Of a DNA stretch of 64,000 bases, positions 1 to 64,000 are shown in pieces. The DNA is from Polyangiales bacterium. Its GTDB lineage: Bacteria; Myxococcota_A; Polyangia; Polyangiales; Ga0077539. How positions within the stretch are numbered: the first letter of the stretch is position 1; every line of letters begins with the position of its first letter. The notes below the pieces were generated by a model. The model made no database searches. It was not told where the DNA came from and was given only the letters and a program-made list of their open reading frames with translations. The stretch is from contig JBGARZ010000001.1 in NCBI GenBank assembly GCA_044229975.1, positions 832,001-896,000 of the forward strand. The letters are read 5' to 3'. The position numbers and the translations under genes are program-made.

Positions 1-1
1 C

Positions 2-3000
2 CTCATCGTTCCGAGCGGCGCCGACCACGTGGTGCTCATCGACTTCGGACTCGCCCACGGGTCCATGGGTGCGGCCTCGCACGTGCGCGGCGGAACCCTC
101 GGCTTCATGCCCCCGGAGCGCCAGGCGCTGCTGCTCGCGGGCGAACCGCTCCCGCCCGACCCCCGCGCCGACGTCTTCGCCCTCGCGGTCTCCCTCCGCG
201 TCATCCTCGCGGGCGGAACCATCCCCCCCATCGGCTCCCCTCCCCAGCCCAACGTCGCAGCCGACGACGACCTCCGAGCGCTCTGGGCCCTCACCGAGCG
301 CGGCGCCGCCGAACAACCCGGCCGCCGCTTCGCCACCATGGACGACCTCCTTGCGGCCCTCGGTGGTGAGGGCGATGGCGCGTCCCCGAGCTTCCGTCCG
401 CCGTCCATGCCAAGCCGCGTGGTGCTGCGCCCCGAAGGCCGCGAGCCCGAGCTCGGAACGCTCCTCGACGCCGTCGCCCGACGCCTCGTACGCCGCGACG
501 GGTCGCTCGCCGCCGCCGTGGTGCTCGGCGAAGAAGGCAGCGGGCGCACGACGCTGCTGCGCGAGATCGCGTGGCGCGCACAGCTCAGAGGCATCCAGAC
601 GCTGCGCATCCAGGGTGAGCCCGGCGAAGGGCCCGCGCGGCGACTGCGCGAAGGCGCGACGGTGCTCTCGGGTCGGGCCGTCGCCCCCAACGCGCTCGAA
701 GACCTCTCGGCGGCGCTGCGGGAAGCCGCGCGCACGGCACCCGTGCTGGTGCTGGCGGACGACCTCGACCGCGCCGACCCCGCGGTGCACGCGCTGCTGC
801 GCTCGGTGGCCTACGCGTGCGAGGCCGACGAGCCCCTGCTGGTGGTGGGGACGGCGCGCACGGCGGAGGGCGTCGCGGCGCTGGAAGCGACGCTGCGGGT
901 GGAGCTCGGTCCGCTCGATCAGGCCGCGGTGGCGGCGCTCTGCGCGCAGACGCTCGGATCGGTGGAGCCCGCGGTGGTGCTCGCGGTGCGTCGTCGCTCG
1001 GGCGGTCTGCCGCTGGCGGTGCACGAGCTGCTCGACGCCCTCGCGCGGTCGGGCGCGGTGTCGCCCGCGGACGTCGAGGCGACGGAGTTCAGCGGGCGGG
1101 CGCGGGACATGGTGGCGCGTCGCATGGCGGTGCTGCCGGCGCGCGTGACGGCGGCCGTGGCGGTGGTGGCGATGCTCGGCGGCGAGGCGACGCCCGAGCG
1201 GGTCAGCGCGGCCATCGAGGACGAAGGGGCGCTCGCCGAGGCGCGGCGCGAGGGCGTGCTGGGCCGCGAACCCGACGGGCGCTGGATGCTGGCGCGCGGG
1301 GCGCTGGAGGCGACGGTGCGCGCGGCGGTGGGCGACGCGCGGTGGCTGACGACGGCGCGGCGGGTGGCCGAGGCGCTGGAGGCGCTGCGGGCGCCGGTGA
1401 CGCTGCGGGCGACAGCGTGGCTGCGGGCGGGCGAGGTCGCGCGGGCGCGGGCGCTGTCGGCCGAAGCGGTGACGGCGCTGCGGCAGGAGGGCCTGCCGAT
1501 GGCGGCGGTGACGCTGCTGGAGGCGCTGCGCGTGGCCGACCCGGAGGGCACGGCGGCCGAGGCGCGCTTCGAGGAGGCCGAGCTGCTGCACGAGGCGGGG
1601 CTGATGCCGAGGGCCGAGGCGCTGGCCCTCTCGCTGGCCGAGCGCGGCGACGCGACGGGAACGCGCGCGACGCTGCTCTACGGTCGGCTGCGACGACTGG
1701 CGGGTGACCTCGACACGGCCGAGGCGTGGCTCACGCGGGCGCACGCGGCGGCGACCGGGAGCGCGCCCGACCTCGCGGCCGAGGCGCTGACGGAGGCCGC
1801 GCGGGTGAGCGTGGCGCGCGGCGACTACGCGACGGCGGTGGCGCGCTGCGAGGCGGCGATGGCAGACGCCGAGGGCGCGAAGGCGCGGGCCGAGGCGCAG
1901 GCGCTCGGGGGGCTCGGGCTGGTGTTTGCGGGCGACGCGCCGAAGGGCACGGCGTGGTTGGAGGAGGCGCGGGCGGTGTACGCGTCGATGGCGCTGCCAC
2001 GCGAGGAGGCGACGCTGCTGGCGTACCTGGCCATCGCGCGCGAGAAGGAGGGCGACCTGGAGGGCGCCCGCGCGCTGCACGAGCGATCGCTGGAGCGGGC
2101 GCGCACGGCGGGCGATCTGCGGGCGATGGTGACGGCGCGCATCAACGTCGGGCACGTGGCGCAGCGCATGGGCGACCTCGGGGCCTCGCTGGAAAACGAT
2201 CGCGCGGCGCTGCGACTCGCGCAGCGATCGGGGCTGCGGCCGGCGGTCATCAACGCGCGGCTCAACATGGCGAGCCAGCTCATTCGCATCGGCAGCCTCG
2301 ACCGCGCGCGGGCCGAGCTCGACGCGGTGCTGGTGCTCGCGCGCGAGACGCAGGCGCACGAGCTGGCGGCGTCGGCGACGCTGATGCTCGGCGTAACGAG
2401 GGCGCGCGGCGGGGAGGTCGACGCGGGCCTCGCGCTCATCGCGGAGTCCGAAGCGCAGTTCGAGGCGATGGGGCAGGCCGACGACGCGGCGGACGCGGGG
2501 CTCGACGCGGCCGAGGCGCTGCTCGATCGGAGCGCGAGCGGCGACGTCGACCGGGCGCGCGAGGCCCTCGGTCGGGCGACACGACGGGGAGAGCTCGGGC
2601 TGCGGTCGTGCCGCGCGGCGCTGCTGGAGGCGCGGTGTCTTCTGGTGGGCGGCGGGGCGCGCGAGGCGATGGCGCGCGCGACGGTGGCCATCACCGAGGC
2701 GGAGGCGGGACGGGACTGGGAGGTTCACTCGCAGGCGCTGGCGGTGAGGGCGCAGGCGCTGGCGGCGACGGGCGCCGAGCTGCATGCGAGGAAGGATCGC
2801 GAGCGCGCGCTGGAGGTGCTCGAAGAGAAGGCGATGCTGCTGCCGCCGGACCTGCGCGGGGCGTTCTGGGGGGTTCCGCGGCGGGCGTCGCTGCGGGCGT
2901 CACTCGGGACGCAGGGCGTGGCGCCGGGGGCGTCGGAGATCGTCATCGACCCGCAGGCGGTGAAGCGCGCGACGGCGATGGGGCGCGCGGCGCGGGCGGG

Positions 3001-4618
3001 CGCGACGGTCAACGGCCCGACGCTGATGGCCAACGACGAGCGGCTGTTGTTGCTGCTCGACCTGTCGCGACGGCTCGGCGAAGAGGACGGCCTGGAGCGG
3101 GTGCTCGACCAGGCGGTGCGAAGCGCGGTGGAGCTCACCAACGCCGAGCGCGGCGCGCTGTTGTTGGCGGGCGACGCGGGCCTCGTGCTGCGGGCGCGGG
3201 TGGGCCCGCGGCAGGGCGACGGGCCGGACGACCAGGTGTCGCGCTCCATCGCCGACACGGTGTGGATCGACGGCGAGCCCGTGGTGACGCTCGACGCCAA
3301 AGGGGACCGGCGGTTCGCGGAGTTTCGCTCGGTGCACGAGCTCGGGGTGACGGCGGCTGCTGGCGTTCCGATGCGCTTTCGCGGGCGCGTGGTGGGCGTG
3401 CTGCTGGTGGAGAGCCGACGACGCAAGGTGGCGTGGGCGGCCTCGGACGTGTCGCTGATGATGGCCTTCGCCGAGCAGGCGGCCATCGCGGTGGAGCACC
3501 AGCGCCTCGTCGGAGAGCTCGAAGCCCGGACGGGTGAGCTCGAAGCGGCGCGACGCTCGCTGGAGTCGCTGCTCCAGTCGCGCGACCACGAGCTGCAGGC
3601 GACGCGCACCTCGCTGGTGCGAGCGCAGGACGCGCTCAACCGACGCTTCGCCCCGGCGGGCGTGATCGCCGGGACCGAGACGATGCGAAGGCTCTTCGCG
3701 CTGGTGGAGCGGGTGCGCGACGCAGACGTCCCGGTGGTGGTCGAGGGCGAGTCGGGGACGGGCAAGGAGCTGGTGGCGCGGGCGATACACCACTCGGGTC
3801 AACGGGCGCGCGGGCCCTTCGTGGTGGTGCACTGCGGGGCCATTCCCGAGTCGCTGCTGGAGAGCGAGCTCTTCGGTCACGTGCGCGGGGCCTTCACGGG
3901 CGCCGACCGCGACCGCAAGGGCCTCATCGTGAGCGCCAACGGCGGAACGCTCCTCCTCGACGAGCTCGCCGAGATGTCGCCGCGGATGCAGGTGGAGCTG
4001 CTGCGGGTGTTGCAGGAGCGGAAGGTTCGCCCCGTCGGGTCGGAGCACGACGAGACCGTGGACGCGCGCATCGTGGCCGCCACGCAGCGCCCGCTCGCCG
4101 ACCTCGTCCGCGAGGGCCGCATCCGCGAAGACCTCTTCTATCGCCTCTCGGTGGTGACGCTGCGGGTGCCGCCGTTGCGCGAGCGGCTGGAGGACATCCC
4201 CGCCCTCGCGGCGCACTTCCTGGCGGCCTTCGCCGACGCCCAGTCGACGCCGCGCAAGCGCCTCTCGCGCGAGGCGATGTCGCGGCTGCTCGCGGCCGAG
4301 TGGCCGGGCAACGTGAGGCAGCTCCAGCACGTGCTGGAGAGCGCAGCGGTGCTGGCCGACGGGCCGGTGATCGAGGCCGAGGCGCTGGCGCTGCCGCGGG
4401 CTTCGACGCTGGTGTCGCCGTCGACCGTGGCGGCCGTGACGGCGGCGCCCGCGGTGGGCGGTGCGTTTACAGCGGTGCGTAAGGCGAGCGAGCGCCAGCG
4501 CATCGTCGACGCCCTCGAACAGGTCAACTGGAACAAGGTCCGCGCAGCGGTTGTTCTGGGGATGCCGCGGCGCACGCTGTACCGGCGGCTCAAGGAGTAC
4601 GGGCTGTTGGACGAATAG
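2..4618 (+). CDS. Ser/Thr kinase-AAA-TPR-GAF-sigma54 enhancer-binding activator (5' truncated by window edge)
   Basis: Kinase motifs LIDFGLA, GTLGFMPPE and ADVFAL; P-loop GEEGSGRT; TPR-like helices; GAF region; GESGTGKE, GAFTGA and WPGNVRQL; Fis-type HTH at the C-terminus. Frame is open from position 2. Confidence 0.93.
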   Translation, partial: LIVPSGADHVVLIDFGLAHGSMGAASHVRGGTLGFMPPERQALLLAGEPLPPDPRADVFALAVSLRVILAGGTIPPIGSPPQPNVAADDDLRALWALTERGAAEQPGRRFATMDDLLAALGGEGDGASPSFRPPSMPSRVVLRPEGREPELGTLLDAVARRLVRRDGSLAAAVVLGEEGSGRTTLLREIAWRAQLRGIQTLRIQGEPGEGPARRLREGATVLSGRAVAPNALEDLSAALREAARTAPVLVLADDLDRADPAVHALLRSVAYACEADEPLLVVGTARTAEGVAALEATLRVELGPLDQAAVAALCAQTLGSVEPAVVLAVRRRSGGLPLAVHELLDALARSGAVSPADVEATEFSGRARDMVARRMAVLPARVTAAVAVVAMLGGEATPERVSAAIEDEGALAEARREGVLGREPDGRWMLARGALEATVRAAVGDARWLTTARRVAEALEALRAPVTLRATAWLRAGEVARARALSAEAVTALRQEGLPMAAVTLLEALRVADPEGTAAEARFEEAELLHEAGLMPRAEALALSLAERGDATGTRATLLYGRLRRLAGDLDTAEAWLTRAHAAATGSAPDLAAEALTEAARVSVARGDYATAVARCEAAMADAEGAKARAEAQALGGLGLVFAGDAPKGTAWLEEARAVYASMALPREEATLLAYLAIAREKEGDLEGARALHERSLERARTAGDLRAMVTARINVGHVAQRMGDLGASLENDRAALRLAQRSGLRPAVINARLNMASQLIRIGSLDRARAELDAVLVLARETQAHELAASATLMLGVTRARGGEVDAGLALIAESEAQFEAMGQADDAADAGLDAAEALLDRSASGDVDRAREALGRATRRGELGLRSCRAALLEARCLLVGGGAREAMARATVAITEAEAGRDWEVHSQALAVRAQALAATGAELHARKDRERALEVLEEKAMLLPPDLRGAFWGVPRRASLRASLGTQGVAPGASEIVIDPQAVKRATAMGRAARAGATVNGPTLMANDERLLLLLDLSRRLGEEDGLERVLDQAVRSAVELTNAERGALLLAGDAGLVLRARVGPRQGDGPDDQVSRSIADTVWIDGEPVVTLDAKGDRRFAEFRSVHELGVTAAAGVPMRFRGRVVGVLLVESRRRKVAWAASDVSLMMAFAEQAAIAVEHQRLVGELEARTGELEAARRSLESLLQSRDHELQATRTSLVRAQDALNRRFAPAGVIAGTETMRRLFALVERVRDADVPVVVEGESGTGKELVARAIHHSGQRARGPFVVVHCGAIPESLLESELFGHVRGAFTGADRDRKGLIVSANGGTLLLDELAEMSPRMQVELLRVLQERKVRPVGSEHDETVDARIVAATQRPLADLVREGRIREDLFYRLSVVTLRVPPLRERLEDIPALAAHFLAAFADAQSTPRKRLSREAMSRLLAAEWPGNVRQLQHVLESAAVLADGPVIEAEALALPRASTLVSPSTVAAVTAAPAVGGAFTAVRKASERQRIVDALEQVNWNKVRAAVVLGMPRRTLYRRLKEYGLLDE

Positions 4619-4648
4619 TCGGGCTGTGCCGTAGTGTGCCGACTCGTC

Positions 4649-5173
4649 ATGGCAGCGCACCGCCGACCCGCCACCGATGTCGCGCGTGAGGTGTTCGGGG
4701 CACCGCGCTCCGGCGATGGCCCGCACCGTGCAGCCAGGGGACGTGTGTGGTCGGCGACGAAGCGGTGGTCGTGTCTTGCTGTGGTGTTGGGTCTGGGTTG
4801 TGTGTTCACGACCCGTCCGATGATTCCACTGCGCGACGACGACGCGGGTAACTACAACCCTGCCGCCGGCGCGGACGCAGGCCGCGGTGGGGGTGGTGAT
4901 GGCGGGGTGGTGGGGGTCGCCGACGCGTCGGTCCCGTCGTTCGATGTGGCCGCGAGCGATGGTCCGCCGGAGGCCCAGGATGCCGCGGGAGGGTCGTTCG
5001 ACTCGCACTGTTTCCGGATGGCGTCCGACGGCGGCGACGCGGGGTACGTCGATGAGGACGGCGCGCCCTGCATCCCGAACGCGGACGGCGGACGCGGTGA
5101 CGTCCCGGACGCGAGCGACGCGGACGCGGCGAGGGACACGGCGGGTGACGGCGTGACGTCGGGGGCGCTGTGA
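4649..5173 (+). CDS. putative lipoprotein with Asp/Ala/Gly-rich tail (start uncertain)
   Basis: LAVVLGLGC lipobox followed by VFTTRPMIP; paralogous to the next gene. Confidence 0.6.
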   Translation: MAAHRRPATDVAREVFGAPRSGDGPHRAARGRVWSATKRWSCLAVVLGLGCVFTTRPMIPLRDDDAGNYNPAAGADAGRGGGGDGGVVGVADASVPSFDVAASDGPPEAQDAAGGSFDSHCFRMASDGGDAGYVDEDGAPCIPNADGGRGDVPDASDADAARDTAGDGVTSGAL

Positions 5174-5628
5174 TCGCTGCGCGATGGATGGTGGTCGGCG
5201 CGCTGCTCGCGGGGTGTTCGTTCACGACGAAGCCGATGATCCCGATCGATCCGGACACGGAAAACCGCCTGGACGCCGGGCTGGCGCTCGGGTCCGACGT
5301 GGGGACCTCCGCGGACAGTGGAGCGATCGCTCGGACCGACGCGGGCGCCCCGGCGGACCGCGCGACACCGGACCTCGACGCGGCCCCGCCGTCGGACGCG
5401 GGCGCCACCGGGGTGCCCGACGGTCCGGCCTTCGCGGACGCGCCGACTCCCGCCGACGCGAGCGGCATGGACGCCGGCACCGTCGACGCGGGCAGTGCGG
5501 ACGCGGGCGTGCCGACAGACTGCGGCGCGGACGATGGTGGCGACGGCGGATGGTGCGACGAGGACGCTCCCGTCGACGCGTCTACGAACGACGCCGACGC
5601 GACCGATCACCACGTCAGCGACACATAG
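5170..5628 (+). CDS. putative lipoprotein, paralogue of the upstream gene
   Basis: LLAGC lipobox followed by SFTTKPMIP; GTGA overlap with the upstream stop. Confidence 0.7.
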   Translation: MIAARWMVVGALLAGCSFTTKPMIPIDPDTENRLDAGLALGSDVGTSADSGAIARTDAGAPADRATPDLDAAPPSDAGATGVPDGPAFADAPTPADASGMDAGTVDAGSADAGVPTDCGADDGGDGGWCDEDAPVDASTNDADATDHHVSDT

Positions 5629-5631
5629 GCG

Positions 5632-7377
5632 CTACCGGCGAAGCCACGGGGCGTAGCCGAGGGCGCGGCGTTCGCAGACGGCGGCGACGGTGGACTGTCC
5701 CTGCGAGCGCGCGGCGGCGGCGAGGGTGACCCAGTTGCGGGCGTAGCGTTCGCGGGCGACGGCCTGCCACGGGGCGGCGGTGCCGGTCGTCGGTCGCATG
5801 CGGAAGCCCTGGAAGCGCGCCTCGTTGTCGGCGAGCACGTCGCGCAGCGGCGGCGGGGGTGTGCCGTCGGGCAACACGCGGACGAGGGTTCCGAGGGGGT
5901 AGGTCGGCAGCGCGTAGACGATGGCCTGCGAGAACACCTCCGCCAGGAAGAGCGGGCGCCCGGTGGCCATGACGGCGCGGGCGAGCGCCACGCTGTCGAC
6001 GGAGCCGCGACGCGGTGGCGGGAGCGCGACGCCGAGCTGCGCGGACACCCGCACGCGGTACGGGTCGAGGTGCAGGAGCGAGGGGTTGATGGTGACCACA
6101 TCGGCGCGCAGGCCGAGGGCGTGGCGGGTGTAGAGGGTTCCGAAGGTGACGTCGTCGCTGGTGGTGAGGAGCACGGCGCGCGGCGGCAGCGTCTCGATGG
6201 TGTCGAGGAGGTAGTGCTCGACGTCGGGCGCGTGCTGGGTCTGCACCTCACCGCGGCTGAGCCCGATGCCCACGGCGGCGAAGGCGGCGACGAGCAGCAG
6301 GCGCAGCCGCGGGTCGAGCGCGACGTTGTGCACCACGCGGTCGAAGCCCATCGCCACGGGGACCACCAGCAGCGTGAGCGGGAGGAGATAGAAGCGCGCG
6401 ACGACGGCGGCCCCGACGCCCACGAGGGGAAGGTTGAAGCGCGCGACGAGCAGCGGCCCGGCGACGAGCAGCGACCCGACGAGCGCGACGGTGTGCGCGC
6501 GGCGCGAGCGGCCGGTGAGGGCGGTGACGAGGCCCACGAGCGCGAGGATGACGCCGACGCCGCGTGACTCGCTCCAGAGCCCTTCGGCGAGCGCGACGAG
6601 GTGGGCGCCCGGCGCGAGAGGTCGCGGGGCGGCGGAGAGCGAGAGGGTTCCGTAGTCGCGGCGGAGGACGTGGTGCACGAGGCCGCCGAGGGTGCTGGTG
6701 TTGCCCCAGAGCATGCGATCGCCGCCGAGGCGGGCGACGACGACGAGCGACGCGTAGTTGGCGATGCCAGGGAGCGCGGCGAGCACGGCGAGGGCGGCCG
6801 CGCGGGCGGGACGCGCCGAGGCGCGGGCTTCGCGGACGAGGGCGAAGAGGCCGATGGGCGCGAGGGCGACGCAGGAGAGGTGGTTGCCGAGGCCGACGCC
6901 CGCGACGGCGCCGAGGGCGACGCAACGAAGGACGGGGGTGAGCGGGGCGAAGGGCGCGCCGAACCACAGCATGAGCGCGGCGACGAGGGTGTTGAGGGCG
7001 AAGACCTCGGCCGCGGTGGAGAGGCTCCACGGGAGCGTGGCCGTGGCGAAGAGGGTGGTGGCGAGCAGGGCGCTCCAGGCGGAGGCGCCCCACGCGCGGG
7101 CGGCCATGTAGAGCGCGGCGACCGCAGCAAGACCGAGCAGCGTGGTGGCGATGGCGGCGCCGTGCGCGGGCGACGACGCGGGGACGAACGACAGCGCGCG
7201 AAGGTACAGCGAGTAGACGGGGTAGCCCGACGGGTGCGCGACGCCCCAGCGGGCGAAGAGGGTGGCGAACTCGGGGTTGTCGCCGCCCTGCACATGCGGG
7301 CTCACGGTGGAGAGCCACGCCACGGCGATGGCGGCGAAGGCCAGCGGCGGTACCCATCGGGGGAGCTCGTCACGCAT
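5632..7377 (-). CDS. DUF2723 / TMEM260-like GT-C membrane glycosyltransferase
   Basis: GGDNPEFATL...GVAHPSGYPVY motif, AEVFALN, multiple TM segments. Confidence 0.85.
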   Translation of the reverse strand: MRDELPRWVPPLAFAAIAVAWLSTVSPHVQGGDNPEFATLFARWGVAHPSGYPVYSLYLRALSFVPASSPAHGAAIATTLLGLAAVAALYMAARAWGASAWSALLATTLFATATLPWSLSTAAEVFALNTLVAALMLWFGAPFAPLTPVLRCVALGAVAGVGLGNHLSCVALAPIGLFALVREARASARPARAAALAVLAALPGIANYASLVVVARLGGDRMLWGNTSTLGGLVHHVLRRDYGTLSLSAAPRPLAPGAHLVALAEGLWSESRGVGVILALVGLVTALTGRSRRAHTVALVGSLLVAGPLLVARFNLPLVGVGAAVVARFYLLPLTLLVVPVAMGFDRVVHNVALDPRLRLLLVAAFAAVGIGLSRGEVQTQHAPDVEHYLLDTIETLPPRAVLLTTSDDVTFGTLYTRHALGLRADVVTINPSLLHLDPYRVRVSAQLGVALPPPRRGSVDSVALARAVMATGRPLFLAEVFSQAIVYALPTYPLGTLVRVLPDGTPPPPLRDVLADNEARFQGFRMRPTTGTAAPWQAVARERYARNWVTLAAAARSQGQSTVAAVCERRALGYAPWLRR

Positions 7378-7442
7378 CGGCGGGTACTGCGGCGGACGCT
7401 ACCACGCGGGGCGATGCGCTCGGATGGTGGTAACGTCGCGGC

Positions 7443-7673
7443 GTGCTGCTCCGACGCTGCGTGCTGTTGCTGGCGCTTGCCTCCGCCGCGTGTGTGTCCG
7501 CCCCCGAGGCGACGCGCGCGGGCGGCGAGGCGTGCCGAAGGGATGAGGACTGCAACGGGGGCGCGACCTGCGGGCGGCTCAAGCTCTGCGTGTTGAGCTA
7601 CTGCGCCGAGGACGAGGTGTTTCGGGTGTGCCCCGACGGGCGCTACCCCGACGCGGGCGTCGCGCGGGACTGA
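7443..7673 (+). CDS. small Cys-rich lipoprotein
   Basis: LALASAAC signal; CRRDEDC...C...C...C...C pattern. Confidence 0.65.
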   Translation: MLLRRCVLLLALASAACVSAPEATRAGGEACRRDEDCNGGATCGRLKLCVLSYCAEDEVFRVCPDGRYPDAGVARD

Positions 7674-7684
7674 GGCAGGGACTG

Positions 7685-9085
7685 ATGGTGTCGGCAACGA
7701 AGAGGGTCACCCCGGGCGAGGCGTCGAGGCTCGGGGTCTACTACCGGTCGGTGAGCGTGGAGAACGTGCGTTGCTTCGCCGACGCGCAGACGCTCCCCCT
7801 CGCTGACAACGACGGGAAGCCGTACCACTGGACATTGCTGCTCGGAGAGAACGGGACGGGGAAGACGACGCTGCTGCATGCGCTGGCTGCGTTGAGCTGG
7901 CGTGAGCGGCGACCGGACAACCCGAGCACCCCAACGGACCATCCGAGGTTCCCCAGACCGATGGATGAGTGGGCGCAACTCAACTCCCCGTTTGATCCGC
8001 AGTCGTGGACACATCTGCGCTGTTCCAGTGTTGTGTCGCGCGGCTTGAAGTCCCGCGTCCTCCACGATCTCGAAGTCCGGTTTGGGCTACAGGGGAAGAA
8101 CTTCAAGGGGGGAAGCTCGGGCACTATCGGGGATGGAAGGACCGCGGAGGTCCTGTGCGCCTACGGACCCATGCGGCGCTCGATCGACGCGCGGCTCGGC
8201 GCGTCGGACGCCCGCAAGGACGAGGTGATCGACTTTCTCGAAGGGAAGGTGACGAGCCTCGACGTTGAGGAGTGGTTCCTTCAGCGTGACTATCTGGCCT
8301 CCAGCGAGGCGACAGAGCGCTCCGCCCGCGACCAGGCGCGGCGCTGGTTCGCCGTCGCGAAGGAGACGGTGCTGTCGATCCTGCCAGGAGTCACCGACCT
8401 CGTCCCTCGCTCCACCGGCGGCCCGTCCGGGCAGATCCGTCTCTACGCAGTCACCGCCCACGGAACCGTTCCCTTCCGTGAGCTCGGCTTCGGCATGCAG
8501 TCGACGCTCGCGTGGGTGATCGACCTCGCGGTTCGGATGATGACCGCCTACCCCGAAAGCACCGACCCGCTGAGCGAGCCCGCGGTCTGCCTCGTCGACG
8601 AGATCGACCTCCATCTTCATCCGCGGTGGCAGCGCGAGCTGCTCCAGAAGCTCTCGGCGCGCTTCCCGAACGTGCAGTTCGTCGCCACGGCGCACAGCCC
8701 GCTCATCGTGCAGGCCGCGCCCGAGGCCAACGTGGTCGTGCTCCGCCGCGTGGGCGAGCGGGTGGTCATCGATCGGGCGCCAGAGTCTGTGCGCCATTGG
8801 CGGGTCGATCAGATCCTGACCAGCGACCTCTTCGGTCTCCCCAGCGCCCGACCGGCGGAGCTCGACGCGCTCATCGCCGAGCGCGAACACCTTCTCGCGA
8901 AGAGCGAACCGACCGTGACGGAGATCGCGCGCCTGAAGGCGATTCGCTCGGACATCGGCGCGCACCCGGCGGGCGAGTCTCCGACCGTGCTCGAAGCCGA
9001 AGAACTCCTGTTGGGCCTCACCCGCGCGAGGACGGAGATCGTACTGAAGAACGGCGGCGCGAACGGGAAGAGGAGGAAGGCGTGA
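7685..9085 (+). CDS. ABC/AAA_21-type ATPase, PtuA-like
   Basis: ENVRCF, Walker A GENGTGKTT, signature ELGFGMQS, Walker B LVDEIDLHLHPRWQR, ATAHSP. Confidence 0.88.
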   Translation: MVSATKRVTPGEASRLGVYYRSVSVENVRCFADAQTLPLADNDGKPYHWTLLLGENGTGKTTLLHALAALSWRERRPDNPSTPTDHPRFPRPMDEWAQLNSPFDPQSWTHLRCSSVVSRGLKSRVLHDLEVRFGLQGKNFKGGSSGTIGDGRTAEVLCAYGPMRRSIDARLGASDARKDEVIDFLEGKVTSLDVEEWFLQRDYLASSEATERSARDQARRWFAVAKETVLSILPGVTDLVPRSTGGPSGQIRLYAVTAHGTVPFRELGFGMQSTLAWVIDLAVRMMTAYPESTDPLSEPAVCLVDEIDLHLHPRWQRELLQKLSARFPNVQFVATAHSPLIVQAAPEANVVVLRRVGERVVIDRAPESVRHWRVDQILTSDLFGLPSARPAELDALIAEREHLLAKSEPTVTEIARLKAIRSDIGAHPAGESPTVLEAEELLLGLTRARTEIVLKNGGANGKRRKA

Positions 9086-9852
9086 TTCGCGTCGTGCGCC
9101 CAGCGACGGCGCCGACGGTGCTCTCGTCGGGAGTCACCGAGACCGCTCGCTGGGTGGGTGCCGTACGAGCGCAGCGAGAGGCGTACCGAACAGGGACGAA
9201 GACGGTCACCTTCGACGAAGACCTCTACCGTCACCCGACGGTGAAGCAGTCGTTGCTCCAGGCGCAGCGAGCGAAGTGCGCCTTCTGCGAGTCAGTCGTC
9301 ACCCACGTCTCCTATGGCGACGTCGAGCACTTCCGTCCCAAGGGAGGGTTTCGGCAACGGCGACGCGGCCCCCTCCGGCGGCCGGGATATTACTGGCTCG
9401 CGTATGCTTGGGAGAACCTCCTGATTTCGTGCGAGCTCTGCAACCGGCGCTTCAAGCGCAACTGGTTTCCGCTGGAGCGAGGTACGACGCGCGTGCGGGG
9501 CCCGGCCGGAGACATCGCGCAGGAGCGCCCGCTGCTGGTGAACCCCGCCGCGGACGACCCCGCCTCGTTCATCACGTTTCACGAGCACCGCGCGGTCGCC
9601 GTCGACGGAGCCTCCAGGGGCGCGGCTTCCATTTGCGCGTACGGGCTCAACCGCCAGACGATCCGAACGCGTCGCCGCAGCGTGATCGAACTCCTCGAAC
9701 GCATGCTCGACCTCATCGCAGAACTGCCAGCCAACCATCCCAAGGTCGTCGACGCCGAAGAGTTTCTTCGGCGTCTGGGCGCTCCGAGCGGCGAGTACTC
9801 GGCGATGGTGCGGGCCTATCTCGTTGCCCGTCGTAGTTCCGCCGTCCGGTGA
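9082..9852 (+). CDS. HNH endonuclease, PtuB-like
   Basis: KCAFCES...DVEHFRPK...YYWLAYAWENLLISCELCNR; GTGA overlap with the ATPase stop and AGGAGG upstream. Confidence 0.88.
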   Translation: MIRVVRPATAPTVLSSGVTETARWVGAVRAQREAYRTGTKTVTFDEDLYRHPTVKQSLLQAQRAKCAFCESVVTHVSYGDVEHFRPKGGFRQRRRGPLRRPGYYWLAYAWENLLISCELCNRRFKRNWFPLERGTTRVRGPAGDIAQERPLLVNPAADDPASFITFHEHRAVAVDGASRGAASICAYGLNRQTIRTRRRSVIELLERMLDLIAELPANHPKVVDAEEFLRRLGAPSGEYSAMVRAYLVARRSSAVR

Positions 9853-9912
9853 CCGTCGCCACGACGGGGCCCGTTTGCACCGCGCCCACCCGGGAGTGTT
9901 GAGTCAACGACG

Positions 9913-10434
9913 ATGAGCTACGTGATGGTCGACGTCGAGTCCGACGGCCCGGTGCTGGGGCTGTACTCCATGGTCTCCTTCGGCGCGGTGGTGGTCACTC
10001 CCGCGCTCGACCGAACCTTCTACGGTCGCCTGCGCCCCGTCAGCGAGCGATGGATTCCCGAGGCCCTCGCGGTGAGCGGCCACAGCCGCGACGAGACGCT
10101 CACCTTCGACGACCCCGCGGAGGTGATGGCCCGCTTCGCCGCGTGGGGCGCCGCGGAGTGCGGTCGTCGGCCCCTCTTCATCTCGGACAACAACGGCTTC
10201 GACAGGGGCTTCATCAACTACTACTTCCACCGCTACGGCAGCGGAAACCCCTTCGGCCACAGCTCGCAAAACCTCGGCTCGCTCTACAAGGGCCTCGCGA
10301 AGGACACCTTCGTGAATTTCAAGCACCTCCGACAGACCGCGCACACCCACCACCCGGTGGACGACGCGCGGGGCAACGCCGAGGCGCTCCTGCGGATGAA
10401 GACCGAGCTCGGGCTGAAGATCTCCCTCGACTGA
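9913..10434 (+). CDS. DEDDh 3'-5' exonuclease/exoribonuclease
   Basis: VMVDVESDGP (Exo I), NNGFD (Exo II), HHPVDDA (Exo III). Confidence 0.85.
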   Translation: MSYVMVDVESDGPVLGLYSMVSFGAVVVTPALDRTFYGRLRPVSERWIPEALAVSGHSRDETLTFDDPAEVMARFAAWGAAECGRRPLFISDNNGFDRGFINYYFHRYGSGNPFGHSSQNLGSLYKGLAKDTFVNFKHLRQTAHTHHPVDDARGNAEALLRMKTELGLKISLD

Positions 10435-10438
10435 AGCG

Positions 10439-11941
10439 CTACCAGCACGCGCAACAACGTGAGCCGTCGGTGCTGCCAGGGTTGGCGCACCAGCCCCCCG
10501 CGCGACCCGCCGAGACGCACGCCGCGTGGCAGTCGGGCGCCGTCCCGATGCAGCGCTCGCAGCCCTCTGGCGCACACGCGCAGCAACGCGATCCGTCGGC
10601 GCTGCCGGGCTCGCCGCAGCTCCCGCCGGTGGGGCCGATGGCCGACTGACACGCCGCCGCGCACGACAGGCCCGGCGCCACGCAGGCGGTGCATCCGCCG
10701 CCCACCGCGGGCGCCCTCTCGGCGATCGCGGCGCCGATGCGGTTGCGGTCCCAGCTCACCACCGAGGCGCCGCCGAACCACACCGCGCGGGGAGTGCCAT
10801 CGACCACCTGGAGGTGCGGCGTCACCTGGCCGAAGCGGTCGTACGACTGGCCGCTCAACCCGAAGAGCAGGCCGCGGTCGACCCAACACAGACCATCGGG
10901 ACTCGTCGACCAGAACGTCCCCGCGCCGCTCTCGCGCAGCATCACCCAGACGCCGCCGACGCGCTGCACGTCGACCGCGCCCGCGTCGAGCACGAGGGGG
11001 TTGCGCGGGTGGCGCGTGAAGGTGCGTCCGTCGGTGCTGGTCGCGAGCCCCACGTGGCGTCTCCCTCGCGCGGTGCCGTCGTAGAACATCCACCAGGTGG
11101 TTCCGTCGAAATGGACGCTGGGGCGGCCGACCTTCTCGTCGTCCCAGGAGCCCGCGGGGCCCGGACCGAGCACCTCGCCCACGCGGGTAAACCCGGTGAG
11201 CGCGTCGGACTGCGCGAGCCAGATGCGGTCGTTTTCACCAGTGGGCGCGTCCGTATAGAACATCGACCAGCGACCCCCCGCGCGCACCACGCTGGGGTCG
11301 TTGACGTGGTTGGATTCGCCGCGGTCGAGCACGGGGAGCGGCGACGCGTCGGAGGGCCACTTGCGCCACGAGGCGCCGTCGCGAGACGTGGCGACGTAGA
11401 TGCGATCGTGGCCGTCGGCGCCCTGCGCGCCGTACCACATGGCCCAACCGCCATCGATGGGTTGGAGGTCGGGCGCGTAGACGTTGTCCTGCCCCTGGAG
11501 CGCGACGGTGGATGTGGCGACGAGGAGGGGGTTGGCGACTGGGAGGTTCCAGCGGGCGGGCCAGGCGGAGGGGAGCTGGGTGCAGCCCGCATCGACCACC
11601 GGAGGGACGTCGGGAGCGAGCGGGACATCGATGGACGGTGGGACGTCGCGAATGACGGCAACGTCAACGGCAGCGGGCACGTCGCGGGCAGACGGGACGT
11701 CGATGGAAGGCGGGACGTCGCGAGCCGCCGGAACATCGATGGCGGGCGCGACGTCGACGGAAGGGACGTCACGCACGGAGGCGTCGATGGAGGGGACGTC
11801 GTCGAGCGGGTTCTTCGCGACGTCGTCCTCGATCGGGAGGTCTTCCTTCGCGGGCACGTCGGACGTGACGGTCTGCGTCGCGCAGGCGGTGAGCGCGCAC
11901 CATGACCATGCGAGGAGGCTTCGGCGGAGAGGTCCAGACAT
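10439..11941 (-). CDS. lipoprotein with 5-bladed beta-propeller glycoside hydrolase-like domain (GH43/32/130-like) and Cys-rich C-terminus
   Basis: ALTAC lipobox, DVP-repeat linker, blade repeats NVYAPD / HVNDPSV / KVGRPSV with WxMxY and ATSxDG. Confidence 0.75.
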   Translation of the reverse strand: MSGPLRRSLLAWSWCALTACATQTVTSDVPAKEDLPIEDDVAKNPLDDVPSIDASVRDVPSVDVAPAIDVPAARDVPPSIDVPSARDVPAAVDVAVIRDVPPSIDVPLAPDVPPVVDAGCTQLPSAWPARWNLPVANPLLVATSTVALQGQDNVYAPDLQPIDGGWAMWYGAQGADGHDRIYVATSRDGASWRKWPSDASPLPVLDRGESNHVNDPSVVRAGGRWSMFYTDAPTGENDRIWLAQSDALTGFTRVGEVLGPGPAGSWDDEKVGRPSVHFDGTTWWMFYDGTARGRRHVGLATSTDGRTFTRHPRNPLVLDAGAVDVQRVGGVWVMLRESGAGTFWSTSPDGLCWVDRGLLFGLSGQSYDRFGQVTPHLQVVDGTPRAVWFGGASVVSWDRNRIGAAIAERAPAVGGGCTACVAPGLSCAAACQSAIGPTGGSCGEPGSADGSRCCACAPEGCERCIGTAPDCHAACVSAGRAGGWCANPGSTDGSRCCACW

Positions 11942-12041
11942 GGCGTGCGGCGGATGGTGGGCGAGGTGTCGGTCGGGGCGCAACGGCCGCGGCACGCGGC
12001 GCACTACCCACGGCGCGCGGAGGCTGCGATCATCGGCCACC

Positions 12042-13226
12042 ATGGCGCTCTGCTCGGCCTGCCGACGACCGCTTCAACTGGGGCGTCCGCGCTGCATGTA
12101 CTGCAACGCTCCAGCTACATCGCCCGCTCCAGTGGAAGCCCCGCCTCGTCCCGCGGTGGCGTCGCTGCCGCCCGGGCGACCCGGCTCGCTCGCGGAGGTC
12201 GGCATCTCCGCCGGGAGCTCGGCCGCGGCCTTCGCGCACACCGCCGAGCTCTTCCTGAAGGAACGCCTCGGCGAGCTGACCGACCCCTCGCGCATCGCCC
12301 GCACCCACTGGATCGCCGCCCCGCCCCAGCACCCGGCCTGGCCGTACGTCTCGCCCGACCACGAGGTCTTCTTCGACGTGGTCACCGCGGACGGCGTCGG
12401 TTACCTCCTGCGGTATGCGGGCGAAGACGCCGCGCTCCTCGCGCACGCCGACGACCTGTTGTTCGCCCCCATCCAGGCGCTTTTACCCTTCACGCGCGTC
12501 GATCTGGAGGCCGTCGGGCTCATGCTCTTCCTCGGGACGTTGCGCGAGGTGGTGATCGTCACCAACGCCGACCTCGACGCGTCGTTCGTCGACCGCGTCG
12601 GCCGCATGAACCGCCACGTTGCGGCGCAGGCCGGGGCGACCGGGCGAGACATCCGGCTGGTGTCGTTTACCTGGGAGCTCACCAACCGCGACGAGTGGAA
12701 GACCGTGGAGCGGGGCCGCCCATCGACCGCCACGGCGCCGTCATCGGGCGACCCGAGCGAGGCCGCGCTGGTCGCGACCCGCGGTGGCAATCGGCTCGCC
12801 GAGCAGGGGCGCCTCGACGAGGCACTGCGCGCCCACGACGAGGCGATCAGGCTCGACCCGGGCTGCGCGCTCGCGTGGAGCAACCGCTCCTACGTGCTCG
12901 CGAACCTCGAACGCTTCGCCGCGTCACTCGCCGCCGCCGAGCGCGCCCTGAGCCTCGACGCGAAGCTGGAGCAGGCGTGGATCAACGTCTCGCAGGCGCT
13001 CATCGGCCTCGGTCGCTTTCCGGAGGCGCTCCAGGTCGCCCAGCGCGGGCTCGCGGTGGCACCGCGCTCGGCGGCGCTGCATTTCAACGCGGCCCTCTCC
13101 GCCGACCGGACGTACCGGCAGCCCGTCGCAGTGACGCACTACCGCAGCTTCATCGAGGTGGCGACGCCCGCGATGAAGCGCGAGGTCGAACTCGCACAGC
13201 AACGCCTGCGGGTGTTTCGGGCCTGA
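12042..13226 (+). CDS. zinc-ribbon + TPR protein
   Basis: CSAC...CMYC at the N-terminus; C-terminal TPRs (DEAIRLDP..ALAWSNR). Confidence 0.8.
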   Translation: MALCSACRRPLQLGRPRCMYCNAPATSPAPVEAPPRPAVASLPPGRPGSLAEVGISAGSSAAAFAHTAELFLKERLGELTDPSRIARTHWIAAPPQHPAWPYVSPDHEVFFDVVTADGVGYLLRYAGEDAALLAHADDLLFAPIQALLPFTRVDLEAVGLMLFLGTLREVVIVTNADLDASFVDRVGRMNRHVAAQAGATGRDIRLVSFTWELTNRDEWKTVERGRPSTATAPSSGDPSEAALVATRGGNRLAEQGRLDEALRAHDEAIRLDPGCALAWSNRSYVLANLERFAASLAAAERALSLDAKLEQAWINVSQALIGLGRFPEALQVAQRGLAVAPRSAALHFNAALSADRTYRQPVAVTHYRSFIEVATPAMKREVELAQQRLRVFRA

Positions 13227-13234
13227 GCGATCGT

Positions 13235-14181
13235 TCAACGAGCGCGACGGCGACGGCGTCCAACCGCGACCATCGCCAGTGCCACCGGCAGCCATCCCCT
13301 CGCCCGCACCGGCGCCACGTGACAACCACACCCGGCGTCCGGTGAGCTCGCCGGGCCGACGGCTGCGTCGAGTCCTTGCGCCACGCTCGCAACCACGCAG
13401 CTCGCGAGACCGCCATCGGGCTCCGCCGCCATCGCGTTGACGTAGCGCTGCGCGGGCAGGCGGACCGACACCGGATGCGGCCAGACGTACGCGACCGGAC
13501 TCGCCGACGGACGCGCCCCCTCCGGCATCTCCGCGCCCTCGACGTCGTAGCGACGACGGCCGCCGGGCGTGATCCACTCGAAGAGTCCACCGGTCACCGG
13601 CGTGTTCGCGCTGCCCGGGGGATACGCGTAGAAGAGCGCGGCCGCGTCGGAGGTGACGACGAGACGGCGGTCGGCGCAGGTGGGGTCGTCCCAACCGAAG
13701 GCGACGAGACTGGAAAGCGATGTGCGCGATCGGCCGCAAGCGTGCGAGCGAGGCGGGTCTCGGCGTCGGTCGCGCCGGGAGCGCCCGGGTCGGGATCGGT
13801 CGTGCTCCGCAGCGCGAGCTCGCCGGTGGCGCCCTCGGTGGTGCGAAGGCGCAGGCCGCGCAGGCCGAAGACCTCGGGGCCGTCGTAGCCGGGGCGCTCG
13901 TAGCTGAACCACACGTCGCGGTTCATCAGGCCGGGCTCGTAGAAGGCGGCGTTGCCGTTGACGTCGGTGCGGACGGTGACGCGGCTCGTGGTGTGAAGGA
14001 CCACCCCGGCGATCGGAGCGCGCGAGGTGGCGTCGACGGCGCGCACCGTGAAGTACCGCGGCTGCGCGGACGACGGAGAAGCGACGAGCAGGGCCGCAAA
14101 GACGAGGGCGATGGAAGAGATCGCCTTGGGCGGGAGCGGTGGTGAGAGCACGCGATTCAGCACTGATTGGAAGCGCGTCAT
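13235..14181 (-). pseudogene. frameshifted or internally deleted secreted protein with MYXO-CTERM tail
   Basis: Signal peptide and N-terminal domain lie in the 13594..14262 frame; the C-terminus with GCGC-hydrophobic-RRRRR lies in the 13235..13912 frame; junction near 13715. Confidence 0.6.
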
Positions 14182-14262
14182 CGACCCCGGCGTAGGACCA
14201 GCGGCACGGCGTGTCGAGTGGGGTCGCGAGACGGGAGCGATGAGGTCTTCACTGCGCTGCAC

Positions 14263-16056
14263 TCAACGCCCTGCATGTCCGTCGTACATGGCGACGGCTG
14301 CGAGTCGCAGGCGAGGACCATCCCAACTAAACCAGTACGCGTCTGGGTGGTGCCTGCACACGGGGCGGTCCGGCTCGCACTCGATGTCGGAGCAGAACTC
14401 CGCGCTGGACGACGGCGGCACTCGGGCGGTGAGCGCCGACAGCGCCTCGTCCGTGAGCTCCGACAACGGCCGGAAGCGCGCACGCCATGCGAACGCGTTG
14501 TACTCACCGAAGTCGATCACGCGCAGGTCGGGCACGCCGACCCGGCGCAGCCCCGCGAGGGTGCGCGCAGCCTGCACCAACGAGCACGCAGCCCGCGGTG
14601 TCACGGACCTCCAGGGAATCACCGCCAGCCCCGCGATGGCGTCGTCGAGGGACGAGGCGGTGTTCAGCACGACTGCGCTCCCAAGGTCGTAGGTGAGGTC
14701 GCTCGCCATCGACGCGGAAGGAGTGAGGTACAGGCCACGGTGTGCAAGCGCTCCCGCCTGCTCGCTCTCCACGACGACGTCGGTGCATCCGTCGCCGTCG
14801 CCGTCGATGAAGCGCACCGCACGCACCGTGGCGCCGTCGGGGTCGCGTTCGCGACCGAAGGCGAGCGCTCGGGCCAGCGCGAAGACCCTCGTCACGCCCT
14901 GTTCGATCACCACCACGACGCTCGCGTGCGCAGCGGCGACCTCGGCGACGGCGACGGTTCCGCCCTGGTCGCTGAGTCTCGCCGCGGCCACCACGCGGGG
15001 GTCGCCCGCGTAGCGCATCCGCAGTTCACGCTCGACCAGCGCGCGGTCGCCGTCGTCCGGCACGGTCTGTGTGGCAGTCCTCCGAGGCAGCCTCGTCGGT
15101 GCGACGGGGGCGATCTCCGTCGTGAAGGTGAGTCCTTCGGGGCCATTGATGATCGAGCCCTGGGGGTGCTCGCAGAAGAACGAGAGATTCCCCTGCCGAA
15201 TCTCCGACCTCAGCGCGTTCGTGCCAGCGGGCGATGCGGCGAAGCCAGAGCGGGGGACGGTCTCGGTCAGCACCACGATCCCATCGGGATAGCGGGTGAA
15301 CAGCGCGACGCGCGCCAGGCCCAACCTATCCGCGAAAGCGTCCGGCGTGCGCGCGCGGGAGAAGAAGCGGCAAGGCTCTGGTGAAAGGATTGGGTAGGGA
15401 AACCCGCTCAGGCCCGTCCGCGGGTCACGATCTTCCTGAGCGCTCACTGCCCGCGTCAGGGAAGCGTCGTCGGTGATGGTTCGCTCGCTCACCCGGTACT
15501 GAACTTCGAGCAGTGCTGACTCCGCCTGCCATTCGCGGGCGCGGAGTCCACGGTCCGAGAGCATGAGCACCGAGCGCAGTCCCGCGGGGCGATCGAGTGC
15601 GGGCGTCGTCTCGACGAGGACGTAGATCACACGCTCTCCCGTGACATAGACGCCTGCGCTCGCCGCGATGACGCGGACGCCGGCAGGCCAGTGCTGGACC
15701 GCGTGGGCCTCGGCGCCCCGAGACTGCTCCGGGATGACCCACGCCCCCGTCGCCACGTCCGCGCCGCCAGTGAAGGCCATCGTTACGACGTTCGCGTCGC
15801 TCGGACAGGTGACGGTCGATCGCCCCATGAGGCGGAACGACTGTCCCGCGCACCCGATGCCAGCGATCACGCGATGGATCCCGCCTCGGGCGCGCAACCC
15901 ATCGAGCACATTGAAGGACGCGGCCGGTGGTGCTTGCGGCGCGACGGACGCAGCGGCGACCGCGTTGACGCGAGGCGGCGTCACCGGCGAGGCGTGGCGA
16001 CAGGCGACGAGCGCGAGCAACGTCGTGTGCGCGAACCATCGCTGCAACGTCCTCAT
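14263..16056 (-). CDS. hypothetical lipoprotein
   Basis: LLALVAC lipobox; single DGDGDGCTD Ca-binding-like motif. Confidence 0.7.
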   Translation of the reverse strand: MRTLQRWFAHTTLLALVACRHASPVTPPRVNAVAAASVAPQAPPAASFNVLDGLRARGGIHRVIAGIGCAGQSFRLMGRSTVTCPSDANVVTMAFTGGADVATGAWVIPEQSRGAEAHAVQHWPAGVRVIAASAGVYVTGERVIYVLVETTPALDRPAGLRSVLMLSDRGLRAREWQAESALLEVQYRVSERTITDDASLTRAVSAQEDRDPRTGLSGFPYPILSPEPCRFFSRARTPDAFADRLGLARVALFTRYPDGIVVLTETVPRSGFAASPAGTNALRSEIRQGNLSFFCEHPQGSIINGPEGLTFTTEIAPVAPTRLPRRTATQTVPDDGDRALVERELRMRYAGDPRVVAAARLSDQGGTVAVAEVAAAHASVVVVIEQGVTRVFALARALAFGRERDPDGATVRAVRFIDGDGDGCTDVVVESEQAGALAHRGLYLTPSASMASDLTYDLGSAVVLNTASSLDDAIAGLAVIPWRSVTPRAACSLVQAARTLAGLRRVGVPDLRVIDFGEYNAFAWRARFRPLSELTDEALSALTARVPPSSSAEFCSDIECEPDRPVCRHHPDAYWFSWDGPRLRLAAVAMYDGHAGR

Positions 16057-16107
16057 CGCACTGCTCCGGCGGTCATCGGGGTGGGCGACTCTACTGCGAC
16101 CGAAGCG

Positions 16108-16929
16108 CTACTCCGGAGGCAGTCGGTAGATCGTGAACGCGAGCGAGATCGTGGCGCGCGTCGTCTCCGGCTCGACGCGAAACACCGCGCGCCGCAGCAG
16201 CGTGGTCACGCATGTCGTGACCTCGGCATCGGCGAGCGAGCCCCCGGTGCGAGCGACTGAAGCGGGCCGATGGAGCGGTTCGCCCGGCTCGAAGTTCAGC
16301 GTGACGACGAGCGTCCCCTGGAACCGCGGTCGCTGATCGAGGCGCGCTTCGTAGCAGGTGCGCAGCTCGTTCTCGCGCCGCACCACGCTCTCGCGCAGGT
16401 CGGACACCGACGCTGCCGCGTCGGAGGTGAGCGCGGTGATCGTGACCACACCGGTGAGCGTGGGACGCGTCGGCGTCTCCCTGTCGGCGCGCGGCTGCCC
16501 CAACGGCGGCCGAGGAAACGCCCCGCCCGAGAGATAGACCCACCGAGCGCGCATGGTCGTCGGGCCGACGCCACGCGCGGTAGGAAACGTGAGCGTTCGA
16601 TGACGAGCGAGCAGGCACGCCGTGGTCGCCGCGGGGAATCCGGTGCCCGAGACGACACGCGCGACGCGCACGCGACCATGGTCGCCGACCTCCATGCGAA
16701 TGGTCGCCTCAGCGCCCTCGCGGACTCCCCGGAACGAGCACGACCGCAGTGCCGCGCGCTCCGCTTCGAGCACGGCGGACACACCCCGGGCGTGCACCGG
16801 GCCGTCGACCTCGATGGTCGCGAGTCGCAGCTCGACGGGCTGAGCGACGCGCGGCTGCGCCGAGGCCGCAGGCGCGAAGGCCAGGGTGAGCGCGGCAGCA
16901 CGGGCGTGACGTGAGGAGACAAAGCTCAC
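16108..16929 (-). CDS. secreted protein with two AgmX/PglI C-terminal (TonB-C-like) domains (start approximate)
   Basis: ELRTCYEARLDQRPRFQGTLVV...CV and ALRSC...TACLL. Confidence 0.75.
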   Translation of the reverse strand: MSFVSSRHARAAALTLAFAPAASAQPRVAQPVELRLATIEVDGPVHARGVSAVLEAERAALRSCSFRGVREGAEATIRMEVGDHGRVRVARVVSGTGFPAATTACLLARHRTLTFPTARGVGPTTMRARWVYLSGGAFPRPPLGQPRADRETPTRPTLTGVVTITALTSDAAASVSDLRESVVRRENELRTCYEARLDQRPRFQGTLVVTLNFEPGEPLHRPASVARTGGSLADAEVTTCVTTLLRRAVFRVEPETTRATISLAFTIYRLPPE

Positions 16930-17102
16930 CGGCACCACACGCCACGCGGCCCATCGCACGAGCTCTCCATGCGGCGACGGTACCATCGCCAATCGTCGGT
17001 CCATCCATCGGGCAATGGTCTTCGCGCCTGTCCCGGTGCGTCCGTTGGCAGCGGAGTACACGATCCGCTATGGATGCGTCCCTCATCAGGCGAAGGCGAT
17101 CC

Positions 17103-18323
17103 ATGAACACCACCGAGAGAACAGAAGCCCGCATCGTCGAGACCCACCACGCCCTGGTCGTGGCCTCCGAGCTGGCGGACAAAGTCGCGATCAAGGACTT
17201 CTTCGGGTCGGTGGTCACGGCCGACGAGCTCTCTTCGGGTTCGCACGACCTCTCCGGGAAGACCGTCTACCTCTGTGGCGACCTCTCCCGGATCAGCCCC
17301 GTCAACCTCGCAGCCGCCGAGCGGGTATGGGTCATCAAAGAACTCTCGCACGGCTTCGGCGATGACCTGCCATGGCCCGTTGTCGGAATAGGACAGGTCC
17401 CCATCAGCGTGCACGGCGTCGGCGTGTACTACCGGCGCTTCTTCGAGGTGGGCACCGACTACTTCGCGCAGATCTGCGCGGAGCACGCCTTCCAGTCCCT
17501 CACGGAGTCCAACAAGCCGGGGACGGCCCATCGCACGGGGATCTACCTGACCCCCGTCGAGCAGCACGGTGAAGAGCTGCACTTTCGACTACTGCGGTGC
17601 TCGACCAACCTCTCGGGCCCCACCGAGACCTTTCGGGCGAACGACCGGCGCATCGTCGATGCCCTCAACCGTGAAGCGGCTGTCCTCTTCGAGAACCACG
17701 CGCCCCTCAATCACGTGCTCGCACAGGTCTATCGCAACACCCCCGCCGAGGCGTCACAGAAGCAGTCCAAGGCGAAGATCTCGGCACACGCCGACAAGAC
17801 CAAGGACATGCCCGCCAACGGCATCATGGCCTTTTGCACCTTCTACGATGGACTCGACAAGGTGCGTCCCTTGAAGGGAGACGCCTTCGACCATGGCCAC
17901 CGAGACGTCAGCGGCCTGACCCGACTGCGCTTTCGCTTGAAGGAGTCGGTCGTGGGGCGCGCGGGCGCTCTTCCGCTGGAGTTCACCCTGACCTTGTATC
18001 CCGACTCGGTGTTCTTCATGCCGCTGTCGACCAACCGGTTGTATACGCACGAGATCGTGTCGTCGGTGCTGGATGCCGCGCTGCTGCCGACCCGGCTCGG
18101 GTACGTGGTGCGGTGTTCGAGCACCGAGGCGGTTCACCGGAATGGCCGCACCTTCCTCAAGGCGGACGATACCCTGGTGGAGCTGGAGCCGCCGACGCCC
18201 GAAGGAATGAGCGATCTCCGCAAGCTGTATGCAGAAGAAAACAGGTCGCAGGCGTTTATCGACTACGGCGGACGCTTTCTCTTCAGCATGAACCAGGGGG
18301 ACTACGTTGCCCCAAGGACCTGA
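17103..18323 (+). CDS. putative 2OG-Fe(II) dioxygenase-like protein (divergent AlkB type)
   Basis: NHVLAQVY, ISAHADKT (HxD), YTHEI, RLGYVVRCS. Confidence 0.65.
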   Translation: MNTTERTEARIVETHHALVVASELADKVAIKDFFGSVVTADELSSGSHDLSGKTVYLCGDLSRISPVNLAAAERVWVIKELSHGFGDDLPWPVVGIGQVPISVHGVGVYYRRFFEVGTDYFAQICAEHAFQSLTESNKPGTAHRTGIYLTPVEQHGEELHFRLLRCSTNLSGPTETFRANDRRIVDALNREAAVLFENHAPLNHVLAQVYRNTPAEASQKQSKAKISAHADKTKDMPANGIMAFCTFYDGLDKVRPLKGDAFDHGHRDVSGLTRLRFRLKESVVGRAGALPLEFTLTLYPDSVFFMPLSTNRLYTHEIVSSVLDAALLPTRLGYVVRCSSTEAVHRNGRTFLKADDTLVELEPPTPEGMSDLRKLYAEENRSQAFIDYGGRFLFSMNQGDYVAPRT

Positions 18324-19083
18324 CGGAGCGGACGAGTTTTGCGCCTTCGCTCTTCCCCTCAGGGACGGTCTCTTCGAGGAGCTGCTCGCCTCGGCTCGAC
18401 TCGAAACCGTGGGCAAGGGCCGCTTGGGAGGCGTGCTGACGAAGACCGATGAGACGCTCGGCGCACCCATCGTCCGCACGACCACCCGATACAGCCTCGC
18501 GGCGCAGTGCTTCCGGTCGGTCCATGACGAGCTGTCGCGAGAGATCCAGCGATGCGCGTCGCTCCCGGTCGCCTTCAACAACACCCTGATCGAGAAGTAC
18601 ACCGACGCCTACACGACCATGGGCAGCCACTCCGATCAGGCGCTCGATCTGGCCGACGACTCGTTCATCGCCGTGTTCTCTTGTTACGAACATCCCGGGT
18701 CGGCGGGCGCGCCGAGAAGGCTGATTGTCGAGTCGAAGGATGCCAGCGGCGGCGAGTTCGAGGTTCCATTGACGCACAACACCGCGGTGGTCTTCTCCGT
18801 CGGCACCAATCGGCGGTTCAGGCACAAGATCGTGCTCGCGAAGTCCGCTGGGACGCCCGAAAACCCATGGTTGGGCCTCACCTTTCGGACATCGAAGACC
18901 TTCGTGCGGCTTCGCGGCGAGCACGTCTGCTTCTCTGACGACACCCGCCTGACGCTGGCCAACGACGAACAACGGCAGGAGTTCTACCGACTGCGGCGTC
19001 GAGAGAACAACGAGACGGATTTCACCTATCCACGCATCGCATACACCGTCAGCGAGAGCGACCTGCTGCCACCCCTCCCCTGA
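18307..19083 (+). CDS. AlkB-family 2OG-Fe(II) dioxygenase
   Basis: FNNTLIEKY, MGSHSDQ (HxD), FRHKI, LGLTFRTS. Confidence 0.8.
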   Translation: MPQGPDGADEFCAFALPLRDGLFEELLASARLETVGKGRLGGVLTKTDETLGAPIVRTTTRYSLAAQCFRSVHDELSREIQRCASLPVAFNNTLIEKYTDAYTTMGSHSDQALDLADDSFIAVFSCYEHPGSAGAPRRLIVESKDASGGEFEVPLTHNTAVVFSVGTNRRFRHKIVLAKSAGTPENPWLGLTFRTSKTFVRLRGEHVCFSDDTRLTLANDEQRQEFYRLRRRENNETDFTYPRIAYTVSESDLLPPLP

Positions 19084-19093
19084 GCGCGACCCG

Positions 19094-19981
19094 CTACGCC
19101 CGCGCCTCCGGCGACAGCGCGCTCAGTCGCTGAAACCCGCCGCGGCGGTACGCGTCGAACAGCCGCGCGATGTCGTCACGCGACCCCGCGATGAAGGGCC
19201 CGTGGTGCACCAGCGCCTCGTCCTGGCGGACACCCGCGTAGAGCAGCACCCGCCCGCCATCGTCGCTCGCGAGTTGCAGCTCGCCGTCCGCGCCGTCCGT
19301 CGGGCGATCGAGCCAACCGACCTGTCCACGTTCGAGGCGCTGCCGCGAGCGGCCCACCTCCACGCTGCCGTCGATCACGTACAGGAAGCCGTTCTCACGG
19401 CCCGAGAGCGCCTGCGTGATGGAGCGGCCCGCCGGGATCTCGAAGTCGACCAGGGTCACGGGCGCGAAGTTCAACGTGGGTGAGACGAGGTCGCCGGTGC
19501 GCCCGCTGTACAGGGTCGCGACGACACCGGCCTCGCGTCGCACGGGCGCCGTCGCGCGCCGAACGAGCTGCACCCGCGGCGTGGTCGCGCGGTCGGCCGA
19601 GGGCAGCCGCACCCACAACTGGAGGATGCGCATGCGACCGCCCGCGCGAACGTTCTCGCCGTGGATGATGCCGCGGCCCGCGGTCATCCACTGCACGTCG
19701 CCGACGCTCATGTCCCCTTCGTCGCGGTCGCCGAGCGCGCCCTCCAGCAGGAAGGTCACGGTCTCCAGGCCCGCGTGGGGGTGCGCCCCGCCGAGCGTCT
19801 GCACCGCGGGACCGAGGTCGAGGCGGTCGTCCATCAGGAGCACGAAGGGGTCGTTGCCCACGAGATCGCGCGGGGTGAGCACCTCGACGGCCGTGTGTCC
19901 GTGCCCGAGGAAACCAGGCTCGGCCGACGGCAGGGTGACGACGCGCGCGAGGCGACGTTGGACAAGGTCGTTGTGGTTCAT
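19094..19981 (-). CDS. pirin family protein
   Basis: DPFVLLMDD, HPHAGLETVT, VQWMTAGRGIIHGE, HGPF. Confidence 0.93.
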   Translation of the reverse strand: MNHNDLVQRRLARVVTLPSAEPGFLGHGHTAVEVLTPRDLVGNDPFVLLMDDRLDLGPAVQTLGGAHPHAGLETVTFLLEGALGDRDEGDMSVGDVQWMTAGRGIIHGENVRAGGRMRILQLWVRLPSADRATTPRVQLVRRATAPVRREAGVVATLYSGRTGDLVSPTLNFAPVTLVDFEIPAGRSITQALSGRENGFLYVIDGSVEVGRSRQRLERGQVGWLDRPTDGADGELQLASDDGGRVLLYAGVRQDEALVHHGPFIAGSRDDIARLFDAYRRGGFQRLSALSPEARA

Positions 19982-20216
19982 GGGGTCTCCGCGCTCTCCG
20001 CTTCGTTGCGGGGCGTGACGTCAGGGTAGGTCGGCGACGGCTTCCCAGCGAGAACGCACCAATGGTCAGCACCTGCTACGCAATCGAGCAGGTGGAGCGT
20101 CGTTGCACTCCCTGGCCGTCGGTTCCCCACCCGACGGACCACAACGTACAGCCACCCGGCGCCACCGCGCAACGCCTTGCAAAACAGCCCGATCAGGCGG
20201 CTTGTGGCACGTCCCG

Positions 20217-21890
20217 ATGCCCACCCCGATGCTGCCGAACGTGCTGCTTCGTCCTACCGTCGCGACCCTCACCGAGCTCCGCGCGAGCGGTCCTGCGGCG
20301 GAGTCGATCGCGTCCCTGGTGGTCGACGCCGACGTCGCGCCCGACGCGTGCGGGCTGCCGCGCTCGGTGGCGTTGGAGGCGTTCTGGCCGCTGGTGGTGG
20401 CCGAGGAGGGCGACGTCGCGCGCATCGTCGCGTCGCGCGCCGTGATGGTGCGGCGGGCCGATGGGGATGGTGTTCCGGTCGGGCTGCGGGCGTACCTCGT
20501 GAGCGGCGAGGCGGTGCGGGTGCACCCGCGGGTCGCGGCGGTGATCGCGGACGGTCGCGAGACACACGACGTCGCGGTGCGCGGCTTGTGGTCGGACGCG
20601 GCGGTGGCCGACCGCGCGGCGATGGCACCATGGCGGGCGCCCACCGACGGAGCGCCGACGATCAGCGCAGGGGCGCGGCTGGGCCTGTGGGAGCTGACGC
20701 GCGACGGAGCAGTCGACGACGCGCGGGTCTACGCGAGCGACGACGAGCTCATGGCCGCGTGGGAGAGCGGGCTCGTCGCGCACGACACGCTGGTGCGCGC
20801 TCGCATCGATGGGCGTCGTGGCGTGACCACGGCGGGGCGGGTGTGGTTGTGGCGCGCGCTGCCTGCGGGCGTGCGATTCGCGACGGTCGATCGGGCCATC
20901 GACGCCGTGGCGCTGACGGAGGTGATCGCCGCGTTGTGCGACGGGCTCGACGCCGAGGCGCGGTGGCGGCGACGGGCGGCGCTCGACGACGCGGGTTGGC
21001 GCTGGCTGGCGCGCAGCGGGTTCTCGGTGGGCGTCGACGACCTGCGGGCGAGCGACGGGCGGGACGCGGCGATGGCGGAGACGACGGAGCGTGTGCGAGG
21101 GGTCGAGCAGGCGTTTGTCGACGAGCTCATCACCGACGGTGAGCGGTACAACAAGGTCATCGACGTGTGGTCGGGGATGGCAGCGCGGTGCGAGCGCGCG
21201 TACGCCGACGTGCGCGGCGACGGCGTGATGTCCTCGTGGCGACGCGCCGGGGTGGTGCCCGGAGCCCAGGACGCGCGACGTTTGCTGGACCACTACGGAT
21301 CGGTCACGAAACCCTCACGGGAGCCGTATGAGCGACCGGTGTTCGGGTCGCCAGCGCGGGGATTCGACGCACACGATATGGCCCTCGTCGCGACCACGGA
21401 GCGAGCGGAGACCGTGCGGGCGGCGGCGCGGCTGGACGACACGCGGAAGGTGGTTCGGGCCCTGGCGCGCAGCCTCGCGACGCAGCGGGTGACGGTCGAC
21501 GACTGCGGGACGACGCGCGGCGCGCTGGTGTGTCCGTGGACCCAGGAGGAGCGCGATCGCATCGGGACGAGCCGTCCGCCCGAGGGCCGATGGACGGCGG
21601 GGCGCGTGCTGGCGGAGGACGTTCGGTGGGGCGACGGCGTGCTCATCGCGGCGGCCGGGACGATGCTCGACGCCAGGGCACTGCTGCTCGTGGGCAACGC
21701 CCGCATCGACTTCGTGCGCGTGCGCTCGCCGCGCACCTGCGAGGCATCGGGAGGCGTGTGCGCGCGGTGCTGGGGACACGACGAGACGGGCGCCTTTCCC
21801 ACGGTGGGCGAGGCCATCGGCGCGAAGGCGCTGCTCACGCTGCGGCGCACGCTCGCGAAGGCGAAGGCCGTCACCTTCCACATCTGCTGA
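20217..21890 (+). CDS. catalytically inactive paralogue of the RNA polymerase beta' central region
   Basis: Collinear motifs CGLPRSVALEAFWP, VHPRV, LGLWELTRD, TTAGR, ARSGFSVGVDDL, ITDGERYNKVIDVWS, DDCGT, GRVLAEDV, VRSPRTC..GVCARCWG, GEAIG..TFHI; NADFDGD is absent. Confidence 0.85.
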   Translation: MPTPMLPNVLLRPTVATLTELRASGPAAESIASLVVDADVAPDACGLPRSVALEAFWPLVVAEEGDVARIVASRAVMVRRADGDGVPVGLRAYLVSGEAVRVHPRVAAVIADGRETHDVAVRGLWSDAAVADRAAMAPWRAPTDGAPTISAGARLGLWELTRDGAVDDARVYASDDELMAAWESGLVAHDTLVRARIDGRRGVTTAGRVWLWRALPAGVRFATVDRAIDAVALTEVIAALCDGLDAEARWRRRAALDDAGWRWLARSGFSVGVDDLRASDGRDAAMAETTERVRGVEQAFVDELITDGERYNKVIDVWSGMAARCERAYADVRGDGVMSSWRRAGVVPGAQDARRLLDHYGSVTKPSREPYERPVFGSPARGFDAHDMALVATTERAETVRAAARLDDTRKVVRALARSLATQRVTVDDCGTTRGALVCPWTQEERDRIGTSRPPEGRWTAGRVLAEDVRWGDGVLIAAAGTMLDARALLLVGNARIDFVRVRSPRTCEASGGVCARCWGHDETGAFPTVGEAIGAKALLTLRRTLAKAKAVTFHIC

Positions 21891-21910
21891 CGACGAGAGG
21901 AGCACGAGCG

Positions 21911-22621
21911 ATGGAACACCAGACGCAGTCTGACGGGAGGGTCCGGTTTCGCGGCGTCGTGGCCGAAGAGCAGATCGACGAGGTCACGAGCCTCTCGTGG
22001 TCGAAGGCGGCGACCGATGGCTACATCGAGATCGTCGGAGCCGACTGGCGGGTCCTGCAACGGGTCGCGGTGCGAACGGGTGACCGGATCTTCGTCGAGG
22101 ACGGGGCCAAGGTCGCCGCGGGGGCACGGATCGCCTACTACAGCCATGAGCAGTACCGCGACCGCCCCTTCGCCGATCGGCCCAGCGGCGCGGCCCGGCT
22201 GGCGGATCTGCTACGGGCGCATCACCCGGATCGCGCGGCGGTGCTCACGCCCATCGCCGGGACGGCGAAGCTGGATACCGTGGGCGCCGACGTGCGCGTG
22301 CGCGTGGAGGCCGACGACGGCGCGTCGTGGCAGCGGGTGGTGGGCAGGCGTCACTCCTTCTGGCTGCGGGACGGCGATCAGCTCGACGTCGGTGACGTGC
22401 TCACCGATGGAGAGCGCGACCACCACGAGCTCCTCGCGCTGTGGGGGCGCGAGCGCTTCGAGGCGCACCTCTTCGAGGAGATTGACCAGGTCTTCACGGC
22501 CGCGCGGCTCGCCGTCGCGCCCAACGTGCTCGACCTCGTCACGCGCGAGGCCGTCGTCGACACGCCCGACGGGCCGCGGCTACGCCCGCTGCGGGAGTTT
22601 CCCGACCGCAGTGAGCGGTAG
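21911..22621 (+). CDS. paralogue of the RNA polymerase beta' SI3/jaw region (continues the upstream gene)
   Basis: GDRIFVEDGAKVAAGARIA (sandwich-barrel hybrid motif), SGAARLADLLRAHHP (~GGLPRVADLFEARRP), DGDQLDVGDVLTDGERDHHELL, LFEEIDQVF; own GAGGAG RBS. Confidence 0.8.
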   Translation: MEHQTQSDGRVRFRGVVAEEQIDEVTSLSWSKAATDGYIEIVGADWRVLQRVAVRTGDRIFVEDGAKVAAGARIAYYSHEQYRDRPFADRPSGAARLADLLRAHHPDRAAVLTPIAGTAKLDTVGADVRVRVEADDGASWQRVVGRRHSFWLRDGDQLDVGDVLTDGERDHHELLALWGRERFEAHLFEEIDQVFTAARLAVAPNVLDLVTREAVVDTPDGPRLRPLREFPDRSER

Positions 22622-22678
22622 CGCCGCGTGCAACCGCGCTTGTCGTACGCGGCGGCCCGCCCCACCGACTGCGTCGCG

Positions 22679-23158
22679 ATGCTCAACGCGCTCACGTTCG
22701 TGTTGCTGGCGCTTCCCGTGTTCCCGGAGGTCGTCATCGCCGTGATGCTCTTCTGGGCCGAGCGCCAGGCGTCGCGGGCGGGCATGGTGCGAGCGCCGCT
22801 CGCGCCCTGGAGGGTCGTGCTGGAGGGACAGTCACTCACGATCTTCGAACCGACCAGGGCCCCGGTACGCCTCCTCCTCGCGGACATCCGCGCCGCGCGC
22901 GATGTCGCCTGGGACGGCTTCGAGGTGCCGCGGGGGTGGAGCGACACGCTCGTGCTCGACCTGACGGGCCCGAACTCCCACACCGTGAAGATCCCGCTGC
23001 GAGATCTCCTCTTCCAGCACGCCGTCGGTCTGCCCTATCGCAACGCATCTTCCGACCGGGTGGTGGGCGACGGCTTTCGCCTGCTCGACGCGGTGCGCGC
23101 TCACGGCGTCGCAGTCGAGACGGTCCTCCTCGATTCGCCTGTCGACGGCTGGGTCTGA
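22679..23158 (+). CDS. hypothetical membrane-anchored protein (PH-like domain?)
   Basis: N-terminal hydrophobic segment; plausible ORF. Confidence 0.55.
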   Translation: MLNALTFVLLALPVFPEVVIAVMLFWAERQASRAGMVRAPLAPWRVVLEGQSLTIFEPTRAPVRLLLADIRAARDVAWDGFEVPRGWSDTLVLDLTGPNSHTVKIPLRDLLFQHAVGLPYRNASSDRVVGDGFRLLDAVRAHGVAVETVLLDSPVDGWV

Positions 23159-23212
23159 CCGCACAACAGTTGATGCAGCGATCGCCGCGGCGCTCTGGTA
23201 TCGCTGGACGAC

Positions 23213-24850
23213 ATGAGCCCGCTCGCACGCCTGTCTCGGATCGCGGCGCTGCCCGTGCTGCTGGTCGCCTGCTCGTCCGACCCTTCGCCCGCCGCCGACG
23301 CTGGCGCCTCCGACGCGTCGCCCGTTGCCGATGCGAGCGCGGCCAACCCGGTCGTCGTCACCACGCTCGGCCCCGTGCGCGGCGCCGTCCGGGACGACGT
23401 CGCCCACTTCTACGGCATCCCCTTCGCGGCCCCGCCGGTCGGCGCGAGGCGCTGGCGTGCGCCCGAGCCCGGCGTCGCATGGACCACGACGCGCGACGCC
23501 ACCCGCAAGGCAGCGGCGTGCCCGCAGCCCGAGGGCTTCTTCCTCGCGGGCAGCGAGGCCAGCGAAGACTGCCTCTTCCTCAACGTGTGGCGGCCTCCCG
23601 CGGCGACGGCGGGGCGCCTGCCCGTGATGGTGTTCATCCACGGTGGCGGGTTCAACTCGGGCACCGCCAACGACGAGCAGTTCGACGGCACCGCGCTCGC
23701 GCTGCGCGGCGCCGTGGTCATCAACTTCAATTACCGGCTCTCGCAGCTCGGCTTCCTCGCCCACACCGCCCTCGTCGCGGAAGACACCGCGCACCACGCC
23801 AGCGGCAACTACGGCCTCATGGACCAGCAGCTCGCCCTCCGCTGGGTGCGCGACAACGCCGCGGCCTTCGGCGGCGACCCGGGCAACGTGACCCTCTTCG
23901 GCGAGTCGGCGGGCGGCATCTCCATCTGCGCGCACCTCACGTCGCCGCTCTCGGCGGGGCTCTTCCACCGCGCCATCTCGCAGAGCGGACCGTGCAGCTA
24001 CACCATCACCCCGCTGCGCGACGAGGACGCCCGCGCGCCCGTGCAGTCGGCCGTCTCGCAGGGCCGCCTCTTCGCGCAGGCGCTCGGCTGCGGCGACGCG
24101 ACCGACGTCGCCGCGTGCATGCGCTCGCGCTCCGTCGAGGAGGTGCTCGCCGCCGCGCCACGCCTCACCGAGCTCGAACGCTTCGGCGCCCGCTACCAGC
24201 CCATCGTCGACGGCTACGTGCTCCCGGAGCCGCCGTGGACGGCCCTGCGGGCGGGGCGCTTCCACCGCGTGCCGTTCATCACGGGCTCCAACCAGGACGA
24301 GGGGACGGTGTTTACGACCGACCTCGTCATCGCCGACGAGGCCGCCTTCCGGGATGCGGTGCGTCGGCTCGTTCCCGATCACGTCGACGAGGTGCTGCGG
24401 CTCTATCCCATCTCCTCCTTTGCCAACGCGCACGCGGCCTTCACGGCCTTCGCCGGTGACGCCGCGTTCGGGTGCGCCTCCCGCGCCCAGGCCCGCCTCG
24501 TCGCCGCCACCGGAACCCCCGCCTACCAGTACTACTTCTCGCGCCTCAACCCCGGCGAGCGCGCCCTCGGCCTCGGCGTGTACCACTCGTCCGAGCTCGC
24601 CTACGTGTTCGGGCGCTTCACCGGGTTGCTGATTCGCGCGGCCCCCGACGCCGCGGTCTCCGAGGCCATGGGCAGCGCGTGGGTGCGCTTCGCAACGTCA
24701 GGCGACCCCAACGCGGCGGGCACCTCGACGTGGCCGGCGTTCACGGCCGCCAACGACACGTACCTGGAGTTTGGCGACACCATCCGCACCGCGACGGGGC
24801 TGCACCGCGAGCGCTGCGACGCCCTCGAAGCATGGATCGACCCGCCGTGA
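23213..24850 (+). CDS. type-B carboxylesterase lipoprotein
   Basis: GIPFAAPPVG, SEDCLFLNVW, FIHGGGF, FGESAGG, GSNQDEG, YHSSEL. Confidence 0.95.
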   Translation: MSPLARLSRIAALPVLLVACSSDPSPAADAGASDASPVADASAANPVVVTTLGPVRGAVRDDVAHFYGIPFAAPPVGARRWRAPEPGVAWTTTRDATRKAAACPQPEGFFLAGSEASEDCLFLNVWRPPAATAGRLPVMVFIHGGGFNSGTANDEQFDGTALALRGAVVINFNYRLSQLGFLAHTALVAEDTAHHASGNYGLMDQQLALRWVRDNAAAFGGDPGNVTLFGESAGGISICAHLTSPLSAGLFHRAISQSGPCSYTITPLRDEDARAPVQSAVSQGRLFAQALGCGDATDVAACMRSRSVEEVLAAAPRLTELERFGARYQPIVDGYVLPEPPWTALRAGRFHRVPFITGSNQDEGTVFTTDLVIADEAAFRDAVRRLVPDHVDEVLRLYPISSFANAHAAFTAFAGDAAFGCASRAQARLVAATGTPAYQYYFSRLNPGERALGLGVYHSSELAYVFGRFTGLLIRAAPDAAVSEAMGSAWVRFATSGDPNAAGTSTWPAFTAANDTYLEFGDTIRTATGLHRERCDALEAWIDPP

Positions 24851-24898
24851 TGGGCGGGGGTGAGACCTGCTCGCCGGAAGACCTTGGCGGCCACGCCG

Positions 24899-25047
24899 GC
24901 AAGAGTTCTGACGGGTTGAATCGGGCGCAAGGGCGCCAGGATCGCAAGGAAGGAATGAACAGAGCGACTCATCAACACTTCATCTCATCTCGTCTTGTCC
25001 TTGCGGCCCTGGCGCCCTTGCGGCCTCCATCCCTTCAGAACTCTTGC
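24899..25047. repeat. nested imperfect palindrome (REP/MITE-like)
   Basis: Perfect 13-bp outer inverted repeat GCAAGAGTTCTGA (24899-24911 / 25035-25047); inner 25-bp inverted repeat (24926-24950 / 24998-25022) with 23/25 match. Confidence 0.8.
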
Positions 25048-25137
25048 GATGCGACACCAGAGCGGTGGGCGCGGGGGTCTGGTGCAACGCGCGATGGAAG
25101 CGAACCTTCGGCCGCGAGGCAGCCGGGCTCCAGAGCG

Positions 25138-26106
25138 GTGTATCCGCGCCTGACGCCGCTGCTCGTGGCCGCGGTAGGGCTGTGGGCCTGTCGCAGTGTT
25201 CCGCCCGTGGTGACGGTGGCGCCCAACGCACCCGCCATGGATCAGCCCCCGGCCGAGCCCGTCGCGACCGAGCCCATCGCGACCGTGCCCGCGGCGCCTC
25301 CACACGACGTCGCGGCGCCCATCCCGACGTCGCTCTGTGCGCAGCTCGCGGCGACCACCGAGGCCGCGCTCACGAGAGCCGTCCCGGGCCCGGCGCACCC
25401 GGCGGCGGAGCACCTGCGCTCGATCGACGACCTGCGAAACAGCAGCGCGTCGGCGGTGCTCGAGGCCCTGCGATGCGTCGAGGCCGAGGGAGCCGCCTGG
25501 GGCCTGGTCGTCGAGGACGCGCGGGTCAGCGACGGAGGTTGCTACACGAGCGGCTGCGAGTTCTTGCAAGCGCGGGTGGCCTTCGCGCGGCTCGGAGCCG
25601 ACGGCGTGCGGACGACGGTGCCCTTCCGCTACGGCGTGAGCGGCAACGACGAGGTGCTCGCAGGGTCCAACTGCTGCGCGATCTACGGCGTGTTCGAGGT
25701 CGACGCGCTGCGCGTGTGGCGCGGCGACGACGGCGCGCCGCGGGTGCTGCTGCACACCACCCAGGAAGGCAACGAGGGGCACCACGTCGAGAGCGCGGCC
25801 CTGTGGCGCTTCGTCGACGGGCGCTTCGAGCCCGCGTCGATGCCGGGCCGCGCGGCGGTGCAGTTGGAGTCCCGCGGCTCGTGGCTCTTCGACGCCCAGG
25901 ACGTCAACGGCGACGGTCGCCGCGACCTCCTGATGCGCATCTGGAGACGCGAGGTGTGCAGTCCCGACAGCGGGTTCTGTGGCGTGGTCGCGGGCCCCGG
26001 GCGATGGCTTCGATCGCTGCCGGGTGACCGCTGGGCAGCCCCGGCTCCGTGGCCCCGCAGGTGGCGCCCGGAGCCGCCGTTCTCGCGCTCGTCGTCCGGC
26101 GAGTGA
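25138..26106 (+). CDS. hypothetical lipoprotein
   Basis: VGLWAC lipobox, Pro-rich linker, DVNGDGRRDL motif. Confidence 0.65.
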   Translation: MYPRLTPLLVAAVGLWACRSVPPVVTVAPNAPAMDQPPAEPVATEPIATVPAAPPHDVAAPIPTSLCAQLAATTEAALTRAVPGPAHPAAEHLRSIDDLRNSSASAVLEALRCVEAEGAAWGLVVEDARVSDGGCYTSGCEFLQARVAFARLGADGVRTTVPFRYGVSGNDEVLAGSNCCAIYGVFEVDALRVWRGDDGAPRVLLHTTQEGNEGHHVESAALWRFVDGRFEPASMPGRAAVQLESRGSWLFDAQDVNGDGRRDLLMRIWRREVCSPDSGFCGVVAGPGRWLRSLPGDRWAAPAPWPRRWRPEPPFSRSSSGE

Positions 26107-26180
26107 CATCGAAGTCGGCAGCACCCGCGACGACGCACGGCGTACCATCGCGTCCCATGTCGAACTGGATGGAGCCCCCG

Positions 26181-26591
26181 ATGAAGACCCGCGTGGCACT
26201 CGCTCTGCTCACACCGCTCGCGCTCGCGGGGACAGCCCTCGCGCAACGAGGCAGCCCTCGCACACCGCAGGTCCGGATGGGGGCGACGCAGGTGAGCGGG
26301 CGGCTCCCCCCTGAGGTCATCCAGCGCATCGTGCGGCAGAACTTCGGGCGCTTCCGGCTCTGCTACGAGAACGGCCTGCGCAACAACCGCAACCTCCAGG
26401 GACGCGTCTCCGTGCGCTTCGTCATCGGCCGCGACGGCGCCGTCTCGAACGTCGGCAACGGCGGCAGCGACATGCCCGACAGCGGCGTCGTTTCGTGTGT
26501 GGTGCGGGCGTTCTACGGGCTCTCGTTTCCGCAGCCCGAGGGGGGCATCGTGACGGTGACGTACCCGATCATGTTCTCGCCCGGCGGCTGA
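26181..26591 (+). CDS. secreted stand-alone AgmX/PglI C-terminal domain protein
   Basis: GRLPPEVIQRIVRQNFGRFRLCYENGL..LQGRVSVRFVI..FPQPEGGIVTVTYP. Confidence 0.9.
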   Translation: MKTRVALALLTPLALAGTALAQRGSPRTPQVRMGATQVSGRLPPEVIQRIVRQNFGRFRLCYENGLRNNRNLQGRVSVRFVIGRDGAVSNVGNGGSDMPDSGVVSCVVRAFYGLSFPQPEGGIVTVTYPIMFSPGG

Positions 26592-26732
26592 GCGCTGCGC
26601 GGCTCCGCCCTGCCGTGGGCGTCCGCGCGTCGAGCGAGACGAAGCGCTGTATCCGCGGCCCCGCGCCTGCGTATGGTGTGGCCGCTCGGTGCGTGCCGCT
26701 GGATGGCACGACCGCACCACGAGAGACACTGC

Positions 26733-27605
26733 ATGAACTTCTGGGATCGCACCTGGGCCCTCACCCGCATGACCTTCGACGTCATCCGGAAGGACCGTGA
26801 GATGCTGCTCTTTCCCCTCATCGCCGGGGTGCTGTCGGCGGCCTTCAGCGCCGCGATGCTCTTCCCGACCATCCTCTCGCACCTCCTGGAGGGCGCCGGG
26901 GCGTCGGCCATGGTGTGGGGGCCGCTGCAATACGCGGCCATGTTCGGGACGTACTTCGGCCTCGCCTTCATCGCGACCTTCGCCAACGTCTGCGTGGTGT
27001 ACACGACCAAGGTTCGCCTCGAAGGCGGCGACGCGACCTTCGGTGACAGCGTGGGCTTCGCGTTCTCGCGCATCGGCCGCATCGCCGGGTGGAGCCTCGT
27101 GTCGGCGAGCGTCGGGATGTTTCTCCGCGCGCTGGAAAACGCCGCGCAAAACGCCAAGGGCATCGGCGGCATCCTGCTGTCCATCCTCCGGGCGGTCCTC
27201 GCCACGGCGTGGACGGTCGTCACGCTCTTCGTCGTGCCCGCGATGGTGTACCGCGACCTCGGGCCCATCGACGCGATCTCGTCCTCCATGCAGACCCTGA
27301 AGGCGACCTGGGGCGAGAGCATCGTGCGCCACTACGGCATGGGCCTGGCGTCGTTTGTCTTCTACCTCCTGGGCGTGCTCGGGGTGATCGGCGTGGTGAT
27401 GGGCCTCGGCGCGGGCCTGCCGCCCGTGGTGGGCATCGCCGCCCTCGTGGTGCTCGGCCTCTACCTCCTCGGGGTCGCGCTGGTGTTCGGCGTCGCCAAC
27501 TCCGTCTACAACACCGCCCTCTACCACTACGCCGCCACCGGCCAGGTTCCCGCCGGCTACGAGCCCTCGTTCGTGCAGGGCGCCTTCCGCCCCGCCAACG
27601 CCTGA
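26733..27605 (+). CDS. DUF6159-like membrane protein
   Basis: IRKDREMLLFP, LKATWGESIV, TALYHYAATG. Confidence 0.75.
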   Translation: MNFWDRTWALTRMTFDVIRKDREMLLFPLIAGVLSAAFSAAMLFPTILSHLLEGAGASAMVWGPLQYAAMFGTYFGLAFIATFANVCVVYTTKVRLEGGDATFGDSVGFAFSRIGRIAGWSLVSASVGMFLRALENAAQNAKGIGGILLSILRAVLATAWTVVTLFVVPAMVYRDLGPIDAISSSMQTLKATWGESIVRHYGMGLASFVFYLLGVLGVIGVVMGLGAGLPPVVGIAALVVLGLYLLGVALVFGVANSVYNTALYHYAATGQVPAGYEPSFVQGAFRPANA

Positions 27606-27654
27606 CCGAGACCCACCGCCGCGCGCGTCTCGACCTGGGACACCGGGGAGCCGC

Positions 27655-28302
27655 TCAGGACACTCCCTCCGCCGCGGGCTCAACGCGCGCCGCGCTCGCG
27701 AGGAGCAGCGCGGCGCCCGCGGCGAGCCACAGGCCACCGAGCCCGACGAGCCGATGAGCGAGTGCGCCCGCCGCGGCTCCCACCACCAGACCGGCCCACA
27801 GCAGCGCGTACGGCACCCAGGCCAAGCGCTCCCCGCCGCTGAGCGCAGTCGCGAGGCGCTGGCCGAGCTTCACGAGGGTGCCGGTCATGTACGTCACGCC
27901 GATGCTCACCTCGCCGTCGCGTTGGAAGACCGCGTTCTCGGCGCCCATCGCCATCGCCATGACCGCGGCCGCGGCGCGCGGCGCAGCGCCTGCGGCCAGC
28001 AGGGCCGCCGCCGCGAGCAGCGACGCGACGACGAGGAGCACGGCCGCCCGACGACGCGGGCCCGCCGCACGGCCGACGAGGGTCCCGCCGGTGACCCCGA
28101 GCACGAACGCGCCCACGAGCGACGTCGCCTGCACCGCCGCCCCTGCCCCCGTCACGAGGCCCACGCCGACCCGCGTGGAGTTGCCGCTCATGAAGCTCAC
28201 GAAGAAGCCGTCGAGTGACAGGAAGCCCAGCGCGTCGACGTAGCCCGCGAGCGCCGAGAGGCAAATAGCGAAGAGACGGTCGCGGCGGTCGGTCCGGGTC
28301 AC
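27655..28302 (-). CDS. YoaK/DUF1275 family membrane protein
   Basis: AGYVDALGF..FVSFMSGN, AMGAEN, TYMTGTL. Confidence 0.9.
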   Translation of the reverse strand: MTRTDRRDRLFAICLSALAGYVDALGFLSLDGFFVSFMSGNSTRVGVGLVTGAGAAVQATSLVGAFVLGVTGGTLVGRAAGPRRRAAVLLVVASLLAAAALLAAGAAPRAAAAVMAMAMGAENAVFQRDGEVSIGVTYMTGTLVKLGQRLATALSGGERLAWVPYALLWAGLVVGAAAGALAHRLVGLGGLWLAAGAALLLASAARVEPAAEGVS

Positions 28303-28627
28303 GCCGGAGGGGTACCGCCAAGGCCCTCCGATGGCGAGAGGTTGTGTCTCCCCCTGCGGTCACCATCGACCGCGGTGAGGCTGCCAGCGAGCGTGAGCGT
28401 CTCCTCCAGCGCCCACGCGTCGCCTCGTCCGCAACCCCCTCCTCCGCTCACGTCACCCTCCCCTCCGGGTGCCATCAACGGTCCCCTTCGTCGTCGGAGG
28501 AGGAATCGTCATCCACCCGGAAACCTCCCCTCCACCCCCCTCCGATACATGCGCAGACCACGTGAACCGTGGCCTCCGGACCCGGGATCCTCCCCTCCGG
28601 TCGTCTGCACCCCATCGGAGTCACGCC

Positions 28628-29432
28628 ATGACCGACCAGTACATCGACAACGCCGCCGCCCAGATCTACGGCCCCACGCTCTGCGCCAACATCCAGCGCC
28701 TGCTCGGCCGCGAGCTCGCCGACGTCCCGGCTCCCCTGCAGGGGACCCTCCGCTACGTCATGCAGCGCCAGTCCGAGGCCGACGGCCTCATCGTCACCGC
28801 GCTCGGTGCCGCCCGCGCGCGGGTCTCCTCCCTTTCCGCCGCGGCCGAGGCCAAGGCTCCCGTCCTCGTCGACGCGCGCAAGGCGATGCGCTCCCTCTGG
28901 AAGCTCCTCGACGCCCGCCGCGAGAGTGGCCAATGGACCGGCGACCTGGCGCTCTTCTTTCCCGACGGCCTCGGCGGCATCCCGAAGTTCGGGCGCACGC
29001 TCCTCCCCGCGATGCGCGCCACCCTCGCCGCCCTCCGCGCCGACGCCACGGTCCCCGAGCGCGCGGAGCAGCTTCGACGGCTCACCCGCGCCGAGCAGTC
29101 CCTCGCCGCCCACGTCGGCACCACCCAGGACGCCCACCACGAGGCCCGCGGCGTCCTCTCCGAGCAGGCCGCCGAGAAGCTCGCGTGGCTCGTCACCTAC
29201 CGCGGCAACGTCCTGCTCGTCGAAGGGGCGCTCGCCCACGCCGGGCGCCTCGATCTGCTGACCACGACGGTTCCGCACCTCGCGGTCCGCGACGGGTCGG
29301 CGAAGCCCGCCGCGCCCGTCGACGGCCGGACCTGCGCCGATCGATCTGCTGACCACGACGGTTCCGCACCTCGCGGTCCGCGACGGGTCGGCGAAGCCCG
29401 CCGCGCCCGTCGAGCCCGCGCCCGTCGGGTGA
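28628..29432 (+). CDS. helical hypothetical protein whose 3' end is frameshifted by a duplication
   Basis: GGAG RBS before the ATG; without the 91-bp duplication the frame ends PVEPAPVG* at 29432. Confidence 0.6.
29250..29413 (+). repeat. perfect 73-bp direct repeat with 18-bp spacer
   Basis: 29250-29322 is identical to 29341-29413. Confidence 0.9.
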
Positions 29433-29642
29433 CGCGACGGCCGCTCCCTCCCTCCTTCCGACCTGCGCCCTCGATCAGCTCCAATCTTCGACGCGACGCC
29501 AGCTCATGGCACCGGGTGGAGTTTCCTGACGTTCGGAGTCGGCGGTGGCGTCGTGGTCCCATGGCGCCACCGCCGCTCGCGCCCTCGCCACCGCCTACTC
29601 CGAACCTCGGGTGGCGCAGTGTGCTGGAATGGGCTCTCGGTC

Positions 29643-30206
29643 ATGGAGCCCGCAGAGATCACCCTACCCGACGCCTGCGTGTGGATGCAGCGGCGGTGGT
29701 TGAAGCCAGCGCCCGTGATGACGGCCATCGGTGTTCTCGTGATCGCCAGCATTGCGAGGAGCACGTCGGTGTTCCTCTGGATCGGCGTCGTCGCGTCGGT
29801 GGTGTTGCTCGCCGAGCACTTCCAGCTCTGACGCCATCGGCTCACCACGGTGCACATGGATCGCGACGGCGTGCGCTTCGTCGACCGCGCCACGGCCACC
29901 GAGGAGCTCATCGCGATCAGAGACGTCGCGCGGGTGAGCGTCCGGCAAGGGTCGCGATCGTTCGAGTTGCTGATTGAACCGAAGGCCGGTCCGGCCTGGG
30001 TGGCCTCGCTCTCGCCGACGCTGGCAGCGCCAACGACCTTCGGCATCGAGTGCTCCTCGCTTCTCGGCCTCGGTCCCGACAAGCGGTTGATGGAGTTCCG
30101 AAACCCGACGCCTGTTCCGCGCTTCGTGGTCTCGTGGGCGATCGGCGCGCTGCTGGGCAGCCTCATCGGCGGCACCATCATCAGCTTAGCAAGCTCGGCA
30201 CCGTGA
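29643..30206 (+). pseudogene. membrane protein interrupted by an in-frame TGA
   Basis: ORFs ending at 29831 and starting at 29850 share a frame: HFQL*RHRLTTVHMDRDG. Confidence 0.55.
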
Positions 30207-30248
30207 CGTCCGTAGCGGGTGACTGACATAGTTCGCACCACCACGACC

Positions 30249-31505
30249 ATGGACCTCCGACTCCAACAGCTCGCCCACCTCGACCCGCGCGCGGTGCCCC
30301 TCCCCCACGGCACCGAAGTGACCACCCGCGTCGACCGCGCGTGTGGTGAGCGCATGATCTCGCAGGGCGCCGTCGGCCGCGTGGTGAAGGTCGCGGGCGA
30401 CGACGTCGACGTGCTCGTGGTGGGCATCGGGACGGTGCGCTTCGCCCGCAGCGAGCTCACGCCCCGCAAGGTGGGCCAGGCGCAGTTTGCCCATCGCCGC
30501 GCGACGGCGTGGTCGGCGCTGCACGGCTGCGTGGTGCTGGAGACCGTCGTCGGGTCGCGCGCCTGGGGTCTCTCCGACGAGGGCTCGGACACCGACCTGC
30601 GCGGGGTCTTCGCGCTGCCGCTCCCATGGACCCATGGGCTCGTCGAGGCGCCCGCCGACCTCGTGAGCACCGACGGCAGCGCGAGCTACTGGCGCATCGA
30701 CAAGGCCGTGCGACAGGCGTTGCGCGCCGACCCCAACACCCTGGAGGCGCTCTTCGTCCCGGGAGCCCGCGCGCTCGACCCCATCGGCGAGTGGCTGCTG
30801 GCCGCGCGGGAGTCGCTGGTGTCGTCGGAGATCCACGGGAGCTTCGGCCGCTACGCGCTCTCGCAGTTGAAGCGGCTGGAGCAGTCGCAGCGCCTCGCCG
30901 CCCACCGCGACGCCGTGCTCGGCTGGCTGCGCGTCGACCCCGACCTGACCCTCGACGCCGTCGCGACGCGGCTGGCGGCGGCGTTTCCACGGGCGACGCC
31001 CACCGAGGCCGACGCGCTGCACCAGGCCAAGCAGTACGTGAAGCAGCTCTACCGATCGCTGCACGACCAGGGGCTCATCGCGTCGAACGAGTTCGTCGCG
31101 ATGGCGCGCTTCGCCCACGACGACCCGTCGGCCCTGGAGCTGCCGCGCGAGCTGCGCCCCAAGAACGCCTACAACCTCCTGCGCCTCATCGTCACGGCGA
31201 CCGACTGGCTGCGCACGGGCGCGCCGACCTTCGCGGCGAGCGGGGCCTTCCGCGAGCGGCTGCTCGACGTGAAGAAGGGAAGGGTTCCGCTGGCGGAGGT
31301 GCTGGCCGAGGCGGAGGCGCTGGCGCCTGCGCTCGAAGAGGCGCGGCTGACGACGAAGCTGCCGGCGCACCCCGACGTAGCCGTGGCCGACGCGCTGCTG
31401 CGACGGGTGGGCGCGGAGGTCGCACGGCGCTCGGTCGTGGGGGTGGAGGGTCCGTTCGGGCGCGACGCACCGGAGCCTCCGGAGGTCGTATGGGATCAGG
31501 GATGA
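30249..31505 (+). CDS. Pol-beta superfamily nucleotidyltransferase (RlaP/YcgL-like)
   Basis: VVGSRAWGLSDEGSDTDLRGVF, DPNTLEALF, KNAYNLLRL, RLLDVKKG. Confidence 0.85.
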   Translation: MDLRLQQLAHLDPRAVPLPHGTEVTTRVDRACGERMISQGAVGRVVKVAGDDVDVLVVGIGTVRFARSELTPRKVGQAQFAHRRATAWSALHGCVVLETVVGSRAWGLSDEGSDTDLRGVFALPLPWTHGLVEAPADLVSTDGSASYWRIDKAVRQALRADPNTLEALFVPGARALDPIGEWLLAARESLVSSEIHGSFGRYALSQLKRLEQSQRLAAHRDAVLGWLRVDPDLTLDAVATRLAAAFPRATPTEADALHQAKQYVKQLYRSLHDQGLIASNEFVAMARFAHDDPSALELPRELRPKNAYNLLRLIVTATDWLRTGAPTFAASGAFRERLLDVKKGRVPLAEVLAEAEALAPALEEARLTTKLPAHPDVAVADALLRRVGAEVARRSVVGVEGPFGRDAPEPPEVVWDQG

Positions 31506-31512
31506 GCGCCGC

Positions 31513-32541
31513 TCACGGCATCGGGTGGCGCTCGAAGAAGTCGAGCAGGTAGGGCGTCGCGTCGAGGTCGCGGCTGGTGATGCCACCGAGCAGCGACACG
31601 TCCCCGCCGGGCCAGGTGTGGCCGCCGCCTGCGAGCGTGCAGAGCATCACCTCCGCGCCGCCCGCGCAGTCCGCAAACGACACACAGCGGGCGTCGCCCC
31701 GACGAAGCACCTCTCGCGCGCTGGTGCCGCAGCCGTCGCGCATGGCCCACGCCCGGATGGAGTCGTTGACGTTGCTGTACCCGAGGAGGGGACTGCCGCC
31801 GTACGGCACCACGAGGTCGGCGTCGCCGTGGAAGTGCAGCACCGGCACCGGGCGCGGCGGCGTGCAGGTGGGCATCCCGTTGACGCCCGACACCGGAGCA
31901 ATGGCGGCGATGCGGTCGGAGAGCTCGCACGCGAGGCGGTGGGAGAGGAACGCCCCGTTGCTGAAGCCCGTGGCGAAGACGCGCCGCGGGTCGACGCAGA
32001 GCTCGCGGCCGAGGGAGTCGAGCATCGCGCGCACGAAGCCCACGTCGTCGTCGTTGCGGGTGCGGGCGGTGCCGCAGCAGTTGCCGGCGTTCCAACTGGA
32101 GTCGCGGCCGCGCGGGTGGACGGCGACGAAGCCGCGCGCGTCGGACGCTTCGTTCATGTTCGACCAGTCGGCCTGCTGAACCTCGTTGCTGAGGTAACCG
32201 TGGAAGTTGAGCACCACCATCGCGGGCCGCGTCGGGTCGTAGCTCCGCGGGATGTGCACGCGGTACACGCGCTCGACGCCGCCGACCGTGATGCGGCGCT
32301 CGGTGTCCCCCGCCGTGACCGCGCGCGGCGGGCACGCGCCTGCATCTTCCACCGTCGCCACGTCCTCGACCACCGGGACGTCCTCGATCGTCGGAACATC
32401 CACCGCCGCAACCACGTCAGGCCGCGCCGAGGTGTCCACCACGGGCACGTCCCTCGGCACCACCGCGGCGGGTTCGGTGCCACCGCACCCCGCGCCCAGG
32501 AGCGTCGCCAGGGTCATTCCTGCGAGCGTGATTCGCGTCAT
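31513..32541 (-). CDS. PHB-depolymerase/LpqP family esterase lipoprotein
   Basis: LNFHG, WNAGNCCG, TGFSNGA, HGDAD, GGGHTWPGG. Confidence 0.9.
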   Translation of the reverse strand: MTRITLAGMTLATLLGAGCGGTEPAAVVPRDVPVVDTSARPDVVAAVDVPTIEDVPVVEDVATVEDAGACPPRAVTAGDTERRITVGGVERVYRVHIPRSYDPTRPAMVVLNFHGYLSNEVQQADWSNMNEASDARGFVAVHPRGRDSSWNAGNCCGTARTRNDDDVGFVRAMLDSLGRELCVDPRRVFATGFSNGAFLSHRLACELSDRIAAIAPVSGVNGMPTCTPPRPVPVLHFHGDADLVVPYGGSPLLGYSNVNDSIRAWAMRDGCGTSAREVLRRGDARCVSFADCAGGAEVMLCTLAGGGHTWPGGDVSLLGGITSRDLDATPYLLDFFERHPMP

Positions 32542-32683
32542 GGTGTCCGGTGCCTTCGTCGACGATCGGGGGCGCGAGACTACTGCATCGCAACCCCTGC
32601 GAGGGGAAGGGCTCCGCGGCGACCAGACGTGCTAGCAACGCCCGCATGACGGCCCCCGCGACCTGGCACCACGGGTTGAGCGC

Positions 32684-33742
32684 GTGATCGCGACGACGAC
32701 GCCCGAGGCGCGACTCCGAGCGCTCTCGATGCTCAGGCGTCATGGCTTCAACGCGACGTCGTTTCAGGTGTTGGAGGAGGGCTTCCAGTATTGGTTCGAT
32801 GGCGACGAGGCGTGCGTGGCCTTCGCCGACACCGGGTCGGCCTGGGTCGTCGCCGGCGCCCCCATCGCCGCCACCGAACGCCTCGGCGAGGTCGCCCGGC
32901 GCTTCCAGCACGCCGCGCGCGAGGCCGGCCGGCGCGTCTGCTACTTCGCGGTCGAGCAGCGCATGGTCTCGGTCAACGTCGGCCCGTCCGTCGCGATCGG
33001 CGCGCAACCCGTCTGGGACCCTTCGCAGTGGAAGGCCACGCTCGCCGGTGCGCCGAGCCTGAGGGAGCAGATCCGCCGCGCCCGCGCCAAGGGCGTGACG
33101 GTCCGCGAGGCGACGCCCGCCGAGATCACCGAGCCCACGTCCGAGGCACGACGCGCCATCGACGCCCTCATCGTCCGCTGGCTCGCCGTGAAGCCGATGG
33201 CCCCGATGGGCTTCCTCGTGGACGTGCAGCCCTTCTCCTTCGCCGAGGAGCGGCGGTACTTCCTCGCCGAGCGCGCCGGGCGCGTGGTGGGCTTCCTCGC
33301 GGCGGTGCCGGTGTACGCCCGCGGCGGGTGGTTCTTCGAAGACCTGCTGCGTGACGCGAGCGCCCCCAACGGCACCACCGAGCTGCTCGTCGACGCCGCC
33401 ATGCGCGACGCGTCCATCGGCGCGAGCACCTACGTCACCCTGGGCCTCGCCCCCCTCGGCGGAACCGTCTCCCCCCTCCTCCACACCGTCGGCCGCCTCA
33501 CCCGCAGCCTCTACGACTTCGGCGGCCTCTACCGCTTCAAGGCCCGCCTCCGCCCGCAGCGCTGGGACCCCATCCACGTCGTGTGCGCGCCCGGAACCTC
33601 CGCGCCCGCCGCCCTCTACGACAGCCTCACGGCCTTCGCGCGCGGCAGCCTCGTCCGGTACGGCCTCCGGACGCTGCTGCGGCGCGCTCGCTCACTCCGT
33701 CCCTCGCGGGCGCCTCAGTTGCCCGGCGCCAACCACACGTAG
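32684..33742 (+). CDS. DUF2156 / MprF C-terminal-like aminoacyltransferase domain protein
   Basis: DLLRDASAPNGTTELL, LGLAPL, LYDFGGLYRFKARL; no TM flippase region. Confidence 0.85.
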   Translation: MIATTTPEARLRALSMLRRHGFNATSFQVLEEGFQYWFDGDEACVAFADTGSAWVVAGAPIAATERLGEVARRFQHAAREAGRRVCYFAVEQRMVSVNVGPSVAIGAQPVWDPSQWKATLAGAPSLREQIRRARAKGVTVREATPAEITEPTSEARRAIDALIVRWLAVKPMAPMGFLVDVQPFSFAEERRYFLAERAGRVVGFLAAVPVYARGGWFFEDLLRDASAPNGTTELLVDAAMRDASIGASTYVTLGLAPLGGTVSPLLHTVGRLTRSLYDFGGLYRFKARLRPQRWDPIHVVCAPGTSAPAALYDSLTAFARGSLVRYGLRTLLRRARSLRPSRAPQLPGANHT

Positions 33743-36441
33743 CCCGAGATTCCCTCGCTCGTGTACCCTTGGGTGACGAGGGCGATGTCCCGCTCGGAGT
33801 CGCTCGTCGTGTAGAAGTGATCGCCGTTGGCGAGGCGGTAGATGCGGTGCAACGCCGTCGATCCGCAGCGGGGGGTCGGCGCGATGTAGCCCATGGTGCC
33901 TTCGAGCACGGCGCCCGACGCGCTCTCGCAGACCGAGCTCGTCGTGTAGAAGTGCTTGCCCGACCACCGGCACCGGTAGAACGGCAAGAGCCCACCCACG
34001 TCGCTCGCGTAGAGGTAGTACGCGGGGTCTCCCTCGGTGACCCACTGCGAGCCGCCCACCTCACCGCGGCTCACCGTGTAGAAGTGCTCGCCCGTGCTGA
34101 TGTTGCGGTAGCGGTACACGGGAGTACGGCAGCCCGGCGTCTCGTCGCAGGCGCCGTTGCAGTTGTCGTCCGCGAGGTTGCACGCCTCGGCCGGCATGCG
34201 TCCGCAGGCGCCGCAGTTGGCCGCCGTCGCGAGGCTGGCCTCGCAGCCGTTGGCCGGGTTGCCGTCGCAGTTGTCGAAGCCGCCCGCGCACGCCGTCACG
34301 GTGCACGACCCGCCCGCGCACCCGACGCCCGAGGCGTTGGGCAGCGCGCACGCCCGGCCGCACGCGCCGCACGAGGTGGGCGTGGTGTTGAGGTTGACCT
34401 CGCACCCGTCCGACGCCGCCGCGTTGCAGTTGCCGAAGCCGCCGTTGCACGAGGCGACGAGGCACGCGCCCGACGCACAGGCCGCCGTCGCGTTGGCGAG
34501 CGCGCAGCGGGCCCCGCAGGCGCCGCAGTGGTTGCTGTCGCTCGCGAGGTTGACCTCGCAGCCGTTGCCCGCCGCGCCGTCGCAGTCCGAGAAGCCGCCG
34601 GTGCAGGCCGCGACGGTGCAGCTCCCGGCGAGGCACGCGCCCGCGGCGTTGGCCGGCGCGCAGCGGGCGTTGCAGGCGCCGCAGTGGTTGTTGTCGGCGC
34701 GGAGGTTGACCTCGCAGCCGTTGGCCGGGTTGCCGTCGCAGTCCGCGAAGCCGTCGTTGCAGCGCGCCACCGTGCACCGCCCGCCCGCGCAGCCTGCCGT
34801 GGCGTTGGCGAGGCTGCACGCGGCCCCGCACGAGCCGCAGTTGTTGACGTCGGTGTTGGTGTTGGTCTCGCAGCTGTTGCCCGCGCGGTCGCAGTCGGCG
34901 AGGCCCGCCGAGCACATCGTCAGGCCGCACATCCCCGCCGAGCAGGCCGCGGTGCCGCCCATGGCGGTGCACATGATGCGGCAGGTTCCGCAGTTGGCGA
35001 CGTCGCCGTTGAGGTTGATCTCGCAGCCGTTGGAGGGGTCACCGTCGCAGTCCGCGAAGCCCGTGTTGCAGGTGCCGATGGCGCAGCGGCCGCCCGCCAT
35101 GCACACGCCGGTGGCGTTGGACGGTGAGCAGACCCGCCCGCACGCGCCGCAGTTGGTCTGGCTCGTGCGGGTGTCGACCTCGCACCCATTGGCGTCGACG
35201 CCGTCGCAGTCCTGGAAGCCCATGAGGCACGACGTGAAGCACTCGCCGCCGAAGCACCCGGGGAAGGCGTTGGGACGTCCCCCGCACGCGGCGCCGCATC
35301 GGCCGCAGTGCGACACGCTCGACCGCAGCTCGACCTCGCAGCCGTTGGTCGCGTTGCTGTCGCAGTCGCCGAAGCCCACGGCGCACGCCGCCACGGCGCA
35401 CGCGCGCTCGACGCAGGCCGACGTGGCGTTGGGCAGGTTGCACGTCGTCGGGCACGCGCCGCAGTGCGCCGGGTCGCTGCGCAGGTCGACCTCGCAGCCG
35501 TTGTCGGGGTTGCCGTCGCAGTCGCCGAAGCCCTCCGCGCACGAGTACGCGCAGCGCCCCGCGTCGCAGCGCCCCACGGCGTTGGGCCGGGCGACGCAGG
35601 CCATCCCGCACGCGCCGCAGTGGTTGACGTCCATGAGGGTGTTGACCTCGCAGCCGTTGGCAGGCGCGCGGTCGCAGTCGGCGAAGGGCGAGATGCAGGT
35701 GCCGACGGTGCACATGCCGTTCTGGCAGGCGGCGGTGGCGTTGGGAACGGAGCAACGCGTGCCGCAGCCGCCGCAGCTCGCGACGTTGGACACGGTGTCG
35801 ACGCAGGCGCCGGTGCAGCAGGTGTTGATGCCCGGGCAGGGCCGCGCGTCGGTGCATCCCATCACGCAGACGTTGCCCACGCAGAGCATCCCCGACGGGC
35901 AGTGCTCGTCCCGCACGCACTGCACGCAGGCCCGCGTGTCGACGTTGCAGCGACCCGCCGTCGGCAGCGCACCCGCGTCGACCCCTCCGTCCCCGCCACC
36001 CGTGGTGCCGCACGCCTCGTCGTTGCGGCAGCCCGGCACGCACGTCGTGCCGCTGCAGAACTGCCCCACCGGACAGGTGTCCGCGGTCGGGACACACGGC
36101 ACGCACAGGCCGCTCACGACGTCACACGACCCGCCGGCCGGGTTGCCCACGCAGTCGGCGTTGCTCATGCACCGCGTCGGAACATCGGGCTGCACATCGG
36201 GCGTCACATCGACCGCGACCTCGCTCGCGTCGGGCGCATCCATGCCGGGGACATCGGGCGCGTCCAGACCGGGGACGTCGGAGGCGTCCTTCGCGACATC
36301 TGCGATGGAGCCGAGGTCGTTGTCGCCAACGTCGCTCCCGGCGTCGGGGCCGCCCACCACGGACTGCCCGGTCGAGCACCCCGCGACCAGCCACGCGACC
36401 ATCACGACCGACCACCACGCCACGCCCGAGCGAGTCACCAT
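33715..36441 (-). CDS. large Cys-rich repeat lipoprotein with C-terminal DUF5648-like domain
   Basis: About ten copies of DCDG..NGCEVNL..D..HCGACG..C; C-terminal PVYRY..HFYT repeats. Confidence 0.85.
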   Translation of the reverse strand: MVTRSGVAWWSVVMVAWLVAGCSTGQSVVGGPDAGSDVGDNDLGSIADVAKDASDVPGLDAPDVPGMDAPDASEVAVDVTPDVQPDVPTRCMSNADCVGNPAGGSCDVVSGLCVPCVPTADTCPVGQFCSGTTCVPGCRNDEACGTTGGGDGGVDAGALPTAGRCNVDTRACVQCVRDEHCPSGMLCVGNVCVMGCTDARPCPGINTCCTGACVDTVSNVASCGGCGTRCSVPNATAACQNGMCTVGTCISPFADCDRAPANGCEVNTLMDVNHCGACGMACVARPNAVGRCDAGRCAYSCAEGFGDCDGNPDNGCEVDLRSDPAHCGACPTTCNLPNATSACVERACAVAACAVGFGDCDSNATNGCEVELRSSVSHCGRCGAACGGRPNAFPGCFGGECFTSCLMGFQDCDGVDANGCEVDTRTSQTNCGACGRVCSPSNATGVCMAGGRCAIGTCNTGFADCDGDPSNGCEINLNGDVANCGTCRIMCTAMGGTAACSAGMCGLTMCSAGLADCDRAGNSCETNTNTDVNNCGSCGAACSLANATAGCAGGRCTVARCNDGFADCDGNPANGCEVNLRADNNHCGACNARCAPANAAGACLAGSCTVAACTGGFSDCDGAAGNGCEVNLASDSNHCGACGARCALANATAACASGACLVASCNGGFGNCNAAASDGCEVNLNTTPTSCGACGRACALPNASGVGCAGGSCTVTACAGGFDNCDGNPANGCEASLATAANCGACGRMPAEACNLADDNCNGACDETPGCRTPVYRYRNISTGEHFYTVSRGEVGGSQWVTEGDPAYYLYASDVGGLLPFYRCRWSGKHFYTTSSVCESASGAVLEGTMGYIAPTPRCGSTALHRIYRLANGDHFYTTSDSERDIALVTQGYTSEGISGYVWLAPGN

Positions 36442-36508
36442 AGGCCGTCGAGGCTACCTCACCCGGCGTCGCGCGCGGCAGCGGGAAGGGCGCCGCGGGG
36501 GGTATGCG

Positions 36509-38659
36509 TCAGCCGACGGTGATGCCCTCGGCGGGCGTTCCCATCCCGAGGATGGGACTCATGGGACCGCGCACGGGGAGGCGCGCGGTAAACACTGCCC
36601 CGCGCTCGGCGCCAGATCGCAGGGCCACGGTGCCGCCGTGCTCCTCGATGATGCGCCGCACCACCGCGAGACCGAGCCCCGTCCCCGTCGCCTTCGACGT
36701 GAAGAAGGGCTCAAACACCCGCGTGGTGTCCACGCCCCCGAGGCCGACGCCGGAGTCCTCGACTTCGAGGTCGACCGCGGGCACCGAGCCCAGCATCGCC
36801 GCCCTCGCGCGCAGCGTCACCACGCCCCCGTGCGGAACCGCCTGGATGGCGTTGACCATCACGTTGATGAGCGCCTGTCGGAGCAGTCGGTGATCGGCCT
36901 CCAGCGCCGGCAGACCCAGGTCGAGCTCGCGCCGCACCTCGACGGAGGTGGGCGCGCTCCCGGCCACGGCCCCCGCCCACGCGTCGTCGAGCAGGCGATC
37001 GATGAGCAGCGCGCGGGGAGCGAGGCTCATGGGTCGCGCGAAGTCGAGCAGGTCGCCGACGATGCGGTTGAGCCGGTCGCTCTCCTCGCGGACGATGTCG
37101 AGCAGGAGCTTCGCATCGCCCTCGGGTCGCAGCAGACGATCGAGTGAACCGAGGGAGTTGAAGATCACCCCGAGCGGGTTGCGCACCTCGTGGGCCATCA
37201 CCGCCGAGAGCTCCCCGAGCGCGGCGAGCCGCTCGCGCTGCACCAGCCGCGACTGGGCCGCGGTCAACGCGTCGAGCCGCCGCCGCGCCTCTTCGTGGAG
37301 CTCGGCGTTTTCCAACCCCACCTGCACCACGCTGGCGACCGCGCGCGCGAGCGCCACCTCGTCGTCGCGCAGCCTCCGCCCGGGCCGGTCGCTCACCACC
37401 AGCGCGCCGCGCATGCCGCCCTGCCCCTCGAAGGGAATCAGCCACAGCACCCGCGGGCTCGTCTCGTCTCGCCAGAACGCCCCGGCGCGCAGGTCGGCAC
37501 GCGTGTCCCCGAGGGGCACCACGTCACCCTGCGTGAGCATCTCGCGCAGCCACTCGCACCCGACGAAGCGCACCCTCACCACGGGCGACGCCTCGGTGCC
37601 AGGCCACGCCGCCGTGCGACGCAGCGACTCGCCGCGACGCTCGACCCAGGCAGACACCTCGCGCGCGCCCATCATCGACGCCACGACCTCGCACGCCGCC
37701 CGCAGCAACGGAACCGTCCCTCCGCGCGCCTCGGCCAGCATCGAGCGCGCGAGGGTGCTCACGGCCTCCAGCTCACGCTCACGCCGCCGGGCTCGCGCGA
37801 GGTCGCGAGCGTTGTCGAGCGCCGCCGACACCTGCGCCGCGAGCAGCCGCGCCACCGGGACGTCGTCCTCACGCAGCCAGCGCCCGACGAGCAGCAGCAG
37901 CGCCGGCCCGCCCGGCCATCCATCGACCCGCGTGACCACCACGCGCAGCGACTCGATGAGCACCGTGTCGCCCTCCTCGGGTGCGCCCACCGCGACGCCC
38001 AGCAGGGCCGCGAGCTCACCGTAGCCGTCGTCACTGAAGGCCTCGCCCCAACCCCACGCCTCGTGGCACAGCGGCGTCCACGACGTGCGCTCGTCGACGA
38101 GCGTGCGACCGAGCGCTCGCTCCACCACCGAGCGGTGCGGCTCGTAGCCCTCGACGAAGCACTGGCGCAACCCGTCACCGTCGGGTTGTAGCAACATCGC
38201 CACGAGCTGCGAGCCCGCGGCGCCCACGCGGAGCCCCGCCTCGACCTCCGCCTCGGTGCGCAGCAGGTGCACCGAGACGCCGAGGTGGGCGAGGCTGAAG
38301 CGTCGTGCGCGCAGCTCGACCCGCTCGGTGACGTCGCGCACCAGCACGAGCACCTCGGGGCCGACGGAGCGAATCTGGAGTTCGACGTGCCGCCGTGTGC
38401 CGTCGGGGCGACGCACCACCACCTCGTACTCCGAGGGCGCGGCGTCACCGCGGAGGCGCCTCGCCACGCGATCACCCACCCGGTGGGTGTGCTCGGGCGC
38501 CACCAGCTCGGCCGCGCTCACGCCGATCATCGCCTCGACCGGGAGCCCCGTGATCTCCGCGAGGGCTGCGTTGGCGTACACCACCACGCCGTTGTGGTGG
38601 ACGATCACCCCGAGGGGCGAGGCGTCGAGCAGACGATGGTGCAGCGAGGGCGTCTCCAT
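36509..38659 (-). CDS. PAS/GAF sensor histidine kinase
   Basis: PAS and GAF regions, MAHEVRNPL, NAIQA, DSGVG, FFTSK..GTGLGL. Confidence 0.92.
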   Translation of the reverse strand: METPSLHHRLLDASPLGVIVHHNGVVVYANAALAEITGLPVEAMIGVSAAELVAPEHTHRVGDRVARRLRGDAAPSEYEVVVRRPDGTRRHVELQIRSVGPEVLVLVRDVTERVELRARRFSLAHLGVSVHLLRTEAEVEAGLRVGAAGSQLVAMLLQPDGDGLRQCFVEGYEPHRSVVERALGRTLVDERTSWTPLCHEAWGWGEAFSDDGYGELAALLGVAVGAPEEGDTVLIESLRVVVTRVDGWPGGPALLLLVGRWLREDDVPVARLLAAQVSAALDNARDLARARRRERELEAVSTLARSMLAEARGGTVPLLRAACEVVASMMGAREVSAWVERRGESLRRTAAWPGTEASPVVRVRFVGCEWLREMLTQGDVVPLGDTRADLRAGAFWRDETSPRVLWLIPFEGQGGMRGALVVSDRPGRRLRDDEVALARAVASVVQVGLENAELHEEARRRLDALTAAQSRLVQRERLAALGELSAVMAHEVRNPLGVIFNSLGSLDRLLRPEGDAKLLLDIVREESDRLNRIVGDLLDFARPMSLAPRALLIDRLLDDAWAGAVAGSAPTSVEVRRELDLGLPALEADHRLLRQALINVMVNAIQAVPHGGVVTLRARAAMLGSVPAVDLEVEDSGVGLGGVDTTRVFEPFFTSKATGTGLGLAVVRRIIEEHGGTVALRSGAERGAVFTARLPVRGPMSPILGMGTPAEGITVG

Positions 38660-38800
38660 GCGGGGCAGTGCGGGGCGTGTAAGGGCGCTCGCGGTGCGTC
38701 GCCGTGGTAGCGCCGGAGACCCGTCTCGCTACGTGCGCGGACCATGCCGTAGGAGGGGGTTTTATTCAAGACAGAGCCTGTGTTAGAGGCCGCGCTTCCG

Positions 38801-39465
38801 ATGGCCGCGAGCTACTTCGATGTGGATGGGACGCTGGTTCGAACGAACCTCATCCACCCAACCCTCTTCTACCTCCTCAACCAGGCGACGCCGGGTCGTA
38901 CGCTGGCCCGCGTGGGCGGTGCGCTGCTCCGTGCGCCGCTGCTCGCGCTCGCCGAGATGCGCGACCGCCGCGCGTTCAACGAGGCGCTCTACATGCTCTT
39001 CCGGGGCATGACCGAAGACCGCCTCGTGGTGCTCGCCGACGAAGCCGTCGAGAAGGTGCTGCGACCCGCGGTGTACTCCGGCGCGCGCGACCTCATCCGG
39101 CGTTGCAAGGACCTCGGGCACGAGGTGGTGATCTGCTCCGGCGCGCTCGACTTCCTCATGCACCCGCTGGCCCGCGAGCTCGGCGCGGACACGGTCATCG
39201 CCAACCGCCTGGAGTTTCACGACCGCGTGGCGAGCGGTCGGATGATCCCGCCGGTGGTGGCGGGCCCGACCAAGGCGCTGCTCATCCGCGAGCACGCGCG
39301 CCGCAACGGCCACGACCTCGACGCCTCCTTCGCTTACAGTGACTCGTACTCCGACGTGCCGATGCTCTCGGTCGTCGGCAACCCCTCCGCCGTCAACCCC
39401 GACGCCGCCCTGGAGCGCCTCGCCCACGCGCACCGCTGGCCCGTCCTGCACCTGGATCGCACCCC

Positions 39466-39469
<4 letters not shown>
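38801..39469 (+). CDS. HAD-IB family hydrolase
   Basis: YFDVDGTL, CSGA, AYSDSYSDVPML, AVNPD. Confidence 0.92.
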
Positions 39470-41066
<1,597 letters not shown>

Positions 41067-41070
<4 letters not shown>

Positions 41071-44000
41071 TCGCGAACGGGCACAGCCCGCTCGACGTCG
41101 CGAGGATCATCGACGGCGCGCGGATCATCGTGGTCGGGGGAACGGGCTTCCTCGGCAAGGTCTGGCTCTCGCTGCTGCTCTGCCAGTACCCCAACGTCGG
41201 CAAGATCTTCCTCGTGGTGCGCTCCAAGGGATCGCAGGACTCCGAGGCCCGCTTCTGGACCGACATCGCCCCGAGCGAGCCCTTCAAGCCGCTGCACGCG
41301 CGGCACCCCGGCGACGAGTTCGAAGCCTTCCTGCGCGACAAGATCCACGTCGTCGACGCGGACGTCTCCAAGCCCCTCTGCGGCTTCTCCAACGACCTCC
41401 GCAAGGAGATCGAAGGAACCATCGACGCCCTGGTCAACGTCGCGGGCGTGGTGGACTTCAACCCGCCGCTCGACGAGGCGCTGCTCACCAACGCCGCGGG
41501 CATGCAGAACCTCGTGGTGCTCGCCAAGGCGCTCGGCGACGTGCCGGTGCTCCACACCAGCACCACCTACGTCGCGGGCTATCGCAGCGGGCGCGTCGAG
41601 GAGGTCGATCCGCGCGACGATCCGTTCCCCTACTTCAAGGACATGCCCGACGCGCCGTGGGATCCGCACCGCGAGATCTCCGAGGGGCTGTCGCTCGCGG
41701 CGAGCGTGACGAAGCACGCCGACGACGCCAACCGCATCGCGCAGTACGAGCGCGACGCGAAGGCGAACCTCGAAGCGAAGAAGGAGCCCACGACGGGCGC
41801 GATCTTCGCGGCCGAGGTGAAGAAGGTTCGCGAGAAATGGCTGTCCGCCGAGGGCGAGCGCGTCGGCATGGAGCGCGCGAAGTTCTGGGGCTGGACCAAC
41901 ACGTACACGTACACGAAGAGCCTCGGTGAGCAGGTGCTCGCGGGCTCCGGGTTGCGCTTCACGCTCGTGCGCCCGGCGGTGATCGAGTCCTCCGTCTCCT
42001 TCCCCTCCCCGGGATGGAACGAGGGCATCAACACCATGGCCCCGATCATGTTCATGTTCATGGCGGGCCACATGCGGGTGCCCGCGCACTCGACCGCCGG
42101 TCTCGACGTGATCCCCGTCGACATGGTGTCGGGCGGCATGATCCTGGCGCTCGCGGCGCTGCTCGAGGACACGCACGCGCCGGTCTACCACCTCGGTTCG
42201 AGCCACAAGAACCCCGTCTCCATCCACCGCATCATCGAGCTGTCGGGGCTCTACAAGCGGAAGTTCTACCAGCGCACGGGCAAGGGAAACCCCTTCACCA
42301 ACTTCGTGCAGGCGCACTGGGAGCCCACGCCCGTCTCGAAGGAGATCTTCTTCAGCCAGGGCGCGCCCGCCATCGCCCGCGCCGCGAAGACGCTCTCGCA
42401 GCTCGCACGCAAGGCGGCCGTCGGTCCCGCGGCGATCTTGATGGCCCCGACATCGCGCGCGCTGAGTTCGTACAGCGACCTCGCGAAGCGCAATGGCGAG
42501 ATCTTCGGCCTCTTCGTCCCCTTCATGGCGGAGACCGACTACCAGTTCGTCACCGACGCGGCGGCCGGGCTGATGGCGCGCGCGACGGAGGCCGACCGCA
42601 TCGCGTGCAACTGGGCGCCGGAGTCCATCGACTGGCGGCACTACCTGATGGAGGTCCATTACCCGGGCCTCGACCGCTGGGTGATGCCGCTCATCGAAGA
42701 GCGCCTCAACCGCCCGACCAAGCCGCTGCGCGCGTACGTCTCGCTGCTCGATGTTCTGGACGAGGCAGCCGAGCAGCACGAGCACCGCCCGGCGCTGCTG
42801 CGACTCGAGTCCGAGGGGCTCGCGCGACTCTCCTTCACGACCTGGAAGCAGCGCTCCGACGCGACCGCCGCTCGGCTCGTCGCGATGGGCGTGAAGCCCG
42901 GTGACCGCGTGATGATCTGCGCGGGCAACCACCCGGCGTGGCCCATCGCGTACTTCGGCATCCTGCGCGCGGGCGCCGTGGCCGTGCCCGCCGACGCCGC
43001 GCTCGAAGTCTTCGCGCTGGAGAACGTCCTGCGTGCGTCGCGCTCCGTCGTCGTGATCTGCGACGCCAAGGTACGCGAACGCCTGTCGACCATCGAGGGC
43101 CTCACGGTCACCGCTGTCGACCTGCACGACGTCACCGCCGAGGACGAGTCGCTCGTCGCGCCGGAGCTGCCGCGCCCGACGGCCGACACGCTCGCGAGCG
43201 TGATCTACACCTCGGGCACCACCGGGACGCCGAAGGGCGTGATGCTCTCGCACGGCAACTTCTGCCGGATGATCGCGTCGCTCGCGCCGGTCTTCCCCCT
43301 CGGCGAGGGCGATCGGGTCCTGTCGGTCCTGCCGCTGCACCACACCTTCGAGTTCACGTGCGGGATGCTGCTGCCGCTCTCGCGCGGGGCGTCGATGGTC
43401 TACCTCGACGAACTCACCGGCGAGCGCGTTGTACAGGCGCTCCGTGATGCGAAGGTCTCCGCGATGGTGGGCGTCCCGGCGCTGTGGCAACTGCTGGAGC
43501 GGCGCATCACCCAACAGGTGAAGGACTACGGCCCCGCCGCCAACACCGTCTTCGACATGGCCCTCGCGCTCAACCGAACGCTCGGCGAGAAGGCAGGCAT
43601 CAACGTCGGCCAGGTGCTCTTCGGCACCGTCCACGCGCGATTGGGCGGGCGGCTGCGCTTCCTCATCTCGGGCGGCGCGGCGCTGCCCAAGGAGACCGCG
43701 GAGCTGTTTCGCGGCATCGGGTTGCCGCTCGCGGAGGGCTACGGGCTCACCGAGGCGTCTCCCGTGCTCACGGTCGCCAAGGCGAGCTCGTCGGCCAAGC
43801 CCGGCAGCGTCGGTGCGCCGGTGCCCGGCGTCGAGGTGAAGATCCTCAACCCCGACCCGTCGGGTGTGGGCGAGGTCGCGGCGCGCGGACCCAACGTGAT
43901 GGTCGGCTACGCGGATGACCCCGAGGCGACAGCCGCGGTGCTGTCGGCCGACGGCTGGCTCCGCACGGGCGACCTTGGGGCCATCGACAAGAAGGGTCGG

Positions 44001-45734
44001 CTCACCCTCGTCGGTCGCAGCAAGGACGTGGTCGTCGCGGCCAACGGCGAGAACATCTACCCCGACGACGTCGAGCGCGCGCTGGGCGAAGTGTCACTGG
44101 TGAAGGAGCTCGTGGTGCTCGGCATCGCCGACGCCCGCGGCGGAGAGCGCCTCGCGCTGCTCGCGGTGCCCGACCTCGACGACGTGCCCGCGGAGGACCG
44201 CCCGGCCCGTCGCGACAAGGCGCTGCGCAACCTCAAGCACGCGGTGCGCGATCTTCCTCCGGCGTGGCAGCCCGCGGTGGTGCTCCCCTACGACGCAACG
44301 CTCCCACGTACCGCGACGCGCAAGGTGAAGCGCGCCGAGGTGCGCCCGGTGGTCGAGCGCCTCGTGGCGGCGACCACGCCCGTGCGGCCCGGGACGAGCG
44401 GTCGGTCGACACCGGAGAACCCGGTGCGACAGGCCATCGCGGCGATCGCGCGGCGGCCCATCGAGGACGTCACCGAGAAGAGCCGGCTGCGGGCCGACCT
44501 CGGGTACGACTCGCTGATGGCGATGGAGCTCGCGGTGGCGCTGGAGGCCATCCGGGGGCGACAGGTTCCGCAGGAGATGGTGAGCGTCGAGACGGTGGGC
44601 GAACTGGAGCGGGCGCTGGGCTTGGACAGCGAGCTTGCGCGGCAGCACGACGACGAGCGCGCGGTCGCGCCGAAGGACGACGACGACGAGATCAGGCTCG
44701 ACGTCCCGGCGCCGCTCAAGGACGCCGCCAAGTCGGCGCTCGCGGTGTTGCAGCGCGAGTTCTACGCGTCGGTGATGAAGCCCAGGGTGACGGGGCGCGC
44801 GTACATCCCGCACAACCGCAACGCGCTCGTGGTGGCCAACCACACGAGCCACCTGGACATGGGCTTCGTGAAGTACGCCCTCGGCAGCTACGGGAAGAAC
44901 CTCGTAGCCCTCGCGGCGCGCGACTACTTCTTCGACACGCCGCTCAAGCGCGCGCTGATGGAGAACCTCACCAACGTCGCCTCCTTCGACCGCGACGCGG
45001 GCCTGCACGAGACACTCAACGAGGTCGGCGAGCTGCTCCGCGCGGGCAAGACGGTGCTCATCTTCCCGGAGGGCACGCGCAGTCCCGATGGGCGCATCCA
45101 GAAGTTCCTCGGGGCGGTGGGCTTCCTCACGCTGCACTACGAGGTCGACGTGCTCCCGGTGTGGGTGGGCGGAACCTTCGAGTCGCTCCCCAAGACGGGC
45201 CTCGTCCCCAAGCGGCGGGACATCACGGCGCGCATCGGTCCGCCGCTGGAGCTCGATCACATCCGTCGGCTTACGCGCGGGATGAAGCCCGTGGAGTCGG
45301 CGCGCACGGTGGCGCGCCTCGCGCAACGCGCGGTGGAGTCGCTGCGCGACGGGACGGTGCTCGACCTGTCGACGCTCTCCGACGCGAAGGAGGACACGGC
45401 GGCGCGCAAGCATCCGCTGGTGGCGCTCTTCGACGAGCTGCCCGGGCGCTTCCTCAAGGGGAAGGTCGACAACCCCGTGAGCTTCTACTTCACCCTGGGC
45501 GCCGAGCCCGAGGCCAAGTGGACGGTGCAGGTCACGCCGACCGAGTGCCTCGTGGTCAACGGGAAGTCCGACACCGGCACCGCGGACTGCGTCCTCAAGA
45601 CGAGCGCCGAGCTGTTCACGCGCATCGTGCGCGAGGGCTACGAGCCGGGCGTGTCGGAGTTCATGTCGGGGCAGGTGAAGTCCAACGACGTGGGTCTCTT
45701 GCAGACCTTCACGCGCGCCTTCCACCTGGGTTGA
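41067..45734 (+). CDS. elbD: multifunctional ether-lipid biosynthesis enzyme: FAR-like reductase, acyl-CoA synthetase, ACP, acyltransferase, SCP2
   Basis: GGTGFLGK, NTYTYTK, YTSGTTGTPKG, GYGLTE, DLGYDSL (Ppant Ser), NHTSHLD and FPEGTRS, C-terminal SCP2-like (FMSGQVK). Confidence 0.85.
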
Positions 45735-45752
45735 GCGAGCGGAGACTTTCCG

Positions 45753-46751
45753 ATGAAGGCACTGGTCACGGGCGCGTCAGGGTTTCTCGGCGCCCACCTG
45801 GTCGACACACTGGTCGCGCGCGGTCACGAGGTCGTGGCCCTGGCACGCAAGCCCGCGCGGGTCGCCTCGCGGGCGGGCGTCACGGCCGTCGCGGGAGACA
45901 TCCTCGACGCCGACTCGCTCAAGGGCGCGGCGGCGGGCTGCGAGGCCATCTTCCATTGCGCGGGCGTGGTGTCGCGCGACCCCGAGGACGGGGAGCTCTT
46001 GTGGCGCACCAACGTCCTCGGCACCCGCAACGTGGTGCAGGCCGCGAAGGCCGCCGGGGTGAAGCGCGTCGTGCACGCGAGCACCAGTGGGACGGTGGCC
46101 ATCAGCGAAGACGCCACGCAGGTCAGCCGCGAGGACGACCCGACGCCGTACGCCCTCATCGAGCGCTTCCCGTACTACCGCTCGAAGCTCTACGCCGAGC
46201 AGGAGGCGCTGCGGGCCAACGGCGACGACCTCGCCGTGGTGTGCGTCAACCCGTCGCTGCTGCTCGGTCCGGGCGACGAGTTCGGCTCTTCGACGGGGGA
46301 CGTGCAGCGCTTCCTCGACCGGAAGATTCCGGCCGTCCCGGCAGGTGGCATGGCCTACGTCGACGCCCGCGACGCGGCCGAGGCGATGGTGCTGGCGTGG
46401 GAGAAGGGAACGCCCGGGCGGCGGTACCTGGTCAACGCGGTCAACTGCACGCTGCGGGAGTTCTTCGGGCGGCTGGCGCGGGTGAGCGGGGTCGAGGCGC
46501 CGACGCTGCGGATGCCGCCATCGCGCACGGTCGCGCGCTTCGGGGCGCGGCTCATGGAGGCCGGCGCGAAGTTCGCGGGCACCACCGCCCCGGTCGACGC
46601 GACCAGCGTCGAGATGTCCCAGCTCTATTGGTACTGCGACAGTTCGCGAGCGACGCGTGACCTCGGCTGGGCCCCGCGTGACCCCGTCGCGACCCTCGCC
46701 GACACCGTCGACGACCTCCGTCGACGGACGACCTTCAAGACCCTCCGCTGA
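45753..46751 (+). CDS. NAD-dependent epimerase/dehydratase (extended SDR)
   Basis: TGASGFLG, YYRSK, VNPSLLLGPGD. Confidence 0.9.
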   Translation: MKALVTGASGFLGAHLVDTLVARGHEVVALARKPARVASRAGVTAVAGDILDADSLKGAAAGCEAIFHCAGVVSRDPEDGELLWRTNVLGTRNVVQAAKAAGVKRVVHASTSGTVAISEDATQVSREDDPTPYALIERFPYYRSKLYAEQEALRANGDDLAVVCVNPSLLLGPGDEFGSSTGDVQRFLDRKIPAVPAGGMAYVDARDAAEAMVLAWEKGTPGRRYLVNAVNCTLREFFGRLARVSGVEAPTLRMPPSRTVARFGARLMEAGAKFAGTTAPVDATSVEMSQLYWYCDSSRATRDLGWAPRDPVATLADTVDDLRRRTTFKTLR

Positions 46752-47227
46752 CCACCCGAAGCTCCCCGAGCGCGGGCACACAGACGCCCACTGACGGGCG
46801 TCATCATTTCGCCCGTCGGCTTTCTGACAGCGGCCCTGATGCCACAGCGTCAGATCGGGAAAGTGACACTACAACCGTCACTACCATGACACTCCGGACG
46901 CCCGACCGGAGGGCTTGTCAGGGAACCGACGGGGGCTCCGGGCGCCCGATGTCGGAAGAGAATATCCCGTCATCGACAGGCGACAACCCAACCGATATCA
47001 CAGCCGATATCTCTTTCGACCATGGCGGCATCGCCCGCGCGACCAAGGCTCCGACGGCTTCATTTCGCGGGCGTAAAATGGCCCGATCATTTCATTGTCG
47101 ATATCGGGACCGATCACCCCTTCGGCCCCATCTCGCTACGGCAAACCACCGCTGCGTCTCGCACCTACAACGTGGCTAATTCGTCAGACCATTGACGTGT
47201 CAGGTTTGTGGTGTCGATATATTGGCG

Positions 47228-48712
<1,485 letters not shown>

Positions 48713-48715
48713 CCC

Positions 48716-50107
48716 TCACGCCTCGGCGGAAGGCGCCGTCTTGACCGCGCCGACCACCGGCAGCGCCGACCCCGCCAGCAGCGCCCTCGCGCACGGACCG
48801 ACGACCTCGGCCAGCGCCTCGCGCACCGTCGCCGCGTGCTCCGCCGCGTCGAGCCGTCCCCACGCCCGCCACGCCTGCGCGTCGACCCCGATCGCCACGT
48901 CGGCGACGGCGGTGGGCGACCGACCGAGCGCGTCGGCGAAGGCCCGCTCCGCCACCGCGAGAAGCTCTGGCCGCGAGGTCACCGCCCACGCGACGAAGCG
49001 CCAGGCCAGGTTGGCGTGGCGCTCCTCGTCGGCGGCGATGCGAGCGAGCGCCGTGCGGGCCAGCGGCGACGTCGCCCGAGCGAGCTGCGCCTGCGCCACC
49101 AGGGCCGCCACGGTCTCGCCCACGCAGCCCTCGACGATCGCGTCGCGCACCGACTTCTCCGCGCACAGGCCGTCGAGCGCGCCCGAGGCGTCGAGCGCAC
49201 CGGGGCCCGTCGTCGCGCCGTCGAGCGACGCCGCGAGGTCGAGGCACAGCCGCGCGTGGTCGACCTCGTCGAGCGCCGCCCGCTGCGCGTCCGCCACCAG
49301 CGAGGGTGGAGCGCCCATGGCGAGGAGCTCCATGGTGAAGCGCGCGAACGACGCCACCGACGCGTGCTCCATGCGCCCGTCTTCGCGCCACGCCGCCGCG
49401 AGCGCCGCGCGCGTCGAGGCGTCGAGCCCGCCCACGGTCTGCGTCGGCACCGTCACCCACGACGACGCCGTCACCGTCTCGGCCGACCGCGGCGAGCCGT
49501 CGACCATCATCGGCCGACCGCAGCAGGCCATGTCGCACCACGTGTAGCAACACAGCTCGCCCTCCCGCTCCACCGCGAGCGCCGGGTTGCAGCAGCCGCT
49601 CTGCACGACCTGCGGCGCGTAGCACCCGTTGGACGCCCGCGGCGCGTCGATGGGCTCGGGGCCCGCGTCGCGCACGCCGCCCGCGTCGAAGATCGGACGA
49701 AAGCCCGCACCGCCGCCGCCTGGAGGCGTGCGGATGCGGGCCTCGACCTCTTCGAAGGTGAGGCACTGCCGCTCCGCGCGCGTGCCGCACGAGATCCCGT
49801 TGTCGGTCGCGACGGGGCGGTCTTCGGGGAAGCCTGCGTCGACGGCGACCTGCACATCGACGGGCGTGCCCAGGTCGACGAGCACGGGGCGGTCGACGGC
49901 GGTCTGCACGTCGACAGGAGTGCCCTGGTCGACGGGCGTGGGGCGATCGACGGCGGTCTGCACGTCGACGGCAGTGCCCTGATCGACGGGCGAACCCTGA
50001 TCGACCGCGGCGTCGGTGGTGGTCACCGACCCGGAGCACCCAAGCGGGAGCAGCGGGGCGAGCGTGGCGAGGAGCCCGATGCGAAAGCGAGTGGAGTTGC
50101 GCGTCAT
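48716..50107 (-). CDS. ferritin-like domain lipoprotein
   Basis: LPLGC lipobox; CCGRP; MEHASVASF, DEVDHA, EGCVGET, DEERHA. Confidence 0.85.
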   Translation of the reverse strand: MTRNSTRFRIGLLATLAPLLPLGCSGSVTTTDAAVDQGSPVDQGTAVDVQTAVDRPTPVDQGTPVDVQTAVDRPVLVDLGTPVDVQVAVDAGFPEDRPVATDNGISCGTRAERQCLTFEEVEARIRTPPGGGGAGFRPIFDAGGVRDAGPEPIDAPRASNGCYAPQVVQSGCCNPALAVEREGELCCYTWCDMACCGRPMMVDGSPRSAETVTASSWVTVPTQTVGGLDASTRAALAAAWREDGRMEHASVASFARFTMELLAMGAPPSLVADAQRAALDEVDHARLCLDLAASLDGATTGPGALDASGALDGLCAEKSVRDAIVEGCVGETVAALVAQAQLARATSPLARTALARIAADEERHANLAWRFVAWAVTSRPELLAVAERAFADALGRSPTAVADVAIGVDAQAWRAWGRLDAAEHAATVREALAEVVGPCARALLAGSALPVVGAVKTAPSAEA

Positions 50108-50198
50108 GGCGCCGAGCCTCGCACCGCTCGTGCCGTACGGGAAGTGACGGCGGATGGAGGTACGACCTGCGCCAGGGTGCGCCAGGCCGTCGATGGGA

Positions 50199-50930
50199 TC
50201 AGGCGGTGACGTCGAGGCGGTAGAGGGTCCCGCCGTTGTCGATGCCGTAGAGGTTGCCGCTCGCCGAGAAGAGGTGGCGGAAGTCGCTCAGGTCGTCGCC
50301 CGTGAGCTCTTCGTAGGATGAGTCTTCGAGCGTCGTTGCGCCGAGCGCGCCGTCGTCCTCGATCGCGTAGAAGACGCCGTTGTGGATCGTCGCCGCGAGC
50401 GTGTCGTCGTAGGCGCCCTCGTCGCCGAAGCGGCTCCACTCGCCGCTCTCGCCGTCGATCTTGTAGAGGCTACCTTCCTTCTCCAGCACGTAGACGTAGC
50501 CCTGCCACACCCACAGCGCCGCGGTGTCATAGCCGTCGCCGAGGTCGGTGGGCTCGCCGCCGTCCACCGGCATCGCCGAGAGCTGACCCGCGTCGTCGAC
50601 GTAGTAGATCGTCCCCTGCACCGCGTCGGCGGCCACCGCGTCGGCCCACGCCTCGTCGTCGCCGATCTGCTCCCACTCGCCCGTGCTGGGGTCGATCTCG
50701 TAGAGCGTGCCGTCGTTTTCGATGGCGTAGAGCACGCCGTCGTTGGTGCCGTCCGCCATGAGGATGCGCGTGTTGTAGCCCTCGCCGAGCACCTTCCACT
50801 GCCCGAGCTTCGCGCTCGTCGAGTAGAGCTTGCCGCCCTCCTCATAGGTGAAGAGCTTGCGCCCGAGGCCCACGCCCGTGACGGTGTTCTTCCACGCGCC
50901 GGGCTCGCTCTCCTGAACCTTGCTGACCAT
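50199..50930 (-). CDS. acidic beta-propeller-like protein
   Basis: Repeated LYxIExxGxLYxID..GEW blades. Confidence 0.7.
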   Translation of the reverse strand: MVSKVQESEPGAWKNTVTGVGLGRKLFTYEEGGKLYSTSAKLGQWKVLGEGYNTRILMADGTNDGVLYAIENDGTLYEIDPSTGEWEQIGDDEAWADAVAADAVQGTIYYVDDAGQLSAMPVDGGEPTDLGDGYDTAALWVWQGYVYVLEKEGSLYKIDGESGEWSRFGDEGAYDDTLAATIHNGVFYAIEDDGALGATTLEDSSYEELTGDDLSDFRHLFSASGNLYGIDNGGTLYRLDVTA

Positions 50931-51034
50931 CGTCGCCTCCTGTCGCGGCGCGCGGAGAACACGCTCTCCATCGCCGCGAAGGCGCGCACCCTCGCACGGA
51001 GCACAGAGCCCGCGCCACCGTTGTCAGGGTGCGC

Positions 51035-51634
51035 TCAGTGCGCCGAAGCGGGAGCGAGCTTCGCCATGATCGCGAAGCCGAGGCCGAGCACCGGGGTCAC
51101 CACCGCCATGGGGACGAGCGCCGCAACGGCGGCCGAGGTCCATGCGGCGAAGCTGGCGACGTCGCCCGCGGTGGCGCTGGGCGCGGGGCCGTCGAGGTCG
51201 AGCTCGCGACGCATCTCGCCGACGGGGCGGTCGAGCAGGGCGTCGTTGAAGGTCGCGCCGTACAGGTTGCGGCTGTGACGACCGCGCACGAACGCACGGA
51301 ACACGGACACCGGCGCGAGCCCGAGGCCCATGCCCATCGCCGTGAGGTTGAGAAACCACGCGGCGTAGTGGTCGGTGCAGCCCGTCGCGATCTCCCAGGC
51401 GCCGATCTGACCTTCGCCCGCGTTGGTGGTCGGGTAGTCGGTGACGAGGTGGTGCAGGTCGTGGAAGCGCACCGCGCGCACCCGCGACGGCGTGTTGGGA
51501 AACGCTACCGGGAAGGGGCCGACCTTCGACTTCACCCACCCGTCGTTGTAGCCGCCGTCGACGCCGAAGTGGTTGTCCTCGAAGTATTGCCGTCGCGCGT
51601 CGCGCATCGTGAGCGTGTCGTCGTAGTGGACCAT
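51035..51634 (-). CDS. Coq4-like HDxxH metal-binding membrane protein
   Basis: HDLHHLVTDY...GE motif. Confidence 0.6.
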   Translation of the reverse strand: MVHYDDTLTMRDARRQYFEDNHFGVDGGYNDGWVKSKVGPFPVAFPNTPSRVRAVRFHDLHHLVTDYPTTNAGEGQIGAWEIATGCTDHYAAWFLNLTAMGMGLGLAPVSVFRAFVRGRHSRNLYGATFNDALLDRPVGEMRRELDLDGPAPSATAGDVASFAAWTSAAVAALVPMAVVTPVLGLGFAIMAKLAPASAH

Positions 51635-51716
51635 GGCGTTCCGTCTCCCTCGCGGGTGGTGGGTGTAGGGTCGAAGCCCCCCAGCTCGTCAAGGGACGAT
51701 CGGCTACGGTAGCGCC

Positions 51717-52463
51717 ATGCCAGCGAAGACCCCGAAGCCCTCCGCGAGCGACTCTGTCCGCCAACAGTGGCTGGCTCGTGTCGAGGCCGAGTACCGGTCG
51801 GCCGTGCTCACCCAGGAGCTCACCCTCTGGCTGATGCAGGCCGGCGCCTCGCCCGACCTCCTGCGCGACGGCCTCCGCATCGTCGAGGACGAGCTCACCC
51901 ACGCCGAGCTCTCCATGGCCGCCTACCAGGCCGCCGGCGGGAGCTCGCTCCCCACCCTCGCGCGCGAGACCCTCGGCCTCACGAGGCACCACGGCGAGCC
52001 GCTCGAACACGACATCCTCCGCGTCGCCGGGGACGGCTTCTGCCTGGGCGAAACCGTCGCCGTCCCGCTCTTCAAGAACCTCCGCGACGGCTGCACCGTC
52101 CCCGTCGCCCGCAAGGCCCTCGACCGCATCCTGCGCGACGAGGTGCGCCACCGCGACTTCGGCTGGACCCTCCTCGAATGGCTCCTCGAAGGACCGCTCG
52201 GCGCCAACCTCCGTGGACTTGTCGGGCGTGAGCTGCCCGACTGGTTCGAGCGCATCCGGCGCAGCTACGCGCCGGCGTACGCAGGGCAGTTCACCACCAT
52301 CTCGGAGGACGATCAGCAGTGGGGGCTCATGGCACCCGCCCGCTACGCAGCGGTCGTCGAACGGAGTTGGGAGCGCGACTGGAAGCCTCGCTTCAGCGAG
52401 CTCGGCATCGACGCCGTCCCCGCGTGGGAGACGGCCACGGCCCGCACTACGACAGCGCGATGA
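51717..52463 (+). CDS. ferritin-like (diiron) domain protein
   Basis: EAEYRS, DELTH, LGETVA, DEVRHRDFGW. Confidence 0.85.
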   Translation: MPAKTPKPSASDSVRQQWLARVEAEYRSAVLTQELTLWLMQAGASPDLLRDGLRIVEDELTHAELSMAAYQAAGGSSLPTLARETLGLTRHHGEPLEHDILRVAGDGFCLGETVAVPLFKNLRDGCTVPVARKALDRILRDEVRHRDFGWTLLEWLLEGPLGANLRGLVGRELPDWFERIRRSYAPAYAGQFTTISEDDQQWGLMAPARYAAVVERSWERDWKPRFSELGIDAVPAWETATARTTTAR

Positions 52464-52956
52464 CCACGCCCGCATCGGCGAGTGGGTGCACGGCGCAGTC
52501 GGTCGATGAGCCGTCCTCCCAGACCAGACAGGTGAAGTCGATGCGGTCGTCGAGGGCGATCATCGGGTGGTGCCACACACCCGGGCGGTAGCTCACGCCC
52601 GTGGCCCCAGCGACCACGAAGGCACGCAGCGTCGACAGGTCGGGCGCGTCGCCACCGAGCGCGACCACCGCGAGGTAGCGGCGGGCGTTCATGGGGATGA
52701 ACACCTGCGTCGACGCAGGGTGCTTCTCCAGCAGCGCCAACGGGAGTGGCCAGTCGAGGCGCGGGGCACAGCGGAAGCTGCACACGTTGAGCGTGGCTTC
52801 GGGGCGCAGCGAACGAACGTCGGTGAGGAAGTCGCGGCGGGCAGCGGTTCCCTGGTTGGCGGGCTTCGCGGCGACGTCGGCGCGCTCGGCGGAGATCACG
52901 TCGCCATAGGGCGCGTAGGCTTCCGACGAGAGCGCCTCGGCGACGACGATGGGCAC
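52447..52956 (-). CDS. allA: ureidoglycolate lyase
   Basis: LEKHPASTQVFIPM, GVSYRPGVWHHP. Confidence 0.9.
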   Translation of the reverse strand: MPIVVAEALSSEAYAPYGDVISAERADVAAKPANQGTAARRDFLTDVRSLRPEATLNVCSFRCAPRLDWPLPLALLEKHPASTQVFIPMNARRYLAVVALGGDAPDLSTLRAFVVAGATGVSYRPGVWHHPMIALDDRIDFTCLVWEDGSSTDCAVHPLADAGVVIALS

Positions 52957-52957
52957 G

Positions 52958-53302
52958 TCAGCTCCCGCGGTAGGTGCTGAGCCCGAAGGGGCTGAGCAGC
53001 AGCGGGACGTGGTGATGCTGGCTCGCGTCGCGCACGCGGAAGACGAGCACCGCCTCGGGGAAGAAGCCCTCCACGCCGATGGCGCCGAAGTACGCCTCGG
53101 TGTCGAAGGTGAGGCGATACACACCCTCGGAGAGCGGCGTGTTGGTGGGGACCAGCGTGCGGAGGCGGCCGTCGTCGTCGGTCTTGCCGTGACCGACGGG
53201 CGCCCAGGAGCCGTCGTCGCGGCGACGTTCGAGGAGGACGGGGACGCCCGTCGCAGGCTTGCCGCGCGCGGTGTCGAGGACGTGGGTGGTGATGCTGTTC
53301 AT
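52958..53302 (-). CDS. uraH: 5-hydroxyisourate hydrolase
   Basis: ITTHVLDTARGKPA, HVPLLLSPF, C-terminal YRGS. Confidence 0.95.
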   Translation of the reverse strand: MNSITTHVLDTARGKPATGVPVLLERRRDDGSWAPVGHGKTDDDGRLRTLVPTNTPLSEGVYRLTFDTEAYFGAIGVEGFFPEAVLVFRVRDASQHHHVPLLLSPFGLSTYRGS

Positions 53303-54813
53303 GGTTCGAGGAGCTTCTCCAGGCGCAGCCGGGTGATGCGGTGCTGCTCGGCCGCCGCGACGCGCAGCTCGGCCTCCGGGTCGTTGCCCATGCGCGCCTT
53401 CGCCAGCGCCAGCATCTCGTCGAGCGTGCGACCCGTCGCGCACACGATGTAGATGAACCCGAAGCGCGCCTCGTACGCCTTGTTGAGCTCGGCGAGCTCG
53501 GTGCGCAGCGCGTCGCTCGCGCCCGCGGTGCCCGACTGTTCGGAGGCCGACCAGCGCTTCGCCGTCGCGTCCTGACCCGCGGCGGCCTTCGTCTCGCCGA
53601 TGCGCGGGTGCGCGCGAAAGGCCTCGCGCCAGTCGTCGGGTGACGTCCACGACCACGTCGCGTCGGCGGCCTCGCGCAGCGCCTCCACCGACGCGTAGGG
53701 GCGGCCTTCGGCCATCCACTCGATCCAGCGCGACGAGCCGCAGCACGCACGCAGGGACGACTCGGCGATGGACGGCGTGAGCGTGTTGAAGCGCGTGAGA
53801 CCGAGGCCGAGGCGCTCGTCGGGGGAGAGCGTTCCGAAGGCGCGCAGGCGGCTGACACCGCCGTCGGGGAAGACCTCCAGGCGCAGGTGCGTCGCGGGGC
53901 CGTGGTCGACCAGAACGTCCTCGAACCAGTGGCGCGTGTCGGCCTGGAGCTTCGTGCGCGGGAGCAGCTCGCGCCACGCGGTCTCGTCGGCGAGGCGAGC
54001 TTCATCGGAGGCGTCGCAGACCAGCACGCGACACGTGTCTGGGTAGTTGCCCTTGAAGTGGTGCGTGTCGATGACGAGCCGCGTGAGCGTCGCGCGGGCG
54101 GCGAGCTTCACCAATGCCCAGTCGTGGTGCGGCCCGCGGCTGCGGCGGGTTTCCCAGCCGTCGCCCATGTTGAGCGCGCGGTCGGGCATGATCAGGTTGC
54201 GGCGCTCACCAAAGAACATGTCGCTGCACGTCACGACGTGCGCCCCGTTTTCGGCCGCCGCGAGGTCGACCTCGCCGCGCGCGTGACCCGTGCGACGCCA
54301 GTCGGGCACCGCCTCGCCGAAGACCCGCAGTCGCGCGACGCCGCCGTCGGGGAAGATGTTGAGCCGCACGTGCGTGAACGCGAAGGGGCTCTCCACCGCG
54401 AAGGGGTTCTTGGAGTCGCCGTTGAGCGCGGACTTCGGGAGGATCTCGATCCACTCGGTGGACGGATCGGTGAGGGTCTCGATGCGCGCGTCCGAGGGAA
54501 GGGCGCACGCCTCGATGGAGCACTGCGCCGGGTAGTTGCCCCGGAAGAACGCCGTGTCGACCACGACGCCGCGGATCACTCCCGGAACGCCCAGTCGGAC
54601 GATGGCCCAGTCGTGTCCTTCGACGCGCTTGCGGCGGCTCTCCCAGCCGTCCATCCACTTGCCGCGGTCGGTGTACTCGTGCGGGAGGAAGACCGCCTCG
54701 CCGGGCTTCAGGAGGTTCTCCTTCTCGGCGAAGAAGTCGTCGCTGGCGGCGATCACCGCGCCGCGCAGGCGCAGCGAGGCGAGGTCCATGAGTTCGGTGA
54801 AGGGTGTGGTCAT
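53299..54813 (-). CDS. alc: allantoicase fused to OHCU decarboxylase
   Basis: Two allantoicase repeats (MDGWESRR / GDGWETRR, PDGGVARLR), then CCGSSRW, AHPRIG, SEQSG, YEARFGFIYIVCATG. Confidence 0.92.
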   Translation of the reverse strand: MTTPFTELMDLASLRLRGAVIAASDDFFAEKENLLKPGEAVFLPHEYTDRGKWMDGWESRRKRVEGHDWAIVRLGVPGVIRGVVVDTAFFRGNYPAQCSIEACALPSDARIETLTDPSTEWIEILPKSALNGDSKNPFAVESPFAFTHVRLNIFPDGGVARLRVFGEAVPDWRRTGHARGEVDLAAAENGAHVVTCSDMFFGERRNLIMPDRALNMGDGWETRRSRGPHHDWALVKLAARATLTRLVIDTHHFKGNYPDTCRVLVCDASDEARLADETAWRELLPRTKLQADTRHWFEDVLVDHGPATHLRLEVFPDGGVSRLRAFGTLSPDERLGLGLTRFNTLTPSIAESSLRACCGSSRWIEWMAEGRPYASVEALREAADATWSWTSPDDWREAFRAHPRIGETKAAAGQDATAKRWSASEQSGTAGASDALRTELAELNKAYEARFGFIYIVCATGRTLDEMLALAKARMGNDPEAELRVAAAEQHRITRLRLEKLLEP

Positions 54814-56171
54814 GAGCGGGTGATCCATCGGCCGGAGCGTGGTGCGGAGGAGCCAAGTGCCTGCTCGCCCCGAAGGTAGGTCGCGCGAACGACACCGCGG
54901 AGGGTCTGTCCCTCATAGGGCGTGAGCTTGTTGCGGTGGTGGGTGAAGGGCGCCTGCACCACGAAGGTCGCGTCGGGGTCGAACACCACGAGGTCGGCGT
55001 CCATGCCCTCGGCGATGGACCCTTTGCGGCTCGCGATACCGGCGTGCTTCGCGGGCGCGCGGCACATCCACTCCACCACGCGGTCGAGCGTGATGCCTCG
55101 CGAGTGCGCCTCGCTCCACACCGCCGACAGGCTGAACTGCAAGCCCGCGATGCCGCCCCAGGCGGCCATGAAGTCACCCGTGTCGATGCGCTTCAGGTCG
55201 GGCGTGCAGGGCGAGTGGTCGGAGACGACCATGGTGATGAGCCCGTCTTCGAGCGCCTTCCAGAGACGGTCGCGGTTGCCGCGGTCGCGGATGGGCGGCG
55301 CGCACTTGTACCAGGTGGCTCCATCGGGGACTTCCTCGGCCGTGAAGTGCAGGTAGTGCGGCGCGGTCTCGGCCGTCAACGGAACGCCCTCGTCCCTCGC
55401 TCGCGCCAGCGTCTCCAACGCGCCCGCCGACGAGAGGTGGACGATGTGCACGGGCGTGCCGACCTCCTTGCAGAGCCGGTAGAGCATCGCGACGGCTTCG
55501 TCTTCCGCCGAGGGCGGACGCGAGCGCAGCCATGTTGCATACGCGCGGCTGTCGGGAGGCGGCGACTCCAGTGCCATCGAGCGCGCGGCCTCGTCCAGCG
55601 GACCGGGCAGCTCGGCGTGAACCATGAAGACGGCGTCGGTCCCGTGGAGGCGGACGAGCGCGTTGCGGACGTCGTCGACGTCGATGCACGGAAACTCGTC
55701 GACGCCGGACGGCGCGAGGAAACACTTGAAGCCGAGAGCGCCCCGGCCGAGGAGCTCAGGGAGCACCGCGGTGTCGTGACGCGTGTTGTCGGGAATCGCC
55801 CCGCCCCACAGGCCGACGTCGACGGCGCAGCGGCCCTCCATGGTCTCGGCCTTGGTCATGAGCCCCGTCGTCGTGGTGACGGGCGGAAGGCTGTTGAGCG
55901 GCATGTCGACGAGCGTGGTGATGCCCCCGGCGGCGGCCGCGCGCGTGGCGCTCTCGAAGCCCTCCCACTCGGTGCGACCGGGCTCGTTGATGTGGACGTG
56001 CGTGTCGACCACGCCGGGCATGAGGACGTTCTCTCCGGCATCGACGACGAGGTCGCCGGGGTTGCAGTCGTCGTGGTCGGCGACGCGGACGATGCGGCCG
56101 TCGTGGACGTGGACGGTGGCGGGACGCGTTCCGGTCGGTGTGACCACGCGACGACTGCGGAAGACCTTCAC
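54810..56171 (-). CDS. allB: allantoinase
   Basis: DTHVHINEPGRTEWEGF, DMPLNS, HAE, KCAPPIR, SDHSP, AWGGI. Confidence 0.95.
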   Translation of the reverse strand: MKVFRSRRVVTPTGTRPATVHVHDGRIVRVADHDDCNPGDLVVDAGENVLMPGVVDTHVHINEPGRTEWEGFESATRAAAAGGITTLVDMPLNSLPPVTTTTGLMTKAETMEGRCAVDVGLWGGAIPDNTRHDTAVLPELLGRGALGFKCFLAPSGVDEFPCIDVDDVRNALVRLHGTDAVFMVHAELPGPLDEAARSMALESPPPDSRAYATWLRSRPPSAEDEAVAMLYRLCKEVGTPVHIVHLSSAGALETLARARDEGVPLTAETAPHYLHFTAEEVPDGATWYKCAPPIRDRGNRDRLWKALEDGLITMVVSDHSPCTPDLKRIDTGDFMAAWGGIAGLQFSLSAVWSEAHSRGITLDRVVEWMCRAPAKHAGIASRKGSIAEGMDADLVVFDPDATFVVQAPFTHHRNKLTPYEGQTLRGVVRATYLRGEQALGSSAPRSGRWITRS

Positions 56172-56175
56172 GGGC

Positions 56176-57375
56176 TCACTGCTCCTTGGCGCCCTGGTCG
56201 ATCCAGGCGCCGATGCGGGCGCGCTCTGCGTCGGTGATCTGCGTGGCGTTGGCGAGCGGCATGTTGCGCAGCTCGACGACGCGCAGCTTGATGCGCTCGC
56301 GCCACTGATGGACCGCCGAGTAGCTGTCGAAGACGATGCCGTTGGGCGGCAGCGGGAAGGCCGAGTTGGTCGGGCGCCGCGAGTGACAGGGCACGCAGCG
56401 ACGCTGGACGATGGGCTCGATGTCGGCCCAGCTCTGCGGGCCGGTGGCGCTCGCGTGGGTCGCGCGGCGGAAGCCCGCGGGGTTGGAGAAGAGCACCAGC
56501 GTCGCCACGCACAGCGAGAAGAACACCAGCGTCGTCGGGAGGAACCAGTTCCGCCAGGTGAAGCGGATGTTCATGAAGTGGCGGATGAGGGCGCTGCCGA
56601 AGGCGAGCACCATCAACACCACCCAGTTGAGCGCGTGCCCGAAGGTGAGCGGGAAGTGGTTGCTGATCATGATGAACAGCAACGGGAAGGTCATGTAGTT
56701 GTTGTGAATCGAGCGCGCCTTGGCCTGATAGCCCTTGGCGAGGTTTTGCCGGCGGTGCTCGCGGGTGGCGTTCACGAGCTCGTGCTGCGACGGCACGATG
56801 ACGAACCAGACGTTGCCGGTCATCAGCGTGCCGAGCATCACGCCGACGTGCATGTACGCCGCCCGGCCCGACAGGAAGTGGAACAGCACTCCCGACAAGA
56901 ACATCACCCACGCGATGGACAGCACGAAGGACAGCGTCTGCTTCTTGCCGAGCGGTGAGCGCCAGAGGAGGTCGTAGCCGATCCATGAAGCGGCGATGGC
57001 GCCGAGGCCGACGAGCACCGCGCGGGTGCCGGTGAGGCGCGAGACCGCCGGGTCGAGCATGAGCGCGGCGCCGCCCATGTAGTAGACGAGGATGAGCAGC
57101 GAGATGCCCGAGATCCAGGTGACGCCGTTTTGCCACTTGAACCAGTGGAGCACCTTGGGGAGCGCGCCCGGCTCGGGGTTGAGCTTCTTCACCTGGTAGA
57201 AGCCGCCGCTGTGGATCATCCAGTTCTCGCCGACGAGTCCCTTCTCGGGGTCGTCGGGCATGACCAGGTTGCGGTCGAGCCAGTTGAAGAGCATCGAGTT
57301 GCCGATCCACATGATCCCCGCGATGAGGTGAACCCAACGCGCGATGAGGTGGAGCAGCTCGGTCAGGGACGACAT
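56176..57375 (-). CDS. puuD: urate hydroxylase with cytochrome c domain
   Basis: RWVHLIAGIMWIG, HSGGFY, LHWFKW, RSIHNNY, CVPCH, MPLAN. Confidence 0.92.
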   Translation of the reverse strand: MSSLTELLHLIARWVHLIAGIMWIGNSMLFNWLDRNLVMPDDPEKGLVGENWMIHSGGFYQVKKLNPEPGALPKVLHWFKWQNGVTWISGISLLILVYYMGGAALMLDPAVSRLTGTRAVLVGLGAIAASWIGYDLLWRSPLGKKQTLSFVLSIAWVMFLSGVLFHFLSGRAAYMHVGVMLGTLMTGNVWFVIVPSQHELVNATREHRRQNLAKGYQAKARSIHNNYMTFPLLFIMISNHFPLTFGHALNWVVLMVLAFGSALIRHFMNIRFTWRNWFLPTTLVFFSLCVATLVLFSNPAGFRRATHASATGPQSWADIEPIVQRRCVPCHSRRPTNSAFPLPPNGIVFDSYSAVHQWRERIKLRVVELRNMPLANATQITDAERARIGAWIDQGAKEQ

Positions 57376-57481
57376 GGCGCGCGATGATAGACAGCGCGCG
57401 CGGGTGATTGCCATCGCCACCCGCAGGGACATATCCCGTCACCTCGTCCTTGCGCGGAAAGGCGATGCGGCCGCATAGCCA

Positions 57482-59866
57482 ATGGGCATGCAGCTCATCA
57501 TCACCGAGAAGCCGTCCGTCGCCCGCGACCTCGCCCGCGCCATGGGTGTTCGTGGTGGTGGCCAGGGGTGCATCGAGGGCACCGACAAGGTCGTGGCGTG
57601 GTGCCTCGGCCACCTCGTCGAGCTCGAAGAGCCTGATGCGTACGACCCGTCGTGGAAGGCGTGGCGGCTCGCGTCACTCCCGATGCTGCCAGAGCCATTC
57701 AAGCTGCGGCCGGTGAAGAGCTCGATGTCGCAATGGAACGTGGTGCGTTCACTGCTGCGCGACCGCCGCTTCACCGAGGTGGTCAACGCGTGCGACGCCG
57801 GGCGCGAGGGCGAGCTCATCTTCCGGCTGTGCCACGAGCTCGCGGGCTCACGATTGCCGGTGCGACGGCTGTGGATATCATCGCTCACCGAGGCGGCCAT
57901 CCGCGAGGGCTTCGCGCGCTTGGAGCCATCGTCGAAGTACGACGCGCTGGGTGACGCCGCGCGGTCGCGCTCGGAGGCCGATTGGCTGGTCGGGCTCAAC
58001 GCGACGCGGGCGGTGACGGTGCGCGCGCGCAGCGCCGGGAGCGACGCGCTCTTCTCCGTGGGACGTGTGCAGACGCCGACGCTCGCGATGCTGGTGGCGC
58101 GCGATCAGGCGATCCGGGCGTTTGTTCCGAAGGACTACTGGGAGGTGACGGGGGAGTTTGCGACGGGGAGCGCGAAGTTCGTCGCGCGGTGGAGCGCGGA
58201 GGGTCAGCGACGACTGGCGAAGGCCGAGCTCGCGCAGACGCTCATCGAGCGATCGGCAGCCAAGGTGGACGCGCCCGATGGTCCGCGGGTGGAGTCGGTG
58301 GAGACGAAGAGGCAACGGGTGGCGCCGCCGATGCTCTTCGACCTGACGTCGTTGCAGCGGACGGCCAACGGTCGCTACGGGTTCTCGGCGCAACGAACGC
58401 TCGACCTCGCGCAGGCGCTCTACGAGAAGCACAAGGTGCTGACGTATCCGCGCACCGACTCGCGCCACCTGCCGCGCGCGATGCACACGACATTGCCGAC
58501 GACCGTGAAGGCGGTGGGCGAGCAGGGTGACTACGCGGCCTTCGCGGAGCGGCTGCTGGGTGGTGCGCTGGTGAAGCCATCGCGGGTCTTCGACGACGCG
58601 AAGGTGAGCGACCACCACGCGATCATCCCGACCGACCACCGCGGGTCGCTGACAGCGCTCTCGGGTGACGAGCGGCGTCTCTATGACCTCGTGGTGCGGA
58701 GGTTTCTGGGGGTGTTCTATCCCGACGCGGAGTTTGATCAGACGGTCGCGGTGGTGGTGGTGGGCGCGAGCGACGGAGCGAAGCGGACGACGACGAAGCG
58801 GGCGCCGAAGGTTGGCGATGAGGTCGAGGAGGGGATGCTGGAGGCGCTGCCGCCGCCGCCCGATCGCTACACGGCGCGCGGTCGCGTGCGCGTGGCGGCG
58901 GGGTGGCAGGAGGTCGCGGGCTTCGGCGACGAAGAGCCGTCGGAGAAGGGTGGCGACGAGTCGCAGTTGCTACCGGCGTTGAAGGAGGGCGAGGCGCTGC
59001 GCGGGCGCTACGCGCCGGAGAAGAAGCAGACGCAGGCGCCGCGTCGGTACAACGACGCGACGATGCTCGGGGCGATGGAGTCAGCGGGCAAGCAGGTCGA
59101 CGACGAGGCGCTGCGCGAGGCGCTGAAGGAGCGCGGCCTCGGGACACCCGCGACGCGCGCATCGATGATCGAGACGCTCATCAGCCGGGGGTACGCGGTG
59201 CGGGAGCAGAAGGCGCTGGTGTCGACGGCGCTGGGTGAGGCGCTCATCGGGGGGCTGCCGGTTCCGGCGCTGGCATCGGCGGAGCTGACGGGCGCGTGGG
59301 AAGAGCGGCTCACGAAGGTCGCGCGCGGAACGGAGCGGCGAGCGGACTTCATGCGGGACATCCGCGCGATGGTGAGCGACCTCGTGACGCGGGTCGCGGA
59401 CGCGCCGGGGATCGCGGTGGGCGGAGGCGAGCGACGCGCGGCACCGGCGAGGCCCACGGCCGCCGCCGTACCCGGAGCGAAGCGGAGGGGAGCGACGGAG
59501 CGGCCGCCCGGTGCGGTTCGGACGGAGGAGCGGAGGGACGACCGAAAGGCGGCGGGAGCGTCCCGTCGGGTAAGGCCGGAGACTGGCGGCGTAGCAGGGG
59601 CTCGGACGGATGGAGACCGGACGCTCGGAAGTCGGACAGGCGTGGTGTGCCCGGTGTGCAAGGTGGGCGAGCTGATCGTCGGGCGTCGCGCGTGGGGATG
59701 CTCGCGATGGAAGGAGGGCTGCCCGGGGGTGTTTGCGTTCGAGGGTGGACTGCCGGGAGCGACGCCCGCGGCGAAGACGAAACGGGGGCGAAAGACCGCG
59801 GGTGCGACGACCACCACGCGTCGGAGGAAGAAGGGCGACGGCCCCGCTACGCCCGTCGGCGGATGA
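57482..59866 (+). CDS. topB: DNA topoisomerase III
   Basis: EKPSVA, DAGREGE, GRVQTPTL, LTYPRTDS, GLGTPATRA, C-terminal Zn ribbon. Confidence 0.92.
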   Translation: MGMQLIITEKPSVARDLARAMGVRGGGQGCIEGTDKVVAWCLGHLVELEEPDAYDPSWKAWRLASLPMLPEPFKLRPVKSSMSQWNVVRSLLRDRRFTEVVNACDAGREGELIFRLCHELAGSRLPVRRLWISSLTEAAIREGFARLEPSSKYDALGDAARSRSEADWLVGLNATRAVTVRARSAGSDALFSVGRVQTPTLAMLVARDQAIRAFVPKDYWEVTGEFATGSAKFVARWSAEGQRRLAKAELAQTLIERSAAKVDAPDGPRVESVETKRQRVAPPMLFDLTSLQRTANGRYGFSAQRTLDLAQALYEKHKVLTYPRTDSRHLPRAMHTTLPTTVKAVGEQGDYAAFAERLLGGALVKPSRVFDDAKVSDHHAIIPTDHRGSLTALSGDERRLYDLVVRRFLGVFYPDAEFDQTVAVVVVGASDGAKRTTTKRAPKVGDEVEEGMLEALPPPPDRYTARGRVRVAAGWQEVAGFGDEEPSEKGGDESQLLPALKEGEALRGRYAPEKKQTQAPRRYNDATMLGAMESAGKQVDDEALREALKERGLGTPATRASMIETLISRGYAVREQKALVSTALGEALIGGLPVPALASAELTGAWEERLTKVARGTERRADFMRDIRAMVSDLVTRVADAPGIAVGGGERRAAPARPTAAAVPGAKRRGATERPPGAVRTEERRDDRKAAGASRRVRPETGGVAGARTDGDRTLGSRTGVVCPVCKVGELIVGRRAWGCSRWKEGCPGVFAFEGGLPGATPAAKTKRGRKTAGATTTTRRRKKGDGPATPVGG

Positions 59867-60707
59867 GCCCTTCCTGCGCGCAGCTCGCGACGAGCCGCCC
59901 CGCCCGATCGAAGAACCTCCCCCGCACCAGTCCCCTCGCCCCCGACGCCGACGGGCTGTCCACCGCGTACAACAGCCAATCGTCAAAGCGAAACGGCCGA
60001 TGGAACCACATCGCGTGGTCGAGCGACGCCACCTGCATCCCCGGCGTCAGCCAGCTCACCGCGTGCGGGTCGAGCGCCGTCCCCAGGAACGAAAAGTCCG
60101 ACGCATACGCCAACATGTAACGGTGCAACGCCGCGTCGTCGGGCAGCGCGTCCATCGCCCGCACCCACAGGTGCCGCCGCGGCTCGTTGACCTTCGGCCG
60201 CAGCGGGTTGCGCGGCTCCACCGGGCGAATCTCGATGGGCCGCTCGGCCGTCGCGATGGCACGAAACGCCGACGGCAGCCGGTCCGCCAGGGCCAACGCG
60301 AGGTCGCGCTCCGACTTGAGCTCCTCCGGGGGCGGCACCTCCGGCAGCGCGTCCTGGTGCTCCATCCCCTCTTCGTCGACTTGAAACGACGCCGCGAGCG
60401 TGAAGATGGCCTCGCCCTCCTGCACCGCGACCACGCGCCGCGTGGTGAAGCTCTTGCCGTCGCGCAGCCGGTCGACGTTGTAGAGGATCGGTCGGTTGAG
60501 ATCGCCCGCGCGCAGGAAGTAGCCGTGCAGCGAGTGCACCGGCCGATCGCTCGACACGGTCTGCACCGCGGCGGAGAGCGCCTGCCCCATCACCTGGCCG
60601 CCGAAGATGGCGCCCCAGCCGAGGTCCTGGCTGCGGCCGCGGAAGACGTCGCGGTCGAGGCGTTCGAGCGCGAGGAGGTCGAGGAGGTCGGACAGCAGGC
60701 GTTGCAT
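59847..60707 (-). CDS. tesB: acyl-CoA thioesterase II
   Basis: FGGQVMGQAL, HSLHGYFLR, SLDHAMWFH, QEGLIR. Confidence 0.95.
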   Translation of the reverse strand: MQRLLSDLLDLLALERLDRDVFRGRSQDLGWGAIFGGQVMGQALSAAVQTVSSDRPVHSLHGYFLRAGDLNRPILYNVDRLRDGKSFTTRRVVAVQEGEAIFTLAASFQVDEEGMEHQDALPEVPPPEELKSERDLALALADRLPSAFRAIATAERPIEIRPVEPRNPLRPKVNEPRRHLWVRAMDALPDDAALHRYMLAYASDFSFLGTALDPHAVSWLTPGMQVASLDHAMWFHRPFRFDDWLLYAVDSPSASGARGLVRGRFFDRAGRLVASCAQEGLIRRRA

Positions 60708-60807
60708 GGCGGCGTCTTCCTGGCGGGGCGTTGAGTACGGTGGGCGGTATTGAGTCGACCGCCGCGACCGCGTCAAGGGCCTCGCGCGCCGCGCTACCAT
60801 CGACGCC

Positions 60808-61755
60808 TTGAGCGCCGAGACCAATGGCTGGAAGCAGCACGCCCACGTGGCGCTCGGCCTCATCGGGCTGGGCGTCACGCTCGCGATGCTCCGCCACATC
60901 GAGCTCGACGACCTGCGCGCGTCTGGTCGGTGGGCCGTCTTCGCGATCGCCATCGAGGGGACGCGCGTGCTCGCCGAGACCGCCGCCACGCGTGCGCTGC
61001 TGGGTCGCACTGCGGGTGTTCCGTGGCCGGTGCTACTGCGCGCTCACCTCGTCGGGTACGCCTTCGCGATGACGATGCCCGCGGGTCGCACCGTCGCCGA
61101 AGCCGCCAAGGCCGCCCTCCTCGCACCGTGGCTGGGGACCGCGCGCAGCGTCGGCATCGCCGCCACCAACCAGGCCCTCGTGATGCTCTCGACGGGCCTC
61201 CTCGCCCTCGTCTGCGCGCTCGCCGCGCACCTCCAGCACCACCCTGCGCTCGCGGTCACGGTGACCCTCCAGGCCGCGACGCTCGTCGCCCTCGGCGGCG
61301 GACTGCTCGCCATCGTGCGGAGCCGCTCCCTCGCGTCGTGGGCGCGGCGGCGCCTCCCGCGCTTCGCCGACGTCGCGACCGAGACCGACGGCGGCGCGAG
61401 CGCTCGCGGCGTGGCGGCAGCGCTCGGGTGCTTCGTGTTTCATCGCGGTGTGCAGGCGCTCCAGCTCGGGGCGCTGCTCCATGCGCTCGGTCGCGGTGGG
61501 GTGGGCCGCACGCTGGCGCTCACCGGCGCGTCCATCGTGGGCACCTCCGTCGGCGTCGCTGTCCCGGGCCAGCTGGGCGCTATCGATGGGGCGATGGCGC
61601 TCGCGGCACGTGGCCTCGCGCTGGCTCCGTCACAGGCGGTTGCGATGGCGCTCGTGCTTCATGCGGCGCAGTTTTCCTGGGTCGCTGCGGGGTTTGCCCT
61701 GTGGGCTTTCACCCGCGGGTCGAAGCCCTTCCCGAAGCGCCCATCGCCCTTCTGA
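60808..61755 (+). CDS. lysylphosphatidylglycerol synthase TM-like membrane protein
   Basis: Multiple TM segments; MPAGRTVAEAAKA, VPGQLGAIDG. Confidence 0.65.
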   Translation: MSAETNGWKQHAHVALGLIGLGVTLAMLRHIELDDLRASGRWAVFAIAIEGTRVLAETAATRALLGRTAGVPWPVLLRAHLVGYAFAMTMPAGRTVAEAAKAALLAPWLGTARSVGIAATNQALVMLSTGLLALVCALAAHLQHHPALAVTVTLQAATLVALGGGLLAIVRSRSLASWARRRLPRFADVATETDGGASARGVAAALGCFVFHRGVQALQLGALLHALGRGGVGRTLALTGASIVGTSVGVAVPGQLGAIDGAMALAARGLALAPSQAVAMALVLHAAQFSWVAAGFALWAFTRGSKPFPKRPSPF

Positions 61756-61777
61756 AACGTGTATCTTGGCGGGCTCG

Positions 61778-63835
61778 ATGGCCAAGCAGATCGACGACGT
61801 GGGCCACCTCGACGACGTCCGCCGGGCCGAGGTGCTGAGCACCGTCGCGGCGCGTATCGCCGAGCGCCTGGAGGTCCCCGAAATCGCGCGCGTGCTGTGC
61901 ACCGAAGCGCGAGCCGCGTTCGGCGACCACGTTCGCGTGACGCTCTTGTTGAGCGAGCCCGACGAGAGCGCCTTCGTCGTCGCCCACTCCGAAGGAACGC
62001 CCGTCGGCAGCGGCGCCCTCCCCGTGCGCTACGACCCGCCGACCGTCCCGCTCAACGAGCTGCGCCGCGAGGGTCGCGTGACCTACCTCCCCGACGTCGC
62101 GCTCGCCGAGCCCGGTCTCGCCGCAAGCGCCGGGCGCACGGGCGTCCGTGGCCTTGCGTTTGTGTACCTCTTCAACGCGCACTCGGTGGTCGGCGCGCTG
62201 TCGCTCACGACCTTCGACCGGCCGCTGGCGCTCGACCGGGCTGACCTCTTCCTGCTGCGCGGGATGGCCGACCAGGGCGCGAGCGCCATCACCAACGCGC
62301 GCGTGCTCACCGAGAGTCGGCTGACGGCGCAGCGCTACCACAACATCCTCGAGACGGTCTTCGACGGCATCAACATCACCGGCTTCGACGGCGTCATCCG
62401 CTACTGCAACTCGCAGTTCGCGACGATGCTCGGCGCCACGCCCGAGGAGGTGGTCGGCAAGGCCCTGCCCGACCTGCTCTTTCCCGAAGACCTCGCGTCC
62501 GCGCACGACCGCATCCGTCAGCGTCGCGCGGGGCACACCGCGCCGATGGTCTGGCGCCTGCGCGCGCTCAACGACGGGCACGAGGTGTTTGTCCGCGCCA
62601 ACAGCCGCGAGCTGAAGGACGCGTCGGGCCAGCCCAGCGGCATGCTCGGGGTCATCAGCGACGTCACCAACTCCCGCCGACTGGAGGAGAGGCTCCTCCA
62701 ATCGCAGAAGCTGGAGAGCCTCGGCGTGCTCGCGGGCGGCATCGCGCACGACTTCAACAACCTCCTGGTGGGCGCCCTGGGCAACGCGGGCCTCGCCCTC
62801 ATGGAGCTGCCGCCGGAGAGCCCCGTGCGGCCGCTCATCGAGGAGATCCAGAAGGCCACCGTGCGCGCCGCCGACCTCACGCGCCAGCTCCTCTCGTACT
62901 CCGGCAAGGGGCGCTTCGTGCTCGCGCACCTCGACCTCGCGCGCGTCGTCCAGGACATGTCCCACCTGCTGGGCGCGGTGCTCTCGGAGCGGGTGGTGAT
63001 CCGCTACGACCTCAACGAATCCCTCCCCTCGGTGGAGGCCGACGCCGCGCAGATTCGCCAGGTGCTCATGAACCTCGTGACCAACGCCTCGGACGCCATC
63101 GGCGACCGTCAGGGCGTCATCACGGTGAGCACCGGCGTGGTGCACGCCGACGCGACGTATCTCGCCGACACCTTCGTCGACGACGGCCTCGCCCCGGGGC
63201 GCTTCGTCAGCCTCGTGGTGTCCGACACCGGCGTCGGCATGACCCCGGAGACCGTCACCAAGATCTTCGATCCGTTCTACACGACGAAGTTTGTCGGGCG
63301 GGGCCTCGGGCTCGCGGCGGTGCTGGGCATCCTGCGCGGGCACCACGGGGCCATCAAGGTGGCGAGCGAGCCCTCCCGCGGGACGACCTTCACCGTGCTG
63401 CTCCCGGCCCTCGTCGACGCCGTCGCGGCTCCGGCCGCCGTCGTGGCGGCGGCGCACGGGTGGGCGCACGGGGTCGTGCTGGTGGTCGACGACGAGGAGG
63501 GCGTTCGCAACGTGGCGCGGCGCATCTTCGAGCGCGAGGGCTTCGCGGTGCTGGTGGCCAAGGACGGCGTGGAGGGCGTGGAGTTGTTTCGCGAGCACCA
63601 CGCCGAGGTGTGCGCGGTGCTCCTCGACGTGACCATGCCGCGCATGGGCGGCGAGGCGGCCTTCGCCGAGATGCGTCGCATCCGCGACGACGTGCGGGTG
63701 CTGCTCACCAGCGGGTACTCCGAGCAGGAGGCGACGGCGCGCTTCGCGGGTCACGGCCTGGCGGGCTTCGTGGAGAAGCCCTTCCTCCCGCAGTCGCTGG
63801 TGGAGAAGCTACGGAGCGTGCTCGACGGCAGGTAG
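61778..63835 (+). CDS. hybrid histidine kinase (GAF-PAS-HisKA-HATPase-REC)
   Basis: AGGIAHDFNNLL, NASDA, GRGLGL, VVDDE..LLDVTMP. Confidence 0.95.
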   Translation: MAKQIDDVGHLDDVRRAEVLSTVAARIAERLEVPEIARVLCTEARAAFGDHVRVTLLLSEPDESAFVVAHSEGTPVGSGALPVRYDPPTVPLNELRREGRVTYLPDVALAEPGLAASAGRTGVRGLAFVYLFNAHSVVGALSLTTFDRPLALDRADLFLLRGMADQGASAITNARVLTESRLTAQRYHNILETVFDGINITGFDGVIRYCNSQFATMLGATPEEVVGKALPDLLFPEDLASAHDRIRQRRAGHTAPMVWRLRALNDGHEVFVRANSRELKDASGQPSGMLGVISDVTNSRRLEERLLQSQKLESLGVLAGGIAHDFNNLLVGALGNAGLALMELPPESPVRPLIEEIQKATVRAADLTRQLLSYSGKGRFVLAHLDLARVVQDMSHLLGAVLSERVVIRYDLNESLPSVEADAAQIRQVLMNLVTNASDAIGDRQGVITVSTGVVHADATYLADTFVDDGLAPGRFVSLVVSDTGVGMTPETVTKIFDPFYTTKFVGRGLGLAAVLGILRGHHGAIKVASEPSRGTTFTVLLPALVDAVAAPAAVVAAAHGWAHGVVLVVDDEEGVRNVARRIFEREGFAVLVAKDGVEGVELFREHHAEVCAVLLDVTMPRMGGEAAFAEMRRIRDDVRVLLTSGYSEQEATARFAGHGLAGFVEKPFLPQSLVEKLRSVLDGR

Positions 63836-64000
63836 CGGCGGGCGCGCGAAGAGCCGCACCGCGAGCGCGAGGCCCACCGCGTGGAAGCACGCCGCGAGGA
63901 AGAACGGCGCGCCCGGGACGTGCGGGCGCGCGGTGGCGGGGCCGAAGGTGGCGTAGAGCCCCGTGCCGATGAGCGGCGCGACGACGGCCGTGAGGCTCTG
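63809..64000 (-). CDS. C-terminus of a TetA-like MFS transporter (start lies outside the window)
   Basis: Manual translation QSLTAVVAPLIGTGLY...PGAPFFLAA...EHAP*. Confidence 0.7.
   Translation of the reverse strand, partial: QSLTAVVAPLIGTGLYATFGPATARPHVPGAPFFLAACFHAVGLALAVRLFARPPLPAVEHAP

Follow-up and report, generated by a model that had tools for sequence, protein, structure and literature searches.

The window, that is, the whole 64,000-nucleotide stretch of DNA analysed here, contains two adjacent genes, ORF A and ORF B, which are in different reading frames and are separated by 20 nucleotides. They stand alone outside any rpoBC operon, between a pirin gene (Pfam, E 5e-18) upstream and ORF C, a 176-amino-acid ORF without a family match, downstream. 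The two genes and the features discussed below are listed here in the coordinates of the window.

20217–21890, plus strand: ORF A, the pseudo-β′ N-terminal chain of 557 aa, counterpart of E. coli β′ ~350–937
20340–20363, plus strand: PDACGLPR, residues 42–49 of ORF A, invariant in 8/8 subfamily sequences and aligned with the canonical CGLPKK segment
20523–20579, plus strand: HPRVAAVIADGRETHDVAV, residues 103–121 of ORF A, the dead active-site segment that replaces the Mg-binding NADFDGDQMAV
21129–21170, plus strand: ITDGERYNKVIDVW, residues 305–318 of ORF A, the rim-helix motif and the stretch most like canonical β′
21504–21770, plus strand: four cysteines of ORF A, C430 (in DCGT), C508, C515 and C518, aligned with four cysteines of canonical β′
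21873–21890, plus strand: the end of ORF A, TFHIC followed by TGA; the trigger-loop tip, which is the place of the split
21895–21902, plus strand: Shine–Dalgarno-like GAGAGGAG, at a distance of 8 nt from the ORF B start codon (ATG)
21911–22621, plus strand: ORF B, the pseudo-β′ C-terminal chain of 236 aa, counterpart of E. coli β′ ~948–1315
21911–22153, plus strand: one sandwich-barrel hybrid motif resembling SI3 (the β′ trigger-loop insertion), residues 1–81 of ORF B, from VIA superposition
22172–22555, plus strand: the second trigger helix, the jaw barrel and the helices after it, residues 88–215 of ORF B, from the phmmer alignment with Thermus and VIA superposition
22541–22621, plus strand: TREAVVDTPDGPRLRPLREFPDRSER, the C-terminal tail of ORF B and its most conserved block among orthologues (identity 0.71, alignment A2)

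The longest reading of ORF A begins with a TTG at 20103, and the methionine at 20217 is the N-terminus in six of the seven orthologues described below; the N-terminus of one orthologue, P0005, is shorter than those of the other six. The GC content by codon position was 0.75/0.57/0.90 in ORF A and 0.78/0.46/0.89 in ORF B, and the GC3 pattern placed the switch of frame between 21850 and 22000.

The two translated sequences were compared with the PDB sequences using phmmer. The best match of ORF A had an E-value of 1.8e-36. Its residues 91–556 corresponded to residues 438–937 of E. coli β′ (E 7.8e-35), and an extra weak match joined residues 40–62 to the CGLP segment at β′ 359–381. Residues 61–213 of ORF B corresponded to E. 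coli β′ 1108–1259 and residues 88–215 to Thermus β′ 1250–1376 (E 6e-11). The NCBIfam model TIGR02386 (rpoC) matched ORF A (E 1.8e-39, 135.3 bits) and ORF B with 36.9 bits, both below its curated cut-off of 963.5, but the Pfam matches on the pair were only marginal and sub-threshold (Rpb1_3, E 0.08; Rpb1_5, E 0.17).

The AlphaFold2 model of ORF A had pLDDT values of mostly 80–96 over residues 150–550 and below 50, with no confident fold, over residues 1–147; the model of ORF B had a mean pLDDT of 87.6. In Foldseek, the top match of the ORF A model was E. coli β′ (E 2.5e-25), and the ORF B model matched β′ as well (E 1.7e-15). The VIA superposition placed residues 122–555 of the ORF A model on residues 356–936 of the β′ chain with Z values of 17–19.4 over ~400 residues, and residues 91–234 of the ORF B model on 1ynj_J with Z 14.4 (rmsd 3.3 Å, 143 aligned residues). 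The barrel formed by residues 1–81 of ORF B was superposed on 4iqz_C with Z 12.8 (rmsd 1.3 Å, 76 aligned residues) and on 2auk_B with Z 12.6 (rmsd 1.4 Å).

For the examination of the active site, alignment A3 was used, which has 27 rows, 12 of them canonical β′ sequences of the same order including the genome's own. Here HPRVAAVIADGRETHDVAV was aligned with HPLVC.AFNADFDGDQMAV of the 12 canonical sequences. In the place of NADFDGD stands IADG-RETHD, and across the eight subfamily sequences none of the three Asp positions has a conserved acidic residue. Just upstream of this segment, about 14 residues of the active-site barrel (NRAPTLHRLGIQAF in the canonical rows) are deleted. The same alignment showed that the consensus residues of the bridge helix and the trigger loop are replaced and that nearly all residues defining β′ function are substituted, the identity to canonical β′ being about 26–31%. 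The aligned part covers β′ ~350–937 and 948–1315, so that the pair is without the N-terminal clamp, the zinc ribbon, the clamp helices and the C-terminal region; ORF B stops after its conserved tail, short of the C-terminal part of canonical β′. ORF A and ORF B are, in short, homologues of the β′ core without the Mg-binding triad. The preliminary description of this DNA, made from its letters alone, had claimed just such a pair of adjacent β′ homologues outside an rpoBC operon, with a lost Mg-binding motif, degenerate bridge and trigger helices and no clamp/sigma-binding part; the analysis bears it out on each of these points.

One set of β′ residues has persisted. C515 of ORF A is invariant in alignment A3, C430, C508 and C518 are nearly so, and these columns agree with the PDB alignments. 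In β′ the aligned cysteines bind the second zinc, and ORF A has thus retained the four cysteines that align with this site.

The searches for orthologues returned 11 proteins for ORF A, seven of which are orthologues (65–89% identical), and eight for ORF B, seven of which are orthologues (51–82% identical). All seven A orthologues end in TFHI(G)C and all seven B orthologues start with MEH. Six of the seven B orthologues lie on contigs exactly as long as that of an A orthologue (38491, 11634, 43639, 4974, 16717 and 30656). Intact orthologues, on which the preliminary description had made its reading depend, are present, and at least seven further genomes or bins have kept both genes together with their exact ends. 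A search with alignment A1 returned no related loci from the metagenome and genome contigs.

Within this subfamily, conservation is distributed unlike what the models would suggest: the poorly modelled first 150 residues of ORF A are as conserved as its core (71–81% vs. 56–82% identity in orthologue blocks). The N-terminal remnant contains the invariant stretches PDACGLPR, DVAVRGLW and AAMAPWR in all eight subfamily sequences, and 13 invariant tryptophans are specific to the subfamily. The least conserved blocks are residues 251–400 of ORF A, which include the rim-helix motif as well as the stretch that aligns to the canonical F-loop, and residues 101–150 of ORF B, within the jaw-aligned part. 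The motif ITDGERYNKVIDVW is present in distant family members too, yet it is variable inside the window's own subfamily, where its ERYNK core reads ERFNR, ERYSK, ERSNK, EQYNK or EQGMK. This variation speaks against a conserved docking site of the Gre/DksA type. It should be noted that numerous unrelated metagenome contigs match the window DNA solely at 21126–21164.

More distant relatives, about 30% identical, were found as non-canonical β′-like frames; of 30 other genomes in family f1, no fewer than 12 contain them. Two loci each are present in the genomes G000 and G092. Some of these relatives are split at the same point of the trigger loop and some are fused (~715–808 aa), and their gaps are in-frame only. 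The distant members L035 (...WTFHIC*) and L036 (...TLHIGC*) stop where ORF A stops, and the TFHIC split is common to G165 and G092; meanwhile, the fused protein P0040 continues past this point (...TFHVCGL...). The N-terminal active-site remnant of ORF A is missing from the distant members. The gene pair was found in none of the eight other genomes of the same genus (completeness 64–94%), which indicates that it is dispensable. Outside family f1, the search with ORF B at E 1e-6 matched 294 of 401 genomes, nearly all in frames of ~1400 aa; since this threshold merges the paralogues with canonical β′, no count of the family can be given beyond f1. No description of a dead or truncated bacterial β′ paralogue was found in the family libraries or in the literature outside subscription journals, and this agrees with the earlier remark that no such family was known. 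As far as this search reached, the gene family is undescribed; it was met chiefly in a single family of bacteria with large, GC-rich genomes.

We then considered whether the pair is maintained or is a decaying duplicate of rpoC. The DNA of the region has a GC content of 72%, and spurious ORFs of 300–580 aa occur in all of its frames. As long spurious ORFs are so frequent, open frames alone are a weak argument for maintenance, and this abundance, like the absence of the pair from the closest genomes, would suit decay. The argument for maintenance comes from orthologues with the same ends, GC3 periodicity, gaps that are in-frame only, and dN/dS. Seven orthologues share the same start and stop positions although their identity falls as low as 65% for A and 51% for B, and all gaps are in-frame. 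GC3 is 0.9 with GC2 of 0.46–0.57, as in the neighbouring genes. A ribosome-binding site and an ATG lie exactly at the split, and the split point is common to members that are only ~30% identical. No frame disruption, loss of periodicity or unconserved end was found.

The dN/dS values were obtained for two pairs of relatives from the wider family, outside the window's own subfamily. The fused pair G125/G149 gave a dN/dS of 0.19 with no gaps in 808 codons, which speaks against decay. The split pair G092/G157 (one tblastn piece each, in-frame gaps only, 54–58% identity) gave 0.66 for the A-like and 0.72 for the B-like part, values that decay could also produce; two neighbouring genes gave 0.49 and 0.22, and the dN of the pair was ~3 times that of the neighbouring genes. 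The high dN/dS and dN of G092/G157 indicate a loose constraint on the sequence in at least that branch. The two pairs together indicate fast evolution with the frame kept. In the near-strain fragments of run X1, nine synonymous and nine non-synonymous differences were counted over 319 S and 872 N sites (pN/pS ~0.37), a weak estimate from low-depth contigs. Judged by these sequence patterns, the pair is maintained and not decaying. Of the preliminary description, the conclusion that the pair is retained stood, its argument from open frames proved weak by itself, and the dN/dS comparison that it proposed supported retention in one pair of relatives and loose constraint in the other.

The surroundings of the pair were examined next to its sequence. 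The single ordinary rpoB–rpoC pair of the genome lies on contig C27 and the window on contig C32; a separate canonical rpoC is therefore present, as the preliminary description presupposed. The PF00562 search of the genome matched only that rpoB, and no β-like paralogue or second β-like partner was found. The chromosomal neighbours of the pair are ordinary, without phage context. The window's pirin, esterase, ORF C, 2OG oxygenase and 470-aa ORF had no tblastn match at E 1e-3 at 12 distant-relative loci. Pfam showed no recurring neighbour family among 89 ORFs around 9 of 11 annotated loci; L037 and L039, which are syntenic with L036 and L038, were omitted from this survey. ORF C has only two homologues, on contigs other than those sized like the contigs of the A and B orthologues, and its one occurrence in genus g1 has no ORF B beside it. 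Across the loci examined, no biosynthetic cluster, resistance, phage, defence or RNAP-factor gene was consistently linked to the pair, and at E 0.01 none of the PADLOC-DB 2.0 models (systems described by 2023) matched any of ORF A to ORF C or either of the two fused relatives. A promoter/terminator scan at the pair found none, a scan that is uninformative for an organism of this kind.

The genome has a second β′-like gene at L045:10124–11434, followed by a 142-aa ORF and a PtuB-like HNH gene. A link between this β′-like gene and the HNH gene was rejected: the cassette of the 142-aa ORF and HNH recurs in 12 other genomes, both cassette genes matched at 9 of these 12 loci, and in none was a β′-like gene found within ~1.5 kb. 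The sequencing runs that contain the stretch were DNA metagenomes only and none was RNA; the best word share was 0.25, and the matching contigs were short fragments.

Taken as a protein, the pair would be selected and expressed, its two chains together rebuilding the half of β′ that forms pore, funnel, cleft and jaw and that lines the secondary channel. By homology with β′, chains A and B may be held together by the trigger-loop hairpin, to which each would contribute one half. Such a protein would be unable to make RNA, to hold a DNA–RNA hybrid or to bind sigma, which points to a non-catalytic binding scaffold. Our best guess, which we consider probable though far from certain, is therefore a two-chain non-catalytic binding scaffold made from the secondary-channel/jaw half of β′. 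Its most likely role would be the binding, away from the polymerase, of some protein or small molecule whose usual docking place is that face of β′, or of a new lineage-specific partner. Divergence that is fast and lineage-specific, yet never breaks the frame, would be in keeping with a changing partner.

It could also be asked whether the β′ fold is only a stable frame in a protein whose new role is unrelated to transcription. The replacement of almost all function-defining β′ residues, the 13 subfamily-specific invariant tryptophans, the conserved C-terminal tail of ORF B and the absence of linkage to transcription genes are all consistent with this. However, nothing points positively to another process and the neighbours differ at every locus, so we regard such a change of function as doubtful.

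A specific version of the scaffold explanation makes the pair a decoy or sponge for molecules that target the secondary-channel/jaw face of the real β′, such as a phage RNAP inhibitor, an RNAP-directed antibiotic or peptide (the cell's own or its competitors') or a factor of the Gre/DksA type, and that would in this way protect or tune the polymerase. The parts of β′ that were kept are indeed the lining of the secondary channel and the jaw, and the patchy distribution, the several copies per genome in G000 and G092 and the fast evolution with the frame kept agree with it. So do the least conserved blocks, which fall on the rim-helix and F-loop-aligned part of ORF A and the jaw-aligned part of ORF B, and the five genes with a Gre-family C-domain in the genome. 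In spite of this, ORF A, ORF B and the fused forms were without a match to any defence model, no biosynthetic, resistance or phage gene is consistently nearby, the motif at the tip of the rim helix is not conserved in the subfamily, and stoichiometric sequestration would require high expression. A complex prediction with residues 148–557 of ORF A plus ORF B and with the genome's GreA as partner gave 0.01 and 0.00 (mark 0.32), a result that speaks neither for nor against this reading. That a family of clamp-less, non-catalytic β′ cores, split or fused, is kept in these large, GC-rich and probably myxobacterial genomes as stand-ins capturing molecules aimed at this face is, to our mind, rather unlikely.

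An alternative assembly, in which A/B replaces β′ beside β (and α) and the inactive particle titrates β/α or occupies DNA, would act as a dominant negative. What remains of the active-site domain at the N-terminus of ORF A, corresponding to a part that faces β in β′, is one of its best conserved regions. The clamp and the C-terminal region, which together make much of the contact of β′ with β, are missing, however. The deletion of ~14 barrel residues, the unfolded residues 1–147 of the AlphaFold2 model, the single rpoB without a β-like paralogue and the distant members that entirely lack the N-terminal part also stand against such a particle, and we find it quite improbable. The decoy and the dominant-negative regulator had both been put forward in the preliminary description, and the present results tip the balance towards neither. 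Decay of an rpoC duplicate with frames left open by chance in GC-rich DNA, already disfavoured by the shared ends and the in-frame gaps, is hardly credible.

Few proteins are as conserved or as well studied as β′, which in bacteria is regarded as an essential enzyme subunit present in a single copy. A paralogue that is under selection and has kept the secondary-channel/jaw architecture, but has given up catalysis, DNA clamping and sigma binding, would represent a novel type of RNAP-related protein. Should the proposed scaffold turn out to bind regulators or inhibitors of RNAP, or proteins of phages, it would amount to a minimal model of that polymerase face, both natural and soluble, and transcription could be tuned or protected by it in a new manner. 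Capturing such molecules as a stand-in would make it the first target-mimic pseudoenzyme to have arisen from the catalytic subunit of a cellular RNA polymerase.

The pair resembles RpoC in its homology over ~800 residues (E. coli β′ ~350–1315), in the same fold of pore, funnel, cleft and jaw, in the four aligned cysteines, in one SI3-type barrel in the trigger loop and in the TFH of the trigger loop. It differs in having no NADFDGD, clamp or C-terminal region, in its two chains and in its position outside the rpoBC operon. Two adjacent genes whose products reassemble are also known from the split β′ of cyanobacteria and plastids (RpoC1 + RpoC2) and of archaea (A′ + A″), but those halves are catalytic and together full length, and the window pair is neither. 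The place of the break also differs from that in cyanobacteria. Judged by the start of the rpoC2 model TIGR02388, their break falls near residue 253 of ORF A and not at the A/B junction, which lies at the trigger-loop tip before the inserted barrel. As the break at this tip occurs in some members and is absent in others, the hairpin would seem to tolerate a two-chain make-up.

Some bacteria resist their own antibiotics by means of extra copies of the target, e.g., the second rpoB genes of some actinomycetes. Like these, the pair is a paralogue of an essential antibiotic-targeted enzyme beside the housekeeping copy; such copies, however, are active, full-length proteins that take over from the sensitive target, and the window pair cannot replace β′. 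The RNA polymerases of phiKZ-type phages keep the catalytic site and come with β-like partners. They share with the pair the highly diverged β′ fragments encoded as separate genes, but the window pair has no Asp triad, β-like partner or phage context and is much closer in sequence to bacterial β′. The split β′-like polypeptides of these giant phages are described as forming an RNA polymerase (PMC4666361). Bacterial pseudoenzymes, e.g., pseudokinases (PMC12599244), likewise keep the enzyme fold, lose the catalytic residues and have a conserved gene. No pseudoenzyme from the catalytic subunit of a cellular RNA polymerase was found in the literature outside subscription journals. Look-alikes in the ESM Atlas were just β′ fragments and phage clusters with Rpb1_5, the latter having feature scores of 0.87–0.89 and serving as leads only.

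Two adjacent genes, 20 nt apart and in different frames, encode the pseudo-beta' protein.

20217-21890, plus strand: ORF A, 557 aa
21911-22621, plus strand: ORF B, 236 aa
8 nt 5' of the ORF B ATG, plus strand: sequence GAGAGGAG

The GC content of the DNA is ~72% and spurious ORFs of 300-580 aa occur here in all frames, which makes an uninterrupted frame weak evidence by itself. Codon-position composition, which is similar in the neighbouring genes, does speak for coding by both ORFs: GC1/2/3 is 0.75/0.57/0.90 for ORF A and 0.78/0.46/0.89 for ORF B, and the high-GC3 phase moves from the ORF A frame to the ORF B frame between 21850 and 22000. The preliminary description had argued for retention from the open frames; this argument is weak by itself, and retention is supported by the orthologues, their common ends, GC3 and selection.

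A phmmer search of all PDB sequences aligned ORF A residues 91-556 with E. coli beta' 438-937 (E 7.8e-35; best match 1.8e-36), with a separate short match of residues 40-62 to the CGLP segment (beta' 359-381). ORF B residues 61-213 matched E. coli beta' 1108-1259, and residues 88-215 matched Thermus beta' 1250-1376 (E 6e-11). The NCBIfam rpoC model gave an E of 1.8e-39, yet its score of 135 bits is below the 963.5 required for membership; Pfam alone gave only marginal matches to beta'. In tblastn, ORF A residues 34-556 aligned in one piece, and at identities of 26-28%, with canonical beta' genes from the order (E ~1e-40 to 1e-44 at 19 loci of other genomes; ~1e-31 at two overlapping loci for the rpoC of the window's own genome, G000). 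The AlphaFold2 models had a mean pLDDT of 87.6 for ORF B and 65.5 for ORF A, where residues 150-550 mostly scored 80-96 and residues 1-147 under 50. Beta' chains were the top Foldseek matches of both models (E 2.5e-25 for ORF A and 1.7e-15 for ORF B). In VIA-align, ORF A 122-555 superposed on E. coli beta' 356-936 (Z 17-19, ~400 residues aligned). For ORF B, residues 1-81 fitted crystal structures of the trigger-loop insert from E. coli (4iqz_C, Z 12.8, rmsd 1.3 A; 2auk_B, Z 12.6), and residues 91-234 fitted Taq beta' 1253-1432 (Z 14.4, rmsd 3.3 A). The overall beta' fold is thus kept in the models, and phmmer, NCBIfam, Foldseek and VIA-align confirm the proposal that the pair is a beta' paralogue.

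Lost and kept features were read from an alignment (A3) of the window protein, its seven orthologues and seven distant relatives, together with 12 canonical beta' sequences from the order, including that of G000. At the active site, the canonical rows read ...HPLVC.AFNADFDGDQMAVHVPL..., while the consensus of the subfamily (the window protein and its orthologues) is HPxVAAxxADGRExHDVAVRGLW, and no conserved acidic residue occurs across the subfamily at the three Asp positions. The pseudo-beta' lacks the ~14 residues directly upstream, which read NRAPTLHRLGIQAF in the canonical sequences, and the segment from the CGLP motif to the dead site is ~26 residues shorter than the canonical one. Consensus residues are replaced in the F-loop, the bridge helix and the first trigger helix. 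ORF A starts at about beta' 350 and lacks the clamp, zinc ribbon and clamp helices, which bind sigma and NusG in beta'; ORF B stops at about E. coli beta' 1315 and lacks the C-terminal region. As the preliminary description had it, the Mg-binding motif is gone (A3 and the subfamily alignment agree), the bridge and trigger helices are degenerate and the N-terminal clamp/sigma-binding part is missing. The kept features are four Cys (DCGT, C508, C515 and C518), aligned with the canonical Cys that form the second zinc site of beta', the TFH that closes the first trigger helix and the stretch ITDGERYNKV. The break between ORF A and ORF B falls at the trigger-loop tip, immediately before the inserted sandwich-barrel domain.

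In the G000 assembly (10.0 Mb, 39 contigs), PF00562 matches a single gene, rpoB, and PF04998 a single gene, the canonical rpoC. The two lie side by side on contig C27, and the Mg motif is intact in this rpoC; the pseudo-rpoC lies outside the rpoBC operon, as had been claimed, and the genome has a separate canonical gene. The canonical beta' of G000 (L060) carries a ~45-residue insertion (A3 columns 476-520) that is shared neither by the other 11 canonical sequences, all from other genomes, nor by the pseudo-beta'; canonical rpoC frames in its family (f1) are long (~1540-1620 aa vs ~1390-1400). The match of ORF B to canonical beta' is better in other families (E 1e-10 to 1e-13) than in G000 itself (7.8e-4). 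There is an expansion of secondary-channel factors in G000, with five genes for the Gre-factor C-terminal domain (PF01272), all over the cut-off, on contigs C38, C19, C2, C18 and C32; the DksA-type zinc finger is single. The genome also has a second beta'-like gene.

G000:C2:113123-114433 (L045:10124-11434): second compact beta'-like gene, 436 aa, TIGR02386 E 2.4e-23

It covers, in one chain and without the inserted barrel, the region from the bridge helix to the C-terminus, with the zinc-site cysteines, jaw and C-terminal helices. Next to it lies a cassette of a 142-aa protein and a 141-aa, PtuB-like HNH nuclease (L045:11431-12281; also at loci L062-L073). Twelve further genomes of the order carry the 142-aa gene, with an HNH match alongside at 9 of the 12 loci, and the cassette resembles a small module of a mobile or toxin-antitoxin-like kind. 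It was rejected as a partner of the beta'-like gene, since elsewhere it recurs without one.

Searching 5.8 billion proteins with ORF A returned 11: itself, seven orthologues (543-564 aa, 65-89% identity), a 957-aa piece of beta' and two distant relatives, each ~720 aa long. All seven orthologues end in ...TFHI(G)C, and gaps occupy 29 of the 566 alignment columns, mostly N-terminal. The ORF B search returned eight proteins, itself and seven orthologues (229-236 aa, 51-82% identity), all seven starting with MEH. Six of these lie on a contig equal in size to that of an ORF A orthologue, which we read as the same contig, so the two-gene layout is conserved; the search for orthologous pairs suggested earlier was thus successful. 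One orthologue bears the automatic JGI label 'DNA-directed RNA polymerase subunit beta''. The first 150 residues of ORF A, left unfolded by AlphaFold, are conserved to the same degree as the well-modelled core (71-81% vs 56-82% identity per block), and 13 tryptophans are invariant in the subfamily. In ORF B, the most conserved block is the C-terminal tail, and the chain ends short of the canonical C-terminal part. The variable blocks are ORF A 251-400 (the rim-helix motif and the F-loop-aligned segment) and ORF B 101-150, within the jaw-aligned part.

Non-canonical beta'-like frames of ~430-880 aa were found in 12 of the 30 other genomes among the 31 f1 genomes examined (G016, G092 with two loci, G097, G102, G112, G125, G129, G133, G149, G153, G157 and G165), and two further members (G155, G253) belong to other families of the order. 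Eight other genomes of the window's genus, 64-94% complete, yielded no such frame. In G165, the A-like ORF ends in ...WTFHIC and the B-like ORF begins 10 nt downstream; in G092, the A-like ORF ends in ...TLHIGC. Because these ends coincide at only ~30% identity to the window's proteins, the split point is common to the window pair and these distant members. Fused members also occur: G125 and G149 each have one of 808 aa and G092 one of 796 aa, and others are metagenome proteins of 715 aa, of which one continues through ...TFHVCGL.... Among four distant metagenome proteins read, P0011 alone, named 'hypothetical protein [Polyangiaceae bacterium]' (no other source name gives a taxon), reaches the active-site region, and it has no Asp triad; the other three start downstream. 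Of the best 150 of the 50%-identity representatives in the ORF B search, 69 are without the canonical second-trigger-helix pattern (56 of them under 450 aa), a rough upper bound on family size that includes fragments. In G016 (L041, C20), the beta'-like pair lies ~5.4 kb from the GreA gene and has the same orientation, the interval encoding a sulfatase and a RecG-like helicase; in G000, the other genome compared, GreA is on C38, apart from the pair's contig, and the closeness is probably a coincidence.

Selection was estimated in these relatives. Between G125 and G149, the fused genes share 94% identity over 808 codons without a gap, with a dN/dS of 0.19 (0.18 for the upstream neighbour). The split genes of G092 and G157 share 58% (A-like) and 54% (B-like) identity with dN/dS of 0.66 and 0.72; two neighbouring genes gave 0.49 and 0.22, with a dN about a third of that of the split genes. 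This branch evolves fast. Each of its genes is nevertheless a single tblastn piece with in-frame gaps only and no stop at a dS of ~0.57, which would not be expected under neutral decay given the usual indel-to-substitution ratio. A near strain in short contigs of metagenome run X1 differs from the window at 18 coding positions, 10 of them third codon positions (9 synonymous and 9 non-synonymous over 319 and 872 sites; pN/pS ~0.37, weak at a depth of only 2-5). Taken together, the frame and ends are under selection and the sequence is loosely or diversely constrained; the proposed dN/dS check thus favours retention by the kept frame and the 0.19, and the 0.66 and 0.72 speak for loose constraint. 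We conclude that the pair is real and maintained.

Judged from the alignment, catalysis by ORF A/B is excluded by the missing Mg site and the truncated barrel, and functions that depend on the clamp appear to be excluded too, since the clamp is absent. The retained half of beta' comprises the secondary-channel funnel and rim, the bridge/trigger region and the jaw. The zinc-site cysteines hold it together, and its two chains should, by homology, pair through the two trigger helices. With this half retained and those roles excluded, the pseudo-beta' would be a non-catalytic binding scaffold, its partner being either a usual docker on this beta' face or a new lineage-specific one. The variable blocks and fast evolution would fit a changing partner, and a conserved site of the Gre/DksA type is disfavoured, as the ERYNK core has decayed in the subfamily. 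The conserved N-terminal remnant could be a beta-facing or a new surface.

Among the membership features of canonical beta', its homologue, the pseudo-beta' shares only the fold and the Cys cluster. Natural split beta' forms break elsewhere, and the pseudo-beta' is dead; unlike phage beta'-like fragments, it has no catalytic motif, beta-like partner or phage context. No description of such a family was found in literature abstracts or in the Pfam, NCBIfam and PADLOC libraries, in line with the preliminary description.

The pair lies, as stated there, between a pirin, here a divergent one, and a hypothetical gene, the 176-aa ORF C without family match, which is followed by a carboxylesterase. 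Homologue searches ruled out ORF C as a conserved partner. None of the window's neighbour genes was found at the loci of distant relatives, whose neighbours vary (patatin, reverse transcriptase, Ser/Thr kinase, glutaredoxin, sulfatase and others), and no PADLOC model matched the gene pair. The remainder of the window holds ordinary chromosomal genes. A PtuA-type ATPase of Septu defence lies at 7628-9085 (PADLOC E 3.9e-120; Pfam AAA_21/AAA_15), followed after ~0.8 kb by a DEDDh exonuclease at 9913-10434 (PADLOC 'Effector', E 1.4e-31). Directly upstream of the pirin, positions 16911-19083 have a GC of 0.63-0.64 vs ~0.72 and hold a 470-aa ORF without family match that overlaps a 2OG-Fe(II) oxygenase gene (PF13532, E 3.8e-8) by 17 nt; the two genes may have been acquired as a unit. 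At 40839-45734, adjoining an epimerase, lies the gene for a 1631-aa multidomain protein (NAD_binding_4, AMP-binding, PP-binding, acyltransferase), whose architecture appears to resemble that of myxobacterial ether-lipid synthesis enzymes. Finally, the minus strand at 52447-57432 carries a purine-catabolism cluster of ureidoglycolate lyase, an allantoicase-OHCU decarboxylase fusion, an amidohydrolase and a urate oxidase N-terminal domain protein.
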